Numbered from the stretch's first letter, positions 1 to 64,000 are shown. The stretch: 64,000 bases of DNA from Candidatus Fervidifonticultor sextus (GCA_031459875.1 JAVKHQ010000008.1:1-64000); one strand, 5' to 3'. The notes: generated from the letters alone by a model not told the origin. Program-made: numbers and translations.

Positions 1-1216
1 CCCGTCCGGCCCGCGCGCCGAAGACCAGCAGTTCCGGCAGGGAGTTGGAGCCCAGCCGGTTGGCCCCGTTGATGCTGACGCAGGCGCACTCGCCGGCCGC
101 GTAGAGCCCGGGCAGGGGGGTCGCACCGTGGACGTCGGTGTGGATCCCGCCCATCATGTAGTGGACCACCGGCCGCACCGGGATGAGTTCGCGGGCAGGG
201 TCGATCCCGGCGTAGTGGAGGGTCAGTTCCCGCACGAAGGGCAGCCGTTCCCTGATCGTCTTCTCCCCCAGGTGCCGCAGGTCCAGGTGCACCACATCGC
301 CGTAGGGACCCTTGACGGTCCGGCCCCTGTGCATCTCGTGCACGAACGCCTGGGAGAGCCGATCCCGGGGCCCCATCTCCATGGCGCGCAGACGCGGCCA
401 CGGCTCGGGGGGCCCCAGGCCATAGTCCTGGAGGTAGCGGTAGCCGTCCTTGTTGAGCAGGACGCCGCCCTCGGCGCGCGCGGCCTCGGTGATGAGGATG
501 CCGGTGGGCGGCAGCCCGGTGGGGTGGTACTGCACGAACTCCATGTCCTTGAGGGGCACGCCGGCCCGGTAGGCCAGGGCCATGCCGTCGCCGGTGCAGA
601 TGGCGCCGTTGGTCGTGAAGGGATAGATGCGCCCGGCGCCTCCGGTGCACAGGATCACCGCCCTGGCGGTGACCGGGTACAGGCGGCCGGTGCGCAGTTC
701 GATGGCGGCGGCGCCCTGGCAGCGTCCGTCGTCCACCAGCAGCCTGGTCGCAAACCACTCGTCGTAGCGCGTGATGGACGGGTACTTCAACGAGGTCTGG
801 AACAGCGTGTGGAGCATATGGAAGCCTGTCTTGTCGGCGGCGAACCACGTGCGCTCGATCCGCATGCCGCCGAAGGGCCGCACCGCCACGCGCCCGTCGG
901 GCTCGCGGCTCCACGGGCACCCCCAGCGCTCCATCCGGAGCATCTCGGCCGGGGCTTCCCGCACGAAGGCCTCGACGGCGTCCTGGTCGGCCAGCCAGTC
1001 CGAGCCGGCGATGGTGTCCTCGATGTGGGCCGCAGGCGAATCGTCGGGTTTGATCACCGCGGCCGCGCCGCCTTCCGCCGAGACGGTGTGGCTGCGCATG
1101 GGATAGACCTTCGAGAGGATGGCGATGTCCAGGCGGGGGTCCAGTTCCGCCGCGGCGATAGCCGCCCGCAGACCGGCCCCCCCGCCGCCAATGATCAAAA
1201 TGTCGTGCTCGGACAT
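1..1216 (-). CDS. sdhA: Succinate dehydrogenase/fumarate reductase flavoprotein subunit (partial, runs off left edge)
   Basis: Not in the ORF track. Manual translation from ATG 1216 gives [24 protein letters not shown]...[16 protein letters not shown] (FAD-His motif)...[18 protein letters not shown]...THFIMGGI-like (TVHYMMGGI). An in-frame GTG at 1222 is an alternative start. Confidence 0.93.
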
Positions 1217-1250
1217 GCTCACCCCCGGTGCAGTGTCCGGGCAGGTCTTG

Positions 1251-2672
<1,422 letters not shown>

Positions 2673-2723
2673 GGTCCCGCCTCCTTCGGGGCTGGCCGCG
2701 GGACGCGGCACGCGCCGCCCAGA

Positions 2724-3119
2724 CTACGGGCCCGCCGGCGGCTGGAAGGTGAAGAGGACGAGCGCCCCCAGCGCCGCAAACACGACCCCGACAATCCAGA
2801 GCGCCGCTTCGGCGGCCACGCGCCAGCCGCGGTGGTGGATGTAGTCGTCGAAGATCCCGCGCAGGCCCACCAGCCCGTGCGAGAGCGCGAAGAGCAGGAT
2901 GACCAGGTCATAGGTCCGCCACAGGGGCCCGCCGAACCGCTCGGCGACGAAGCGGAAGTCGATGGTGTCGGTGGAGTTGAGAACATGCATGATGTAGAGG
3001 TGGCCGATCACCAGCCCCACCATGGCGACCGCCGAGACCCGCATGTAGAACCACAGCACCAGCGGGAGTCCGCCGGCGGGCCGCTCGCGGTCGCCGGCGC
3101 GCGCCAGGCCGGCCCTCAT
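2724..3119 (-). CDS. sdhD: Succinate dehydrogenase hydrophobic anchor subunit
   Basis: Three TM helices, WFYMRVSA and HGLVGLRGIFDDY motif; overlaps the sdhC stop. Confidence 0.88.
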   Translation of the reverse strand: MRAGLARAGDRERPAGGLPLVLWFYMRVSAVAMVGLVIGHLYIMHVLNSTDTIDFRFVAERFGGPLWRTYDLVILLFALSHGLVGLRGIFDDYIHHRGWRVAAEAALWIVGVVFAALGALVLFTFQPPAGP

Positions 3120-3472
3120 CGCAGTCCCACCAGCCCGCCGAGCATGAGGTAGGCCACCGGGAGCAGCAGCACGGCGTACAGTCCGGCTCCCACCCAGAAC
3201 ATGCGCCGGTAGGTCGCCGACGGGGTGGGCAGGAAGTCCAGGATCATAACCAGCAGGCCGTTGCCGGCGTGGTAGAGCACCGCCGCCACCAGCAGGAACT
3301 CCAGCGGCTTGAACCAGGGCTGGCGGTAGAGGGCGATGGCGCGGTTGTAGGCGTCGGGACCGACGAGCAGCATCGAGGTCTCGACGATGTGCATCAGGAG
3401 GAAGAGCAGGACGGCGACGCCGGTCACGCGGTGCAGGGCCCAGGCGAGCATGCCTGGATGACCACGATACAC
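3116..3472 (-). CDS. sdhC: Succinate dehydrogenase cytochrome b556 subunit
   Basis: YRGHPGMLAWALHRVTG...YHAGNGL motifs; GTG 3472 preceded by GGGAGGGG RBS. Confidence 0.9.
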   Translation of the reverse strand: MYRGHPGMLAWALHRVTGVAVLLFLLMHIVETSMLLVGPDAYNRAIALYRQPWFKPLEFLLVAAVLYHAGNGLLVMILDFLPTPSATYRRMFWVGAGLYAVLLLPVAYLMLGGLVGLR

Positions 3473-3717
3473 CAGACCCCTCCCAACGCCACGGTCAAGG
3501 CAATCTGCGCACCATTCACTTCGGTATGTCCGCGCGTCGCTCCTCCGGGCAGGGGCCTGGCCGCCACCCACCGGCCGTGCGCGAAGTGCGACCGCCCACC
3601 CGGTTCAGCACGGGTTCGGTCCGTGATGGCCGGCCAGGTTGTTGAACCCCCTCCGGGGTTTGGAGTACAGTGGAGCGGGATTCTCCGCACATCTCGTGCC
3701 CGGAAAGGATGCGCTCC

Positions 3718-4650
3718 ATGGTGACCCGCCCCAAGGTCTCGATCATCGGCGCCGGGACCGTCGGCACCGCCACCGCCCACTGGATCGCCAGCCGCCACCT
3801 GGCCGACGTGGTGCTGGTGGACATCATCGAGGGCCTGCCGCAGGGGAAGGCCCTCGACCTCCTGCAGGCAGGACCCATCGCCGGTTTCGATGCGAAGATT
3901 ACCGGGAGCACCGACTATGCGGCGACGGCCGGGTCGGACGTCGTGGTCATCACCGCCGGCATCGCGCGCAAGCCGGGCATGACCCGGGAGCAGTTGATCG
4001 ACACCAACGCCGGCATCATGCGCAGCATCATCGGGCCGGTGGTGCACCACTCCCCCGACGCCATCCTGCTGGTGGTGACCAATCCGCTGGACGCCATGAC
4101 CTACCTGACCTACAAGGCGGCCGGCCTGCCGCGGGAGCGGGTCATCGGCGAGTCGGGCGCCCTGGACTCGACGCGGTTCCGCACCTTCCTGGCGATGGCG
4201 CTGGGTGTGTCGGTGGAGGACGTCCACGCCCTGGTGATCGGCGCCCACACCGACAAAGACATGGTGCCGCTCCCGCGCTACGCGGCCGTGCGCGGCATCC
4301 CCATCTCGCACTTCCTGACCCCGGCGCAGATCGAGGCGGTCGTGGCCCGCACCCGCCGCGGCGGCGCCGAGATCACCGAACTGATGAAGGCCAGTGCGTT
4401 CACGGCCCCCGGCGCCTCGGTCTGCGAGATGGTCGAGGCGATCCTGCGGGACCGGAAGCGGGTCATCCCGTGCTGTGTCTACCTGGACGGCGAGTACGGC
4501 GAGCGGGACGTCTGCGTGGGGGTGCCGGTGATCCTGGGCGCCGGCGGGATGGAGCGGATCATCGAGATCCCCCTGGATGACGCGGAGCGTGCAGCGTTTC
4601 GGGCCTCGGTGGGCGCAATCCGGGAGATGCTGGGGGCACTGACAGTCTAG
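3718..4650 (+). CDS. mdh: Malate dehydrogenase (LDH-like)
   Basis: IIGAGTVG Rossmann motif, ARKPGMTRE substrate loop with the malate-specific Arg, VTNPLD, LDSTRF. Start approximate. Confidence 0.92.
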   Translation: MVTRPKVSIIGAGTVGTATAHWIASRHLADVVLVDIIEGLPQGKALDLLQAGPIAGFDAKITGSTDYAATAGSDVVVITAGIARKPGMTREQLIDTNAGIMRSIIGPVVHHSPDAILLVVTNPLDAMTYLTYKAAGLPRERVIGESGALDSTRFRTFLAMALGVSVEDVHALVIGAHTDKDMVPLPRYAAVRGIPISHFLTPAQIEAVVARTRRGGAEITELMKASAFTAPGASVCEMVEAILRDRKRVIPCCVYLDGEYGERDVCVGVPVILGAGGMERIIEIPLDDAERAAFRASVGAIREMLGALTV

Positions 4651-4671
4651 GGGAGCCCTGCAGTGCCCCCC

Positions 4672-5277
4672 ATGTCCACCACCACCATGCGCGTCGAGCC
4701 CGTCGTGCTCGACGGCACCCACGTCCCGCTGGAGCCGCTCTCCCTCGACCACCACGCCCAGCTCTGTGAGGCCGGCCTGGACCAGGACCTGCTGCGGTGG
4801 ACGGAGGCGTACGAGCCCACGCCGGAGGGCCTGCGCGCCTACATCGAGGCCGCGCTCCGGCTCCAGGCTGAGGGAACGGCGCTGCCGTTCGCCGTGATCA
4901 GCAAGGCCGCCGGCCGCTCGGTCGGCAGCACCCGGTACGGCCACATCGACCGGGCCCACCGGCGAGTCGAGATCGGGTGGACGTGGTACGGCCGGCCCTG
5001 GCAGCGCACCGCGGTGAACACCGAGGCCAAGTACCTGCTGCTGCGCCACGCGTTTGAAGTCCTCGGCTGCATCCGTGTGGAGTTCAAGACCGACGTGCTG
5101 AACGAGTGGTCTCGTCAGGCGCTGGTGCGGATCGGTGCCCGGGAGGAGGGCGTCTTCCGGAAGCACATGATCTTGCCCAGCGGCCGCATCCGGGACACGG
5201 TATACGACAGCATCGTCGTGGACGAATGGCCCGCCGTGAAGGCGCGGCTTGAGAGGCTGCTCACCGGGGGGACCTGA
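4672..5277 (+). CDS. GNAT family N-acetyltransferase (RimJ/RimL-like)
   Basis: VGSTRY...HRRVEIGWTW...QRTAVNTEAKYLLLRHAFE...RVEFKTD...GAREEGVFRKH pattern. Confidence 0.85.
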   Translation: MSTTTMRVEPVVLDGTHVPLEPLSLDHHAQLCEAGLDQDLLRWTEAYEPTPEGLRAYIEAALRLQAEGTALPFAVISKAAGRSVGSTRYGHIDRAHRRVEIGWTWYGRPWQRTAVNTEAKYLLLRHAFEVLGCIRVEFKTDVLNEWSRQALVRIGAREEGVFRKHMILPSGRIRDTVYDSIVVDEWPAVKARLERLLTGGT

Positions 5278-5343
5278 GCGGCGCCCGGGCTGACCCGGAA
5301 CCCGGTCGCACCGTGGCGTCGTCGTGATCGAAGGAGCACGCCG

Positions 5344-6450
5344 ATGAAGCTCCACGAGTACCAGGCCAAGGAGTTCTTCGCCGCTTACGGCATCCCCGTC
5401 CAGCGGGGGACCGTTATCGAGCGGCCGGAGCAGATCGACGAGATCGCCATCCCCTATCCCGTCGTGCTCAAAGCCCAGGTCCTGGTGGGCGGACGGGGCA
5501 AGGCGGGCGGCATCCAACTGGCCGCCGACCCCGCCGAGGCACGGCGGAAGGCGGCAGCGATCCTGGGGATGGAGATCAAGGGCGAGCGCGTGCGCCGCCT
5601 GCTGGTGGTCCAGGCCGCGAACATCGGCGCCGAGTACTACCTGGCGTTCACCGTGGACCGCAGCGCCCGGCAACTGGTCTGCATCGCATCGGCCGCAGGG
5701 GGCGTGGACATCGAGGAAGTCGCCCGGACGGCACCCGAGCAAATCGTCAAGCACCACGTGGATCCCTTTGGGGGATTTCATGCGTATCACGCGAGGCAGA
5801 TCGGCCGCACGCTCGGTCTCGAGGGGGGGCCCCTCCTCCAGTTTGCTTCCATCGCACACGCCCTGTACCGGCTCTGTACGGAGATGGACGCGGAACTGGC
5901 CGAGATCAACCCCCTGGCCGTCGCCGACGGCGACCTGCTGGCGGTGGACGCCAAGCTCATCATCGACGACAACGCCGTGTGGCGGCACGAGGGCCTGCCG
6001 CGCAACGAGGAACTGACGGAACTCGAGGCCGCCGCACGACGCCACGACCTCTCCTACGTCGAACTCGACGGCGACGTGGCCATCATTGGCAACGGCGCCG
6101 GCCTAGTCATGTCCACGCTGGACATGATCGCGCACTTCGGGGGGCGTCCGGCCAACTTCCTCGACGTGGGCGGGGGGGCGACCACGGAGAACATGGCCCA
6201 GGCGATGAGCATCGTACTGCGCAAGCCCGGTGTACGCGCGCTGTTCGTCAACATCTTCGGCGGGATCACCCGGTGCGACGACATCGCCCGCGCCATCGCG
6301 GCCCAGCCGCCGCCGGTGCCGATGGTGGTCCGCCTGACCGGGACCAACGAGGACGAGGGGCGGGCGATCCTGGAGCGCGCGGGGATCCACGCCTTCACCG
6401 ACCCGGAGGCCGCGGCCCGGGAGGTCGTGGCGCTGGCGGGCAGGACGTAG
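5344..6450 (+). CDS. sucC: Succinyl-CoA synthetase beta subunit
   Basis: MKLHEYQAKE, KAQVLVGGRGKAGG, EINPL, GNGAGLVM, ANFLDVGGG, NIFGGITRCD. Confidence 0.96.
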   Translation: MKLHEYQAKEFFAAYGIPVQRGTVIERPEQIDEIAIPYPVVLKAQVLVGGRGKAGGIQLAADPAEARRKAAAILGMEIKGERVRRLLVVQAANIGAEYYLAFTVDRSARQLVCIASAAGGVDIEEVARTAPEQIVKHHVDPFGGFHAYHARQIGRTLGLEGGPLLQFASIAHALYRLCTEMDAELAEINPLAVADGDLLAVDAKLIIDDNAVWRHEGLPRNEELTELEAAARRHDLSYVELDGDVAIIGNGAGLVMSTLDMIAHFGGRPANFLDVGGGATTENMAQAMSIVLRKPGVRALFVNIFGGITRCDDIARAIAAQPPPVPMVVRLTGTNEDEGRAILERAGIHAFTDPEAAAREVVALAGRT

Positions 6451-7371
6451 GTGCGGCCGGTCCGCCGCTTCCGGGTCTGGGCGCTGTGCCGGGCCACGGT
6501 GCTGGCCGTCCCGCTCCTCGTTCTGGCCTGGGCGCTGGTGTCGGGGGGGGCTGGACCCCAGGCTCCGGCCCCACCGGCGGCCCGACACGTCGTGCTGCTC
6601 TCCCTGGACGGCGCGCGGGCCGATGCCGTCCGGGCAGCGGTGCCCCCGGCACTGGCGGCCCGGGGCGCCGTCTCCTGGACGGCCCAGACCATCTCGCCCA
6701 GCCTGACCCTGCCGTCCCATGCCTCGATGCTCTCCGGGGTGCCCCCGGCCGTGCACGGGGTGACCTTCAACGACTGGCGCGAGGGTCAGCCGTACTTTGC
6801 GCGCGCCAGCATCTTCACGCAGGTCGCCAGGAGCGGCGGACAGGCGGCGGCGTTTGTCCACAAGGCCAAGATGCTGATGTTCATGCCGGCGGGATCGGGG
6901 ACGACCGCTCGCTTCCTGCGCTACCCTCGCGTCGGGCAGGCGGAGGTGGTGGACACCGCGGCGCGGTTCTTCGCCGCGGCCCGCCCGACCCTGCTCTTCA
7001 TCCACGTGGCCGACCCCGATGCGGTCGGGCACGCCCAGGGATGGATGGGCGAGGCATACCTCCGGGTCATTGCGGGGATTCCCGCATTGATCGAGCGGCT
7101 CCTCCGGGTCCTCGACGACGCCGGCGTCGCCGATGCGGCGCTGGTAATCGTGACCGCCGACCACGGGGGCCACGGTCGGACCCACGGGACGAACCGGCCG
7201 GAGGACATGACCATCCCCTGGATGGCCTTCGGCGGCGCGGCCCGGCCGGGGAGCATCCAGCAGCGCGTGGTGACCTACGATACCGCTGCCACGGTGCTCG
7301 CCGCATTGGGGCTCCCCGTCCCGGGCGACTGGCAGGGCCGGCCGGTGATGGGGGCGCTGAGGAATCCCTAG
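6451..7371 (+). CDS. Exported alkaline phosphatase superfamily protein (nucleotide pyrophosphatase/phosphodiesterase-like)
   Basis: N-terminal hydrophobic segment, LSLDG, PSLTLPSHASMLSG (Thr nucleophile), DPDAVGH, TADHGG, HG. Confidence 0.82.
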   Translation: MRPVRRFRVWALCRATVLAVPLLVLAWALVSGGAGPQAPAPPAARHVVLLSLDGARADAVRAAVPPALAARGAVSWTAQTISPSLTLPSHASMLSGVPPAVHGVTFNDWREGQPYFARASIFTQVARSGGQAAAFVHKAKMLMFMPAGSGTTARFLRYPRVGQAEVVDTAARFFAAARPTLLFIHVADPDAVGHAQGWMGEAYLRVIAGIPALIERLLRVLDDAGVADAALVIVTADHGGHGRTHGTNRPEDMTIPWMAFGGAARPGSIQQRVVTYDTAATVLAALGLPVPGDWQGRPVMGALRNP

Positions 7372-7393
7372 AGGAGCCACGGGGGAGGAGCCG

Positions 7394-8260
7394 ATGGCCA
7401 TTCTCGTCGATGAGCACACCCGGGTCCTGGTGCAGGGGATCACCGGCTACCAGGGCGAGTTCCACACCCGCCGCATGCTGGAGTTCGGCACGAAGGTCGT
7501 CGCCGGCACCTCGCCCGGCAAGGGCGGCCAGGCGGTCGCCGGGGTGCCGGTGTTCGACACCGTCGCCGAGGCCGTCGAGCGGACCGGCGCCACAGCGTCG
7601 TGCATCTTCGTCCCGGCGCGGGGGGCCAAGGACGCGGCCATGGAAGCCATCGCCTCGCGCCTGGATCCCGTGGTCATCATCACCGAACACATCCCGGTCC
7701 ACGATGCCATCCGGATCGTCGCCGCCGCACGCGCGGCCCGCGTCTCCGTGGTGGGTCCCAACGGTCCGGGCGTCACCTCGCCCGGACGGTGCAAGATCGG
7801 TATCATGCCCAACCATCTCTTCCGCCGGGGCGGCGTCGGGCTGGTCTCGCGCAGCGGGACGCTGACGTATGAGATCGTCGCCGGGCTCACGCGTGCGGGG
7901 TTGGGCCAGAGCACGGCGCTGGGTCTGGGCGGGGATCCGGTGGTCGGTCTGAGCTTCCAGGAGGCCATCCGGCTGTTCAACGAGGATCCCGAGACCGAGG
8001 CCATCGTCATGGTGGGGGAGATCGGCGGGAGCGCCGAAGAAGAGGCGGCCCGGTTCATCCAGGCGTCGGTGCGCAAGCCGGTGGTCGGCTACATCGCCGG
8101 CCTGACCGCGCCGCCTGGCAAGCGCATGGGGCATGCCGGCGCGGTCATCTCGGGGGGCGAGGGGACCGCGCAGGCGAAGATCGCCGCGCTGCAGGCCGCC
8201 GGCGTCCGGGTCGTGGAACTGCCCGGCCGCGTGGCCGACGCCCTGCGGGCGCTCCTGTAG
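7394..8260 (+). CDS. sucD: Succinyl-CoA synthetase alpha subunit
   Basis: VQGITG...FH, SRSGTLTYE, GEIGG, RMGHAGA (phospho-His). Confidence 0.96.
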   Translation: MAILVDEHTRVLVQGITGYQGEFHTRRMLEFGTKVVAGTSPGKGGQAVAGVPVFDTVAEAVERTGATASCIFVPARGAKDAAMEAIASRLDPVVIITEHIPVHDAIRIVAAARAARVSVVGPNGPGVTSPGRCKIGIMPNHLFRRGGVGLVSRSGTLTYEIVAGLTRAGLGQSTALGLGGDPVVGLSFQEAIRLFNEDPETEAIVMVGEIGGSAEEEAARFIQASVRKPVVGYIAGLTAPPGKRMGHAGAVISGGEGTAQAKIAALQAAGVRVVELPGRVADALRALL

Positions 8261-8300
8261 ATCCTTCCGGTCCCAGCCGGGGACCGAATCGCGGCCTGAC

Positions 8301-8309
8301 TGATATACT
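8301..8309 (+). promoter_or_regulatory. Putative extended -10 element for the yvlD-rapZ-yvcK unit
   Basis: TGaTATACT about 40 bp upstream of GTG 8349, in a GC-rich background. Confidence 0.45.
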
Positions 8310-8348
8310 CAAGGGAGGTCAGTCAGGCTGCGTCGGGAGGAGAGGAGC

Positions 8349-8696
8349 GTGGTCGGCGGCTTCCTGGTCCGCTGGGTGTTCAACGCGATCGGCATCTATG
8401 TCGCCACCCGGGTGGTCCCGGGGCTCAGAGCCCCGGATCCGGGTGCCGTCCTGATCGCCGCATTGGTCCTGGGGCTGGTCAACGCCTCCATCCGCTGGGT
8501 CGTCCTGATTCTGACCCTGCCCTTCAACATCCTGACCCTGGGATTGTTCACGCTCGTGGTCAACGCCCTCATGCTTTACCTGGTGGCGGCCATCGTCCCG
8601 GCGTCGCTGCAGATCGCCTCGTTCTGGTCGGCCTTCTGGGGGGCGCTGCTCATTGCCATCGTCAGTACGGGCCTCAGCCACCTCGCCGGACGGTAG
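8349..8696 (+). CDS. YvlD-like 4-TM membrane protein (holin superfamily IV)
   Basis: ALVLGLVNA...LTLPFNILTLGLFTLVVNALML signature. Confidence 0.85.
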   Translation: MVGGFLVRWVFNAIGIYVATRVVPGLRAPDPGAVLIAALVLGLVNASIRWVVLILTLPFNILTLGLFTLVVNALMLYLVAAIVPASLQIASFWSAFWGALLIAIVSTGLSHLAGR

Positions 8697-8711
8697 CCCG
8701 CCCCGAGCCCC

Positions 8712-9683
8712 ATGAGGCGCAGAATGGTGGCCCCCGGACTCCGCCGCGCGGCCCGCGCCCGGCGCCCGCGGGCGGTCCACCGTCGGGACGACCGGGTCCA
8801 GTTCGTGATCATCACCGGGCTCTCGGGCGCCGGGAAGTCGACGGCGCTCAAGGTCTTCGAGGACCTGGGCTTCTTCTGCGTGGACAACCTCCCGCCCGCC
8901 CTGCTCCCCACGTTCGCCGACCTGTGCCTGCACTCGGACGGGCGGATCCGCCGCGTCGCCCTGGGCATCGACATCCGGGGCCGCGAGTTCTTCGACGAAC
9001 TGTTCGCCGCCGTGGACGGCGTCAGTCGTCTGGGCGTTCGGGCCGAGATTCTCTTCCTGGATGCCGCCGACGACGTCCTGGTGCGGCGGTTCAAGGAGAC
9101 GCGCCGCAAGCATCCCCTGGCGCAGAGCGGCAGCATCCTCGACGGCATCCATGCCGAACGGCGGCGGCTGGAGGCGATCAAGGGTCGCGCGCACCGGATC
9201 ATCGACACCTCTACGCTGGCGGTCAGGGATCTGCGGAACGAGATTGCCTCGACCTACCTGCGTGACCGCGTCCGCGCCCGGCAACTGGAGATCAGCCTGG
9301 TGACCTTCGGCTACAAGTACGGCATCCCGATGGATGCCGACATGCTCTTCGACGTGCGCTTCCTGCCCAATCCGCACTACCAGGAGGGACTGCGCCGGTT
9401 GCCCGGGACCCACGCGCGGGTGCGGAAGTTCGTGCTGGGGCAGCCCGAGACGCGCGAGTTCATGGAGCGGCTCTATGAGTTCTCCAACTACCTGCTCCCC
9501 CAGTTCGTCCGGGAGGGCAAGACCCATCTAACCATCGGCCTGGGGTGCACCGGCGGCCGGCACCGCTCGGTGGTCCTGGGCGAGGTCCTGGCACGCCACC
9601 TCCGGCGCCTGGGACACCGCGTGCGGGTGCGGCACCGCGACCTGCGCAAGGACGAGCGGGAGGACGGCTCCGCCCATGATTGA
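8712..9683 (+). CDS. rapZ: RNase adapter / nucleotide-binding protein RapZ (YvcJ)
   Basis: IITGLSGAGKS P-loop, CVDNLP, FGYKYG, DVRFLPNP, GCTGGRHRSV. True start may be slightly downstream. Confidence 0.93.
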   Translation: MRRRMVAPGLRRAARARRPRAVHRRDDRVQFVIITGLSGAGKSTALKVFEDLGFFCVDNLPPALLPTFADLCLHSDGRIRRVALGIDIRGREFFDELFAAVDGVSRLGVRAEILFLDAADDVLVRRFKETRRKHPLAQSGSILDGIHAERRRLEAIKGRAHRIIDTSTLAVRDLRNEIASTYLRDRVRARQLEISLVTFGYKYGIPMDADMLFDVRFLPNPHYQEGLRRLPGTHARVRKFVLGQPETREFMERLYEFSNYLLPQFVREGKTHLTIGLGCTGGRHRSVVLGEVLARHLRRLGHRVRVRHRDLRKDEREDGSAHD

Positions 9684-11022
9684 GCAGTTGCACCGGTGGA
9701 AGCGCTGGCTGGCCCCGGGCCTGGGGATCAAACGCTGGGCCCTCGTCATCGCGGGAGGTGTCCTGCTCTTCAGCGCGGGCTTCTCCCTGCTGGTGGACAT
9801 CGGGGCGCTGCGGGCCTTCGAGGCTACGGTCTTCCGGCTCGCCGCCTGGCTCCACGCCGCAACCGGCGGTCTGGTCTCTGCGGGCGCCCTGGGGGTCATG
9901 GGGATCGTGCTCGGTGTGCTCATCGCCACCGTCGGCCTGCGGGGGACGCTGCGCTCCATTGACCGCGTGCTGTTCCCGACCGGACAGCCCACCCTGGTCG
10001 AGGCCCTCCGCGAGCGCCGGCGGCGGCGCCGGGGCCTGCACATCGTCGCCATGGGCGGCGGCACGGGGCTGGCCACGTTGCTCCGCGGCCTGAAGCACTA
10101 CACGTCCAACCTCAGCGCGGTCGTCACCGTGTTCGACGACGGGGGGTCCTCGGGTCGGCTCCGCCGCGAACTGGGCATCCTGCCCCCGGGCGACATCCGC
10201 CAGGTCCTGGTGGCCCTGGCCGAGGTCGAGCCGCTGATGACTCGCCTGTTCGAGCACCGGTTCCGCGGCGGGGCGCTGGACGGGCACGCCTTCGGCAACC
10301 TGTTCATCGCCAGCCTGACCGGCGTGACCGGGGACCTGGAACTGGCCATCAAGGAGACCAGCAAGGTGCTCAACATCCGGGGCCACGTGCTGCCCGCCAC
10401 CGGCGGTGACGTCGTGCTCGTCGCCGAACTCGAAGACGGCCGTCTCATCGAAGGGGAGTCCCACATTACCGCGGCCCGGGGCCGGATCCGCCGGGTCGCC
10501 CTGCGGCCGCCAGATGTCTATCCGCTTCCGGAAGTGCTGGAGGCGATTGCCGAAGCTGACCTCATCTTGATCGGGCCGGGCAGCCTCTACACCAGCGTCA
10601 TCCCCAACCTCCTCGTGCGGGGCATCGTCGACGCGGTGCGCGACGCCCAGGTGCCCTGCGTCTACATCTGCAACGTCATGACGCAGCCGGGCGAGACCGA
10701 CGGGTACACCGCCGCCGACCACGTCCGTGCCATCCACGCCCATGCCGGGGCCGCCCTCTTCTCCCACGTCATCGTGAACACCCAGCCTCCCCAGAACCGG
10801 GTGCTGCTGGAGCGGTATGCCGCGGAGGGCAGCGTACCGGTAGATCCCTCGCTGGCGGAGCTGGAGGGGATGGGTCTGACGCCGGTGGGCTTCGCCCTGA
10901 TGAGCGAGGAGGAACTGCTGCGCCACGACCCCGTCCGACTCGCCGCCGCCGTCTTCCAGGTGATGGCCATGGCCACGGGCCGACCGCACCGTGACCGCCG
11001 GCCCGCGCTGCTCCACCGGTAG
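9676..11022 (+). CDS. yvcK: YvcK/GlmR-family gluconeogenesis factor with N-terminal TM segments
   Basis: GGGTGL, DDGGSSGRLR, PPGDIR, GPGSLYTS, NVMTQPGET, RHD; follows rapZ. Confidence 0.9.
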   Translation: MIEQLHRWKRWLAPGLGIKRWALVIAGGVLLFSAGFSLLVDIGALRAFEATVFRLAAWLHAATGGLVSAGALGVMGIVLGVLIATVGLRGTLRSIDRVLFPTGQPTLVEALRERRRRRRGLHIVAMGGGTGLATLLRGLKHYTSNLSAVVTVFDDGGSSGRLRRELGILPPGDIRQVLVALAEVEPLMTRLFEHRFRGGALDGHAFGNLFIASLTGVTGDLELAIKETSKVLNIRGHVLPATGGDVVLVAELEDGRLIEGESHITAARGRIRRVALRPPDVYPLPEVLEAIAEADLILIGPGSLYTSVIPNLLVRGIVDAVRDAQVPCVYICNVMTQPGETDGYTAADHVRAIHAHAGAALFSHVIVNTQPPQNRVLLERYAAEGSVPVDPSLAELEGMGLTPVGFALMSEEELLRHDPVRLAAAVFQVMAMATGRPHRDRRPALLHR

Positions 11023-11047
11023 TTTGCGGGCGGAGGGGCACCCAAAC

Positions 11048-12469
11048 ATGGAGGACCTACTGCCGGCCGCCGAGCCGTTCCGCATCAAGGCCGTCGAGCC
11101 GATCCGCCGGCTGACCCGGGAGCAGCGCCAGCGCGCCCTGGAGGAGGCCTCCTACAACCTTTTCCTGCTCCGGTCCGAGGACGTCTACATCGACCTGCTG
11201 ACCGACAGCGGGACGTCCGCCATGAGCGACCGCCAGTGGGGCGCGCTGATGGTGGGCGACGAGGCCTACGCCGGGAGCCGGAGCTTCTACCGCTTCCGGC
11301 AGGCCGTGGAGGACGTGCTGGGGTTCGCGCACGTGATCCCCACCCACCAGGGCCGGGGAGCCGAGCATGTCCTGTTCACGACGCTGGTGCAGTCGGGCCA
11401 GTCCGTGATCGGCAACGTCCACTTCGACACGACGCGGGCCCACATCGAGCACCGGGGCGCGACGGCGCTGGACCTGGCCGTGGAAGCCATCCACGATCCG
11501 CAGGATCCCTCGCCGTTCAAAGGCAACCTGGACGTCGAGCGGGCCGACGCCTTTATCCGGGAGGTCGGCCGCGAGGCCGTAGCCCTGATCCACATCACGG
11601 TGACGTGCAACACCGGCGGCGGCCAGCCGGTCTCGATGGCCAGCCTCAAGGCCGTGCGCGCCCTGGCCGACCGCTGGGGCCTCCCGTTCTTCCTGGACGC
11701 CTGCCGGATCGCGGAGAACGCCTACTTCATCCAGCAGCGGGAACCCGGGTATGCGGACAGGGACGTGGCGTCGATCGTCCGCGAGATGTGCGACCTCGCC
11801 GACGGCTGTACCTTCAGCGCCAAGAAGGACGGATTGGCCAACATCGGCGGGTTTGTGGCGTTCAGGGATCCACAACGCTACCGACAGGCGGCGCCGTGGG
11901 CGGTGCTCTTCGAGGGCTTCCTGACCTACGGCGGGCTGGCCGGGCGCGACCTGGAGGCGATTGCCGTGGGGCTCCGCGAGGTGCTGGACCAGCACTATCT
12001 GGCCTGGCGCATCGGTCAGGTGGCCCGGTTGGGCGAGGCGCTGCGCGCCGCCGGGGTGCCGATCGTCGAACCGGTGGGCGGGCATGCGGTCTTCCTCGAC
12101 GCGCGCCGGTTCCTGCCCCATGTGCCGCAGTGGGCCTATCCGGCCCAGGCGCTGGCCTGCGCGCTGTACCTCGACGGCGGGATCCGGGGTGTGGAGATCG
12201 GCGGCGTCATGGCCGGGCGCGACCCCAAGACCGGACAGGAGCGTCCCCCCCGGCTCGAACTGGTGCGGCTGGCGGTGCCCCGCCGGGTCTACACCGATGC
12301 CCATCTGGCGGTGGTCGTCGAGGCCGCCCGGCGCACACTGGCCCGCCGCGACCAGGTGGGCGGAATGCGCTTCGTCTACGAGCCCCCGGTCCTGCGCCAC
12401 TTCACCGCGCACTTCGCGCCGATTCCGGCATCAGAGCTCCGGCGGATGCGCACGACCAGGCCGGCGTAG
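11048..12469 (+). CDS. tnaA: Tryptophanase (PLP beta-eliminating lyase)
   Basis: EPFRIKAVE, DLLTDSGT, HQGRGAE, SAKKD PLP-lysine motif and C-terminal LRHFTA. Tyrosine phenol-lyase typically has SGKKD and LRFFTA. Confidence 0.85.
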   Translation: MEDLLPAAEPFRIKAVEPIRRLTREQRQRALEEASYNLFLLRSEDVYIDLLTDSGTSAMSDRQWGALMVGDEAYAGSRSFYRFRQAVEDVLGFAHVIPTHQGRGAEHVLFTTLVQSGQSVIGNVHFDTTRAHIEHRGATALDLAVEAIHDPQDPSPFKGNLDVERADAFIREVGREAVALIHITVTCNTGGGQPVSMASLKAVRALADRWGLPFFLDACRIAENAYFIQQREPGYADRDVASIVREMCDLADGCTFSAKKDGLANIGGFVAFRDPQRYRQAAPWAVLFEGFLTYGGLAGRDLEAIAVGLREVLDQHYLAWRIGQVARLGEALRAAGVPIVEPVGGHAVFLDARRFLPHVPQWAYPAQALACALYLDGGIRGVEIGGVMAGRDPKTGQERPPRLELVRLAVPRRVYTDAHLAVVVEAARRTLARRDQVGGMRFVYEPPVLRHFTAHFAPIPASELRRMRTTRPA

Positions 12470-12556
12470 GATTCTCCCCCGCCGATGACGAACTGCACCT
12501 GCTGGCGCGGGTTCAAGACGCAGGCGTCCTGCGCCGATTTCGTGTGAGGCGAACCG

Positions 12557-12916
12557 ATGCTGCTGGTCGACTGGCTGTACGTCGGCGTCTTCGCGGTGGT
12601 AGGGTTGATCATGGCGGCACTGCCGCTGGCGCTGGTGTGGGCCCTGGCCCCGCGCGCCTCCCTGCCCCAGAAGCAGATGACCTACGAGTCGGGGGTCGTG
12701 CCCTTCGGCCAGGCCTGGGCCCAGTTCAACGTCCGGTACTACCTCTTCGGGCTGGTCTTCGTGATCTTCGACGTGGAGGTGATCTACCTCTACCCCTGGG
12801 CCATCGTCTTCCGCACCTACGGCGGTTGGGCGTTCGTGGTCATGCTGATCTTCGTGGGCATCCTCCTGCTCGGCCTGGCGCACGCCTGGCGGAAGGGCGC
12901 GCTGGAGTGGACGTAG
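12557..12916 (+). CDS. nuoA: NADH-quinone oxidoreductase subunit A
   Basis: [35 protein letters not shown]. Confidence 0.95.
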
Positions 12917-12926
12917 GGGCCGGGAC

Positions 12927-13907
12927 GTGGTGAACTGGCCCCTGGAGATCCTCAAAGCGGTCGGGCTGGCGGCGGGGATTTTCACCTTCCTGGCCGTCGT
13001 CGCGGCCATGTTCGGGGTGCTCCTGGAGCGCAAGATCGGCGGGTGGATCCAGTCGCGCCTGGGTCCCAAGCACGTGGGCCCCCAGGGCCTGCTCCAGACG
13101 CTGGCCGACACCATCAAGTTGCTCCAGAAGGAACACATCGCTCCTCGGGCGGCGGATGCGGCCGTCTTCAACACCGCGCCGCTGGTGGTGGCGGTCGCGG
13201 GCCTGATGAGCTGGATCGTCATCCCCTTCGGGACGCTCGGCGAGCGGGTGCTGGTCGTCCGCGACCTCAACATCGGCGTGGTGTTCTTCGCGGCGATGAG
13301 CTCCATCACCGTGCTCGGGATCCTCGCCGGCGGGTGGGCGTCCAACAACAAGTACGCGCTGCTGGGCGGGCTACGCTCGGCGTCGCAGATGATCAGCTAC
13401 GAGCTGCCCCTGGCCATGGCGCTGATCGCGGTGGCCCTGGAGGCCGGCACGCTGTCCACCGTGGGCATCGTGAAGGCGCAGGAGGGATGGTTCGGCTCCT
13501 TCGCCTTCCGGCAGTTCCCGGCCATGGTGATCTTCCTGGTGGCGGCGACCGCCGAGGTCAACCGGGTGCCCTTCGACCTGCCGGAGGCCGAATCCGAACT
13601 GGTGGCCGGCTACTTCTCCGAGTACACGGGCATGCGCTTCGCCCTGTTCCAGCTGGGGGAGTACGCCGAGATGTTCGCCATGGCGGCGATGGCCACCACG
13701 CTGTTCCTGGGCGGGTGGAAAGGGCCGGTCCTGCCCCCGCTGGTCTGGTTCCTGCTCAAGATGTACCTGATCGTCTTCCTCTTCATGTGGGTGAGGTGGA
13801 CCTACCCGCGCTACCGGCTGGACCAGCTGCTCAACCTGAGCTGGAAGGTCCTGCTGCCCGCCGGACTGGTGTGGATCATGATCACGGGCTACCGGATGGC
13901 ATTCTAG
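12927..13907 (+). CDS. nuoH: NADH-quinone oxidoreductase subunit H
   Basis: ERKIGGWIQSRLGP, GWASNNKY, SQMISYE, NRVPFDLPEAESELVAGY. Confidence 0.96.
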   Translation: MVNWPLEILKAVGLAAGIFTFLAVVAAMFGVLLERKIGGWIQSRLGPKHVGPQGLLQTLADTIKLLQKEHIAPRAADAAVFNTAPLVVAVAGLMSWIVIPFGTLGERVLVVRDLNIGVVFFAAMSSITVLGILAGGWASNNKYALLGGLRSASQMISYELPLAMALIAVALEAGTLSTVGIVKAQEGWFGSFAFRQFPAMVIFLVAATAEVNRVPFDLPEAESELVAGYFSEYTGMRFALFQLGEYAEMFAMAAMATTLFLGGWKGPVLPPLVWFLLKMYLIVFLFMWVRWTYPRYRLDQLLNLSWKVLLPAGLVWIMITGYRMAF

Positions 13908-13910
13908 GCC

Positions 13911-14402
13911 ATGGGCGAACTGGCGGCGTTTATCATCCTCTCGGCGATCACCCTGGTCTCCGCAGCGGTGGTGGTGACGTCGGGGAACATCGTGCGCAGC
14001 GGCCTGTCGCTGGTGCCCACGCTGCTGGGGGTCGCCGGGCTCTACGTCCTCCTGCAGGCGGAGTTCGTCGCCGGCATCCAGGTGCTGATCTACGTGGGCG
14101 CCATCACGGTGCTGATCCTGTTCGTCATCATGCTGACCCAGGGGGGGACCGGCGTGCGCGTCCGGCAGACGACGGGGCAGCTGCCGGCGGGGATGCTGAC
14201 CAGCGCGGTGCTGGCGGCGCTGCTGATCGCCGTCTTCCGGGGAACCGTCTGGCCCTCGCTGGCCGGGACGTTGCCCCAGTACACCGCCGGGCCCATCGGC
14301 GCCACCTTCCTGACGAGCGCCATCCTCGTGTTCCTGGTGGCGAGCTTCGTCTTGCTGGTGGCGTTGATGGGCGCCATCATCATCGCACGGCGGGAACGCT
14401 AG
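13911..14402 (+). CDS. nuoJ: NADH-quinone oxidoreductase subunit J
   Basis: AEFVAGIQVLIYVGAITVLILFVIML. Confidence 0.93.
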   Translation: MGELAAFIILSAITLVSAAVVVTSGNIVRSGLSLVPTLLGVAGLYVLLQAEFVAGIQVLIYVGAITVLILFVIMLTQGGTGVRVRQTTGQLPAGMLTSAVLAALLIAVFRGTVWPSLAGTLPQYTAGPIGATFLTSAILVFLVASFVLLVALMGAIIIARRER

Positions 14403-14417
14403 GAGGACGCGGGGACC

Positions 14418-14729
14418 GTGCAGGTCGGCCTGCTCCACTACCTGGTCGTCAGCGCCTTGCTCTTCTGCCTGGGATTGTACGGGGTGCTGACCCGGCGGAA
14501 CACCGTCGCCATTCTCATGGGCATCGAACTCATGCTCAACGCGGCCAACATCAACCTGGTGGCGTTTAACAAGTACGTGGCGCCAGGGGCGCTGTCCGGC
14601 CAGATTTTCGCCCTGGTGGTCATCACCCTGGCCGCCGCCGAGGCGGGCGTGGGCCTGGCCCTGGTCATGGCGGCCTACCGCAACCTGGAGACCGTGCACG
14701 TGGACGAGATCAACATCATGAAGTGGTAG
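14418..14729 (+). CDS. nuoK: NADH-quinone oxidoreductase subunit K
   Basis: [28 protein letters not shown]. Confidence 0.95.
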
Positions 14730-14733
14730 CCGG

Positions 14734-16671
14734 ATGCGCGAGCTGGCCTGGCTGATTCCGCTGTTCCCGTTCGCGGCCTTCGGCCTGATCGTCGCCTTCG
14801 GCCGGCGCCTGCCCGGGCAGGGCGCCTACGTGGCGGTCGGCAGCCTGGCGATCGCGGCGGTGCTCTCGCTGGGGATCTTCGCCGAGATGCTGACCGGGGC
14901 CGGGCCGCTGGACCACAACGTCCGGTGGATGGTCCTGGGCAGTCTCCCCCTGGACCTGGGCGTCCAGGTGGATCCCCTGACCACCGTCATGCTCCTGGTG
15001 GTCACCGTGGTCGGCTCCATGATCTTCATCTACTCCATCGGCTACATGCACGGCGATCCGCGCTACCCGCGCTTCTTCGCCTACCTGTCGCTGTTCGCCG
15101 GCTCGATGCTGCTGCTGGTGCTGGCCAACAACCTGCTGTTCCTCTATGTGGGCTGGGAACTGGTGGGCCTGTGCTCCTACCTGCTGATCGGCTTCTGGTT
15201 CGAGCGTCCGGCCGCGGCGCGGGCGTCCATGAAGGCGTTCGTCACCACGCGGGTCGGCGACTTCTTCATGTTCCTGGGACTGCTGCTGGTCTTCTTCCAC
15301 CTGGGGACGTTCCGGTTCGAGGAGATCTTCACGAAGGTCTCCGGCGGCGCGCTGAGCGGGACCGTCGGGGGCCTCCCGCTGGTGAGCCTGGCCGCGGTGC
15401 TCCTGTTCGGCGGGGCGGTGGGGAAGTCGGCGCAATTCCCCCTGCACACCTGGCTGCCCGACGCCATGGAGGGCCCCACTCCGGTCTCCGCCCTGATCCA
15501 CGCGGCCACCATGGTGGCTGCGGGGGTCTACATGGTCGCCCGGACCTACACGCTGTTCTTGGCCTCGCCCGGCTGGGCGGCGCTGGAGGTGGTGGCCTAT
15601 ATCGGCGGGATCACCGCGCTCATGGCCGCCACCATGGGCGTCGTGCAGGACGACATCAAGCGCGTGCTGGCCTATTCCACCATCAGCCAGCTCGGCCTGA
15701 TGATGATGGGACTGGGGGCAGGCGGCTACACCGCCGGGATGTTCCACCTGATGACGCACGCCTTCTTCAAGGCGCTGCTGTTCCTGGGGGCCGGCAGCGT
15801 CATCCACGCCATGCACACCAACGACATCAAGGCGATGGGGGGCCTGGCCAGGAGCATGCCGGCCACCTACTGGTCGTTCCTGGTCGGTGCGCTGGCGCTG
15901 TCTGGCGTCTTTCCCTTTGCCGGCTTCTGGAGCAAGGACGAGATCCTGGCCGAGGCACTGCACCGCAGCCCGGTGCTCTTCGCCCTGGGCGCGCTGACTT
16001 CGTTCCTCACGGCCTTCTACATGTTCCGGGTCGTCTTCTACACCTTTGCCGGGACGCCGTGCGGCCACCACCCGCACGAGAGCCCGCCGGTGATGACGCG
16101 GCCGCTGTGGGTCCTGGCCGCCTTCTCGGCCGTGGTGGGGTTGGTCGGTGCGCCCCTGCCGGGTGGCAGCCCGTTCCACCACTTCCTGCACCTGGAGGGC
16201 GTCGAGGCCGTTCCGTTCGACGCGGGCCTGGCGCTGATCTCGCTGGGAATCGCCGGGGCGGGCATCCTGGCGGCGGCGGCCGTCTACCACTGGAGGGTCG
16301 TCCCCTCACAGTCCCTGCGCCGGGCTGCCGGTCCCCTGTACGGGCTGGTGGTCCACAAGTATTACGTCGATGAACTGTACGCGGTGCTGTTCGTCCGGCC
16401 CACGGTGGCGGCCGCGCGCTACCTGCGGACGTTCGACGTGTACGTGGTGGACATGCTGGTGAACCTGTTCGGGTACCTCGGCGTGGGCCTGGCGCGCCTG
16501 TACCGGGTCTTCGACCTGTACGTGGTGGACGGCATCGTGAACCTGCTGGGGTGGGTCGTGAAGGCGATGGGGTCCACGTTCCGGTACGTCCAGACCGGCC
16601 GCGCGCAGAACTACCTGCTGGCCATCGCCCTGGGCGTGATCGTCCTGTGGGTGGCGGGACTCGTTCGGTAG
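14734..16671 (+). CDS. nuoL: NADH-quinone oxidoreductase subunit L, with extended C-terminal amphipathic helix
   Basis: GWELVGLCSYLLIGFW, GKSAQFPLHTWLPDAMEGPTPVSALIHAATMV, YSTISQLG, HAFFKALLFL. Confidence 0.96.
   Translation: MRELAWLIPLFPFAAFGLIVAFGRRLPGQGAYVAVGSLAIAAVLSLGIFAEMLTGAGPLDHNVRWMVLGSLPLDLGVQVDPLTTVMLLVVTVVGSMIFIYSIGYMHGDPRYPRFFAYLSLFAGSMLLLVLANNLLFLYVGWELVGLCSYLLIGFWFERPAAARASMKAFVTTRVGDFFMFLGLLLVFFHLGTFRFEEIFTKVSGGALSGTVGGLPLVSLAAVLLFGGAVGKSAQFPLHTWLPDAMEGPTPVSALIHAATMVAAGVYMVARTYTLFLASPGWAALEVVAYIGGITALMAATMGVVQDDIKRVLAYSTISQLGLMMMGLGAGGYTAGMFHLMTHAFFKALLFLGAGSVIHAMHTNDIKAMGGLARSMPATYWSFLVGALALSGVFPFAGFWSKDEILAEALHRSPVLFALGALTSFLTAFYMFRVVFYTFAGTPCGHHPHESPPVMTRPLWVLAAFSAVVGLVGAPLPGGSPFHHFLHLEGVEAVPFDAGLALISLGIAGAGILAAAAVYHWRVVPSQSLRRAAGPLYGLVVHKYYVDELYAVLFVRPTVAAARYLRTFDVYVVDMLVNLFGYLGVGLARLYRVFDLYVVDGIVNLLGWVVKAMGSTFRYVQTGRAQNYLLAIALGVIVLWVAGLVR
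16432..16587 (+). repeat. Degenerate 78-bp (26-aa) tandem duplication within the nuoL 3' end
   Basis: ttcgacgtgtacgtggtggacatgctggtgaacctg at 16432 versus ttcgacctgtacgtggtggacggcatcgtgaacctg at 16510 (FDVYVVDMLVNL / FDLYVVDGIVNL). Confidence 0.85.
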
Positions 16672-16728
16672 ACGCCGGTACGGGTCGCGCGGGGTTGACG
16701 GGGATCGGGTGAGGAGGAAGGGAGGCGC

Positions 16729-18237
16729 ATGGAGCGCTACCTGCTGACGCTGACGGTGTTCCTCCCGCTGGCAGGCGGGGTCATCATCCTGCTCATCCCC
16801 AAGGGAGGGGAGCGGCTGATGAAGCAGGTGGCGACCACCGCCTCGCTGCTGACCTTCCTGGTCTCGCTGTGGCTCCTGGTCCCCTACGAGGTCGGCCAGC
16901 CCGGCATGCAGCTCGTCGAGCGCTACCTCTGGATCCCCGGGATCGGGATCCACTACCACCTGGGGATCGACGGGCTGAGCCTGCCGCTGGTCATCCTCAC
17001 CACCCTGCTGTCGCTGGTGTCCATCGTGTACTCGTGGCGGATCGACCTGCGCCTGAAGGAATACCTGTTCCTCTTCCTCCTGCTGGAGACCGGCATGCTG
17101 GGCGTCTTCGCGGCCCTCGACTTCTTCCTCTTCTACGTGTTCTGGGAAATCACGCTGGTGCCCATGTACTTCCTGATCGGTATCTGGGGCGGGCCCCGCC
17201 GGGAGTACGCCGCCATCAAGTTCTTCCTGTACACGCTGGTCGGCTCGCTGGCCATGCTGCTGGCCATCCTGCTGCTGTACTTCCACGCCGAGCCGCGCAC
17301 CTTCGGCATCCTGGAACTGATCCAGCAGCAGCCGCTGGCCGGCGCCCCCCTGCTGGCGTCGCTGGCCTTCTGGGGCTTCTTCCTGTCCTTCGCCATCAAG
17401 GTCCCCATGTGGCCGTTCCACACCTGGCTACCCGACGCCCACGTCGAGGCGCCGACCGCCGGCAGCGTCATCCTGGCCGGCATCCTGCTGAAACTGGGAA
17501 CGTACGGCTTCGTGCGGATCAGCCTGCCCATGCTCCCCGAGACCTTCAAGCAGTACGCCTTCGTCATCGCGGTGCTGGCGCTGTTGGGGATCGTCTACGG
17601 CGCGCTGGTGGCCATGGCCCAATCCGACCTCAAGAAGCTGGTGGCGTACTCCAGCGTCAACCACATGGGCTACGTGATGCTGGGGACCGCCGCCGCGGCC
17701 GCCGCCGTCGGGGTGCCCGAGAAGGCCCAGGCCGCGACCATCGCCCTCAACGGAGCCGTGTTTGAGATGGTCGCCCACGGCATCATCACCGGGGCCCTGT
17801 TCCTGATCGTGGGGGTCATCTACGACTACCGGGCGCACGTCCGCGGGGTCGACGACTTCGGGGGGCTGGGCGCGCAGTTGCCCCTCTACGCCGGGATCAC
17901 CAGCATGGCCATGCTGGCGTCGTTGGGCCTCCCGGGCCTGATGGGGTTCGTGGCGGAGTTTTTGGTCTTCGTGGGGTCTTTCGGGGTGTTCCCCGAACTC
18001 ACGGTCATTGCGGTGACCGGGGTCATCTTCACCGCGGCCATGTTCCTGTGGACGATCCAGCGGATCTTCCTCGGCCCGGCGAATCCGCGCTGGGCGCAGC
18101 TGCCCGACCTGGACCGCCGCGAGGTGATCGCGCTGGCCCCGCTGGCGGCGGTCATGCTGGTCTTCGGGATCTACCCGAAGCCGCTGCTGGATGTCATCAA
18201 CGCCGCCATGACCGTGTTGGTGAGCGCGCTCCGGTAG
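16729..18237 (+). CDS. nuoM: NADH-quinone oxidoreductase subunit M
   Basis: FYVFWEITLVPMYFLIGIWG, AIKVPMWPFHTWLPDAHVEAP, LKLGTYG, YSSVNHMG. Confidence 0.96.
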   Translation: MERYLLTLTVFLPLAGGVIILLIPKGGERLMKQVATTASLLTFLVSLWLLVPYEVGQPGMQLVERYLWIPGIGIHYHLGIDGLSLPLVILTTLLSLVSIVYSWRIDLRLKEYLFLFLLLETGMLGVFAALDFFLFYVFWEITLVPMYFLIGIWGGPRREYAAIKFFLYTLVGSLAMLLAILLLYFHAEPRTFGILELIQQQPLAGAPLLASLAFWGFFLSFAIKVPMWPFHTWLPDAHVEAPTAGSVILAGILLKLGTYGFVRISLPMLPETFKQYAFVIAVLALLGIVYGALVAMAQSDLKKLVAYSSVNHMGYVMLGTAAAAAAVGVPEKAQAATIALNGAVFEMVAHGIITGALFLIVGVIYDYRAHVRGVDDFGGLGAQLPLYAGITSMAMLASLGLPGLMGFVAEFLVFVGSFGVFPELTVIAVTGVIFTAAMFLWTIQRIFLGPANPRWAQLPDLDRREVIALAPLAAVMLVFGIYPKPLLDVINAAMTVLVSALR

Positions 18238-18246
18238 GGAGCCCCG

Positions 18247-19689
18247 ATGCCGCTGCCGCCCGAAGAACTCCTGCTGCTGGCCCCGGAGTCCTGGCTGGCG
18301 GGGCTGGGGCTGGCGCTGCTGGTCCTCGACCTCTTCGTCCCCGACGGCCGCAAGAGCATCGTGGGGTGGGCGGCGGTCGTCGGCCTGGCGCTGGGGCTGC
18401 TCCCCGTCGTCGGGGTGCTCGGGGGACCGCCGCGGACCGTGTTCTTCAACACCTACGCCGTGGACGGATTCGCCGTGTTCTTCAAGCTCATCGCGGTAAC
18501 GGCTACGATCCTCGTGATCCTGTCGGCGATGGACGCCCTGCGGGGCCGGACGCGCTTCGAGGGCGAACTGTACATCCTGCTGACGTTCACCGCGCTGGGC
18601 CTGACCCTGATGGCGGCCAGCGCCGACCTGATCCTGCTGGCGCTGTCCATCGAGTTCGTGAGCCTGTGTTCCTACGTGATGGCCGGCTATTTCAAAGCCG
18701 ACGCGCGCAGCAACGAGGCCGGAATCAAGTACTTCCTGTTCGGGGCCGGGTCGTCGGCGGTGATGCTCTACGGCTTCTCGATCCTCTACGGGCTGACCGG
18801 GCAGACCAATCTATACGCCATCGCCGACGCGCTGCGGACCGCGCCGCAGCCCGCCCTGATCCTGGCCGTGGCGCTGTCGCTGGCAGGATTCGGGTTCAAG
18901 ATCTCCATGGTGCCCTTCCACCAGTGGGCGCCGGACGTCTACGAAGGGGCGCCGACGCCGGTGGCGGCGTATCTCTCGGTGGCGGCCAAGGCCGCGGGCT
19001 ACGCGGCCCTGGTGCGGTTCCTGGTGGTGGCGATTGCGCCCAGCGCCGTCGACTGGGTCACCCTGGTGGCCGGGTTGTCGGCGATCACCATGACGCTGGG
19101 CAACCTGCTGGCCCTGCCCCAGCGCAACATCAAGCGGATGCTGGCCTACTCCAGCATCTCGCACGCCGGTTTCCTGTTGATGGGCGTGGCCGCCTACCGG
19201 GGCGACTTCGGCGCGCCGGGGCTGCTGATCTACATCCTGGCCTATACCTTCACGAACCTGGGGGCCTTCTTCGTGGCGGTCGCGGTAGGCCAGCGGCTCG
19301 GCTCGGACGACATTCCCGACTACGCCGGCCTGATGCAGCGAGCGCCGGCCCTGGCAGTCATGATGGCGCTGTTCATGCTCTCGCTCACCGGGATCCCCCC
19401 CACGGCGGGCTTCTTCGGGAAGTTCTACATCTTCGGTGCGGCCGTCGCCAGCGATCTGCTCTGGCTGGCCGTGGTCGGGGTCGCCAACAGCGTCGTGTCC
19501 CTGTACTACTACGTGGGGGTCATCCGCGCCATGTTCCTGCTGCCGGCATCGTCGGCAGAGCCGCTGGTCGAGCCGCCCGCCCTGCGGCTGGCGCTGGGGA
19601 TTGCCGCGCTGGGCACGCTGGTGGTCGGCCTCTACCCGCAGCCGTTCGTCGAACTGGTGGTGGCGGCGTCGCTGCTGCTGAAGATCTAG
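18247..19689 (+). CDS. nuoN: NADH-quinone oxidoreductase subunit N
   Basis: EAGIKYF, GFKISMVPFHQWAPDVYEGAPTP, KRMLAYSSISHAG, GIPPTAGFFGK. Confidence 0.96.
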   Translation: MPLPPEELLLLAPESWLAGLGLALLVLDLFVPDGRKSIVGWAAVVGLALGLLPVVGVLGGPPRTVFFNTYAVDGFAVFFKLIAVTATILVILSAMDALRGRTRFEGELYILLTFTALGLTLMAASADLILLALSIEFVSLCSYVMAGYFKADARSNEAGIKYFLFGAGSSAVMLYGFSILYGLTGQTNLYAIADALRTAPQPALILAVALSLAGFGFKISMVPFHQWAPDVYEGAPTPVAAYLSVAAKAAGYAALVRFLVVAIAPSAVDWVTLVAGLSAITMTLGNLLALPQRNIKRMLAYSSISHAGFLLMGVAAYRGDFGAPGLLIYILAYTFTNLGAFFVAVAVGQRLGSDDIPDYAGLMQRAPALAVMMALFMLSLTGIPPTAGFFGKFYIFGAAVASDLLWLAVVGVANSVVSLYYYVGVIRAMFLLPASSAEPLVEPPALRLALGIAALGTLVVGLYPQPFVELVVAASLLLKI

Positions 19690-19796
19690 CCGGCCTCGCG
19701 CCCTCGCGGCGCGGCGAGCCCGCGTCGTCGGCAGCCCGCGCCACCATGGAATGGCGAAAAGCCGCGTCCTGCCTGCATTCACGCACGCGCGGCGCC

Positions 19797-19825
19797 TTGA
19801 CGCATCGGGAGGCCTTTGCTATTCT
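19797..19825 (+). promoter_or_regulatory. Sigma70-type promoter for the V/A-ATPase operon
   Basis: TTGACG (19797-19802), 17-bp spacer ending TGC, TATTCT (19820-19825). Confidence 0.6.
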
Positions 19826-19842
19826 CGCTCAGGGAGTACTCC

Positions 19843-19873
19843 CCCCAGGACGCCTCGTCCTGGGGATTTTCTT
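19843..19873 (+). terminator. GC-rich hairpin followed by a T-rich tract (terminator- or attenuator-like)
   Basis: CCCCAGGACG-cct-CGTCCTGGGG perfect 10-bp stem followed by ATTTTCTT. Confidence 0.5.
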
Positions 19874-19900
19874 GTGACGGGTTCCCAGAGGTCAGCCAGC

Positions 19901-20266
19901 ATGGGGGCGCGGAAAGCCGGAGGCCACGGGGGCGATCACCGCACCAGCGACGACCTGCTCCAGCTCCTCGCCGCCAAAGAACGGGAACTCGAAGCGCTGG
20001 TGGCCGCCGCGCGCGACGAAGCGGCGGCCACGGTCGCCCGGGCCCGCGCCGAGGCCGAGCAGATCCTGCGCGCGGCGAAGGAGCAGGCCGCCTCGCTGGC
20101 CGCGGAGCAGGAGCAGCGGGTGGCCGCCGAGGTGGTCCGCATCCAGCAGGAGGCGGAGGCCCGAGCCGCCGGGGAGGTCGAGGTCCTGCGCCGGCGGGCG
20201 TCAGGGCGCCTGGAGGCCGCGGTCCGGCACGTGGTCGACCGCGTGGTGAAAGGAACCGCGGCATGA
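19901..20266 (+). CDS. V/A-type ATPase peripheral stalk subunit G (H)
   Basis: Ala/Glu/Arg-rich coiled coil; first gene of the operon, overlapping the subunit I start. Confidence 0.75.
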   Translation: MGARKAGGHGGDHRTSDDLLQLLAAKERELEALVAAARDEAAATVARARAEAEQILRAAKEQAASLAAEQEQRVAAEVVRIQQEAEARAAGEVEVLRRRASGRLEAAVRHVVDRVVKGTAA

Positions 20267-22224
20267 TCGTCGAGATGCACCGGGTGCTGGTCTTCGGCCC
20301 GAAGCGGCTGCTCGGCGCGGTCATCGAAGAGGTCCAGCGCATCGGCGCGCTACACATCGACCGCATCGAAGCCGAGGAGGCGTCGCTGCGGACCCTCGAT
20401 CTGGACGAGGCGACCGCTGCCGAAGCGGGCCGTCTCGAACAGCTCCGCGCGCGCGCCGACGGGCTGCTGGGCCTGCTCCCCTCCGTGGAGACCGGCGGTC
20501 CCGCCCGATCCGCGGAGGACCTCTCGGATGCGCCCACCGACGCCCTGGAAGCCGCCGTGGGCGAGATCGAGGGCGAGGTCCAGGCGCTCACCCGCCGCCG
20601 GTTGGAGGCCGAGGAAGAACTCGAACTCATCCGCACGTACGAGAGCGCCGTCCGGGTCCTCTCGCCGCTGCTGGGCGCGCTGTCGGGCAGCCGGTCGCTG
20701 GAGACGATCGGTTTCATCCTCAGGGGGAAGGACCTCTCGGTGGTGGCCGCGCTCCACAACCAGTTGCGCGAGCTCACCGAAGGCCGCGTCGAAGTGGTGA
20801 GCCGGACCATCGAGGAAGGCAAGATCGGGGTCGTGGTGGCCTTCCTGCGCCGCGACGCCGAGGCCGTGCGCGGGTTCCTGACCCGGGCGGGCATCTCCGA
20901 ACTCCGCCTGCCGGCCCGCTACGCGGAGTACGGTCCGGCGGAGGCCGTGCGCCTGATGGAACAGCGCCGATCGGAACTGCCCGGCGAACTGTCCGCCATC
21001 GCCGCGCACCTGGCCGACCTGGCCCGGCGCCACCGCCCCCGGCTGACGGCGGTCCGCGCCGCGGTCGCCGACCGGCTGGCCCGACTGCAGGCCACCGCCA
21101 ACTTGGCGCAGTCCCGCTACACCTTCATCCTGCACGGGTGGGCGCCGGCGGCGCGGCTCTCCGAGGTCCGCGGGATGTTGCGGGCGCGGTTCGGCAGCGA
21201 CGTCGTGGTGCACCACTTTCCGGCCGATCCCCATGAGGCCGCCCGCGTGCCGGTCCTGCTGGACAATCCGGCGCCCATCCGGCCGTTCCAGCGCATGCTG
21301 GGGCTGTTCAAGCCCCCGCGCTACGGCACCATGGACCCGACGATCTTCCTGGCGATCTTCTTTCCGATCTTCGCGGGCATCGTCATCGGGGACGTGGCGT
21401 ATGGGGCGCTGCTGTTTGCGTTCGGCTGGTGGATGCGGAGCAAGGCGCGGCGGGGAGAGACCTGGGAGGTGGCCGTGGGCCCGGTCAAGCTGGGGATGCG
21501 GCTCGGGCCGGCCACCCTGGCGGACGCCTCCTGGATCGTCCGCGTGCTGGCCACCTGGGTGGTGATCTTCGGCGTCCTCTACCTCGAGGTCTTCGGCAAC
21601 CTGCTGGAGCACCACCTCGGATGGCACCCGGTCTTCAACCGCGTGCAGTTGACCACCGCCTTCCTCGGGCTGGTCCTGGCCCTGGGCCTCACCCAGGTCA
21701 TGCTCGGTTACGTCCTGCATCTGGTCCAGGCCGCCCGGCACCGGCACGCCTTCGGCGTGGTGGAGTCGCTGGCGATGATCTGCGGGGTGGCGGGCCTGAT
21801 CCTCCTGCTGGGGGCCATGGGGGATCAACTGCCCAAAAGCGTACTGACGCCCGGGGTCGCGTTGCTGGCCGCGTTTCTCGTGTTCTTCCTCCTGGGCTTC
21901 GCCATCAACCGGTTCGCCGCATTCTGGTTGATCGAGGCGATCTCGGGGATGGGCCATGTGTTCTCCTACGCGCGGTTGTTCGGGGTGGGGCTGGCCGCCG
22001 CCGTGCTCGCGAATGTGTCCAATGAACTGGGCGGCCGGTTCGGACCGGTGTGGGTCGGCATCCTCGTGGGGGTGCTGATCCAGATGATCTTCTTCCTCTT
22101 CACGCTGCCGGGGCACGTCATCCAGCCCGCCCGTCTCAACTGGGTCGAGTTCCTGACCAAGGTGAAGTACCACGATGAAACCGGCAACTCGTACCGGCCG
22201 CTCCAGAAAACAGGAGGTGACTAG
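20263..22224 (+). CDS. V/A-type ATPase subunit I (a)
   Basis: Soluble N-terminal half, PRYGTMDPT, GDVAYG, FSYARLFGVG (essential Arg), RLNWVEF. ATG at 20263. Confidence 0.92.
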   Translation: MIVEMHRVLVFGPKRLLGAVIEEVQRIGALHIDRIEAEEASLRTLDLDEATAAEAGRLEQLRARADGLLGLLPSVETGGPARSAEDLSDAPTDALEAAVGEIEGEVQALTRRRLEAEEELELIRTYESAVRVLSPLLGALSGSRSLETIGFILRGKDLSVVAALHNQLRELTEGRVEVVSRTIEEGKIGVVVAFLRRDAEAVRGFLTRAGISELRLPARYAEYGPAEAVRLMEQRRSELPGELSAIAAHLADLARRHRPRLTAVRAAVADRLARLQATANLAQSRYTFILHGWAPAARLSEVRGMLRARFGSDVVVHHFPADPHEAARVPVLLDNPAPIRPFQRMLGLFKPPRYGTMDPTIFLAIFFPIFAGIVIGDVAYGALLFAFGWWMRSKARRGETWEVAVGPVKLGMRLGPATLADASWIVRVLATWVVIFGVLYLEVFGNLLEHHLGWHPVFNRVQLTTAFLGLVLALGLTQVMLGYVLHLVQAARHRHAFGVVESLAMICGVAGLILLLGAMGDQLPKSVLTPGVALLAAFLVFFLLGFAINRFAAFWLIEAISGMGHVFSYARLFGVGLAAAVLANVSNELGGRFGPVWVGILVGVLIQMIFFLFTLPGHVIQPARLNWVEFLTKVKYHDETGNSYRPLQKTGGD

Positions 22225-22225
22225 G

Positions 22226-22549
22226 GTGAACAAGGTGATGGTGGCGTTGACGGTTCTGACCGCGCTGTGGCTGACGGCGGCGCCAGCGGTGCTGGCCGCG
22301 GAAGCCCCGACCCCGGAGGCCAAGCAGATCACGCTGGCACACGGCCTGCTGGGCCTGGCCGCGGCGATCGCCGTGGCGTTTGGGGCGATCGGCACCGCGT
22401 GGGCGCAGTCGCGCATCGGGGCGGCAGCGGCCGGCGCGATCGCCGAGCGGCCCGAGATCGGCGGCCAGATGCTGATCTTCCTGGTCCTGCCCGAGACCCT
22501 GATCATCTTCGGCTTCCTGGTGGCGTTCTTCATCATCGGAAAGATCTAG
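22226..22549 (+). CDS. V/A-type ATPase proteolipid subunit K (c) with signal-peptide-like N-terminus
   Basis: GTAWAQSRIGAAAAGAIAE...LVLPETLIIFG (ion-binding Glu); AGGAGG RBS before GTG. Confidence 0.92.
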   Translation: MNKVMVALTVLTALWLTAAPAVLAAEAPTPEAKQITLAHGLLGLAAAIAVAFGAIGTAWAQSRIGAAAAGAIAERPEIGGQMLIFLVLPETLIIFGFLVAFFIIGKI

Positions 22550-22560
22550 CCCGAACCGTT

Positions 22561-23145
22561 GTGGCGACAGACTCTGAACTGATCACGCTGCTCCAGCGCG
22601 AGGCGACCGCCGAGCGCGAGCAGGTGCTGGCCGAGGCCCGGCGTCAGGCGGATCAGATCCTGGCCGAGGCCCGGCGTCAGGCGGATCAGATCCTGGCCGA
22701 GGCCCGGGCGCGCCTGGCGGCCGAGGAGCGCGCGGCCCTGGTCAAGGCCCAGAGCGCCGCGCACCTGCGGGCCTCCTCCATGGTGCTGCAGGCCAAGGAG
22801 GAGGAGATCGCCCGTGTCTTCGCGCGCGCCGAAGAGGAACTGGCCGGATTCATCGGTGACCGGGAACACTATCCGGCGGTGCTGCGAGCCTTCATCGAGG
22901 AAGGGCTGCAGGCCTTCCCGGGCCGTGCCGTGGTGACGGTCAACCCCGCCGACCTGGCCTTGGCGCAGGCATTCCTCCAGGAGCGGGGCGGCGAGGTTGC
23001 GGTACAGGGCGATCCTGCGGTCCGGGGCGGCGCCAGGGTGACCAGCCCCGACGGCCGCTTCGTCGTGATCAACACGCTGGCCTCGCGGCTCGAACGCGCC
23101 CGCCCGGCGCTGGCTGCGGAAGTGGCCGACATCCTGTGGGAATGA
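22561..23145 (+). CDS. V/A-type ATPase subunit E
   Basis: Coiled-coil N-terminus, then VNPAD...GGARVTSPDGRFVVINTLASRL; operon position. Confidence 0.85.
   Translation: MATDSELITLLQREATAEREQVLAEARRQADQILAEARRQADQILAEARARLAAEERAALVKAQSAAHLRASSMVLQAKEEEIARVFARAEEELAGFIGDREHYPAVLRAFIEEGLQAFPGRAVVTVNPADLALAQAFLQERGGEVAVQGDPAVRGGARVTSPDGRFVVINTLASRLERARPALAAEVADILWE
22627..22707 (+). repeat. Exact 33-bp tandem repeat (about 2.5 copies) in ATPase subunit E
   Basis: ctggccgaggcccggcgtcaggcggatcagatc at 22627 and 22660, partial third copy at 22693; encodes LAEARRQADQI. Confidence 0.95.
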
Positions 23146-23158
23146 CGGGGTAGGGGCC

Positions 23159-24190
23159 GTGCCCGACTTCCCCTACATCAACGCGCGGGTGCGGGCCATG
23201 CGCAGCCGGTTGCTGTCGGCGGCCCAGGTGGAAGACCTGCTGGGGGCTCCGTCCCTGGCCGCGTTCATGCAGGCGGTGAGCGCGACACCCTACGGGGGGG
23301 ATCTCCAGGAGGCGCAGGTCCGCTATGAGGGCGTCCGGGCCGTGGACGAAGCCCTGGCACGGAACCTCCAGCGGGCGACGCGGGCCATCCTTGAGTTCGC
23401 CGACGGGACCCCCCGGAGGCTCATCGAGGTCCTGCTGCTCCGCTGGGACCTGGCGAACCTTCGCGTCGTCGTGCGCGGCAAGCACACTGGCCGGCCCGCC
23501 GAGGAGATCGTGGCAGCCCTTCTGCCCGCCGGCACGCTCGGCGAGGTCATCCTCAAAGAGATGGCCGGGCTGCCCGACCTGGCCGGACTGGCCGGAACTC
23601 TGGAGGCCGTCGAACATCCCTTCGCCGAAGCGGTGGCCGACGGGGTGGCCGCGTACGTCGAGACGAAGGACCTGATTGACCTGGAACTGCACCTCGACCG
23701 CGCCTACGCCACCTACGGCCTGCAGCAGACCCACCGGGGCGGCGGGGGTGCGGCCGGGCTGCACGACCTCCTCCAGGCCGAGATCGACGTCGCCAACGTC
23801 AAGACGGCGCTGCGCCTGGCTGCGGCGGGCGACCTGGACGAGGCCCGGCGGCTCCGCTACTACATCCCGGGTGGGGCGATCGTGACGGCGGAACTCTTCC
23901 GGGCCCTCTCGGCGCCGGCGACCCAGGAGCAGGCCTGGAAGAAACTCCGGGTCAGCGGGTTTCCGGTCAAGGAGCCCCCGCGCAACCTGGTGGACTTCGA
24001 GCGCGAGATGGACCTGGAGGTCGCCCGGGCCCTGGCCACCCACTACCGGGGCGACCCGCTGGGGCTGGACGTGGTCATCGGCTATCTGGCGATGAAGTCG
24101 GCCGAGGTCGCCAATCTCCGCCTGATTGCGCGGGGGAAGTTCCTGGGCCTGCCGCGGGAGCAGCTGAGGCGGGAGATGATCCTTGTTTAG
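23159..24190 (+). CDS. V/A-type ATPase subunit C (d)
   Basis: DFPYINARVRAMRSRLL, WDLANL, EVANLRLIARGK. Confidence 0.9.
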   Translation: MPDFPYINARVRAMRSRLLSAAQVEDLLGAPSLAAFMQAVSATPYGGDLQEAQVRYEGVRAVDEALARNLQRATRAILEFADGTPRRLIEVLLLRWDLANLRVVVRGKHTGRPAEEIVAALLPAGTLGEVILKEMAGLPDLAGLAGTLEAVEHPFAEAVADGVAAYVETKDLIDLELHLDRAYATYGLQQTHRGGGGAAGLHDLLQAEIDVANVKTALRLAAAGDLDEARRLRYYIPGGAIVTAELFRALSAPATQEQAWKKLRVSGFPVKEPPRNLVDFEREMDLEVARALATHYRGDPLGLDVVIGYLAMKSAEVANLRLIARGKFLGLPREQLRREMILV

Positions 24191-24500
24191 GCTTGCCGTC
24201 ATCACCGACCCGGAGTCGGCGACCGGCTTTCGCCTGGCCGGGGCCGAGGTGCGCGAGGCCGCGTCCCCGCAGGAGGCCCTCGCACACCTGCGGTACTTCG
24301 TCTCGCTGGACTACGGGTTGGTGGCGGTCAACGAGGCGCTGCTGGAAGGGACCGAGGAGGCGCGGGCGCGCCTGCTGCGCGGGCGCGACCTGCCCATCAT
24401 CGTCCCGTTCCCGGCGCCCAGGGCGCAGATCGAGAGCGGCGAGGCCTATGTCGCCCGGCTGGTGAAGGAGCACATCGGCTTCTACGTGAAGTTGCGGTAG
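24183..24500 (+). CDS. V/A-type ATPase subunit F
   Basis: [17 protein letters not shown]...LVKEHIGF. Confidence 0.92.
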
Positions 24501-24531
24501 CGAGATGCCCAGAGGCGATGGGGTGAGTGGG

Positions 24532-26292
24532 ATGTCGAGCCAGGGAACCATCATCAAGATCGCGGGCCCCGCGGTCATTGCCAGGAGGATCCCCGGTGCC
24601 CGGATGTACGACCTGGTCCGGGTCGGGGTGGAGGGGCTGCTGGGCGAGATCATCCGTCTGGACGGCGAGACCGCCTTCATCCAGGTCTATGAGGACACCT
24701 CGGGCCTGCGGGTCGGCGAGCCCGTCGCGAGCACCGGCGCCCCCCTGTCGGTCGATCTGGGCCCGGGGCTGCTGACCGGGATCTTCGACGGCATCCAGCG
24801 GCCGCTGCAGAGCATCCGGGCTCAGAAAGGGGACTTCATCGCCCGCGGCGCCGTGACCGAGGCGCTGGATCGGAGCAGGCGGTGGGCGTTTGCGCCCCGG
24901 GTCCAGCGCGGCGCCCGGGTCGGCCCCGGAGACGTCATCGGGACCGTCCAGGAGTTCGGGTTCGAGCACCGGATCATGGTGCCGCCCACCGCACGCGGCG
25001 GCGAGGTCGCGGAGATCGTCTCCGGCGAGGTCACGGTGGACGACGTGGTGGCGCGGCTCGCCGACGGTACCGAGGTGCGCCTGGCCCACCGCTGGCCCGT
25101 GCGGGCGGCGCGACCCGTGGCCCGCAAACTCGATCCCCGCGAACCCTTCATCTCGGGGCAGCGCATCATCGACGTCCTCTTCCCGGTGGCCATGGGCGGG
25201 GCCGCGTCCATCCCGGGGCCCTTCGGCTCGGGCAAGACCGTCATGCAGCAGACACTGGCCAAGTGGTCGAATGCCGACGTCATCATCTACGTGGGCTGCG
25301 GCGAGCGCGGCAACGAGATGACCCACGTGCTGGACGAGTTCCCTGAACTCGAAGACCCGCGCACCGGCCGGCCGCTGATGGAGCGGACGATCATCATCGC
25401 CAACACATCCAACATGCCCGTGGCCGCCCGCGAAGCCTCCGTCTACACGGGCATCACCATGGCGGAGTACTGGCGCGACCAGGGCTACAAGGTGGCCCTG
25501 ATGGCCGACTCCACCAGTCGCTGGGCCGAGGCGATGCGCGAGATCTCGTCCCGGCTGGAGGAGATGCCGGCCGAGGAGGGATATCCCCCGTACCTGTCCA
25601 GCCGGCTGGCGGCCTTCTACGAGCGGGCCGGGCGGGTCGTCTGCCTGGGCCAGCCCGAGCGCAACGGGTCGGTCACAGTGGTGGGCGCGGTCTCGCCGCC
25701 GGGCGGCGACCTGTCCGAGCCGGTGACCCAGGCCACGCTGCGCATCACCGGTACCTTCTGGTCGCTGGACGCCAGCCTGGCTCACCGGCGCCACTTCCCG
25801 GCGATCCACTGGCTGCGCTCCTACAGCCTCTACACCCCGCTGTTCCGGGACTGGTACCGGGAGCACATGCCCGAGGATTTCGTGACCCTGCGGGACCGCG
25901 CCTCGGCGCTGCTCCAGCGCGAGGCCGAACTTCAGGAGATCGTCCAGCTCGTGGGCCCCGACGCCCTGCAGGACGACCAGCGGCTGCTCATCGAAGCCGG
26001 GAAGATGCTGCGGGAGGATTTCCTCCAGCAGTCCTCCTTCTCCGAGGTGGACGCCTACTGCTCGCTGGAGAAGGCCTACGGGATGCTCAAGGCCATCCTC
26101 ACCTTCTACGACGAGGCCTCCGCCGCGCTGCGCCGCGGCATGCCCATGGACGAGATCCTCAACCTCAAGCAGATCGAGGAGATCGCCCGCATGAAAGAGG
26201 TCCCCAACGAGGAGTTTGGGGCGCACATGGAGGCGTGGATGAAGCGGCTCCCCGAGGCGTTCGGGGCCAAGGCCGCCGCAGAGGGGGCATAG
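24532..26292 (+). CDS. V/A-type ATPase catalytic subunit A
   Basis: GPFGSGKT P-loop, [36 protein letters not shown]. Confidence 0.97.
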
Positions 26293-26295
26293 GCC

Positions 26296-27714
26296 ATGTC
26301 GCTGGCCACCAAGCAGTACCAGAGCATCTCGTACATCTCGGGGCCCCTGCTCTTCGTGGAGGGCGCGCGCGACCTGCCCTACGGGGCCATCGTGAACATC
26401 CATCTGCCCGACGGCGGGGTCCGCGGCGGCCAGGTCATCGAGGTGTCCGAGAAGAACGCGGTCATCCAGGTCTTCGAGGAGACCGCGGGATTGGACCTAG
26501 CCCGCACGTCGGTGAGCCTGCGGGAGGACGTCGCCCGGATTTCCTGTTCCCGGGAGATGATCGGCCGGCGGTTCAACGGGCTGGGCGAGCCCATCGACGG
26601 CCTCCCCCCCATCATCCCCGAGAAGCGCCTGCCCATCATCGGGGCGCCCATCAACCCGGTGGCCCGGCAGCGGCCCCAGGAGTTCATCCAGACCGGCATC
26701 TCGTCCATCGACGGCCTCAACACGCTGGTGCGCGGGCAGAAGCTGCCGATCTTCTCGGGCGCCGGGCTGCCGCACAACGAGATCGCGGCGCAGATCGCCC
26801 GGCAGGCGAAGGTCCTGGGCGCGGCCGAGGCATTCTCGGTGGTGTTCGCCGCCATGGGCATCACGCAGCGGGAGGCGGCGTACTTCATCGAGCAGTTCGA
26901 GGCCACCGGGGCCCTGGCCCGGAGCGTGGTCTTCCTCAACCTGGCCGACGACCCGGCCATCGAGCGGTTGATGACCCCGCGGGTGGCGCTGACGACCGCG
27001 GAGTACCTGGCGTTCGAGTTGGACATGCAGGTGCTGGTCATCCTCAGCGATATGACCAACTACTGCGAAAGCCTCCGTGAGATCGGCGCGGCGCGCGAAG
27101 AGATCCCCGGCCGCCGCGGCTACCCGGGCTACATGTACACCGACCTGGCCTCGATCTACGAACGGGCCGGCCGCATCTTCGGCCGCAAGGGCTCCATCAC
27201 GCAGTTGCCGATCCTCACCATGCCCGACGACGACATCACGCACCCCATTGCCGACCTGACCGGGTACATCACCGAAGGGCAGATCGTGCTCTCCCGGGCG
27301 CTGCACCGCACCGGCATCTACCCGCCCATCAACCCGCTGCCCAGCCTCTCGCGGCTGATGAACGACGGGATCGGGCCCGGCCGCACCCGCGCCGACCACG
27401 CCAACGTCAAGGACCAGCTCTTCGCCTCCTACGCCAACGGCGTCGACCTGCGGAGGCTGGTGGCCATCATCGGCGAAGAGGCCCTCACCGAACGCGACCG
27501 GCTCTACCTGAAGTTCGCCGAGGAGTTCGAGCGCGAGTTCCTGGGACAGGGGCAGACCGACCGCTCCATCGAGGAGACCCTAACCCTCGGCTGGAAGTTG
27601 CTCTCGATGTTTCCCAAGGGCGAACTCAAGCGCATCAAGCAGGACCACGTGGACCGGTACTACTTCGGGGAGCAGATGGAGAAGCTCTGGGAAGATCGCG
27701 CCATGCGCCGATAG
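26296..27714 (+). CDS. V/A-type ATPase subunit B
   Basis: [38 protein letters not shown]. Confidence 0.97.
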
Positions 27715-27735
27715 GCGCCGGCGCCAGGGTGTTGC

Positions 27736-28377
27736 ATGGCCGAGGTCATCAGTCCCACCCGGATGAACCTGCTGCAGCGGCGCACCCAGCTGCGCGTCGC
27801 GCAGCAGGGTGTCGACCTGCTCAAGCGGAAGCGGGACGCGCTGGTGGCCGACTTCTTCAAGGTCGTCCGCCAGGCGCTGGCCGCCCGGGAGCAGATGGCC
27901 GCGGCCTGCCAGGAAGCCTACGTGCTGCTGGCCCTGGCCAAGGCCATCGAAGGCCGGGAGGCCCTGGAGGCCGCCGCCCTGGCGGCCCGCCGCGACATCC
28001 TGGTGGACATCGAGATCCGCAACGTCTGGGGCACCAAGATCCCTGAGGTCGCGGTGACCGAGGTGCGCCGGCCGCTGCTGGAGCGGGGCCAGAACCCCGT
28101 CGCCACCAGCGCCCGCACCATCGAGAGCACCGCCAACTTCGAGGAGGTGCTGGCCGCCATCCTGGCGGTGGCAGCCACCGAGATCAAGCTGCGCAAGATC
28201 GGCGAGGAGATCAAGAAGACGACCCGCCGGGTCAACGCCCTCGAGCAGGTGGTCATCCCCCGGCTGCGCGCGGAAACCCGGTACATCGCCTCGGTGCTGG
28301 AGCAGCGGGCCCGGGAGGACGTCTTCCGCCTCAAGCGGATCAAGAAGAAACTGGAGGCGCGGGAGACCGGTGGCTGA
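27736..28377 (+). CDS. V/A-type ATPase subunit D
   Basis: PTRMNL...LLKRKRDAL...KTTRRVNALEQVVIP...REDVFRLKRIK. Confidence 0.95.
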   Translation: MAEVISPTRMNLLQRRTQLRVAQQGVDLLKRKRDALVADFFKVVRQALAAREQMAAACQEAYVLLALAKAIEGREALEAAALAARRDILVDIEIRNVWGTKIPEVAVTEVRRPLLERGQNPVATSARTIESTANFEEVLAAILAVAATEIKLRKIGEEIKKTTRRVNALEQVVIPRLRAETRYIASVLEQRAREDVFRLKRIKKKLEARETGG

Positions 28378-29128
28378 CCCCTCCCTCCGCCGGGCGCTGC
28401 CCTCGCCTGTGGCCCGCTGGCAGGTGGGCCTGGCAGGGGTGCTGGCGCTGGTCGGATTCCTCACCGTCACCCAGATCCGCACCGAGGTCCTGATCAAGCG
28501 GACGCTGCGCCTCCCCTCGTCACAACTGGAGGAACTGGGCTTCATGCTCCGCGAGCAGGAACGCCACCGTGCGGGGCTGGAGGCCCAGGTGGGCGACCTC
28601 CGGAACCGGCTGGCCGAGTACGAGAAGGCCGCCGCCGAAGGGCGGACCGCCGTCGCCCGTCTGAACCGGGAGCTCCAGGAGACGCGGACGCTGGTGGGAC
28701 TGACTGCCCTGGAAGGGCCGGGCGTGGTGGTCGAACTGAACGACAGCACGCGGCCGCCCACCCCCGGCGAAGACCCCAACAAGACCATCCTGCACTACAC
28801 CGACATCGCCGCCGTCGTCGCCGAGTTGTGGGCGGCCGGGGCCGAGGCCGTCGCCCTCAACGGGGAGCGGGTCGTCTCCAGCACGGGCATCACCTGTGTG
28901 GGGACGACGATCCTCTGCAACACCAAGCGCATGGCCCCGCCGTACGTCATCAAGGCGATCGGAGACCCGGCGGGCCTGGCCCGGTACCTGCGACGGCCCG
29001 GCGGGGTGCTGGAGTTGCTGGCGGCGTTCGATTTCCCCGTGCGGGTGGTCCCCATGGCCCGCGTCGACGTGCCCCCCTATCGCGGGACCTTCCGGTTTGA
29101 GTATGCTGAAGTCAGTGAAAAGGAGTGA
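28370..29128 (+). CDS. DUF881 family (YlxW/YlxX-like) membrane-anchored coiled-coil protein
   Basis: TM segment, coiled coil, GLTALEGPGVVVELND, ELWAAGAEAVALNGER, PPYVIKAIGDP. Confidence 0.85.
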   Translation: MADPSLRRALPSPVARWQVGLAGVLALVGFLTVTQIRTEVLIKRTLRLPSSQLEELGFMLREQERHRAGLEAQVGDLRNRLAEYEKAAAEGRTAVARLNRELQETRTLVGLTALEGPGVVVELNDSTRPPTPGEDPNKTILHYTDIAAVVAELWAAGAEAVALNGERVVSSTGITCVGTTILCNTKRMAPPYVIKAIGDPAGLARYLRRPGGVLELLAAFDFPVRVVPMARVDVPPYRGTFRFEYAEVSEKE

Positions 29129-29133
29129 CGGCC

Positions 29134-29481
29134 ATGTGGTTGCCCGTCGTCGGCCTGATGGTGGGCATCGTCCTCGGTTTTCTCTTTTCGGTTGAGATCC
29201 CCCTCGGGTACGTCAAGTACACGGCGATCGCCATCCTGGCCGCCATCGACACGGTCCTGGGCGGGGTGCGGGCCCAGATCGAGGAGCGCTTCGACCTGCC
29301 GGTCTTCCTCTCCGGGTTCCTGGTCAACGCCGCCTTCGCAGCGCTGCTGGCCGGGATCGGCGACCTGCTGGGACTGGACATCTACCTGGGGGCGGTGATT
29401 GCGTTCTCCATCAGGATCTTCGACAACGTGGGATTCATCCGGCGGGACGTCATCATGCAGTACCGGAAAGGTGGGAGGTAG
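29134..29481 (+). CDS. sbp: Small basic protein Sbp (DUF1290)
   Basis: YTAIAILAAIDTVLGG..A...F....F.SGF..N...GD.LG.D.Y..A...F..RIF.N...IRR pattern; follows DUF881. Confidence 0.85.
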   Translation: MWLPVVGLMVGIVLGFLFSVEIPLGYVKYTAIAILAAIDTVLGGVRAQIEERFDLPVFLSGFLVNAAFAALLAGIGDLLGLDIYLGAVIAFSIRIFDNVGFIRRDVIMQYRKGGR

Positions 29482-29484
29482 CGG

Positions 29485-30519
29485 ATGAACGTGCGCGTGG
29501 GCATCAACGGGTTCGGCCGCATCGGACGGCTGGCGCTGCGGGCGATGCGGCAGCGGTACCCCAACGAGATCGAGGTGGCGGCCATCAACGACATCGCCGA
29601 CCTGGAGACGAATGCGCACCTCTTTACCTACGACTCCAACTACGGCACCTACGCCGGGACCGTGGGGACCCGCGACGGAGCCCTGATCGTCGACGGCCAC
29701 GAGATCGCCGTGTTCTCCGAGCGCGAGCCGGCGGCGATTCCCTGGTCGAGGGTCGGGGTCCAGATCGTGGTGGAGTCCACCGGCCGCTTCACGACGGCCG
29801 AGAAGGCCCGGGGACACCTGCAGGGTGGTGCCCGAAAGGTCGTCATCAGCGCGCCGGCCAAGGGGGAGGACATCACGGTCAACATGGGGGTCAACCACGA
29901 ACTGTACGATCCCGCCCAACACACCATCGTCAGCAACGGGTCCTGCACCACCAACGGGCTCGCGGTGACCGCCAAGGTGCTCTCCCGGCAGTTCGGGATC
30001 CGCGCGGGCCACATGACCACCGTCCACTCGTACACCAACACCCAGCGGATCCTGGACGTGGTGGGCGAGGACCTGCGCGAGGCGCGCGCGGCGGCGCTGA
30101 ACATCATTCCGGCCAGCACGGGCGCGGCGCGGGCCATCTTCCTGGTGCTGCCGGAACTCAAGGGCAAGCTCACCGGCATCGCGCTGCGGGTGCCCACCCC
30201 GACCGTCTCCATCGTGGACCTGACGGTGGATCTGGAGACGGCGACCACCGCCGAGGAGATCAACGCCGCGTTTCGGGAGGCGGCCGAGGGCGAGATGAAG
30301 GGCTACCTGGGGTATAGCGACCGGCCGCTGGTCTCCATGGATTTCAAGGGTGATCCCCGTTCCGGCGTGGTCGACGGGCCTCTCACCCAGGTGATCGGCG
30401 GGTCGCTGGCCAAGGTCATGACCTGGTACGACAACGAGTGGGGCTATGCGTGCCGGATCGCGGACCTGGTGCACTACATGGCCGTGCGGGAACTGGCGCC
30501 GACTCCCGGCGCGCGCTGA
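29485..30519 (+). CDS. gap: Glyceraldehyde-3-phosphate dehydrogenase type I
   Basis: GINGFGRIGR, ESTG, SCTTN, RVPT, WYDNEWGY. Confidence 0.97.
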   Translation: MNVRVGINGFGRIGRLALRAMRQRYPNEIEVAAINDIADLETNAHLFTYDSNYGTYAGTVGTRDGALIVDGHEIAVFSEREPAAIPWSRVGVQIVVESTGRFTTAEKARGHLQGGARKVVISAPAKGEDITVNMGVNHELYDPAQHTIVSNGSCTTNGLAVTAKVLSRQFGIRAGHMTTVHSYTNTQRILDVVGEDLREARAAALNIIPASTGAARAIFLVLPELKGKLTGIALRVPTPTVSIVDLTVDLETATTAEEINAAFREAAEGEMKGYLGYSDRPLVSMDFKGDPRSGVVDGPLTQVIGGSLAKVMTWYDNEWGYACRIADLVHYMAVRELAPTPGAR

Positions 30520-30606
30520 GGCCCCGGCAGGGCCTCGAGTCTGGTCTTGCGGGTGCCTGCGGCACATCATCACGCCGATGGCGAGAGAGCGGGGGCAATG
30601 CCGGCG

Positions 30607-31794
30607 ATGTACAGGACCAAGAAAACCGTCCGGGACGTCGAGGTGTCCGGGAAGCGCGTCCTGGTCCGCGCCGACTTCAACGTCCCCATGGACGGCGGCA
30701 CGATCACCGACGACCGCCGGATCCGCGAGTCGCTCCCGACCATCCGCTACCTGCTCGACCATCAGGCCCGGGTCGTCCTGTGCTCACACCTGGGCCGACC
30801 CAAGGGGAAGGTGGATCCCGCCTTCAGCCTGGCCCCGGTGGCCGTGCGTCTTGCCGATCTTTTGGGGCAGCCCGTCCCGCTGCTCCCCGACTGCGTCGGC
30901 CCGGAGGTCGAGGCGGCGGTGGTTCGCATGCGGCCGGGGGACGTCGTGCTGCTGGAAAACCTCCGGTTCCACCCCGAGGAAGAAGCTAACGACGCGGCCT
31001 TTGCGGTCGCCTTGAGCCGTCTGGCCGACCTCTACGTCAACGACGCCTTCGGGACTGCGCACCGCGCGCACGCCTCCACGGCCGGCGTCGCCCGCCACCT
31101 GCCCGCCGTGGCCGGGTTCCTGATGGAGAAGGAACTGCGCCACCTGGGGCAGGCGCTGGAGGCCCCGGCGCGCCCCTTCGTGGCCATCCTCGGCGGCAAG
31201 AAGGTCTCCGACAAGATCGCGGTGATCCGGAACCTGCTGGCGCGCGCCGACTCCCTGCTTGTCGGCGGCGGGATGGCCTACACGTTCCTCAAGGCCAAGG
31301 GCGACGAGATCGGGGGGTCGATCCTGGAGCCGGACAGCCTGCCTCTCGCCTCAGCCCTGATGGCCGAAGCGGCCAGCCGCCGTGTCCGGTTCGAGCTCCC
31401 CCAGGACGTGGTGGTGAGCGCCACGGCCGATGGATCCGCGGCCACGCAGGTGGTGGAGGCCAGCGCCATCCCTCCGGCCCTGATCGGCGTCGACATCGGC
31501 CCGCGCACCGCCGCGCACTTTGCCGGCATCATCAAGGACGCCGGTACCGTCCTCTGGAACGGGCCGATGGGCATCTTCGAAGTCCCGGCGTTTGCGGCGG
31601 GAACCCGGGCGATTGCCGAGGCCATGGCGGCCTCGAAGGCGGTGACGGTGGTCGGCGGCGGGGACACGGCGGCCGCCGTGGAAGCCTTCGGGTTGTCGGA
31701 CCGGATGACGCACATCTCGACCGGCGGGGGGGCGTCGCTGGAGTTCCTCGAGGGACGCCAGTTGCCGGGCGTGGCTGTCCTGCAGGACGCCTAA
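30607..31794 (+). CDS. pgk: Phosphoglycerate kinase
   Basis: [46 protein letters not shown]. Start 30598 or 30607. Confidence 0.97.
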
Positions 31795-31801
31795 GGCAAT
31801 C

Positions 31802-32566
31802 ATGCGGACGCCGCTGGTGGTCGGCAACTGGAAGATGCACAAGACGGTGCGTGAGGCCCGTGACCTGGCGGAGCGGCTGCGGCAGCGTCTGGCCGGGACC
31901 AGTGGGGTGGACGTCGTCGTCTGCCCGCCGTTCACGGCCCTGGCCGAGGTCGGCCGCGTGCTCGCCGGATCGCCTATCGAACTCGGCGCCCAGGACGTCC
32001 ACTGGGAGCCCCAGGGCGCCTTCACCGGCGAGATCTCCGCCCCGATGCTCTGGGACCTGGGCTGCACCTACGTGATCGTCGGCCACTCGGAGCGCCGCCG
32101 GCTGCTGGACGAGGACGACGAGACCGTGGGCCGGAAGGTGACCGCGGCGCTGGCCGCGGAACTCATCCCCATTCTCTGCGTGGGCGAGTCGTCAGACGAG
32201 CGCGAGGCGGGCCGCACCGAGCGCATCGTCCAGACCCAGGCCCGGGTCGGCACGCTGGGCGTGACCCCCGAGCAGGCCTCGCAACTCGTGGTCGCCTACG
32301 AGCCGGTGTGGGCGATCGGCACCGGCCAGCCCGCCACCGGCGAGGAGGCCAACCGGATCGCGGGGTTGCTCCGCCGATGGCTGCGCCAGTGGTACGGCGA
32401 GGCCGCCGACGCCGTACGCATCCTCTACGGCGGCAGCGTCACGCCCCAGACCGTTGCGGAGTTTGCGGGGCAGCCCGAGATCGACGGCGCGCTGGTGGGT
32501 GGCGCCAGCCTCGACGCCGAGGCGTTCGCGGGAATCGTCGCCGCCGTCTCGGCGCAGGCGCGCTGA
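31802..32566 (+). CDS. tpiA: Triosephosphate isomerase
   Basis: GNWKM, GHSERR, AYEPVWAIGTG, YGGSV, LVGGASL. Confidence 0.97.
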   Translation: MRTPLVVGNWKMHKTVREARDLAERLRQRLAGTSGVDVVVCPPFTALAEVGRVLAGSPIELGAQDVHWEPQGAFTGEISAPMLWDLGCTYVIVGHSERRRLLDEDDETVGRKVTAALAAELIPILCVGESSDEREAGRTERIVQTQARVGTLGVTPEQASQLVVAYEPVWAIGTGQPATGEEANRIAGLLRRWLRQWYGEAADAVRILYGGSVTPQTVAEFAGQPEIDGALVGGASLDAEAFAGIVAAVSAQAR

Positions 32567-32587
32567 CGTCCCGGGAGGGGGCGGGCC

Positions 32588-33940
32588 GTGGCCCTGCGGG
32601 ACGCCATTGAGGAGTACCATCGCCTGCTGACCGACGAGCTGGCCGCCGACTCCCAGGCGCAGCTCGACGTCCAGCACCGCCGCCGCGGCCTGTTCTTCGG
32701 GGAGCGGCCGATCTGCACCGTGCTGCGGCCCCGGTTCCTGACGCCCGACCAGTACCGATTCATTCGGACCAGCCTGCAGGGGCTGCTCCGCGCCTTCGAC
32801 CGGGCCTACCGCCTGGCCGTGGCCGACCCCGGCTTCCGGCGGCAGTTCGGGCTGACGGCGTGGGAGGAGGCTCTCGTCCAGGACGACCCGGGATTCCGCG
32901 ACCCCAGCCCCACCTCCCGTATCGACGCCTTCTTCACCCCCGAGACCGGAGAACTCTGGGTGACCGAGTACAATGCGGAAACCCCGGCCGCCATCGCCTA
33001 CAGCGACGTGCTGGCCGACGTCTTCTACGCGCTCCCGGTCATGCGCGAGTTCCTGCGCCGCCACCAGGTCCAGCCCCTGCCCGGCCGGCACAACCTGCTC
33101 CACGTCCTGCTGGACGCCTACCGGCAGTGGTCCGGCCGGCGGGAGGTGCCGCGGATCGCCATCCTGGACTGGCACGAGGTGCCCACGTACAGTGAGTTCG
33201 TGCTCTTCCACGAGTACTTCACCGCGCAGGGCCTCCGCTCGGTCATCGCCGACCCGCGGCAGGTGGAGTACTACGGCGGCCGCCTGTGGGCTGCGGGCGA
33301 GGCGGTGGACCTGATCTACAAGCGCGTGCTGCTCAGCGAGCTGGTGGATCGGGGCGGGCTCGCCCATCCGGTGATCCGCGCGGTCCGGGAAAGGGCCGTC
33401 TGCATGGTCAACCCTTTCCGCTGCAAGATCCTCCACAAGAAGGCCAGCCTGGCCGTCCTCAGCGATGAGCGCAACGCCGGTCTGTTCTCATCGGAGGAGC
33501 GTCGCGCCATCGCTGCCCACATCCCGTGGACCCGGCGCGTGGAGGAGCGCCGCACCGAGTACCGCGGGGCACCGGTCGACCTCGTCCCGTTCGTGCTCGA
33601 GCACCGCGAGCGGTTCGTGCTCAAGCCCGACGACGAATATGGGGGGAAGGGCGTGGTCCTGGGGTGGGAGACCGGAGCGTCTGACTGGGAGCGCGCCGTG
33701 CAGGCGGCGTTGGACGAGCCCTCGGTGGTGCAGGAGCGCGTGCCCATCCCCCGGGAACCCTATCCCAGCCTGACCGACGGCCGGGTGGTGGTCACCGACC
33801 GGATGTTGGACACCAACCCTTACGTGTACTACGGCGACTACGTGGACGGGTGCATGACGCGCCTGTCGACGGCGGCGTTGCTGAACGTCTCGGCCGGCGG
33901 CGGATCCACGGTGGCGACCTACATCGTCGAGGAACGGTGA
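32588..33940 (+). CDS. Circularly permuted ATP-grasp (glutathione synthetase/GSP-synthase-like) ligase
   Basis: RIDAF...EYNAETP early in the protein, [29 protein letters not shown] at the end; this order is typical of the circularly permuted ATP-grasp fold. Confidence 0.75.
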
Positions 33941-33944
33941 TGCG

Positions 33945-35066
33945 GTGGAGCCCCCGTCGCTGACCATCGGGATCGAGGAAGAGTACCAGATCATCGATCC
34001 CCAGACCCGCGAGCTACGCAGCTACATCACCGAGATCCTGGAGGGCGACCACCTCACGCTGCGGGAGCAGGTCAAGCCCGAACTGCACCAGTCCATCGTC
34101 GAGGTCGGCACGCAGGTCTGCCGCACGCCGGCTGAGGCCCGAGGGGAGTTGATCCGCCTGCGGCGGGAGGTCGCCCGCGTGGCGGCCAGGAACGGCTTGG
34201 TGATTGCGGCGGCCGGCACGCACCCGTTCTCGTCGTGGCTCGCGCAGGAGATCACCCCCTACGAGCGGTACCTGGGTGTGGCCAAGGACATGCAGGTGCT
34301 CGCCCGGCAGTTGCTGATCTTCGGCACGCACGTGCACATCGGCATCGAGGACCGCGAGTTCCTCATCGACGCCATGAACGTCTCGCGCTACCTGCTCCCC
34401 CACGTGCTGTGCCTGTCCACGAGTTCGCCGTTCTGGATGGGCCGGGAGACCGGGCTGAAGTCCTACCGGAGCATCATCTTCCGGAACTTCCCTCGCACCG
34501 GCATCCCGCGGCTGTTCCAGTCGTGGGCGGAGTTCTCCTACCTGGTGGACACCATGGTCCGGACCAACACCATCCCCGACGGCACCAAGATCTGGTGGGA
34601 CGTGCGGCCGAACTGGAACTACCCCACCCTGGAATTCCGGATCTGTGACGTCTGCACCCGGGTCGAAGAAGCGGCGTGCATCGCCGCCATCTTCCAGGCC
34701 ATCGTGGCCAAGTGCTGGAAGTTGCGCCGCGACAACATGACGTTCCGCCTGTATCCGGCGGACCTGATCGAGGAGAACAAGTGGCGGGCCGTCCGCTACG
34801 GCCTCGACGGCAAGATGATCGACTTCGGCAAGCAGCAGGAGCTCCCGGCGCGCCATCTGATCCGGGAGATGCTGGAGTGGTTCATCGGGGACGTGGTGGA
34901 TGAACTGGGCAGCCGCCCAGAGGTCAACTACGCCTACCGGATTCTCGAAGAGGGGACCAGCGCCGACCGCCAGCTCGCCACCTACCGGCGCACCGGCGAC
35001 CTGAACGCAGTCGTGGACCGGCTGATCCGTGAGACCGCCGAAGGCGTGGAGGGCGAGTCACCCTGA
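33945..35066 (+). CDS. YbdK-type carboxylate-amine ligase (glutamate-cysteine ligase family 2)
   Basis: [56 protein letters not shown]. Confidence 0.9.
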
Positions 35067-35189
35067 CGCAGGGGAGGGACAGAATGGGCTCTTCTGGGGG
35101 CCGCCGGGCTGGAGTCTTCCAATGGAAGGTGGTCAGGACATATACTGAACGCCAGCCAGGAGCCCAACAAGGAAATCCCGGTGGAGGCC

Positions 35190-35879
35190 ATGACAGATCG
35201 CAGGGCGCTGTTGCGGCGCGTTGTCCTGTTCAGCTCACTCAGTGACGAGAGGCTGGCGGTGCTGGAGGCCGGCCTGCGCCGACACACCTACCGGAGCGAT
35301 ACGACGATCTTCCACAAGGGCCAGGATGGAGACGCGCTCTACCTCATCGAGTCGGGCCGGGTGCGCATCTTTCTGCAGACGGAAGCCGGAGAAGAACACA
35401 CCCTGGCGTTGCTCGGGCCGACGGACTTCTTCGGCGAACTGGCGCTGCTCGATCAGCTTCCCCGGTCGGCCAGTGCCGAGGCGGTGGAGGACTCGGTGCT
35501 CTATACACTGGGCCGAGCGGACTTCCAGCGGGAACTCGCCCGCGCCCCCGATCTGGCCATGGCGCTGCTGGCGGCCCTTGGCGCCCGACAGCGGCGCATG
35601 ACCGAGTATACGGCATCGCTCGCTCTGCAGGACGTCGGCGGGCGGCTGGCTCACCTGCTCCTCGATATGGCCGAACGGCACGGCCATCAAGAGGACGGGC
35701 TCGTCATCGATCTCCACGTGACCCAGGCGGAGCTGGCCCGCATGATCGGCGCGACCCGCGAGCGGATCAACCGGGCGCTGGCTGCCTTCAAGGCTGCAGG
35801 TCTCATCCAGATGCGGGGACGTCGGATCGTCATCACAAGTCCCCAACGGTTGCGCGGGCGAATGTGGCGAATGTCCTGA
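35190..35879 (+). CDS. Crp/Fnr family transcriptional regulator (cNMP-binding)
   Basis: FGELALLDQLPRSASA cyclic-nucleotide motif; TQAELARMIGATRERINRAL HTH with the CRP-like RE recognition helix. GTG 35181 is an alternative start. Confidence 0.92.
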   Translation: MTDRRALLRRVVLFSSLSDERLAVLEAGLRRHTYRSDTTIFHKGQDGDALYLIESGRVRIFLQTEAGEEHTLALLGPTDFFGELALLDQLPRSASAEAVEDSVLYTLGRADFQRELARAPDLAMALLAALGARQRRMTEYTASLALQDVGGRLAHLLLDMAERHGHQEDGLVIDLHVTQAELARMIGATRERINRALAAFKAAGLIQMRGRRIVITSPQRLRGRMWRMS

Positions 35880-35984
35880 GGCCCACAGGGTGCTCATCCG
35901 CGGAATGCGGCCGCCGAAGGAGACGGGCGCCCGTCCCCTCCGGCCCGCACGCGGAGCGACGCGGTGGCGCCGCGCCCGCGGGTG

Positions 35985-36161
35985 TTAGCTCGCCACGGGC
36001 GGCCGGATCTCCTCGCGCGGCCCCTCGGGCGTGTCGTTCGTCAGCGCCACGGCCGGCGACCGGATCTCCTCGCGCGGCCCTTCCACGTCCGCGACGGTGG
36101 TGCGGGGAAGCGCCGAGAACATCAGGCCGCTCAGCACGACGGCCGCTATCAACTTGTTCAT
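35985..36161 (-). CDS. 58-aa exported peptide with two EGPREEIR repeats
   Basis: GGAAGAGGTG RBS 7 nt before ATG 36161. MNKLIAAVVLSGLMFSALPRTTVA signal-like segment, then DVEGPREEIRSPAVALTNDTPEGPREEIRPPVAS. Confidence 0.75.
   Translation of the reverse strand: MNKLIAAVVLSGLMFSALPRTTVADVEGPREEIRSPAVALTNDTPEGPREEIRPPVAS
36003..36080. repeat. 21-bp exact direct repeat, 57-bp period
   Basis: ccggatctcctcgcgcggccc at 36003-36023 and 36060-36080; the period is a multiple of 3. Confidence 0.95.
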
Positions 36162-36231
36162 TGTGGTGCACCTCTTCCATCGAATTGGTGGTCTGTCGCC
36201 GAGAGAAAAGCGGATCGACCACCTGGTTCTC

Positions 36232-36297
36232 AGTGTAGGCGCTGGGCGCCCAATCACCTGTGCGCGACCGCACAAAGTTCCAGTGAAATTGGTCACT
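36232..36297 (-). promoter_or_regulatory. Putative class II CRP-dependent promoter of the peptide gene, with two CRP-like palindromes
   Basis: Minus-strand -10 TACACT (36237-36232); TGTGC-N6-GCACA at 36259-36274; AGTGA-N6-TCACT at 36282-36297. Confidence 0.65.
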
Positions 36298-36339
36298 TCA
36301 CCCCAATCCTCCCAACCCACAGGCAGGAAGCGCGGATCG

Positions 36340-36368
36340 TTGCCGTCATCAGGGCGCCGTGCTACGAT
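36340..36368 (+). promoter_or_regulatory. Putative sigma70 promoter of secG
   Basis: TTGCCG, 17-bp spacer ending TGC, TACGAT. Confidence 0.5.
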
Positions 36369-36418
36369 GGGGGGTGGTTTTGGGGCCGCAGGCTCCGGAC
36401 GGTCTGGAGGCGTCCATC

Positions 36419-36637
36419 GTGACCGAAGCTTTGTTGATCGCCCACATCGTCATCTCGCTGGCGCTCATCGGCATCATCCTCCTCCAGGGGCCTAAGGGGG
36501 AAGGGCTCGGGGCCATCGGCGGCAGCGCCCGCATCTTCCACGGCCCGCGTCCGCGCGAGACGCTGCTCACCCGCATCACGGCCGCCTTCTCGATCCTCTT
36601 CGTGGTCACGGCGAGTACGCTGGTCTTCCTGCGGTAG
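36419..36637 (+). CDS. secG: Preprotein translocase subunit SecG
   Basis: IILLQGPKGEGLGAIGGS...LTRIT, two TMs; tpiA...secG...tRNA-Leu synteny. Confidence 0.9.
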   Translation: MTEALLIAHIVISLALIGIILLQGPKGEGLGAIGGSARIFHGPRPRETLLTRITAAFSILFVVTASTLVFLR

Positions 36638-36745
36638 TCGACCGCCGCTCTCGGCCCGGGCTCACCGACCCGGGGCCGGTCTGGTCGAAGTTGGGTATGA
36701 CCCCCGTGGGAGGCTGCCGGACCCTGCCGACCTCCCGGTGAGACC

Positions 36746-37120
36746 ATGGCGGTTCTGCCCGCGGTTGTCACCCTCGCCCTGGCGGCGGCGACCCCGACGC
36801 CGCGGTGGATGGCTGTACATGCGGGGATCTACCAGCTCACGGTGCCCGCCCGCCAGACGATGACCCTGGTCCTCCCGATCCCGCCGCCTCTGAGGATCGG
36901 CGACCGCCCGCTCACGATGACATGGAGCATCGTCAGGCCCGTCCCGGCGCCGCACCTCCTCGTCCTGGAACAGTGCGTTCAGCCCGAGCAGTGCTATGCG
37001 ACGGTGCTGCGGCCGAACGGCTGGGCGTCCGGGACGGTGCGCACGACCTTTCGGGTCACGAACCGGACCGCGGTGGCGGTCGACATCCGGTTCCGATACA
37101 CGGTCTGGAATGTCCCGTAG
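36746..37120 (+). CDS. Hypothetical exported beta-rich protein
   Basis: Hydrophobic N-terminus, C-x5-C pair (CVQPEQC); fills the gap between secG and the DoxX gene. Confidence 0.5.
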   Translation: MAVLPAVVTLALAAATPTPRWMAVHAGIYQLTVPARQTMTLVLPIPPPLRIGDRPLTMTWSIVRPVPAPHLLVLEQCVQPEQCYATVLRPNGWASGTVRTTFRVTNRTAVAVDIRFRYTVWNVP

Positions 37121-37174
37121 GCCCTCCCCGTTGTCATAGGGCGAACACTCTCTGGCAAAGGAGGGGTCGTCCGG

Positions 37175-37567
37175 ATGATCGCACTCGTGCTGATTGCCCA
37201 GATCGTGCTGGGCGTCTATTTCCTGTACAACGCGTACAATCACCTGATCAAGAACCGTGCGGGGCTCACCGGGTACGCCCAGATGCGCGGCGTGCCGGCT
37301 CCTGCTCCGTCGGTGGTGGTGACCGGGTTTATGCTGCTCGGCGCGGGCCTCGGTCTGCTGCTGGGCTACCAGGTCAGGATTGCCGCCTGGTTGGCCATCG
37401 TCTTCCTCGTGCTGGTGGCGTTTCTCGTGCACCACTTCTGGACCGACGAGGGGATGGAGCGGGCCGGGCAGATCGCGCACTTCGGGAAGAACCTGGCGCT
37501 GGCTGCGGCGCTGCTCCTGGTCACCTACCTGTCGAACGACGTGTGGGTGATCCGTCTGGGGCCCTAG
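37175..37567 (+). CDS. DoxX family membrane protein
   Basis: Four TMs, YAQMRGVPAP, HHFW...HFGKNLALA motif; AGGAGGGG RBS. Confidence 0.8.
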   Translation: MIALVLIAQIVLGVYFLYNAYNHLIKNRAGLTGYAQMRGVPAPAPSVVVTGFMLLGAGLGLLLGYQVRIAAWLAIVFLVLVAFLVHHFWTDEGMERAGQIAHFGKNLALAAALLLVTYLSNDVWVIRLGP

Positions 37568-37627
37568 GGTGCGGTCGTGAGGGCTCGACACATCGAGGCA
37601 CCGGGCGGCGTGCCCGCGCGCCGCGGT

Positions 37628-37657
37628 TTGACACGCTGATCACGCGGTCTCTATAAT
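37628..37657 (+). promoter_or_regulatory. Consensus sigma70 promoter of tRNA-Leu
   Basis: TTGACA (37628-37633), 18 bp, TATAAT (37652-37657). Confidence 0.85.
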
Positions 37658-37697
37658 GAGGACGCTCTGCCCGGCGCTGTTCCCAGGGCGCCTCCCG

Positions 37698-37783
37698 GCC
37701 GGGATGGCGGAACTTGGCAGACGCGCACGCTTGAGGGGCGTGTGGGGTTTCCCGTGGGGGTTCAAATCCCCCTCCCGGCACCA
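37698..37783 (+). tRNA. tRNA-Leu (anticodon GAG)
   Basis: Acceptor GCCGGGA/TCCCGGC-A-CCA, anticodon stem CACGC-ttGAGgg-GCGTG, long variable arm, GGGGG-TTCAAAT-CCCCC T-arm. Confidence 0.96.
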
Positions 37784-37813
37784 GCGTGACCCACCCGGCT
37801 TCATCTCTTCACC

Positions 37814-38485
37814 TCAGTCCGCCCACATCGTCTTCAATCGGACATCCACCACCCGCAGGGTGACGAGCACGCCGCCGGGGATGCCCAGGCGGAGATCGGC
37901 AGTCCTGTTGGCCGGGACCTCCAGCACCAGGGTTTCAAGCCTGGGCACCCGAACGCGGGGCACGAGGAGGGTGGCCTCGACCGTCACACTGACAATGGGC
38001 CACCCCCTGACGTCACTGCGGACCGTGAGAAGATCCCCCCGGATGTCGCCTGTGACCCGCACGGCGGACAGCAGGAGCGGGCGGTAGAGCGCCAGGTCGA
38101 CCGACCTCGACACGCTGACGGGTGAGGCGAGGGCGGGACGACTTGACGAGATCTGGACCACATAGGTGCGAACGAGGTCGCCGCGCACAGGCAGAGGGAT
38201 GGCGAAACGCTCGGACCTGCCCGGTGCGATCTCCCACGGGATCCCGTCGCTCCCGAACACCGTCGCCTCGCCCGACGGCGCATACCCCGTGGCATCGATG
38301 ACCAGGCGGGCGACCGGGCGCGGTCCCCGATTCTCCACCCACCCGGTGATCACGAGGTCGCGGCCGTCGACGGCGTGAGACACGTGTGCGAGCACGAGCC
38401 ACTGCCCCGCTTCTGCTCCTGCCCCGGGCGCGGGGATGCCCACCAGCGGGCTGAGCATCGCCAGCACGATCCACCCGGCTCGCAT
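37814..38485 (-). CDS. Exported hypothetical protein, FxLYD-like Ig-fold N-terminal domain
   Basis: Signal peptide, then ITGWVENRG..PV..L.I.ATGY..SG.......IAPG.S.RF pattern. Start uncertain (38485 or 38509). Confidence 0.55.
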   Translation of the reverse strand: MRAGWIVLAMLSPLVGIPAPGAGAEAGQWLVLAHVSHAVDGRDLVITGWVENRGPRPVARLVIDATGYAPSGEATVFGSDGIPWEIAPGRSERFAIPLPVRGDLVRTYVVQISSSRPALASPVSVSRSVDLALYRPLLLSAVRVTGDIRGDLLTVRSDVRGWPIVSVTVEATLLVPRVRVPRLETLVLEVPANRTADLRLGIPGGVLVTLRVVDVRLKTMWAD

Positions 38486-38663
38486 GCCGCTGCGCGCCCC
38501 CTTTGCCACGTTACACTTCGTTGCCCTTCCGCTTCCAGTCTACACCGGTCCGGAAGGGAGGGGAGCCGACGAAGGTCCTGCCGGCAACGAATCACCCGTA
38601 GAAAATGCTATGCTGTGGCCACCCGATCTGCTACAATGAGGCGTCATATCAGGGGGGTGAAAT

Positions 38664-39680
38664 ATGCGCAGAGGTCTTGTTGCAGTCTTAACGGTGCTTG
38701 TCGCGACTCTTGCGGTGCTCGGGTCCATGCCGCGTGGTGCGGCCGCCGCCACCACGTGGACGGTGAGGGCGGGGACGTCGCGCGACAACCAGGCCCTTCA
38801 GGCGCTGCTGTTCCTGCCCAAGGCGATCACGATCAATGAGGGCGATACGGTCCAGTGGGCGCTGGGAGCGGCCGACCATACCATCTATTTCTCAGCCGGG
38901 CAAAAACTGCCGGACCTGATCGTTCCGGGCCGGGCGAAGGGCGAGTTGCTCTGGAACCCGGTGGTCTTCTTCCCATCTCCCCGGAAGGCCTACGACGGCT
39001 CCGGGCCGCACAGCGGGGGGGCCCTGATCGGGGCCGACCCGAAAGCACCCAAGACCTACGCGGTCACCTTTACGAAGGCCGGCACGTACGCGTACGTCTG
39101 CCTGTTCCACCCGGGCATGGAGGGTACGGTCACCGTCCAGCCGGCTGGCAGCGCGTATCCCAAGACCCAGGCCGAGTACGACCAGATCGCGGTGCAGGAG
39201 GCGCGGGCGGCGCTGGCCAGGGCTGAGGACCTCATGAAGTCGAACACGCCAGTGGTGACCGGCCAGCCGGGCAGGCGCACCTACACGCTGAACATGGTGG
39301 GCACGGCGAAGGATCCCGTCTCCCTCTACCGCTTCCCGGCACAGCGGCTGGAGATCCGACGGGGCGAGACCGTCACGTGGGTCATGAAGGATCCCGCCGA
39401 ACTGCATACGGTGACGTTCGGGGCCAAAGATCCGTTCGAAATCGTCACGATGAAGCCGCAGCCCCAGGGGCCCCCGCTGCTGCTGGTGAACCTGCGGTCC
39501 ATGAACCCGGCCGGCGGCACGGTGCACAAGGGACCCGGCTTCTACAACTCGGGCTTCATGTTCACGGCGGGTCCGGGCGCGAGGCGCTACTCCCTGACCT
39601 TCACGCGCAGTGGCACGTACGAGTATGAGTGCACGATCCACGACCCCTTCGGCATGAAGGCGACGATTGTCGTGAGGTAG
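38664..39680 (+). CDS. Exported two-domain cupredoxin (plastocyanin/azurin-like)
   Basis: Signal peptide; GDTVQW..DHT...YVCLFHPGMEGTVTV and GETVTW...HTVTF...YECTIHDPFGMKATIVV give two type-1 Cu ligand sets. TGcTACAAT at 38629-38637. Confidence 0.85.
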   Translation: MRRGLVAVLTVLVATLAVLGSMPRGAAAATTWTVRAGTSRDNQALQALLFLPKAITINEGDTVQWALGAADHTIYFSAGQKLPDLIVPGRAKGELLWNPVVFFPSPRKAYDGSGPHSGGALIGADPKAPKTYAVTFTKAGTYAYVCLFHPGMEGTVTVQPAGSAYPKTQAEYDQIAVQEARAALARAEDLMKSNTPVVTGQPGRRTYTLNMVGTAKDPVSLYRFPAQRLEIRRGETVTWVMKDPAELHTVTFGAKDPFEIVTMKPQPQGPPLLLVNLRSMNPAGGTVHKGPGFYNSGFMFTAGPGARRYSLTFTRSGTYEYECTIHDPFGMKATIVVR

Positions 39681-39685
39681 GGGGT

Positions 39686-40336
39686 ATGCTGGCCGGCCTC
39701 GACGGGGCGGGCGCACAGCGCCCGCCCCGCAAGCCTCTCGGTGCGGCGCTGGTCGCGGCGCTGGTTGTGGTCGTCGCCGGGGCGATGCGTTTCGGGGGTC
39801 CGGCGCCTCCGATCTGGGGCGCGCCGGCCGGCGCCGCCAGCGCGGAGGCGACCGCCCCGGACTTTGCGTTGATCAACCAGGACGGCCAGCGGGTCACGCT
39901 GCGCCAGTTTCTCGGCAAGATCGTCCTGATGAACTTCATCTACACCCACTGCACGGACGTCTGCCCGCTGGCCCAGTTGAAACTCGCCAGGGTCCAGGAG
40001 GACCTCAAGGCCCGCGGGTGGTTTGGCACCCGGGTGGTCTTCCTTTCGGTGACCTTCGACCCCGCACGTGACACGCCCGCTGTGATGAAGGCGTATGCCA
40101 GGCGTTTCCGGGCCGACCCGGCCGGCTGGCACTTCCTCACCGGCCCGCCTCACGTGGTGGACCGGGTCCTCAAAGCCTACAGAATACCGGTGCGCGCGGT
40201 CGGGGCGACCGGCTCCTTCGAGCACGCCCTCCCCACTCTGGTGATCGACGGGCGGGGCGTGGTGCTCGGGCACTACGAACCCGACTTCACGCCTGCCAAC
40301 GTCGCCCGCGACCTGGCCCGCCTGCTCGGGCCCTGA
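39686..40336 (+). CDS. SCO1/SenC copper chaperone
   Basis: TM anchor, FIYTHCTDVCP (CxxxC), TFDPARDTP, WHFLTG, conserved His (FEH). Confidence 0.92.
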   Translation: MLAGLDGAGAQRPPRKPLGAALVAALVVVVAGAMRFGGPAPPIWGAPAGAASAEATAPDFALINQDGQRVTLRQFLGKIVLMNFIYTHCTDVCPLAQLKLARVQEDLKARGWFGTRVVFLSVTFDPARDTPAVMKAYARRFRADPAGWHFLTGPPHVVDRVLKAYRIPVRAVGATGSFEHALPTLVIDGRGVVLGHYEPDFTPANVARDLARLLGP

Positions 40337-40378
40337 GGCCCGATCGTCCGTGGCCGGGAGCCGCGCCTTCGCCGCAGG

Positions 40379-41362
40379 CTACTCGCTGGCACCGGCGATC
40401 GGCGCAAAGGCCTCGTCGAGGCTGAAGGGGGAGCGCACCAGCCGCTGCTCGACCAGGTAGTCGCGCAAGGCGTGCAGGGTAGGGCGGTTCGCCTCAAGTC
40501 CGTAGGGCCAGGGATCGGCGCCGAAGACCTCCGCCATCTCCTCGATGTGGGCGTGGAGCCACGGCAGCGTGTAGCGGAGGCTGCTGCTGAACGCCATCTG
40601 TGCCAGACACCACGCCTTGGCCTGCACGAAGGCCTTGTAGAGACTCTCGGCCACCCAGGGGTGACGGCGGTAGAGCCCCTCCCGGACGACGACGGTGTGC
40701 ATGATGGGAAAGATGCCGGTCCGCCGGTAGTAATCGCGCTCCATCTCCCGGTAGTTGGGGAAGAGTCGCTGCACGCACGGGTCCCGGCCGAGGGCATCCG
40801 GCCGCCGCGCACCGATGAGGGCGTCGATGGCACCTTCCACCAGGAGGTCGTTGAGGGGCCGGTCGCCGACGCGCTCGATCGAGACGTCCGCGTCGGGGAG
40901 GTTGACCAGGACGTCGGGCCGGCCCGGGGCGTTCACCCCGCCGGCGACCCAGCGGATCCCCTCCAGATTCACCCCAAACTCGTGCTGCAGGAGGCCCCGG
41001 ATCCAGACGGCGGCCGTCTGACTGTACTCGGGGACGCCCACGCGTCTTCCTTCGAGGTCTTTGGGACCCCGGATGCCGGATTGGGTGTTGATGAAGATGT
41101 AGCCGTGACGGAACATCCGCGACGGGAACACCGGCAGCGCCACGAAGGGGCAGTCGCCCCGGCTCCGGTGGATGAGGTAGTGGGCGCAGGACATCTCGGA
41201 GGCGTCGAAGGACGCGTTGGCCACCATGCGGGCGAAGATCTCGGGCGGCGACTGGATGGGAATGTAGACGAGGTCGATGCCCTCCGGCCTCACCACGCCG
41301 GTCCGCAGCGCCTCGGTCCGGTCGTAGGGTCCACAGGCCAGGCTCAGGCGGAGCGTCGTCAC
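40379..41362 (-). CDS. 4,5-dihydroxyphthalate decarboxylase-like protein
   Basis: LSLACGPYDRTEAL..G.V.PEG, FDASEMS, PVFPSRMFRH, GVPEYSQTAAVWIRG, GIFPIMHTVVV, DPWPYG.EANR. Confidence 0.8.
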   Translation of the reverse strand: MTTLRLSLACGPYDRTEALRTGVVRPEGIDLVYIPIQSPPEIFARMVANASFDASEMSCAHYLIHRSRGDCPFVALPVFPSRMFRHGYIFINTQSGIRGPKDLEGRRVGVPEYSQTAAVWIRGLLQHEFGVNLEGIRWVAGGVNAPGRPDVLVNLPDADVSIERVGDRPLNDLLVEGAIDALIGARRPDALGRDPCVQRLFPNYREMERDYYRRTGIFPIMHTVVVREGLYRRHPWVAESLYKAFVQAKAWCLAQMAFSSSLRYTLPWLHAHIEEMAEVFGADPWPYGLEANRPTLHALRDYLVEQRLVRSPFSLDEAFAPIAGASE

Positions 41363-41366
41363 GGCG

Positions 41367-41888
41367 CTAGAGAGGGTAGACGAAGACGTCCTGGAGGACC
41401 GGGTGGTCGAGGATGACGATCTTCGCCTTGAACCTGGCGGCCCCGTCGGGGAAGACGACGACATCGCGGTACTCGCCGACGGCCAGCACCCGCATCTGGC
41501 CGTCGATGGCGCCGCTGCCCCAGACCATGAAGTTCGCGCCGAGGTGGGCCTCGTCGGACTCCTTCAGATCCACCCAGGCGGGGCCGACGATGTGGCGCGG
41601 CCAGGCCTCGTTGTAGTGGCGGTCCTCCGTACGGCCTCCCGCACCCCAGAACTCCCTGACGATGACGACGCGGTCGCGGATGCGGTCCCTGGTGTCGTCC
41701 CGGACGACGGCGATGGGGAGCCCGCGCTCGTGGTTCTCGCGCGTGACCACCAGGTAGGTCGCCTCTTCGGCGAAGAGGTCCGGCCACTCCTCGATCCGGC
41801 GGGGATCGTCGACCACGCGGACGTAGCGGGCCAGCAGGTCGAGCGCGGCCTGGCGCCGGCCGGCGCCGTCAGCGGGGCCCGCTGGCAT
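41367..41888 (-). CDS. Aromatic ring-hydroxylating dioxygenase beta subunit
   Basis: YVRVVDD..IEEWPDLF....Y...TREN..GLP, GEYRD, C-terminal VYPL. Start uncertain. Confidence 0.85.
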   Translation of the reverse strand: MPAGPADGAGRRQAALDLLARYVRVVDDPRRIEEWPDLFAEEATYLVVTRENHERGLPIAVVRDDTRDRIRDRVVIVREFWGAGGRTEDRHYNEAWPRHIVGPAWVDLKESDEAHLGANFMVWGSGAIDGQMRVLAVGEYRDVVVFPDGAARFKAKIVILDHPVLQDVFVYPL

Positions 41889-43092
41889 CGGCGGCTCCAT
41901 CGGAAGGGATGGCAAAGCCCAGCAGGCGCCGGTACGCCTGGTAGAAATGGCGGATCGGGGCCTCGTCGACGTGCCGGTACGGCGGGAAGCGGCGGGGGGT
42001 GCCCTTGAGGACCACGTTCTCTCCGCGGGCGACGGCGCTGCGCTGTACCCGTTCCAGCGCGGCCGCGTCCTCGAGGGTGATGGCGCCCGCCGGCCCCAAC
42101 ACCGCGGGGCCCTGGCGGTTCCGGTGGAGGAGCACCTCCGGCGGATCGCTCTGCCGGCCGAAGAAGGCGAACTCGATCAGCGTCCGGTCGAGGTCCAGCG
42201 GCACCACGTAGCGCAGCTGAATGGTGTCGAAGTAGTCGGTGACCACGCCGGATGGAAAGACGACCATCATGGTGTGGTCGGTGGTGGGCTTCGTGCGCAC
42301 CTCGAAGAGGCTCATGTCGCGCAACACGGGCCGCAGGTGATCGACCGGGGTGGAGCGGGACCGGCTCCAGAGGTGGCCGTTCCGCTCGTAGTTGGGAACC
42401 AGGCGGTCTCCGCCGTGCGAGCGCAACCGGACCACCTGGAAGCCGGTGTGCAGCGCCGTCACATGATAGCCATCGTAGATGTTCTCGACGTAGAGCTTCC
42501 AGTTGGTGTGGAAGACCACCTTGATCGAGCCCAGAAAGCGCAGCGCCCCGTCGCCCAGGACGCGGTCGATGCCCTCGGTCAGTTCGGCCAGGTAGTCGCG
42601 CAGCGGGGGCGTCGCGTCGCTGAACGTGGCGAAGATTGTACCCCGGTAGGTCTCCACCCGCGCATGGGGAATCCCGTAGTCTTCCTGCCGGAAGTCGGCG
42701 GGAAAGTCTTCCGGCAGCGAGACCGCGGTGAGGCGGCCGGCGGTGTCGTAAGTCCACATGTGGTAGATGCACCGGAAGCCGCCCCGGCCGACGTTCCCGG
42801 AGGGGCCTTCGACCAGGCGGGTGCCGCGGTGGGCGCACGCGTTCACCAACACGCGCACGACCCCGTCCGTCCCGCGGACGACGATCGCGGGGATGGTCCC
42901 CACCGAGGTGGTCTTGTAGTCGCCGGGGGTTGGCACCTCCGCCTCGTGACCCACCAGCACCCACACCGGGCCGGTGAACACCGCGTCCATCTCCAGGCGG
43001 AAGAGGTCGGGGTTGGTGAAGATCTCGCGCGGGATCCGGTTGTCTTCCTGCGGCCAGCGGATGGTCCGCAGGAGGTCGCTCTCGATGTCCAC
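41869..43092 (-). CDS. Rieske ring-hydroxylating dioxygenase alpha subunit (salicylate/anthranilate/terephthalate-like class)
   Basis: NACAHRG...CIYHMW Rieske ligands; NWKLYVENIYDGYHVTALH and ED mononuclear-Fe ligands. Confidence 0.9.
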   Translation of the reverse strand: MDIESDLLRTIRWPQEDNRIPREIFTNPDLFRLEMDAVFTGPVWVLVGHEAEVPTPGDYKTTSVGTIPAIVVRGTDGVVRVLVNACAHRGTRLVEGPSGNVGRGGFRCIYHMWTYDTAGRLTAVSLPEDFPADFRQEDYGIPHARVETYRGTIFATFSDATPPLRDYLAELTEGIDRVLGDGALRFLGSIKVVFHTNWKLYVENIYDGYHVTALHTGFQVVRLRSHGGDRLVPNYERNGHLWSRSRSTPVDHLRPVLRDMSLFEVRTKPTTDHTMMVVFPSGVVTDYFDTIQLRYVVPLDLDRTLIEFAFFGRQSDPPEVLLHRNRQGPAVLGPAGAITLEDAAALERVQRSAVARGENVVLKGTPRRFPPYRHVDEAPIRHFYQAYRRLLGFAIPSDGAADASGPR

Positions 43093-43311
43093 TCACCCCC
43101 CGCCAGTCCGTGGGAACACCGCACCTAACGCCAACATTATGCGGCGCCCGTGGCCCCATGAGAAGAGGGCCGGGTCCGTCCCTTCGGCCGGCATCGGAGC
43201 CCACCGACCCATCAGATGCCGGTGGCCGGTGGCCCGACCGGACAGGTCCCTCCACCTCCCCCTTGACGGCCGTGGCCTCCAACCCACATCCTGGACGACA
43301 CAGGTGCCGCG

Positions 43312-44475
43312 ATGCCGTCTGTCGGCCTGACCGACCTCGTCAAGACCTACCGCCTCGGCCGGCTGCACGTCCGGGCGGTCAACGGCGCCACGCTGGAGGC
43401 CCCCCACGGCCAGATCCTGACGCTGTTGGGACCCAGCGGGTGCGGCAAGTCGACGACCCTGCGGTGTGTCGCAGGCCTCGAGCGGCCCGACGACGGCGAG
43501 ATCCGGTTCGGTGAGCGCGTGACCTATAGCCGCGCGAAGGGCGTCTTCGTTCCGCCCGACCGCCGGAACGTCGGAATGGTCTTCCAGTCCTACGCGATCT
43601 GGCCGCACCTGACGGTCTACGAGAATGTGGCCTACCCCCTGGAGGTTCGAGGGCTGCGGCGCCAGGAGGCGGTGGAGCGCGTTCGGGCCGCCCTGGCCCT
43701 GGTCGGGCTGGAGGGGCTGGAGGACCGCCCGGCCCCCTACCTGTCCGGCGGGCAGCAGCAGCGCGTGGCCCTCGCCCGCGTCCTCGTCTACGAGCCCGAG
43801 GTCCTCCTGCTGGACGAGCCGCTGTCCAACCTCGATGCCAAGGTCCGCGAGCAGGTGCGGGAGGACCTGCGCGCCCTGCAGCGGCGCCTGGGGATCACGA
43901 CGATCTACGTCACCCACGACCAGCTGGAGGCGCTGGCCCTCTCCGACGTGATCGTGGTCATGCAGGCGGGACACATCGTCGAGGTTGGCACCCCCCAGCA
44001 ACTCTACGCCCGGCCCACAGCCCGGTTCACGGCCACCTTCCTGGGAGAGATCAGCTATCTCTCGGGCGCGGTCAGCCAGGAGGATGACGGCACGGTCACC
44101 GTCCTCACCCCGGTGGGCCCGCTGCGCTGCCTCAATCCGCACCCGATGAGCCGGCGGACGGCCCTGGTGGCCGGCGTCCGGCCCGAGCACGTGAGTGTGC
44201 GCACACACCACCCGGCCGGGGAGCCCAATGCCTTCCACGGGACGATCCTCTCCGCCCTGTTCGAGGGGGGCCGCGCGAAGTACCGCATCGCACTGGACGG
44301 CCTGACGGTACTGGCGTACGGCCCGCCGGGTTTCGCCCCGGGCGAGCGGGTCTGCGCGGTCATCGATCCGGCCCGGGTCATCCTGCTGCCCGATCTCCCG
44401 GCCGGGTTCAACCCGCCTGAAACCTCCCCATCGCCCGGCGCGCCGCGGCGACCATCGCCAGGGACGTCAGGCTGA
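43312..44475 (+). CDS. ABC transporter ATP-binding protein (FbpC/PotA-like, TOBE tail)
   Basis: GPSGCGKS, VFQSYA, LSGGQQQR, LLDEP, YVTHDQ. Confidence 0.93.
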   Translation: MPSVGLTDLVKTYRLGRLHVRAVNGATLEAPHGQILTLLGPSGCGKSTTLRCVAGLERPDDGEIRFGERVTYSRAKGVFVPPDRRNVGMVFQSYAIWPHLTVYENVAYPLEVRGLRRQEAVERVRAALALVGLEGLEDRPAPYLSGGQQQRVALARVLVYEPEVLLLDEPLSNLDAKVREQVREDLRALQRRLGITTIYVTHDQLEALALSDVIVVMQAGHIVEVGTPQQLYARPTARFTATFLGEISYLSGAVSQEDDGTVTVLTPVGPLRCLNPHPMSRRTALVAGVRPEHVSVRTHHPAGEPNAFHGTILSALFEGGRAKYRIALDGLTVLAYGPPGFAPGERVCAVIDPARVILLPDLPAGFNPPETSPSPGAPRRPSPGTSG

Positions 44476-45998
44476 TCACGACGCCCAGGGCGGCCATGCG
44501 GCCCTGGTGACCGTCGAGCCACAGGTGGTAGAGCAGGGGCCCCACGGGCTCCGATCGAGGGGTGTAGAGGAAGAGCGAGGTGCTGAATTCCCGCATGAAG
44601 ATCGTAGCCAGGATCACCCACCCCGCCGCAAACCCCGGGCGCAGCAGGGGCAGGAGGATGCGCCGGAAGGTCCGGGCGAGCCCGGCGCCGCAGATGCGCG
44701 ACGCCTCTTCGAGTTCGCCGTGGACCTGCACCATGGTGCTGGTCATCGTCCGCAGCCCATAGGGAAGGAACCGGGTGATGTAGGCGATAAGCAGGATCCA
44801 GATCGTGGCGTAGAGGGGGACGGGGAAGCGGACGTAGCCCCACAGCAGGCCGATGGCCAGGGCCGTCCCGGGGAACGCCCAGGGGACGAAGGCCAGCACC
44901 TCTAAGACGGCGCGCCCGGGGACCCGGGTGCGCACCGTGAGGTAGGCGACCACCGAGCTCAGGAGCATCGCGAGGGTCGCGCCGACGGTGGCCAGGGTCA
45001 CGCTGAGCCGCAGCGCCCGCGCCACCCGGTCGTTCTCCATCAGGTAGACGTAGTGCTTACCCGTGAGCGCCTGCAGCGTCTTGAGGGTCGGGACCTCGTA
45101 GAACGGCAGCAGCGAGGTGAGGACCAGCACGCCGATCGGCAGCACCACGATGAAGGCCAGGATGAGCAGGGCGACGGCCGAAGCGGCGTACCGCCAGCTT
45201 CCCAGGTCGATGACCTGGGGACGGTACCCGCGGCCGGTGACGGTTGCGAAGCGTTCCGTGCGGCCGACCAATCGCCGGTAGACGTAGACGAAGGCCATCG
45301 TGATGGCCAGCAGGCTCATGGCGTAGGCGGCCGCCAGGTTGTGGTTGGGCGGGTACTGTGCCAGGGCCTCCCGGAAGATCTTGGTCGTCAGCACCTCGAT
45401 GCGGGCGGGCAGCGCGATGATCGCGGGCACATCGAAACTCTCGATGGCGCGCACGAAGTTCAGGATGCCGGCAGCCAGCAGGGCGGGGAGGACCAGCGGA
45501 GCCGTGATCCGCCTGGCCGTCTGGAGGGAGGTGGCCCCGGCGATACGGGCCGACTCCTCCAGGGACGGGTCCATGGAGCGCAGGGCGCCGGCAATGACGA
45601 GGAAGGCCAGCGGCGCCAGCACGAGCCCCTCGACGAAGATCATGCCCGGCATCGAGTAGACGTTCAGCGGCGGCAGCCCCAGGCGCTGCACCACGGCCAG
45701 GTTGAGCAGCCCGATGCGCGGGCTGAGCAGGAGGGCCCAGGAGGCCGCGATCAACAGCGGCGGGAGGACGTTGGGCGCCAGCGCCACGAGTTCGAACAGG
45801 CCCCGCCCGGGCGCGTTGGTGCGCACCGTGATCCAGGCCAGCAGGCCGGCCAGGGCGAGCGAGAGGGCCGAGGCGCCGGCTGCAAAGACGACCGACGTGC
45901 CGATCAGCCGGTAGGTGTGCGGATCGCCGTAGGCCGCCGCATAGTGGGCCAGGGTGAACCGTCCGGCGACACCCAGCGGCGCGTCGCTGAAGCTGCCC
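44408..45998 (-). pseudogene. FbpB-type ABC permease (duplicated domains) lacking its start and first TM helix
   Basis: Two EAA loops (LEESARIAGA; LEEASRICGA). The permease-like frame begins abruptly at GSFSDAPLG near 45998 with non-membrane out-of-frame SBP sequence upstream. Confidence 0.7.
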
Positions 45999-46986
45999 GG
46001 AATTTCCTGAGCTCCGCGTCGTCGAGATCGTCCATCATGACGATCCGCAGTTTGTCGGCGTCCCTGATGGGAGGGTAGACCCCCGGCACCAGGACGAACT
46101 CTCCCGCCCGCGCCAGGGCCAGCAGCCCCAGCCGCGAGGTGAGCAGGTCGATGAACAGCTTGCCGGCGTTGGGGTGGTCGGGTTTCGCCCCCAGAGCCAC
46201 GTGGTGGGCCTCCGCGAGCACCGGGTTCAGGCGCACGTAGTCCAGCGGCGCGCCGTCCTGCCCGAAGACGTGGACGTACTTGACGTGGCTGATGCCCAAC
46301 GGGAATTCCCCCGCGATCACCTTCTGCGCCGACGGAATGAACGACTCCACCAGCCCCACCTGCCCGGCGATGCGTTCGACGAAGGCGCGGTGCTGCGGCC
46401 CCAGGACCTTCTGCAGATTCGACAGCCACACGGCCGTCGTGGTGTGTAGCGTGGGATCGGGCATCACCACCCTGCCCTTCCACCTGGGGTCGAGCAACTC
46501 TGCCAGGGACTTCGGCGCATCGTCGGGCCTCAGCAGGCGCGTATTGAGCAGGATGCTGACGACCACGACCCGATAGGAGGGGGAGAGGATGCCGTCGGGG
46601 TCGTGGCTGGCGACGGGAAAGGCTTCATAGGACGGGGCGGTATACTTCCCGAACACGCCCGCCCGCTTCATGATGAGCATCGGGCTGCGGTTGGTGAGCA
46701 CCACGTCGAACTGAGGCCGGCCGGCCCTCGCTTCGGTGAGCACGCGGTCGGTGACGCGGTTGCTCGCCGCCCGCCAGTACTCCACGCGGACGCCGTACTT
46801 GCCCTCGAAGATCTTCTGGATGACCTCGAAAACGTCGGTCTCCAGGGACCCGTAGACGACGACCCTGCCCTCTCGCCTGGCGGCGCCCACCAGGTCGGCC
46901 TGCGCCAGCGCATCCGACCCCCAGGACACGAGCACCCCGCCGAGGAGGCAGGCCGAGACCGCAGAGACGATCCGTCCTGCGCGCAT
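45904..46986 (-). CDS. ABC substrate-binding protein (Fe3+/thiamine-like class), C-terminus apparently truncated and fused
   Basis: Signal peptide, AARREGRVVVYGS, ELLDPRWKG, HPNAGKLFID. After ELRKFR the frame runs into permease DNA. Confidence 0.8.
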   Translation of the reverse strand: MRAGRIVSAVSACLLGGVLVSWGSDALAQADLVGAARREGRVVVYGSLETDVFEVIQKIFEGKYGVRVEYWRAASNRVTDRVLTEARAGRPQFDVVLTNRSPMLIMKRAGVFGKYTAPSYEAFPVASHDPDGILSPSYRVVVVSILLNTRLLRPDDAPKSLAELLDPRWKGRVVMPDPTLHTTTAVWLSNLQKVLGPQHRAFVERIAGQVGLVESFIPSAQKVIAGEFPLGISHVKYVHVFGQDGAPLDYVRLNPVLAEAHHVALGAKPDHPNAGKLFIDLLTSRLGLLALARAGEFVLVPGVYPPIRDADKLRIVMMDDLDDAELRKFRAASATRRWVSPDGSPWPTMRRPTAIRTPTG

Positions 46987-47049
46987 CGCGATCCCCCCCG
47001 TCGCGCGGCTTTGGGCGATGTGTTCGCCGCATATCCGGGCCACCCTGCA

Positions 47050-47058
47050 TGCTATACT
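47050..47058 (+). promoter_or_regulatory. Putative extended -10 for the second dioxygenase operon
   Basis: TGcTATACT about 65 bp before ATG 47122 (AGGAGG RBS). Confidence 0.5.
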
Positions 47059-47121
47059 TCCGCATAAGCGGCGGTCCGGGCCGGGGCGCCGGGACTGGGG
47101 GAGGCAGGAGGGTCGCGGATC

Positions 47122-48411
47122 ATGGCGGTCAGGGAGGAGACACTGAAGTCCTATGCGGGGCTGGTAGCCGATGATCCGCGCGAGTTTCGGGTTCATGGGT
47201 CCATCTATACCGATCCGGACCTCTTCGCCGTGGAGATGGAGCGCATCTTCGAGCGGTGCTGGGTCTACGTCGGGCACGAGTCAGAGGTGTCGGCGCCCGG
47301 CGACTACAAGACGGTGGTGGTGGGGACCCAGCCGCTGATCCTCACCCGCCACGAGGACGGACGCATCTACTGCTTCTACAACCGCTGCCGGCACCGCGGC
47401 GCCGTGGTCTGCCGGCAGGAGCGCGGGCACTCCAACTTCTTCCGCTGCCGCTACCACAACTGGGTCTACGCCAACAACGGCGCCCTGATCGGCATGGCCC
47501 AGAGCACGGGCTACCCTGACGACTTCGACAGGCGCGCCTACGGCCTGGTCCCCGTGGCGCGGCTGGAGAGTTACCGGGGGATGCTGTTCGTCAACCTGTC
47601 GGATCGGGGGCCCGGACTGGCCGAGCACCTGGCCCCCGTCCGCCGGTACATCGACTACTGGTTCGGGCGCTCTCCCGTCGAAGAGATCGAGGTCTGCTTG
47701 CCCCCCCATCGGTACGAGTATCCGGGCAACTGGAAACTGCAGGCCGAGAACGGGTCCGACGGCTATCACGGCAACTACGTGCACCTCTCGTGGCAGCGCG
47801 TCCTGGCGCTGGCAAGAGAGTCGACGGTGGAGGAAACCCAGCAGTACCGCCAGGCGGGGTGCACCCGGGGCCTGGCCAACGGCCACGGCGTCCTGGAGCG
47901 GCCGGGCAGCCTCAACCCCAACTCGAGCTGGACCGCCCGGATGATGCACCGCTACCCGGCCTACGCGGAGGCCATGCGCGCCCGATTCTCCGACGAGGAG
48001 CTGGTGGAGATTTCGGCACGGCGCAACATCTTCGTGTTCCCCAACCTCTACCTCTTCGAGACCCACTGCCGGGTGATCGTGCCCAGGGCGCCGGATCGGA
48101 CCGAGGTGCAGCTCTACGTGTACGCCCTGCGGGGCGTCCCCGACGCCATCAACGAAGGGCGGTTGCGGGGACACGAGCGGTTCTTCGGCCCGGCCGGGTT
48201 CGGGACGCCCGACGACATCGAGGTCTTCACGGAGGTCCAGACCGGGGTGCGGGCCCGCGGCGTCGAGTGGAACCTGCTCAACCGGGGCCAGCACCGGGAG
48301 CGGTTCGAAGCGGGCGAGTGGATCGGCCACACCACCGATGAGGCGCCGCAGCGGTCGCTGTACCGGCAGTGGCGGCGCATGATGGCGGACGGTGAGCGCG
48401 CCGATGTCTGA
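47122..48411 (+). CDS. Rieske ring-hydroxylating dioxygenase alpha subunit (benzoate/cumate-like class)
   Basis: NRCRHRG...CRYHNW; GNWKLQAENGSDGYHGNYVH; FFGPAGFGTPDDIEVF. Confidence 0.9.
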   Translation: MAVREETLKSYAGLVADDPREFRVHGSIYTDPDLFAVEMERIFERCWVYVGHESEVSAPGDYKTVVVGTQPLILTRHEDGRIYCFYNRCRHRGAVVCRQERGHSNFFRCRYHNWVYANNGALIGMAQSTGYPDDFDRRAYGLVPVARLESYRGMLFVNLSDRGPGLAEHLAPVRRYIDYWFGRSPVEEIEVCLPPHRYEYPGNWKLQAENGSDGYHGNYVHLSWQRVLALARESTVEETQQYRQAGCTRGLANGHGVLERPGSLNPNSSWTARMMHRYPAYAEAMRARFSDEELVEISARRNIFVFPNLYLFETHCRVIVPRAPDRTEVQLYVYALRGVPDAINEGRLRGHERFFGPAGFGTPDDIEVFTEVQTGVRARGVEWNLLNRGQHRERFEAGEWIGHTTDEAPQRSLYRQWRRMMADGERADV

Positions 48412-48907
48412 GCGGCTCACGGCCGAGGAGGCGGAACGCTTCCTGTTTGCCGAAGCGCGGCTGCTGGACGAGCGGCGCTTCGAGGAGTGGGAGGCCCTCT
48501 TCACCGACGACGGCGTCTACTGGCTGCCGATCGATCCGGACAGGGATCCCTCGCAGGCCGTCGCCATCATCTACGACGACCGCCGGCGTCTCCACGAGCG
48601 CGTCTACCGGTTGACGAAGACCCCGGTGCTCGACCAGAATCCTCCGTCGCGGACCATCCGTTTCGTCTCCAACGTCGAGGTCACCGACGGCGAGGGGGCC
48701 GGCGAGGCGGTCGTCCACTGCCGCCAGTTGATCGCCGAGATGCGCCCCGGGGGCCCGGGTCAGGAAGGCCTGAACGCGCCGCGGCTCTTCGCGGCGCGCT
48801 GCCAGTACCGACTGCGCCAGGTCGGGGGCGCCTGGAAGATCGCCCTGAAACAGGTGGTCCTCCTGACCTCGGACGAACCCCAGTACAACCTGTCCTTCAT
48901 CCCCTGA
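48404..48907 (+). CDS. Ring-hydroxylating dioxygenase beta subunit
   Basis: FLFAEARLLDE.RFEEW, YWLP, IYDDR..L.ERV.RL, P.SRT.R.VSNV. Confidence 0.9.
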   Translation: MSERLTAEEAERFLFAEARLLDERRFEEWEALFTDDGVYWLPIDPDRDPSQAVAIIYDDRRRLHERVYRLTKTPVLDQNPPSRTIRFVSNVEVTDGEGAGEAVVHCRQLIAEMRPGGPGQEGLNAPRLFAARCQYRLRQVGGAWKIALKQVVLLTSDEPQYNLSFIP

Positions 48908-48909
48908 GG

Positions 48910-49404
48910 ATGGCGTCTTTCGGACGGTCCGCCACCAGCATCACGTCCCTCGCCCGGCTGGGTAACGTCGAGGTGAGCCGATACGAGACGGCGACCGGGG
49001 CGCGGCTCCGTCTGCGGAACCTGGCGCCGGAGCCGATGGAGGCCTTTCTTGACCCCCTGGAGCTCGAGGGCCTCACCCGCGCGCGGCACAAGGCGTTCCC
49101 GCTGCTGGGCGGCGCGCCGGGCCACCCGGCGGCCCGCACGGGACCGGAGGAATCCGTGCTTCGCGCCCCAGCGGGCGAGCACCTGGAGCGCCTCCAGAAC
49201 GAGTTTGCCCTCGTGGGCGTGGCCGTGGCGCACCCACCCGCCGGCGAGGGCCTGCTCATCCGCGACATGAACGCCGGACTGGGCATCCTGCTCACCCCGG
49301 CCGAACTGGAGGCGCTGCTGCGGGTGCGCCACATGGACTTCGCCCCGCTGGTGGACACCAGCGACCTGGTCGCGATTCCCGATCCCGACATCGACGAGGT
49401 CTAG
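48910..49404 (+). CDS. Hypothetical protein resembling the small ORF in actinobacterial phthalate dioxygenase clusters, internally duplicated
   Basis: V.V.R.ET..GARL...LDPLELEGL followed by NEFA.V.V...G.GLLI...L.P.ELEALL. ATG 3 nt after the beta-subunit stop. Confidence 0.6.
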   Translation: MASFGRSATSITSLARLGNVEVSRYETATGARLRLRNLAPEPMEAFLDPLELEGLTRARHKAFPLLGGAPGHPAARTGPEESVLRAPAGEHLERLQNEFALVGVAVAHPPAGEGLLIRDMNAGLGILLTPAELEALLRVRHMDFAPLVDTSDLVAIPDPDIDEV

Positions 49405-49409
49405 CTCTG

Positions 49410-50525
49410 GTGAACGCCGGCGATCAGACGGTGCGGGCCGCGGTGACTCCTGCCCCGCTGGTCACCGAGGTCCGGGCCTTCCGCCTTCCGCCCGTGGGTG
49501 CCGACGACGGCCTGCTGGAGGTGGAGGCCTGCGGGCTGTGCGGGACCGACTGGGACTTCTACACGCGGCGTCGGGGCGCGCATCTGGGAGCGCTCATCCT
49601 CGGCCATGAGATCGTGGGCCGCGTCGCGGCCGTCGGCGAGCGGGCGGCCGCGCGGTGGGGGGTGGCGGAGGGTGACCGGGTGGCGGTCGAGGAGTTCCTC
49701 CCGTGCGGCCAGTGCGAGTTCTGTATCTCGGGCCGGCCCGCCCTGTGCGAGGCCACCGACTCGAGGTCTGAGCGGCCCTTCCTCCGCTACGGCGCCACTC
49801 CCATCGACGTGCCGCCGGCCTTGTGGGGCGGGTTTGGCGAGGTGCTCTACCTCCATCCGCGCGCGCTCGTCCACCGCCTCCCTCCCGAACTTTCGGCCGA
49901 TCTCGCGACCCTGTTCGTCCCGATCTCCAACGGCGTCCGCTGGGTGCGCAAGGATGGCCGCCTGCCGCGCGACGGGACGGTGGTCATCATCGGCCCGGGC
50001 GCCCACGGCCTGGGCTGTGTCGTGGCGGCCCGCGAGGGCGGGGCGGGGTGCGTGATCGTCGCGGGACGGACCCGCAGCCCGCGCCTCGACGCCGCTCGGG
50101 CCCTGGGGGCCGTGGGGCTGGAGGCTCAGGGGGCCGATCTCGTCGCCGCCGTGCGCGAGGTCACCGGCGGCGAGGGGGCCGATGTGGTCGTGGATCTGGC
50201 GCCGGGATCGTCGGACACCGTGGAGGTGGCCCTGCAGATCGCGCGCAAGGGCGCCACCGTGATCCTGGCCTCCTCGAAGCACGGCCGGCCCGTCGCCGGG
50301 TTCCAGAGCGACCTCGTCGTGCGCAAGGCCCTGACCGTGAGAGGGGTGCGGGGGCGTGACCCCCAGTCTGTGGAGGAGGCGCTCCGGATCCTCGGGTCCC
50401 GCCGCTACCCGCTGGAGCGGCTGCGCACCCACACGTTCCCGTTCACCCAGGCCGACCAGGCGCTCAGGGTCCTCGGGGAACGCACGGATCCTGCCGCGAT
50501 TCACGTTGCGGTCGTTCCCCGATGA
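49410..50525 (+). CDS. Zn-dependent medium-chain dehydrogenase
   Basis: CGLCGTD, GHE, CGQCEFC-x7-C structural Zn site, IGPGAHG. Confidence 0.9.
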   Translation: MNAGDQTVRAAVTPAPLVTEVRAFRLPPVGADDGLLEVEACGLCGTDWDFYTRRRGAHLGALILGHEIVGRVAAVGERAAARWGVAEGDRVAVEEFLPCGQCEFCISGRPALCEATDSRSERPFLRYGATPIDVPPALWGGFGEVLYLHPRALVHRLPPELSADLATLFVPISNGVRWVRKDGRLPRDGTVVIIGPGAHGLGCVVAAREGGAGCVIVAGRTRSPRLDAARALGAVGLEAQGADLVAAVREVTGGEGADVVVDLAPGSSDTVEVALQIARKGATVILASSKHGRPVAGFQSDLVVRKALTVRGVRGRDPQSVEEALRILGSRRYPLERLRTHTFPFTQADQALRVLGERTDPAAIHVAVVPR

Positions 50526-50615
50526 TGGTTGACCCTGCACGGAGTGGGTCCCGACGCCGATGAATCCTACGGGGCGTGATAGAATCGGTGTGAACCTGTC
50601 GAGGAGGCGGCGGGC

Positions 50616-51182
50616 GTGTCGGTCAGCCTCAAGATGAAGGCGCCCCCCACCGACGAGGAGTTGCGGGAGCTGTCCGATCGCAACCCGGGGTATCAGTTCG
50701 AGCGGAGTGCCGCGGGGGAACTGATCGTGACGCCCACGGGGAGCAAGGCGGGGCGCCGGGAATTGCTCCTGGGGGTACAACTGGCCCGCTGGGCCGAGGC
50801 TGACGGCCGGGGCCTAGCCTTTGGCCCCTCCGCCGGGTTTCGTCTGCCCGACGGTTCAGTGCTGTCACCGGATGCGTCCTGGGTGCGTCGGGATCGCTGG
50901 GATTCCCTGGAGGCCGGGGCCCAGGAGGGGTTTGCCCCGTTGTGCCCCGACGCCGTGTTCGAGTGCGCGTCGCGCAGCGACGAACTGCCTGGCCTCCGGG
51001 CGAAGCTGCAGGTCTATCTGGCCAACGGGGCCCGCCTGGCCGTGCTCGTCGATCCGTACCGTCGCGCGGTGGAGATCTTCGAGCCTGGCCGCACCCCGCG
51101 GGTCGTCGAGCAGGCCCGCTCGGTCGCGTTCCCCTCCGTGCTTTCCGGCTTCGTCCTCGACCTCGAGCCGATCTTCGCGTAG
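50616..51182 (+). CDS. Uma2 family (DUF820) PD-(D/E)XK nuclease-like protein
   Basis: ERSAAGELIV.P, GFRLPDG..SPDASW, CPDAVFE..S.SD, YLANGARL..L.DP. TGaTAGAAT at 50577-50585. Confidence 0.88.
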   Translation: MSVSLKMKAPPTDEELRELSDRNPGYQFERSAAGELIVTPTGSKAGRRELLLGVQLARWAEADGRGLAFGPSAGFRLPDGSVLSPDASWVRRDRWDSLEAGAQEGFAPLCPDAVFECASRSDELPGLRAKLQVYLANGARLAVLVDPYRRAVEIFEPGRTPRVVEQARSVAFPSVLSGFVLDLEPIFA

Positions 51183-51193
51183 CCGGCGGCGGG

Positions 51194-52363
51194 GTGAGCC
51201 GGCTCCTCGGTCTCTACGTTCCCACCCTGGCCGTCAGCTTCGCCCAGGGGATGATCTTCCCCGCCGTCCCGGCCCTCGCCGGACACTTCGGCGTCTCCCC
51301 CGGCCTGGCGGCGCAGGTGGTGAGCGCCCAGATGGCGGGCCGCATGCTGGCCCTGCTGCCCGCCGGGGCCCTGGTGGACCGGTTGGGTCCCTGGATCGTG
51401 CTCCTCCTGGGATCCATCTTCATCGTGGCCGGGGGCGCCGGGTTGCTGCTCGCGCAGGCCTTCTGGGTGGTGTTGCTGGGTCAGGCCCTGGCCGGCGCCG
51501 GGAGCAGCCTCTGGACCGCGGGCCGCGAGATCGCCGGGCTCGGCCTGGTGCGCGCGGATCAGCGGGGCCGATTGATGAGCGGCTTCTTCGGTCTGCAGAC
51601 ACTGGGGCTGGCGGCGGGGCCGGTGGCGGGCGGCCTGGTCGTTGACGCGGCAGGCCTCCGAACCCTCTTTGCGCTCTTCGCAGGCGTCGGGGTGGCAGTC
51701 CTCGCCATCACCCTCCTGCTCGACCGGTCGGCCGCCAGGCCGCCGGCACGCACCGCACCGCTGGCGGCGATCCTCCACGGCTGGCGGGAGATCGCACCGG
51801 CCGACCGCGCGACATACGCCGTCCTCGTGCTGGCCACGTTCGCCATGAACGTGTACCGGACCAGCCTCAACAGCCTGCTGCCGGTGTACGCGGGCGCCTC
51901 GCTCGGCTTCCCCGCCGCCCGGGTTGGGGCGCTCTTCGGGATCATCAGCCTGGGCGTGCTGGTGATGATCGTGCCGTCCGGGCTCGTCCTGGACCGGGTG
52001 GGCCGGAAGTGGGGAGCCGTGCCGGCGGTGGCGGTTCCTGCTGTGGCCTTTGCGGTGTTGCCGCTGGCCCGGACCGGCCCGCACCTCGCGCTGCTGGCGG
52101 CCGCCCTCGGCCTGGCCAGCGGACTGTCGCTGGGCTCCATGTCCACGTTCAGTTACGACGTCATCCCCGAGCACGCGCGGGGGGTACTGCAGGCCCAGCG
52201 GCGGCTGCTCGGGGACCTGGGAGGGCTGGCCGGACCGATGGCCGGAGGCCTCCTGGCGGACGCCTACGGAGCCGAGATCGCGTTCCTGGCCTACGCGCCG
52301 CTGCTGGCGCTGGCCGCGCTCCTGCTGGCCTTCGGCGCCCGCGAGACGTTGGTCCGACGGTGA
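51194..52363 (+). CDS. MFS transporter
   Basis: About 12 TMs; motif A-like GALVDRLG and GLVLDRVGRK. Confidence 0.88.
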   Translation: MSRLLGLYVPTLAVSFAQGMIFPAVPALAGHFGVSPGLAAQVVSAQMAGRMLALLPAGALVDRLGPWIVLLLGSIFIVAGGAGLLLAQAFWVVLLGQALAGAGSSLWTAGREIAGLGLVRADQRGRLMSGFFGLQTLGLAAGPVAGGLVVDAAGLRTLFALFAGVGVAVLAITLLLDRSAARPPARTAPLAAILHGWREIAPADRATYAVLVLATFAMNVYRTSLNSLLPVYAGASLGFPAARVGALFGIISLGVLVMIVPSGLVLDRVGRKWGAVPAVAVPAVAFAVLPLARTGPHLALLAAALGLASGLSLGSMSTFSYDVIPEHARGVLQAQRRLLGDLGGLAGPMAGGLLADAYGAEIAFLAYAPLLALAALLLAFGARETLVRR

Positions 52364-52382
52364 CGGCGCGTCCGGTCCGCCG

Positions 52383-53414
52383 CTACCGCGCCGCCTCGGC
52401 GCGCGTGCGTGCCGCGTACTCCGGTGCGTCCTCCAGGTAGACCACGGCGTCGTACCCGAGCAACTTGAACAGCCGGTTCTGCGCCGACAGCAGGACGAGC
52501 GGCCTCTGGGGGTCGGCGTTGACGTGCTGGTGGATGGTGTTGTGGGGCACGTAGAGCAGGTCGCCGGCGCCAAACTCCCACCGCGAGGGCTCCCGCGCCA
52601 CGCGGGCCATGTACCGTTCGCCGATCTCGGCCTCCACGTCCCAGTGCAGGCTGTAGCCGCGGCCCGACATGACGTAGATGGCCTCGTCGGCCATGTGCCA
52701 GTGCTTCGCCGACCGGCTCCCGCCCGGAATCTCCTGCTGGTAGATGTCGACGCTGAACACGCGGACGTCGGTCCGCTCGGGCGACGTCAGCACGCGGACC
52801 CGGCCGTCCCGGGTGATCTCCCAGCGCGTGTCCTGGGGTTTGACGACCTTCTTCCGCTCGGTGACGCCGGGCGTCCACAGGCGGCTCCAGTCCTCAGGCG
52901 GCCCGTATCGATCGCCGTCGGCGATCGGGCCCCCCCGGCCCTGTTGCACGAGGCCCAGGTACATCCAGGCGGCCTTGGCCTTGATGACGAGCGCGAGGGC
53001 CCGTCGGTCGGGGTCGGCGTTGTAGTGCCGGTGCACCGAGTCGTTGTGGACCACCACCAGGTCGTCCTGCTCCCAGTCGTACCGCTGGCCGTCGTGGATT
53101 TCGTAGCCGCGGCCTTCCAGGATGTAGAACGTCGCCTCGTTCTGGTGGCCGTGTCCCCGGTTGGACCCGCCGGGGAAGAGTTCCACGAAGTGCATCTGGA
53201 TGGTCTGGGTCAGAAAGGGGTCATCGCCCGGCCCGAGGATCCACCAGGTCCGCGACTGCGCCGAATCCGCCGAATGGGCCACGCGGGCGTCGTCCACCAC
53301 GGTGCCAGCCGGCCGGACTCGGGGCGCCGCACGCTGCCGCCGGCGGAACTCCGCGAGGCCGTACTGCTCGGCGCTGATGCCCCGGAGGAACACGCGCCCT
53401 TCGATCTCGCCCAC
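52383..53414 (-). CDS. Bicupin A (two intact metal motifs)
   Basis: GHGHQNEA.FYILEGRG...HRHYN and KHWHMADEA.YVMSGRG...HQHVN. Start GTG 53414 or 53417. Confidence 0.82.
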   Translation of the reverse strand: MGEIEGRVFLRGISAEQYGLAEFRRRQRAAPRVRPAGTVVDDARVAHSADSAQSRTWWILGPGDDPFLTQTIQMHFVELFPGGSNRGHGHQNEATFYILEGRGYEIHDGQRYDWEQDDLVVVHNDSVHRHYNADPDRRALALVIKAKAAWMYLGLVQQGRGGPIADGDRYGPPEDWSRLWTPGVTERKKVVKPQDTRWEITRDGRVRVLTSPERTDVRVFSVDIYQQEIPGGSRSAKHWHMADEAIYVMSGRGYSLHWDVEAEIGERYMARVAREPSRWEFGAGDLLYVPHNTIHQHVNADPQRPLVLLSAQNRLFKLLGYDAVVYLEDAPEYAARTRAEAAR

Positions 53415-53574
53415 CACCCCACCCCCCAAAAGACGGCTTTCGTCGGAACTACGGCGCCACCACGCCTCATCCCTCTGCGGGCGGGGCGTGTCGCGCCGGG
53501 GAGGGAACGGGGCCGGGGCGGAGTAGGAAAGGGCTGTTGTGCGCCGTGGGGGGCGTCCGGGGGGAGGCAGAAGG

Positions 53575-55332
53575 GTGTATCCGTCTGCGGCACAGTACGG
53601 GTCCGACCTCATCGTTGACCTCATGAAGGCCTACGGGATCGAGTACGCGGCCCTCAATCCCGGCGCGACCTTCAGGGGGCTCCACGACTCCATCGTCAAC
53701 TACGGCGGCAACCGGACCCCGGAGGTCATCCTCTGCCTCCACGAGGAGATCGCCGTGGCCATAGCCCAGGGCTACGCGAAGGCGGCGGGCCGTCCGATGG
53801 CCGCCATCGTGCACGACGTCGTGGGATTGCTCCATGCCGCCATGGCCATCTACACCGCCTGGCTCGACCGCACGCCCGTGCTGGTCATGGGCGGCACCGG
53901 GCCGATGGCGGTCGAGCACCGCCGGCCGTGGATCGACTGGATCCACACCGCGCTCGTGCAGGGCAACGTCGTCCGCGACTACGTCAAGTGGGACGACCAG
54001 CCCGCAAGCCTCCAGGGAATCGTGGAGTCGTTCATCCGAGGCTACCGGATCGCGACCACGGAGCCCCAGGGGCCGGTGTACCTGTGCTGGGACGCGGGGC
54101 TGCAGGAGCAGGCGCTCCAGGCACCCGTGCCGATTCCGCCGCTGGAACGCTACGGCCCGCCTGCGCGCACGCAGGCCGATCCGGCGGCGCTGCAGCACGC
54201 GGCCCGCTGGCTCGTCGAGGCGGAGCACCCGGTGGTCCTGGCCGACTACGTCGGGCGGAACCCCGATGCCGTGCCCGCGCTCGTGCGGCTCGCCGAGGCG
54301 CTGGCGCTTCCGGTCATCGACCTGGGCAGCCGCTTCAACTTTCCCAACACCCATCCTTTGGACCTCACAGGCGCCGAGGACGAACTCCTCCCGGAGGCCG
54401 ACGTCGTGCTGGCGCTGGACGTCTTCGACCTCCAGAAGGCCGTAGCGAGCACGGACCGCACGAGCCGCCTGGCCCGCTCACGGCTGCCCCACAGCGCGCG
54501 GATCGTGCACATCTCGTTCAACGACGTCATGGTCCGCAGTTGGGTGCAGGAGCAGGGGCGGCTGCAGCCCGTGGATCTCCCCATCGCCGCCGACACGTCG
54601 CTGGCGGTCCCCGCCCTTGCCGCCCTCGTCGAGCGCGCTGCGGGTGAGGATGCGGCCCTGCGGGCGCGGCGCGACCGCCGACGGGAGCGGCTGGAGCGCG
54701 CCCACCGCCGGCTGCAAGACGGGTGGCTCGCGGCCGCCGAGCGGGCACGGGACGACCGCCCGATTTCGCTCCCCCGGCTGGCTCTGGACCTCTGGGACGT
54801 CGTGCGCGACCTGGACTGGGTCCTGGTCAACCGCACCCTGCGGGGCTGGACGCGCCGGCTATGGGCCTGGACCACGGCGACGCCCTACCTCGGCACCCAC
54901 CTGGGCGGCGGCGTCGGCTACGGCCTGGGCCACGCCATCGGCGCCGCGCTGGCGCTGGGCGGCAGTCGGCTGTGCATCGATCTCCAGCCCGACGGCGACC
55001 TGCTCTACACCCCCAGCGCCCTGTGGACGGCGGCGCACCACCGGATCCCGCTGCTGGTCGTGATGTTCAACAACCGGACGTACTACAACGACGAGGAGCA
55101 CCAGATCCTGATGGCCCGCGCCCGCGGCCGGCCGGTCGAGCGGGCCCACATCGGCCTGGCCATGAAGGACCCGCCGGTGGACTTCGCGGGGTTGGCCCGC
55201 TCGTTCGGGGTCGAGGCCTGGGGACCGGTGGAGGAGCCCGGGGACCTGAAGCCGGCGCTGGAGCGCGCGGTGCGTCATGTGCTGCGCGAGCGGAGGCCGG
55301 CGCTGGTGGACGTCGTCATGCAGAACAGGTAG
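53575..55332 (+). CDS. ThDP-dependent enzyme (benzoylformate decarboxylase/acetolactate synthase-like family)
   Basis: YGSD..NPGATFRGLHDS, CLHEE (catalytic Glu), PQGPVY, GDLLY...MFNNRTY (GDG-like...NN motif, here PDGD). Start 53539 or 53575. Confidence 0.88.
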   Translation: MYPSAAQYGSDLIVDLMKAYGIEYAALNPGATFRGLHDSIVNYGGNRTPEVILCLHEEIAVAIAQGYAKAAGRPMAAIVHDVVGLLHAAMAIYTAWLDRTPVLVMGGTGPMAVEHRRPWIDWIHTALVQGNVVRDYVKWDDQPASLQGIVESFIRGYRIATTEPQGPVYLCWDAGLQEQALQAPVPIPPLERYGPPARTQADPAALQHAARWLVEAEHPVVLADYVGRNPDAVPALVRLAEALALPVIDLGSRFNFPNTHPLDLTGAEDELLPEADVVLALDVFDLQKAVASTDRTSRLARSRLPHSARIVHISFNDVMVRSWVQEQGRLQPVDLPIAADTSLAVPALAALVERAAGEDAALRARRDRRRERLERAHRRLQDGWLAAAERARDDRPISLPRLALDLWDVVRDLDWVLVNRTLRGWTRRLWAWTTATPYLGTHLGGGVGYGLGHAIGAALALGGSRLCIDLQPDGDLLYTPSALWTAAHHRIPLLVVMFNNRTYYNDEEHQILMARARGRPVERAHIGLAMKDPPVDFAGLARSFGVEAWGPVEEPGDLKPALERAVRHVLRERRPALVDVVMQNR

Positions 55333-55347
55333 AGGAGGGAGATCCAC

Positions 55348-56964
55348 GTGCCACCATCACTGCGCAACCGGGGCGGGGGCCGCAGCCCGCTGTTCGCCGC
55401 GCTGCGCCAGGCGGTCCGGGTGGCGGGAGCGGCCAACGTGCCGGGGGCGCCTCCGGTCGACGAACTCCTTGGGCTGCGCCTGGAGCGGCTCACCCGACGG
55501 CGCTTCCTGAAGGCGGCCATGGCCGCCGCCGCGGCGGTTGGCGTGCAGGGGGTGGCCGGCCGTCTGGGCGCCGACGTGGCGGCCGCGGCCCCGGCGGCCC
55601 CGCGCGTGGTGATCGTCGGCGGCGGCATCGCAGGTCTCCAGGCCGCCTACCGGCTGCGCCGGGCGGGGATCCGTGCCCTCGTCTACGACGCGGCGACCCG
55701 CACCGGGGGAAGGATCCGCTCGGCCGCCAACGCCATTGCGCCGGAACTGGTGACGGAATTCGGCGGTGAGTTCATCAACAGCGATCACGAGGATGTGCTG
55801 GCGCTGGCCAGAGAGTTCGGGCTCGACCTGATGGACATGGAGGCTCCCGGCGAGGCACACCTGGAGGAGGCGTATTTCTTCGACGGCCGGCACCGGCGCG
55901 AGGCGGAAGTGGTCAACGCCTTCCGGCCGGTCGCCGAACGCATCGCGGCGGATGCCGATCGACTGGGGGATCGCATTGACTTCCGCACCCCTGGCCCGGC
56001 GGTGCGGCTCGACCGGATGTCGCTGGCGGAGTACCTGCGCCGCATCGGCGCCACGGGATGGTTGGGGGCGCTATTGGAGGTCGCGTACGTGACCGAGTTC
56101 GGGCTCGACGCAGCCGAGCAGTCGGCGTTGAACTTCATCACCCTGGTGGGGACCGACCTGCGCGAGGGCTTCAGGATTGTGGGAGACAGCGACGAGCGCT
56201 ACAAGGTGCGGGGCGGCAACCAGCAGATCGCAGACGCCCTGGCCAGGCGCCTGGACGGTCAGATCGAACTCGGCCACCGTCTCGTCGGGCTGCGCGCGCG
56301 GGGCCGGGGCTACCTGCTCTCGTTCGAGCGCCGCGGCAGCGGGGTCACGGACGTGGCCGCCGACGTGGTGATTCTGGCGGTGCCCTTCACCATGGTGCGC
56401 GAGGTTGACCTCCGTGTGGAGCTGCCCTCCCACAAGTGGAAGGCGATTCGCGAACTCGGGTACGGGACCAACGCGAAATTGATGCAGGGGCTGCTGGAGC
56501 GGCCCTGGCGCGCGCGTGGATACTCGGGCGCGGCCTACTCCGACGCGGGATTCCAGTTGTGTTGGGACAACAGCCGCGGGCAGTCCGGGCCGGTCGGCGG
56601 CATCACCCTGTACTTTGGAGGGCACCTTGGGCTGGAGGTCGGCCGGGGATCTGCCGACGACCAGATGACCCGCCTGCTGCCGGGCGTGGACCGCGTCTTT
56701 CGGGGCGTGGCCGATGCCCGCGCCGGCCGGGCCGTGCGCTGGCACTGGCCCACCTATCCGTTCACGAAGGGCAGCTACGCCTGCTACAAGCCCGGACAGT
56801 GGACCGGCATCCGGGGGGCCGAAGGGGTTCCCGTGGGGAACCTGTTCTTCGCCGGCGAGCACTGCAGCTACGACTACCAGGGCTACATGAACGGCGGCGC
56901 GGAGTCCGGCCGCCTCGCCGCGCAGGCGGTGCTGCGCCGCCTCGGGCTCCAGCGGGCAAGTTAG
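55348..56964 (+). CDS. Flavin monoamine oxidase family protein with a Tat-like motif
   Basis: TRRRFLK plus hydrophobic segment, IVGGGIAGL, TGGRI, FGGEFI, FAGEHCS...GYMNGGAESG. Confidence 0.88.
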   Translation: MPPSLRNRGGGRSPLFAALRQAVRVAGAANVPGAPPVDELLGLRLERLTRRRFLKAAMAAAAAVGVQGVAGRLGADVAAAAPAAPRVVIVGGGIAGLQAAYRLRRAGIRALVYDAATRTGGRIRSAANAIAPELVTEFGGEFINSDHEDVLALAREFGLDLMDMEAPGEAHLEEAYFFDGRHRREAEVVNAFRPVAERIAADADRLGDRIDFRTPGPAVRLDRMSLAEYLRRIGATGWLGALLEVAYVTEFGLDAAEQSALNFITLVGTDLREGFRIVGDSDERYKVRGGNQQIADALARRLDGQIELGHRLVGLRARGRGYLLSFERRGSGVTDVAADVVILAVPFTMVREVDLRVELPSHKWKAIRELGYGTNAKLMQGLLERPWRARGYSGAAYSDAGFQLCWDNSRGQSGPVGGITLYFGGHLGLEVGRGSADDQMTRLLPGVDRVFRGVADARAGRAVRWHWPTYPFTKGSYACYKPGQWTGIRGAEGVPVGNLFFAGEHCSYDYQGYMNGGAESGRLAAQAVLRRLGLQRAS

Positions 56965-57284
56965 GGGAGGTGCCGTCCCTGCAGGAGGGCCCCGGCCGAC
57001 CATCCGCCGAGCATCAGGGCGATGCGGACTCCGATGAGCAGCCAGCCGACGGCAACGATGATCCAGGCGATCCGTCGGGCGACCCCTGCCAGGATGACGA
57101 ACAGCGTGAGGACCGCCAGGAATCCCACGGGATCGACCAGGTCGGCGGGAATCGAAGCCTGAGGGACCACCCGCTGGATGGCCGCCACGATCGCCTCGCC
57201 CAGCGCGCGGGCGAGCGTGGAGGTGAACTGCAAGACCTTGCTGAGCAGTTCACCGCCAGCCTGCGCCAGCCTCACCGTCTCCAT
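56961..57284 (-). CDS. Small hypothetical membrane protein
   Basis: GGAGGG RBS before ATG 57284; two TM helices (DPVGFLAVLTLFVIL; IAWIIVAVGWLLI). Confidence 0.6.
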   Translation of the reverse strand: METVRLAQAGGELLSKVLQFTSTLARALGEAIVAAIQRVVPQASIPADLVDPVGFLAVLTLFVILAGVARRIAWIIVAVGWLLIGVRIALMLGGWSAGALLQGRHLP

Positions 57285-57333
57285 GGTGCCAGAGCCCTCC
57301 CCGCACCGCCCGGAGGCTGCGGGTCGGCGTGGA

Positions 57334-58821
57334 CTAGCGGAACACGAGACTCTTGACCACGACCGGCACCACGCCCTGGTCTGGCAGCGGCCGGCCGATG
57401 TCGACGTAGTCGAACTCCCGCAGCAGGACCTGGTCGATGCACACCAGAGCGCCGGTGACCCCGAACTCCTGCTGCAGCAGCGCCCCGACGAGACCGGCGA
57501 CGTCGGCATCCACCACCAGGAGCAGCGGATGGCCGTTCCTGAGCTGAGGCAGGGCCGCCACGATGCCCGCGCACAGTTCCCGCAGCGACGCGTAGTCCGC
57601 GCCGTGGTGCCAGTGCACCGCCAGCGCGAAGGGGCCGTCTTCGCCGCCGGTCAGGTCGAGGCGCGCCAGGGCCCCGCGGACCGCCTGCGCGATGGCCGCC
57701 GCGGGCGGCGCCGCACGGCGCAGGCGGGCCACGGGGACGCTCCGCAGCGGCAGCACCTGCGGGTGCGACAGGAAGATCGTATCCCCGCTCAACTGCACCG
57801 TGTACTGCGACGCCCCGATGCAGGTGGCCCGGATTGCCTCGAGGGGCTCCTGCAGGGCGATCCTGAGTTCCCCGGCCCGGCGCCGCAGGGCCGCGGCCAG
57901 GCGGGGGCCCAGGTCACCGAACTCCTGCTGCTCGCGTCCGTAGACGTACTCGGCCACGCCGCCGGAGAAGACGATGCGGCGATAGGGCGGCGCCGCCAGG
58001 AGGGGCTCGGTGATCCACAGGTCGGTGTCGCGGGCGCCCATGGCGATCCCCAGGACGATCTCGGCCATGTGCGAGGCGAGTCGGTCCAGCGCCTCGGGCG
58101 GGAGGCGGTCAGCGGGCATCGGGACGCGCGAGCCCTCGCTGCGGCTGATGCCCGCCTCCACGGCCAGCCGCCGGCCGGCCTCCTCAAGGCGGGTGAGCCG
58201 CCCGTCGGCGTCCCAGGCCAGCAGCCGGGCGCCCAGGTGGATCGCCCCCGTTTGCTCCACCTGGCCGGCCCGGCAGACGGCAAACTTCGTCGTGCCGCCG
58301 CCGATGTCGACGTTCAGCAACGGCTCCTCGTCGTCCTGGGAGAACTCCACCGCGCCCGACCCGTGGGCGGCGAGCAGGCTCTCCAGGTTCGGCCCGGCGG
58401 TGGCGCACACGAACCTGCCGACCTCCCGTGCGAAGAGCTCACCGATGGCGCGGGCGTTCTCGCGCCGGGCCGCCTCGCCCGTGGTGATCACCGCGCCCGC
58501 ATCGATGTCGTCTGGCAGGGCGCCCGCGTCGGTGTAGGTGGCGTTGATGAATCCGCCCAGGGCGGCCGCGTCGATCGCCCCCGAGGGCGCATACGGCGTG
58601 AAGATCACCGGCGAGCGGAACAGGATCGCCCGCTCCGTGACCGCAAAGCGGCTGGAGAGCCGGCGTCCCTGCCGCTCGAGCACCAGCCTCGAGAAGACCA
58701 TGTGGGAGGTCGAGGTGCCGATGTCGACACCGACGCTGCGCAGCACGACGCGCTCGCCGACGTAGACGGCCGCCCCGTCTTCCCCGTCGAGGTGAATGTG
58801 GTCCTCGTCGAATTCGTGCAT
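57334..58821 (-). CDS. EutA-like ASKHA-fold ATPase (ethanolamine ammonia-lyase reactivase homolog)
   Basis: SVGVDIGTSTSHMVFS, GAVITTGEAARRENA, FVCATAGPNLES.LAAHGSG, NVDIGGGTT, FSGGV, IRATCIGASQYT..LSG.TI, DYVDIG, VPVVVKSLVF. Confidence 0.88.
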   Translation of the reverse strand: MHEFDEDHIHLDGEDGAAVYVGERVVLRSVGVDIGTSTSHMVFSRLVLERQGRRLSSRFAVTERAILFRSPVIFTPYAPSGAIDAAALGGFINATYTDAGALPDDIDAGAVITTGEAARRENARAIGELFAREVGRFVCATAGPNLESLLAAHGSGAVEFSQDDEEPLLNVDIGGGTTKFAVCRAGQVEQTGAIHLGARLLAWDADGRLTRLEEAGRRLAVEAGISRSEGSRVPMPADRLPPEALDRLASHMAEIVLGIAMGARDTDLWITEPLLAAPPYRRIVFSGGVAEYVYGREQQEFGDLGPRLAAALRRRAGELRIALQEPLEAIRATCIGASQYTVQLSGDTIFLSHPQVLPLRSVPVARLRRAAPPAAAIAQAVRGALARLDLTGGEDGPFALAVHWHHGADYASLRELCAGIVAALPQLRNGHPLLLVVDADVAGLVGALLQQEFGVTGALVCIDQVLLREFDYVDIGRPLPDQGVVPVVVKSLVFR

Positions 58822-58824
58822 CCG

Positions 58825-59931
58825 CTACCCTGCCGTCCGCGCGAAGAACTCGTCCATCCTGACCTCGACCCCGTTGGCCCGGCAGCGTTCCACGAACAGC
58901 CGGTGGATCCGGGGGTCCTGGTCGGCGTACTCGATCTGGTTGCCGCCCGCCCGTGCGCTCTTGTCAATCCCCTGGTGGTCCAGGTAGCGGGTGAGCTTCC
59001 ACCTCGTGCTCCCCCAGCGGATGGCCAGGTACCGGGCCGGCGTGGGGCCGGTGTTGAAGTGCTGATGCCACCACATGCCCGGCGGAACCAGCATCGTGCC
59101 CGGCTTCCAGGGGATCTCCTCGAAGGTCTCGTGCTGGTCGGTCCACATGAGCGTGTGGCCCCGGCCGTAGAGGATCACCACATGGGCGCCGGGACCGTGG
59201 CGGTGCGCCTTCTTGTAGGTTCCCACGGGGAACTCAGAGGTGTGCGCCACCAGCATGTTGTTCGCCAGTTCGAACTTCACGTGCTTCCCGCCGGCCCCCC
59301 GCTCGGGCCACTCATAGAGGGGAAGCCGGTAGACGTCGGCGACGAAATTCGTCTCCCAGATGCGCTGCGCGCTCTGCGGACGGACGTAGAGCGGGCCCGA
59401 TCCGCTGAAGTAGTCGGCCTGGCCGTGGAAGCGGTCGGTGAAATCATACGGGCAGTTGAAGATGAACTCGAGGTTGCGCAGCAGGCTGATCATCAACGGC
59501 GCCGTCGTCACCGCCAGCAGCCGCGCCGGCTCCTGCCCCGAGCCGTTGTGCAGCCGGTGGAAGGTGTTCAACGGGATGGCAAACAGACTGCCGCGCTGCC
59601 ACTCGAAGGTCTGCCGCGCGCCGGCCTGGTTCCACACCTCCGTCGTCCCCCGGCCGCCGAGGACGAAGAAGACCTCCTCGAAGAGGTGTCGTTCCGGGGC
59701 CGTGGAGGCGGCCGGGCCCACCTCCAGGACGTAGGCGTTGTCGGTGTCCTCGGTGCCCAGCAACTGGATGTAGCTCCCGCGGGCCTCCAGCCGGGGCCAC
59801 GGCGCCACCTCGACGGTCGTCAGGTCGTCTATGGCCAGCCCGGAGACCACGGGGAGCTGTTCGCGCTCCAGAAACGCCCGGTAGCCGCTCTGGCCCCACT
59901 CCGCTGGAAGCGGAAGGGTCTCCTCCCCCAT
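58825..59931 (-). CDS. Bicupin B
   Basis: ERHLFEEVFFVLGGRG...IPLNTFHRLHN and YKKAHRHGPGAH...PPGMWWHQHFN; stop 3 nt before the EutA-like start. Confidence 0.85.
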   Translation of the reverse strand: MGEETLPLPAEWGQSGYRAFLEREQLPVVSGLAIDDLTTVEVAPWPRLEARGSYIQLLGTEDTDNAYVLEVGPAASTAPERHLFEEVFFVLGGRGTTEVWNQAGARQTFEWQRGSLFAIPLNTFHRLHNGSGQEPARLLAVTTAPLMISLLRNLEFIFNCPYDFTDRFHGQADYFSGSGPLYVRPQSAQRIWETNFVADVYRLPLYEWPERGAGGKHVKFELANNMLVAHTSEFPVGTYKKAHRHGPGAHVVILYGRGHTLMWTDQHETFEEIPWKPGTMLVPPGMWWHQHFNTGPTPARYLAIRWGSTRWKLTRYLDHQGIDKSARAGGNQIEYADQDPRIHRLFVERCRANGVEVRMDEFFARTAG

Positions 59932-60083
59932 GGCTGTCTCACCCCCCGGTTCGGCTCTCCCGCCAGCATACACAATGGCACCCTCCTCTGCCAGCCCGGG
60001 GCAGGGGCAGGCAGGAGGACAGGCCGGCGGAGGGAAATAGCGGGGAACAAACGCCGGAAACCAGAACTTGGGGGGGTTCTGTG

Positions 60084-61085
60084 ATGCGGACGGTCCTTGC
60101 CTTCCTGCTGGCGGTGCTCCTGGGGGCGACCGCGGCCCCGGCGTGGGCCCAGGCGACGTTTGCGGGCAAGACGGTCACCATCATCGTGGGCTATCCGCCG
60201 GGCGGCGGCTACGACGTGATGGCCCGCATGGTGGCCCGCCACCTGCCCCGGTTCCTGCCGGGCGGCCCCACGGTGATCGTCCAGAACATGCCCGGCGCGA
60301 ACAGCATCGTCGCTGCCAATCATGTCTTCCACGTGGCCAGGCCCGATGGATTGACGCTCGGGCTCTTCAACCGCAACCTCGTGCTGGGCCAGCTCGTCAA
60401 GGTGGAAGGGATCCGGTTCGATATGGCGCGCTTCGGCTGGGTGGGGAGCCCGGCCACCGAGACGACCATCCTGGCCATCCGGGCCGATCTCCCCTACCGG
60501 ACGCCCGCCGACCTGCGCCGCGCCGACCCGGCGGTCGTCGTGGGCGCCACCGGGCCGGGGGCCAGCACCTACGACTTCCCGTTGCTGCTCAAGGCCTTCG
60601 TTGGGATGAATCTCCGGATCATCAGCGGCTACCGTTCCTCAGGCGACATCATGCTGGCCATCGAGCGGAAGGAGGCCGATGGCCGCGCCGGGTCCTACTC
60701 GTCCATCAAGCCGTTCATCGACCGCGGCCTGGTGCGCCCCATCGTGCGGGGCCACGCCTCCGTCCCGGCGATCGAGCGGCTGCCGGTCGACGAAGATCTG
60801 AGCGAGGATCCGCGGGCGAAGGCCGTGATGCGCCTGCGCTCGGTCCCCGAGGTCGTGGGCCGGCCCTTTGTGGTGCCGCCGGCCACCCCGGCGGAGTTCG
60901 TGGACGCCTACCGGGAGGCGTTCCGGCGGATGACGGCGGATCGTGAGTTCCTGGCGGAGGCGGAGCGGGCAGGCTTCGAGATCAAGCTCACGCCGGGGGA
61001 TCAGGCGCTGCGGACCATCCGCGAGGTGCTGGGCGCGCCCCCTGACGTGATCAGGGTCTTCAGCCAGTTCTATAAGTTCGACTGA
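60084..61085 (+). CDS. Tripartite tricarboxylate transporter substrate-binding protein (TctC/Bug)
   Basis: Signal peptide, IIVGYPPGGGYD..AR, VQNMPGA, PDGLT. Confidence 0.9.
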   Translation: MRTVLAFLLAVLLGATAAPAWAQATFAGKTVTIIVGYPPGGGYDVMARMVARHLPRFLPGGPTVIVQNMPGANSIVAANHVFHVARPDGLTLGLFNRNLVLGQLVKVEGIRFDMARFGWVGSPATETTILAIRADLPYRTPADLRRADPAVVVGATGPGASTYDFPLLLKAFVGMNLRIISGYRSSGDIMLAIERKEADGRAGSYSSIKPFIDRGLVRPIVRGHASVPAIERLPVDEDLSEDPRAKAVMRLRSVPEVVGRPFVVPPATPAEFVDAYREAFRRMTADREFLAEAERAGFEIKLTPGDQALRTIREVLGAPPDVIRVFSQFYKFD

Positions 61086-61098
61086 CCCAGGCCGGGAC

Positions 61099-62607
61099 GT
61101 GCTGGTCGAGGCCTTCCTCAGGGCCTTCCTCGAGGTAATGCGGTGGGACGTCCTGAGCTTTATGCTCATCGGCGTCATCGCGGGCTTCTGGGTGGGGCTC
61201 CTGCCGGGCCTGGGCGGGGGGACCACGCTGGCCCTGATGCTGCCGTTCGTGTACCGGATGCAGCCGGTCGAAGCCTTCGCCTTTCTGCTGGGCATGCACT
61301 CGGTGGTGGCGACCACCGGTGACATCACCTCCATCCTCTTCGGGATTCCCGGCGAGGGGACCACGGCTGCCACGATTCTCGACGGCCATGCCATGGCCAA
61401 GAAGGGAGAGGCCGGCCGGGCGCTGGGGGCGGCCCTGGCCAGTTCCCTCGTCGGCGCGATCGTCGGTGCCGGGGCCCTGCTGTTGGCCATCCCCGTGGTG
61501 CGTCCGCTGGTCCTCACCTTCGGCTCGCCCGAACTGTTCATGCTGGCCGTGCTCGGCATTGCGTTCATCGCCTCGCTGAGCGGCCGCAGACCCCGGGCGA
61601 TGCTCCGCGGCTTCCTGGCCGGGGCCCTGGGTCTGCTGCTGGCTGCGGTCGGCCAGGACCCCCAGGCGGGCAACTTCCGCTACACGCTCGGCTCCCTCTA
61701 CCTCTGGGACGGACTCGATCTGGTCCCGGTTCTGGTCGGGTTCTTCGCCATCCCGGAGATCATCGATCTGGCCGTCCGCGGCACCGCCATCGCCGGCGAC
61801 ACCCCGATCGGCCGGCTGGCGGGCGTGGCCACCGGCATCCGGGACACCTTCAGGCACTTCTGGCTCACCATCCGCTGCAGCATCATCGGCACCTACATCG
61901 GCGTCATCCCCGGACTTGGCGGGGGGGTGGCCCAGTGGGTCGCCTACGCCCACGCCGTGCAGAGCGCGCGCCCGGGGGCCGATCGGGATGGGTTCGGCAA
62001 GGGGGACGTGCGGGGCGTGCTGGGGCCGGGTGCCGCCAACAACTCGAAGGAGGGAGGCGCCCTCGTCCCGACCATCGCCTTCGGCGTGCCGGGAAGCTCG
62101 GCAATGGCGATCCTGCTGGGTGCCTTTCTCCTGGTCGGCCTGACACCCGGCCCGGACATGCTGACCAAGCACCTGAACGTGACGCTGGCCATGGTCTGGA
62201 CCATCGTGCTCGCCAACGTGGTCGCGGTGGGCGGGAGTCTGGTCTTCCTCAACCACCTGGCCCGGCTCACCGCGATCCGCGGCGCGCTGCTGATTCCGTT
62301 CCTCGTGCTGCTCACCTTCGTCGGCGCCTACACGGCCAACAACAGCCCCGGCGACATGGCCGTGATGTTGCTCTTCGGCGGGCTGGGTTACCTGATGGTG
62401 CGGTTTCACTGGCCGCGGGCCCCGCTGGTGTTGGGCTTCGTCCTCGGCGAGATCGCGGAGCGCTACCTGTGGATCTCGGTGGCGCGCTACGGCGCGGCCT
62501 GGCTGGGCCGGCCCGTGGTCGTCGCGCTGCTCCTGCTGACCGTCGGCGTCATCGCATCCGCGCTGGTCCAGTACCGCCGGGTCGCGATCGGGGAGGCGCC
62601 GCCGTGA
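61099..62607 (+). CDS. Tripartite tricarboxylate transporter large permease TctA
   Basis: GLLPGLG, ILFGIPG, DGHAMAKKGEAGRAL, GVIPGLG, AANNS, AFGVPGS, PGP. Confidence 0.92.
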   Translation: MLVEAFLRAFLEVMRWDVLSFMLIGVIAGFWVGLLPGLGGGTTLALMLPFVYRMQPVEAFAFLLGMHSVVATTGDITSILFGIPGEGTTAATILDGHAMAKKGEAGRALGAALASSLVGAIVGAGALLLAIPVVRPLVLTFGSPELFMLAVLGIAFIASLSGRRPRAMLRGFLAGALGLLLAAVGQDPQAGNFRYTLGSLYLWDGLDLVPVLVGFFAIPEIIDLAVRGTAIAGDTPIGRLAGVATGIRDTFRHFWLTIRCSIIGTYIGVIPGLGGGVAQWVAYAHAVQSARPGADRDGFGKGDVRGVLGPGAANNSKEGGALVPTIAFGVPGSSAMAILLGAFLLVGLTPGPDMLTKHLNVTLAMVWTIVLANVVAVGGSLVFLNHLARLTAIRGALLIPFLVLLTFVGAYTANNSPGDMAVMLLFGGLGYLMVRFHWPRAPLVLGFVLGEIAERYLWISVARYGAAWLGRPVVVALLLLTVGVIASALVQYRRVAIGEAPP

Positions 62608-63092
62608 GGCGGCCCGGCCGGCCGGCCGGCCGCGTCGTCTTTGCCGGCGGCGTTGCCCTGCTGGCGGCGTGGGCTCTGGCGCAGACGACGGGGTGGCCCA
62701 TCAAGACGGCACTCTACCCGCGCGTCGTCGGAATTCCCCTGCTGGCGCTGGCGATCGCAGAAACGGTGCTCAGCCTGCGCGGACGCGAGGAGGAGCCCCG
62801 TGAGGCGGTTGACGTGACGCTATCCACCGAGGTCCCCCCCAGGGTCGCCGGGCGCCGGACGGCCGCCGTCATCGCCTGGATGGGAGGCTTCTACCTGGGG
62901 GTGCTCCTGCTCGGCTTTCCCCGGGCCGTCCCGCTCTTCGTCTTCGCCTACCTGCGCATTCAGGCAGGGGAGTCATGGGTCACCGCGCTGCTCCTGGCGG
63001 CGTCTGCCTGGCTGGGCTTCACCCTCCTGTTCGTCAACCTGCTGCACGTCCCGTTCGCGGATGGGATCTTCTGGAGGCTCTTCGTGCCATGA
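62604..63092 (+). CDS. Tripartite tricarboxylate transporter small permease TctB
   Basis: GTG overlapping the tctA stop; about 4 TMs, LYPR, LLGF, LF..LL.VP...G. Confidence 0.82.
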   Translation: MRRPGRPAGRVVFAGGVALLAAWALAQTTGWPIKTALYPRVVGIPLLALAIAETVLSLRGREEEPREAVDVTLSTEVPPRVAGRRTAAVIAWMGGFYLGVLLLGFPRAVPLFVFAYLRIQAGESWVTALLLAASAWLGFTLLFVNLLHVPFADGIFWRLFVP

Positions 63093-63122
63093 ACGCCCGC
63101 AGTTGGGCTCGAGGGGATGGGG

Positions 63123-64000
63123 ATGGCCAGCGCCTGGCGTGAGCCGTCCGGAGACGAGCGCGCCGGGTTCGGCCGATGGAAGCGCCCACCTTCGCCCTAC
63201 GATGTCTTTATGGAGGCCGAAGGCGTCCCGATCTACCGTGGCATCGGGGTGCGTCGGGTGCAGGACCTTCCGCTGGGCCCCTGGCGGCGGATGGGCGGGC
63301 GGGGGACGTTCATCCAGTTGTACGGGACCGAAGGCCTCTGGGGGGCCTACGTGGTCGAGATCCCTCCGGCCGGGGCGCTGGCAGTGGAGCGCCACCTCTA
63401 CGAAGAGGTCGTCTTCGTCGTGGAGGGACGGGGTGCCGCCGAGGTGTGGGCGCGAGACGGCGCCGGATCCGAGATCGTCGAGTGGCAGCCCGGGTCGCTG
63501 TTCACCATTCCGCTGAACACGTACCACCGGCTGATCAACGCCATGTCCTCCGGACCGGCGCTCCTCCTGGTGGGCACCACGGCGCCGACGGTGCTGAACC
63601 TCTTTGGGGATGCCGGGTTCGTCTTCAACTGCCCGTATAGCTTCCTCGACCGGTACGATGGGGCGGAGGGCTACTTCAAGGCCCATCTCCAGGACATCGA
63701 ACCGGACCCGCACCGGGGGCTCGCCATGGTGCGGACGAACATCGTCCCCAACGCCATCACCTGTCCGCTGCCGCTGGACAACCGCCGCTCGCCGGGCTTC
63801 CGGCGCCTGGAGCCCCACCTGGATCGAAATGTCTTCTACCTCTGGATCGGCCAGCACGAGCCGGGCCGGTATTCGAAAGCGCACGCCCACGAGTCGGCGG
63901 CGGTCCTGATCTGCCTGGCGGGCAAGGGGTACACCTACGCCTGGCCCCGCGAGGTGGGCACCCGGCCCTGGGAGAGCGGGCAGTCCCACCGGGTCGTGCG
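63123..64000 (+). CDS. Bicupin C (partial, runs off right edge; paralog of bicupin B)
   Basis: Not in the ORF track. Manual translation: SPYDVFMEAEGVPIYRG...PWRRMGGRGTFIQLYG...ERHLYEEVVFVVEGRG...IPLNTYHRLIN...YSKAHAHESAAVLICLAGKGYT. Confidence 0.85.
   Translation, partial: MASAWREPSGDERAGFGRWKRPPSPYDVFMEAEGVPIYRGIGVRRVQDLPLGPWRRMGGRGTFIQLYGTEGLWGAYVVEIPPAGALAVERHLYEEVVFVVEGRGAAEVWARDGAGSEIVEWQPGSLFTIPLNTYHRLINAMSSGPALLLVGTTAPTVLNLFGDAGFVFNCPYSFLDRYDGAEGYFKAHLQDIEPDPHRGLAMVRTNIVPNAITCPLPLDNRRSPGFRRLEPHLDRNVFYLWIGQHEPGRYSKAHAHESAAVLICLAGKGYTYAWPREVGTRPWESGQSHRVV

Follow-up and report, generated by a model that had tools for sequence, protein, structure and literature searches.

Canonical EutA releases dead cobalamin from the ethanolamine lyase EutBC. 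In Candidatus Fervidifonticultor sextus (GCA_031459875.1; genome of 3.05 Mb in 67 contigs, 96.2% complete) a full-length member of this family is encoded among bicupin genes, and the question raised by this locus is which protein such an ATPase serves. The window analyzed comprises the first 64,000 nucleotides of contig JAVKHQ010000008.1. A sequence-only reading of it had suggested that the ATPase might be repurposed as an activase, metal chaperone or catalytic partner of the cupins. From the present analysis it is regarded, on balance and with due reserve, as a dedicated ATP-driven accessory factor of a bicupin, which would load, exchange or reactivate the metal of its client, and not as an ethanolamine-lyase reactivase. 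In a search of the literature neither a description of this bicupin/EutA-like module nor experimental work on any of its members was found.

The locus and its surroundings

The EutA-like gene (57334-58821, minus strand, 495 aa) follows that of bicupin B (58825-59931, minus strand, 368 aa), the TAG stop of which occupies 58825-58827 and is separated by 3 nt from the ATG of the EutA-like gene; the likely start of bicupin B is the ATG at 59931, with a purine-rich tract upstream. The full-length EutA homologue with the motifs DIGTST and DIGGGT, 3 nt past a bicupin, had already been noticed from the sequence and was confirmed by comparison with PF06277 (399.7 bits, cut-off 27, profile positions 3-474 of 475), its only Pfam match. 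Two further bicupins had been reported as well and are indeed present: bicupin A (52383-53414, minus strand, GTG start) and bicupin C (plus strand, 409 aa), which covers 63117-64000 in the window and continues to contig position 64346, its start having been placed erroneously at 63123, the second methionine. Bicupin C is a paralogue of B with about 38% identity, bicupin A a distant one with about 20%, the signature HxH...HQH being common to A and B.

Divergent from bicupin B, a plus-strand block (60081-63092) encodes TctC (60081-61085; PF03401, 37 bits), TctA (61099-62607; PF01970, 402.6 bits) and TctB (about 62604-63092; PF07331, 37.7 bits), all in one cluster and each above its Pfam cut-off, and together forming a tripartite tricarboxylate transporter (TTT). 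A ThDP-dependent enzyme, PRK08327-like or benzoylformate-decarboxylase-like (53539-55332, plus strand), lies on the other side, followed by a gene of the flavin amine-oxidase family (55348-56964, plus strand; PF01593, 170 bits) with a good ribosome-binding site ahead of its GTG at 55348. The ThDP and TctCAB neighbours had been recognized correctly in the sequence-only reading, the flavin amine-oxidase had been missed. The latter belongs to the local context and stands outside the conserved set; another genome of the same genus has no such gene between its ThDP and EutA-like genes. The ThDP enzyme is a frequent but not constant neighbour, found near the module at 11 other loci. Tct genes are kept beside the module in three families of the host phylum, and among 80 loci of other phyla TctC occurs in 26 and TctA in 23, so that the suggested feeding by a TTT system, though plausible at this locus, does not hold for the module in general.

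At lower coordinates, a Zn-dependent alcohol dehydrogenase (49410-50525, plus strand) recurs with the module, with homologues nearby at seven loci, and the alpha subunit of a Rieske ring-hydroxylating oxygenase (47122-48411, plus strand; PF00355, PF00848), a type of enzyme flanking the module at four other loci too, marks the context of an aromatic-catabolism island. Beyond the window follow, in this order, a class II aldolase-family gene, pcaH, pcaG, a CoA-transferase and pcaB. The surroundings of the ATPase and bicupin B are an aromatic-acid island.

Family and fold of the ATPase

The ATPase is the sole product of an EutA-family gene in the genome and shares 36% identity with EutA of E. coli (b2451) over residues 27-494, its full length. 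Residues D33, G35, D172, G174-176 and G287-288 of the phosphate and adenosine motifs were invariant among 50 homologues. Its AF2 model (pLDDT 88.9, residues 1-18 disordered) retrieved Ppx/GppA, HgdC-type activators, MreB and ROK kinases with Foldseek, and phosphate-1, phosphate-2 and adenosine motifs together with the fold identify it as an ASKHA ATPase.

Conservation of the bicupin/EutA-like pair

The conserved linkage of EutA-like and cupin genes that had been suspected was found both within the phylum and far beyond it. An ortholog of bicupin B, the fixed partner of the ATPase, was located upstream on the same strand at 29 of 30 phylum loci (identity 53-96%), the lone missing locus being interrupted by a contig end. 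The ATPase is present in 35 of 94 phylum genomes, all 35 of which have a bicupin B ortholog; only two more genomes showed a match to bicupin B without the ATPase, and both of these matches were truncated. For other phyla 80 loci were taken as the best matches to the cupin-linked clade, spanning Chloroflexota, several proteobacterial classes, Methylomirabilota, Binatia, Acidobacteriota, Actinomycetota, Verrucomicrobiia and Alicyclobacillus. In this set the pair is adjacent on the same strand at 64 loci, and a bicupin of the family lies within 7 kb at 70; seven loci having flanking DNA showed no bicupin nearby. No gene family besides the bicupin reached as many as 33 of the 80 loci, nor did these loci reveal any small gene conserved as a partner. 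The conserved unit is therefore the bicupin/EutA-like pair.

Predicted complex and copy numbers

Modelling of the EutA-like protein with its cupin, as proposed beforehand, gave a median ipSAE of 0.62 (runs 0.67, 0.47 and 0.62) against 0.00 for the best of three controls, with a partner pLDDT of at least 87 and at least 55% of contacts common to the runs. In calibration the mark was attained by 116 of 157 solved complexes and by 2 of 215 mismatched pairs, counts which are only approximate for this complex since custom alignments were used. In the model the ATPase docks on the N-terminal barrel of the bicupin (residues 75-205), away from the barrel with the His cluster (243-291); as the ATPase tail is disordered, the model is silent on any hand-over of metal. 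Residues conserved to at least 90% made up 9 of 25 at the bicupin interface versus 108 of 369 overall, and 4 of 24 at the ATPase interface versus 84 of 495, so that conservation at the interface hardly exceeds that of the remaining residues.

Such a complex would also be expected if both proteins formed one ATP-dependent enzyme, for instance one which phosphorylates, carboxylates or in another way activates an aromatic or organic acid. ATP-dependent catalysis of this kind is performed by ASKHA enzymes like acetate kinase, hydantoinase and acetone carboxylase, and close translational coupling, strict co-occurrence, intact ATPase motifs and the position of the module in catabolic clusters with genes of decarboxylase type (class II aldolase family, UbiD, amidohydrolase_2) would all suit a catalytic partnership. 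However, copy numbers do not. In five genomes, each with one unlinked ATPase copy, 29, 15, 17, 32 and 3 bicupin matches were counted against about 3, 3, 3, 9-10 and 3 full-length ATPases in the same order, an excess of 3- to 10-fold in four of the five, and the bicupins include tandem arrays of six to eight, whole arrays being without an adjacent ATPase. Such an excess is more readily understood if the ATPase is a helper shared by several bicupins than if it is an obligate subunit. Moreover, some copies of the ATPase are surrounded by housekeeping genes (for example GluRS, PrmA, RsmE, MiaB-like), and neither the disordered His tail nor the nickel-permease neighbours treated below would have an obvious role in catalysis. 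To our knowledge EutA is the only characterized relative of the ATPase, and it is a chaperone-like exchange factor, not a kinase. A catalytic partnership is hence considered unlikely, and of the roles named in the sequence-only reading that of metal chaperone or activase is favoured, given the M-H-E His tail, the NicO/NikR neighbours and the outnumbering of ATPases by bicupins.

The His/acidic tail and neighbouring nickel genes

The N-terminus of the ATPase, MHEFDEDHIHLDGED, begins with M-H-E and forms part of a His/acidic extension of 25-45 residues, which had been remarked upon earlier and is missing from six canonical EutAs, in which the stretch ahead of the core contains 0-1 His. Of 82 homologous ORFs, 51 have His and then Asp or Glu directly after the start codon, usually in the pattern MH[DE]xxxxHxH, and the majority of the remaining ORFs show runs like HDHDHD. 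Genes for NicO, HoxN or NikR were found near the module in three separate lineages: in Alicyclobacillus herbarius Rieske, bicupin, EutA-like and NicO genes all lie on one strand, in Phyllobacterium HoxN and NikR adjoin the pair, and in one phylum family (f4) a strong NicO match lies 2-6 kb off on the same contig in 8 of 12 module genomes. Adjacency to NicO is a minority trait (4 of 80 loci and this one family), and no NicO-family permease was found in the window's own genome. Tail and nickel do not always go together either, since the His tail is missing from that alphaproteobacterial subclade in which a HoxN/NikR neighbour is clearest.

That this subclade retains the linkage would agree with an Hsp70-like chaperone for folding or assembly, specific to the bicupin and with no role in metal supply, the His tail being incidental low complexity; so would the ASKHA fold, akin to that of Hsp70-type and activator ATPases, and an interface predicted on the folded N-terminal barrel instead of the His cluster. 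Nevertheless, His2 is conserved to at least 90% among 50 homologues and the pattern MH[DE]xxxxHxH is kept across phyla despite an overall identity of 40-45%, which is difficult to reconcile with incidental sequence, as are the NicO/NikR neighbours in three lineages with a purely folding function. We therefore judge a folding chaperone to be decidedly improbable.

Separation from the EutA of ethanolamine lyase

The absence of eutB, eutC and microcompartment genes, first noted for the window, extends to the whole genome (96.2% complete), in which neither EutB (PF06751), EutC (PF05985) nor BMC shell proteins (PF00936) were matched; EutB is lacking in all 94 phylum genomes, and EutB, EutC and EutQ in all 124 loci examined. 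In six reference records, on the other hand, eutA stands beside or near eutBC within one eut cluster. The EutA-family tree that had been called for placed the protein outside the EutBC-linked group: the branch dividing six EutBC-linked EutAs (from Enterobacteria, Firmicutes, Fusobacteria and haloarchaea) from 88 clade members obtained an SH-aLRT of 100% in a quick IQ-TREE run (LG+G4, 94 rows), with sampling skewed to the cupin-linked clade and intermediate EutA clades not contained, as the 80 loci were picked as best matches to that clade. With the best NCBIfam EutA equivalog, NF007992, the protein reached 312 bits where the cut-off is 598, and with three further EutA models it also remained below the cut-off.

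The ATPase thus resembles EutA in family, full-length architecture, ATPase motifs and the position of its gene beside that of its presumed client, but differs in having a bicupin and not a B12 enzyme as neighbour, in the extension, in its separate clade and in its equivalog scores. That the protein is an ordinary EutA-type reactivase for a B12 enzyme elsewhere, placed next to a cupin by chance, is very improbable, although its full-length homology to the E. coli protein and three B12-binding domains in the genome, every one on other contigs, could be cited in favour, for the lack of EutB and EutC, the bicupin linkage inside and outside the phylum, the distinct clade and the equivalog scores all speak against it.

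Proposed function and comparison with known systems

Gene coupling, co-occurrence, the separate clade, the predicted interface, the tail motif and the permease neighbours, all established computationally, point to an accessory factor that may act as follows. In vivo the C-terminal alpha/beta domain of the ATPase would dock on the bicupin, and binding and hydrolysis of ATP in the ASKHA core would open or reset this client, while the flexible His/acidic tail might deliver or exchange the divalent metal of a four-His site in the C-terminal barrel, be it in first loading or in reactivation. The metal would perhaps be nickel or cobalt, with iron or manganese as further candidates. As substrate we envisage a hydroxylated aromatic acid imported by TTT or MFS transporters, which would drain to the protocatechuate and beta-ketoadipate genes next door. 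The two nearby paralogous bicupins are probably further clients.

DdrAB, PduGH and GdrAB are ASKHA-type reactivases encoded beside their client, in which damaged cofactor is exchanged in an ATP/ADP cycle; their clients are B12 enzymes, and a small second subunit is present. They offer a mechanistic template for the proposed role of the ATPase, which showed no Pfam match to the diol/glycerol dehydratase reactivase family.

For the tail a parallel is seen in HypA, which according to PMC7055735 binds Ni(II) via an N-terminal MHE motif with an essential His2; the ATPase begins in the same way and His2 is conserved. In HypA/HypB metal delivery is driven by a nucleotide-hydrolysing partner, and nickel-permease genes lie near the module in some genomes. 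HypA serves [NiFe]-hydrogenase and urease, however, whereas the client proposed here is a cupin, and motif and NTPase are united in one polypeptide of unrelated fold and family. The zinc domain of HypA type (CxxC...CxxC) was not found in the ATPase, and no Cys is conserved among the 50 homologues; judged by sequence, the resemblance is confined to the motif. It is conceivable, if rather doubtful, that the cupin-linked EutA clade represents a new class of metallochaperone, in which an ASKHA ATPase with a HypA-like tail, acting as an ATP-driven insertase or exchange factor, loads nickel or another divalent metal into a large family of four-His bicupin oxygenases. If true, this would mean a new family of nickel enzymes, matured by a route with no relation to the known systems of G3E GTPases and CooC.

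As for the bicupin, it would most likely, by prediction, be an oxygenase of gentisate/salicylate-dioxygenase type. In the ring-cleaving gentisate and salicylate 1,2-dioxygenases the active site lies in the N-terminal barrel, and no ATPase is known to be required by them. The invariant His cluster of the bicupin is situated in the C-terminal barrel instead, and identity to these Fe(II) enzymes (PDB 2phd, 3bu7, 2d40) is 13-16%. The bicupins also score far under the NCBIfam cut-offs for gentisate and aminosalicylate dioxygenases: bicupin B reached 35.5 bits with NF049978 (5-aminosalicylate dioxygenase, cut-off 650) and did not have TIGR02272 (gentisate dioxygenase) among its NCBIfam matches, and bicupin A reached 18.5 bits with TIGR02272 (cut-off 442). 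Bicupins of type C adjoin the ATPase at four alphaproteobacterial loci, and orthologs of bicupin A were found near the module at five loci, with a 46% match at a further one.

Gene content and genomic setting

Because the G+C content of the region is about 70%, genes were accepted only where a family match was present (Pfam and NCBIfam scans). A Rieske oxygenase alpha subunit (47122-48411), a Zn-dependent alcohol dehydrogenase (49410-50525) and an MFS transporter (50942-52363) on the forward strand are followed by bicupin A (52383-53414, reverse strand) and by a ThDP enzyme (53539-55332) and a flavin amine oxidase (55348-56964; PF01593, 170 bits), both again on the forward strand. The EutA-like ATPase (57334-58821; PF06277, 399.7 bits) and bicupin B (58825-59931) are encoded on the reverse strand, TctC (60081-61085), TctA (61099-62607), TctB (about 62604-63092) and bicupin C (63117-64346, extending beyond the window end at 64000) on the forward strand. 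The sequence-only reading had listed the bicupins, the ThDP enzyme and TctCAB correctly but had overlooked the amine oxidase; the 3 nt that it reported between bicupin B and the EutA-like gene, the two phosphate motifs and the N-terminus of the encoded protein, which reads MHEFDEDHIHLDGED, were all recovered.

The amine oxidase gene has a GTG start preceded by a good ribosome-binding site, and its N-terminus, rich in Arg, may represent a Tat signal. It was rejected as a member of the conserved unit, since it is missing between the ThDP and EutA-like genes of a genome of the same genus (G004).

Past the window the contig continues with a class II aldolase-family gene, which has 3,4-dihydroxyphthalate decarboxylase among its best named relatives, pcaH, pcaG, a CoA-transferase gene and pcaB, which places the module in a catabolic island for aromatic acids that terminates in the protocatechuate branch of the beta-ketoadipate pathway. 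Together with the Rieske oxygenase, the alcohol dehydrogenase and the TTT and MFS transporters nearby, the class II aldolase-type decarboxylase and pcaHG/pcaB point to a hydroxylated aromatic carboxylate as a candidate bicupin substrate. A gene for an ATP-dependent DNA ligase that contains the complete set of three ligase domains (locus L002:9013-10593; contig C66, about 71012-72592) adjoins a DUF488 gene about 7 kb past the window and has no relation to the module.

Conservation of the bicupin and ATPase pair

The bicupin and the ATPase are a conserved unit. Of 30 loci of the phylum, the window's among them, 29 have a bicupin B ortholog directly upstream of the ATPase on the same strand (53-96% identity within the phylum), and the one remaining locus is interrupted by a contig end. 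All 35 ATPase-bearing genomes of the phylum possess the ortholog, and two others show only a truncated ortholog match and lack the ATPase. At L011 (G056:C228) and L032 (G074:C98) the match to bicupin B or the ATPase falls into two pieces, which suggests frameshifts or assembly errors of those MAGs.

Outside the phylum, a pattern scan with one genome per species and confirmation by tblastn yielded 80 loci from Chloroflexota (including SAR202 and Dehalococcoidia), Alpha-, Beta-, Gamma- and Deltaproteobacteria, Methylomirabilota, Binatia, Acidobacteriota, Actinomycetota, Verrucomicrobiia and, as a cultured representative, Alicyclobacillus herbarius. A B- or C-type bicupin lies at most 400 bp from the ATPase on the same strand in 64 of them (59 upstream, five downstream), so that the linkage to cupins proposed in the sequence-only reading holds well beyond the phylum. 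De novo clustering of all ORFs retrieved the bicupin family in 70 of the 80 loci; of the ten missing it, three are cut by contig ends and seven have flanking DNA. Next among real families came TctC (26 loci), TctA (23), MFS transporters (17) and dienelactone hydrolase (10), followed by class II aldolase, ThDP enzymes, IclR, molybdenum hydroxylases, UbiD and amidohydrolase_2 with six to eight loci each. A further partner present throughout the 80 loci, for instance a small subunit of a reactivase, did not emerge from this clustering: clusters found in 79, in 66 and in 33 loci overlap genes of the ATPase or the bicupin, and the first two were provisionally read as opposite-strand ORFs and the third as an alternative frame.

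In cultured rhizobia the pair is located on large replicons. Phyllobacterium zundukense displays the order Rieske oxygenase, ferredoxin, class II aldolase, cupin and 'EutA', followed by a divergent HoxN/NixA permease and NikR, and Sinorhizobium terangae has the same core. Full-text searches, in a collection without most subscription journals, returned no description of a bicupin/EutA-like module; in the papers pairing 'EutA' with 'cupin', EutA is an ectoine gene or the canonical factor.

Predicted complex and the bicupin family

The complex of the ATPase with bicupin B was modelled from our own alignments of 50 and 31 rows, respectively, and reached a median ipSAE of 0.62 (runs 0.67, 0.47 and 0.62), compared with 0.00 in all three controls. 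Partner pLDDT was at least 87, and at least 55% of the contacts were common to the runs. In the calibration this level was attained by 116 of 157 solved complexes and 2 of 215 mismatched pairs, figures that are approximate for user alignments. The model supports, at the level of prediction, a binding of the bicupin by the ATPase. The predicted interface involves the C-terminal alpha/beta domain of the ATPase (346-348, 407-413, 439-452, 463-464, 481-483) and the N-terminal barrel of the bicupin (75-77, 95-99, 109-116, 129-134, 176-177, 199-205); by our own count in the two alignments, interface residues showed no notable excess of conservation over the rest. Bicupin residue numbers of the alignment, the complex and the structure model are one higher than in the 368-aa protein, because the first row of the bicupin alignment begins one codon before the ATG, with an additional Ala.

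Across 31 family members H244, H246, H290 and H292 are invariant and H251 nearly so, all of them in the C-terminal barrel (motif HRHGPGAH...WWHQHFN), and the metal ligands of the N-terminal barrel are less conserved. A GGxQIEY motif close to the C-terminus is likewise invariant, and the HxH...HQH signature is also present in bicupins A and C. A sequence search of solved structures with bicupin B gave weak single-barrel matches only, Foldseek gave generic bicupins (TM about 0.5), and the ESM Atlas yielded only unnamed 'cupin domain' clusters.

Copy numbers and the role of the ATPase

On balance, we lean towards the ATPase being an ATP-driven accessory factor that would load, exchange or restore the metal of the four-His site of the bicupin. 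Copy numbers were counted by us in five genomes chosen because one ATPase copy lies distant from any bicupin. G094 holds 29 family bicupin matches and about three full-length ATPases, G095 15 and about three, G096 17 and about three, G097 32 and about 9-10, and G098 three and about three. Tandem bicupin arrays of 6-8 genes occur in these genomes, with six paralogues in G095 (C1:2110387-2117679; genome of L102) and eight in G096 (C1:93758-102497; genome of L118), and Chloroflexota genomes with bicupin expansion reach 15-32 copies in total. In some Chloroflexota the distant EutA-like copy stands among housekeeping genes: between PrmA/RsmE and a MiaB-like radical-SAM gene at L094:5102-9871, and just after the glutamyl-tRNA synthetase gene at L102 and L118 (around 5259-8500); such positions amid housekeeping genes suggest constitutive expression of a shared helper. 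The remaining ATPase copies of the five genomes adjoin bicupins, and the window itself, with three bicupins and one ATPase, is a small-scale version of the copy-number pattern.

The pair could also constitute an ATP-dependent enzyme of two components, which is judged unlikely: an obligate catalytic subunit is the poorer fit where bicupins exceed ATPases, as they do in G094 to G097. A single helper shared by numerous paralogous clients agrees better with an accessory factor; the N-terminal tail and the permease neighbours described below are the two other lines of evidence for a metal-handling role. Soil, groundwater and marine Chloroflexota are rich in the partner bicupins, one genome holding as many as 32 copies, and as the bicupins occur in aromatic-degradation clusters, their chemistry is relevant to how lignin-derived and recalcitrant organic matter is turned over.

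Nickel and cobalt

A weaker part of the proposal, put forward tentatively and regarded as doubtful, is that the bicupin metal is nickel or cobalt; if it were nickel, a new nickel enzyme and a new route of nickel delivery would be at hand. Genes for NicO/HoxN nickel/cobalt permeases adjoin the module in three unrelated lineages. In Alicyclobacillus herbarius the bicupin, EutA-like and NicO genes follow, on the same strand, those for IclR and for a Rieske oxygenase that contains a LigXa-type domain; in Phyllobacterium, and likewise at L125, HoxN and NikR lie beside the pair; and in one family of the window's phylum the contig of the module also carries, 2-6 kb away, a strong NicO match (E <1e-90) in 8 of 12 module genomes. 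Three genomes of the phylum have small membrane-protein genes of weak NicO similarity (31-34 bits) directly next to C-type bicupins (G002:C45:32349-32840, G055:C3:2075-2632 and G056:C123:2766-3407); in the window no such gene stands beside bicupin C. Against the proposal, a NicO-family gene was not found in the window's own genome.

Members of the ATPase clade carry an extension of 25-45 residues ahead of the ASKHA core, rich in His, Asp and Glu (e.g., MHDEPWAHVHDPDE, MHDFPHPHEHGDHEGD and HDHDHD runs), and in six canonical EutAs only 7-12 residues with at most one His precede the core. Of 82 ORFs, 51 have His and then Asp or Glu right after the start codon, most often in the pattern MH[DE]xxxxHxH, and His2 is at least 90% conserved among 50 sequences 34-80% identical to the query; residues 1-18 of the ATPase are disordered in the AF2 model. 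In HypA, residues 1-3, M-H-E, form a Ni(II) site via the N-terminal amine and His2, and replacement of His2 by Ala leads to loss of function (PMC7055735). The M-H-E motif is common to HypA and the ATPase without homology of the two proteins. A further point against the proposal is that the subclade with Phyllobacterium, where the nickel neighbours are clearest, is devoid of the His tail. Still less probable than the two-component enzyme is a chaperone specific for the bicupin as its client and acting independently of metal.

Relationship to canonical EutA

EutA-type reactivases are so far known solely as helpers of B12 enzymes. The ATPase is a full-length member of this family, shares 36% identity with E. 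coli EutA over the entire sequence and stays under all four NCBIfam EutA equivalog cut-offs (best score 312 bits versus 598). The sequence-only reading had seen no eutB, eutC, microcompartment or cobalamin genes in the window, and neither EutB, EutC nor BMC shell genes were found by a search of the whole genome, which is 96% complete. The genome encodes this one EutA-family protein, and its three B12-binding domains are each on contigs other than that of the window. Within the phylum sample (94 genomes of one order) the ATPase is present in 35 genomes and EutB in none, and E. coli EutB, EutC and EutQ had no match in any of 124 loci. That the ATPase reactivates a distant B12 enzyme is, beside these searches, highly improbable.

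In a tree of 94 rows (quick search, LG+G4), a branch with an SH-aLRT support of 100% divides six EutAs, encoded next to or not far from annotated eutBC within the same eut cluster (E. coli, Listeria, C. difficile, Cetobacterium and two haloarchaea), from 88 members of the cupin-linked clade taken from the compared loci. The 88 were picked as best matches to that clade, so that intermediate EutA lineages are left out. The few ATPases not linked to a bicupin nest within cupin-linked groups. The separate clade expected from the sequence-only reading is thereby recovered. A library at 50% identity contained 800 representatives matching the ATPase at E up to 1e-30, the 150 best of which are all full-length relatives; the closest database proteins are labelled as Armatimonadota MAGs.

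Genes of the clade are annotated as 'ethanolamine ammonia-lyase reactivating factor EutA' despite genomes without ethanolamine lyase, and a cupin-linked role, if true, would correct this widespread mis-annotation. Should the clade serve cupin metalloenzymes, the idea of ATP-driven cofactor exchange would extend from cobalamin to simple metal centres.

With the EutA-like protein as query, no solved structure matched by sequence at E up to 1, and Foldseek retrieved generic ASKHA folds (TM about 0.3). The sequence comparisons of this protein and of bicupin B with solved structures gave no clue to function. Among control genomes in which EutB had no match, PF06277 matches were obtained in Bacillus subtilis, Caulobacter vibrioides, Thermus thermophilus and Deinococcus radiodurans.
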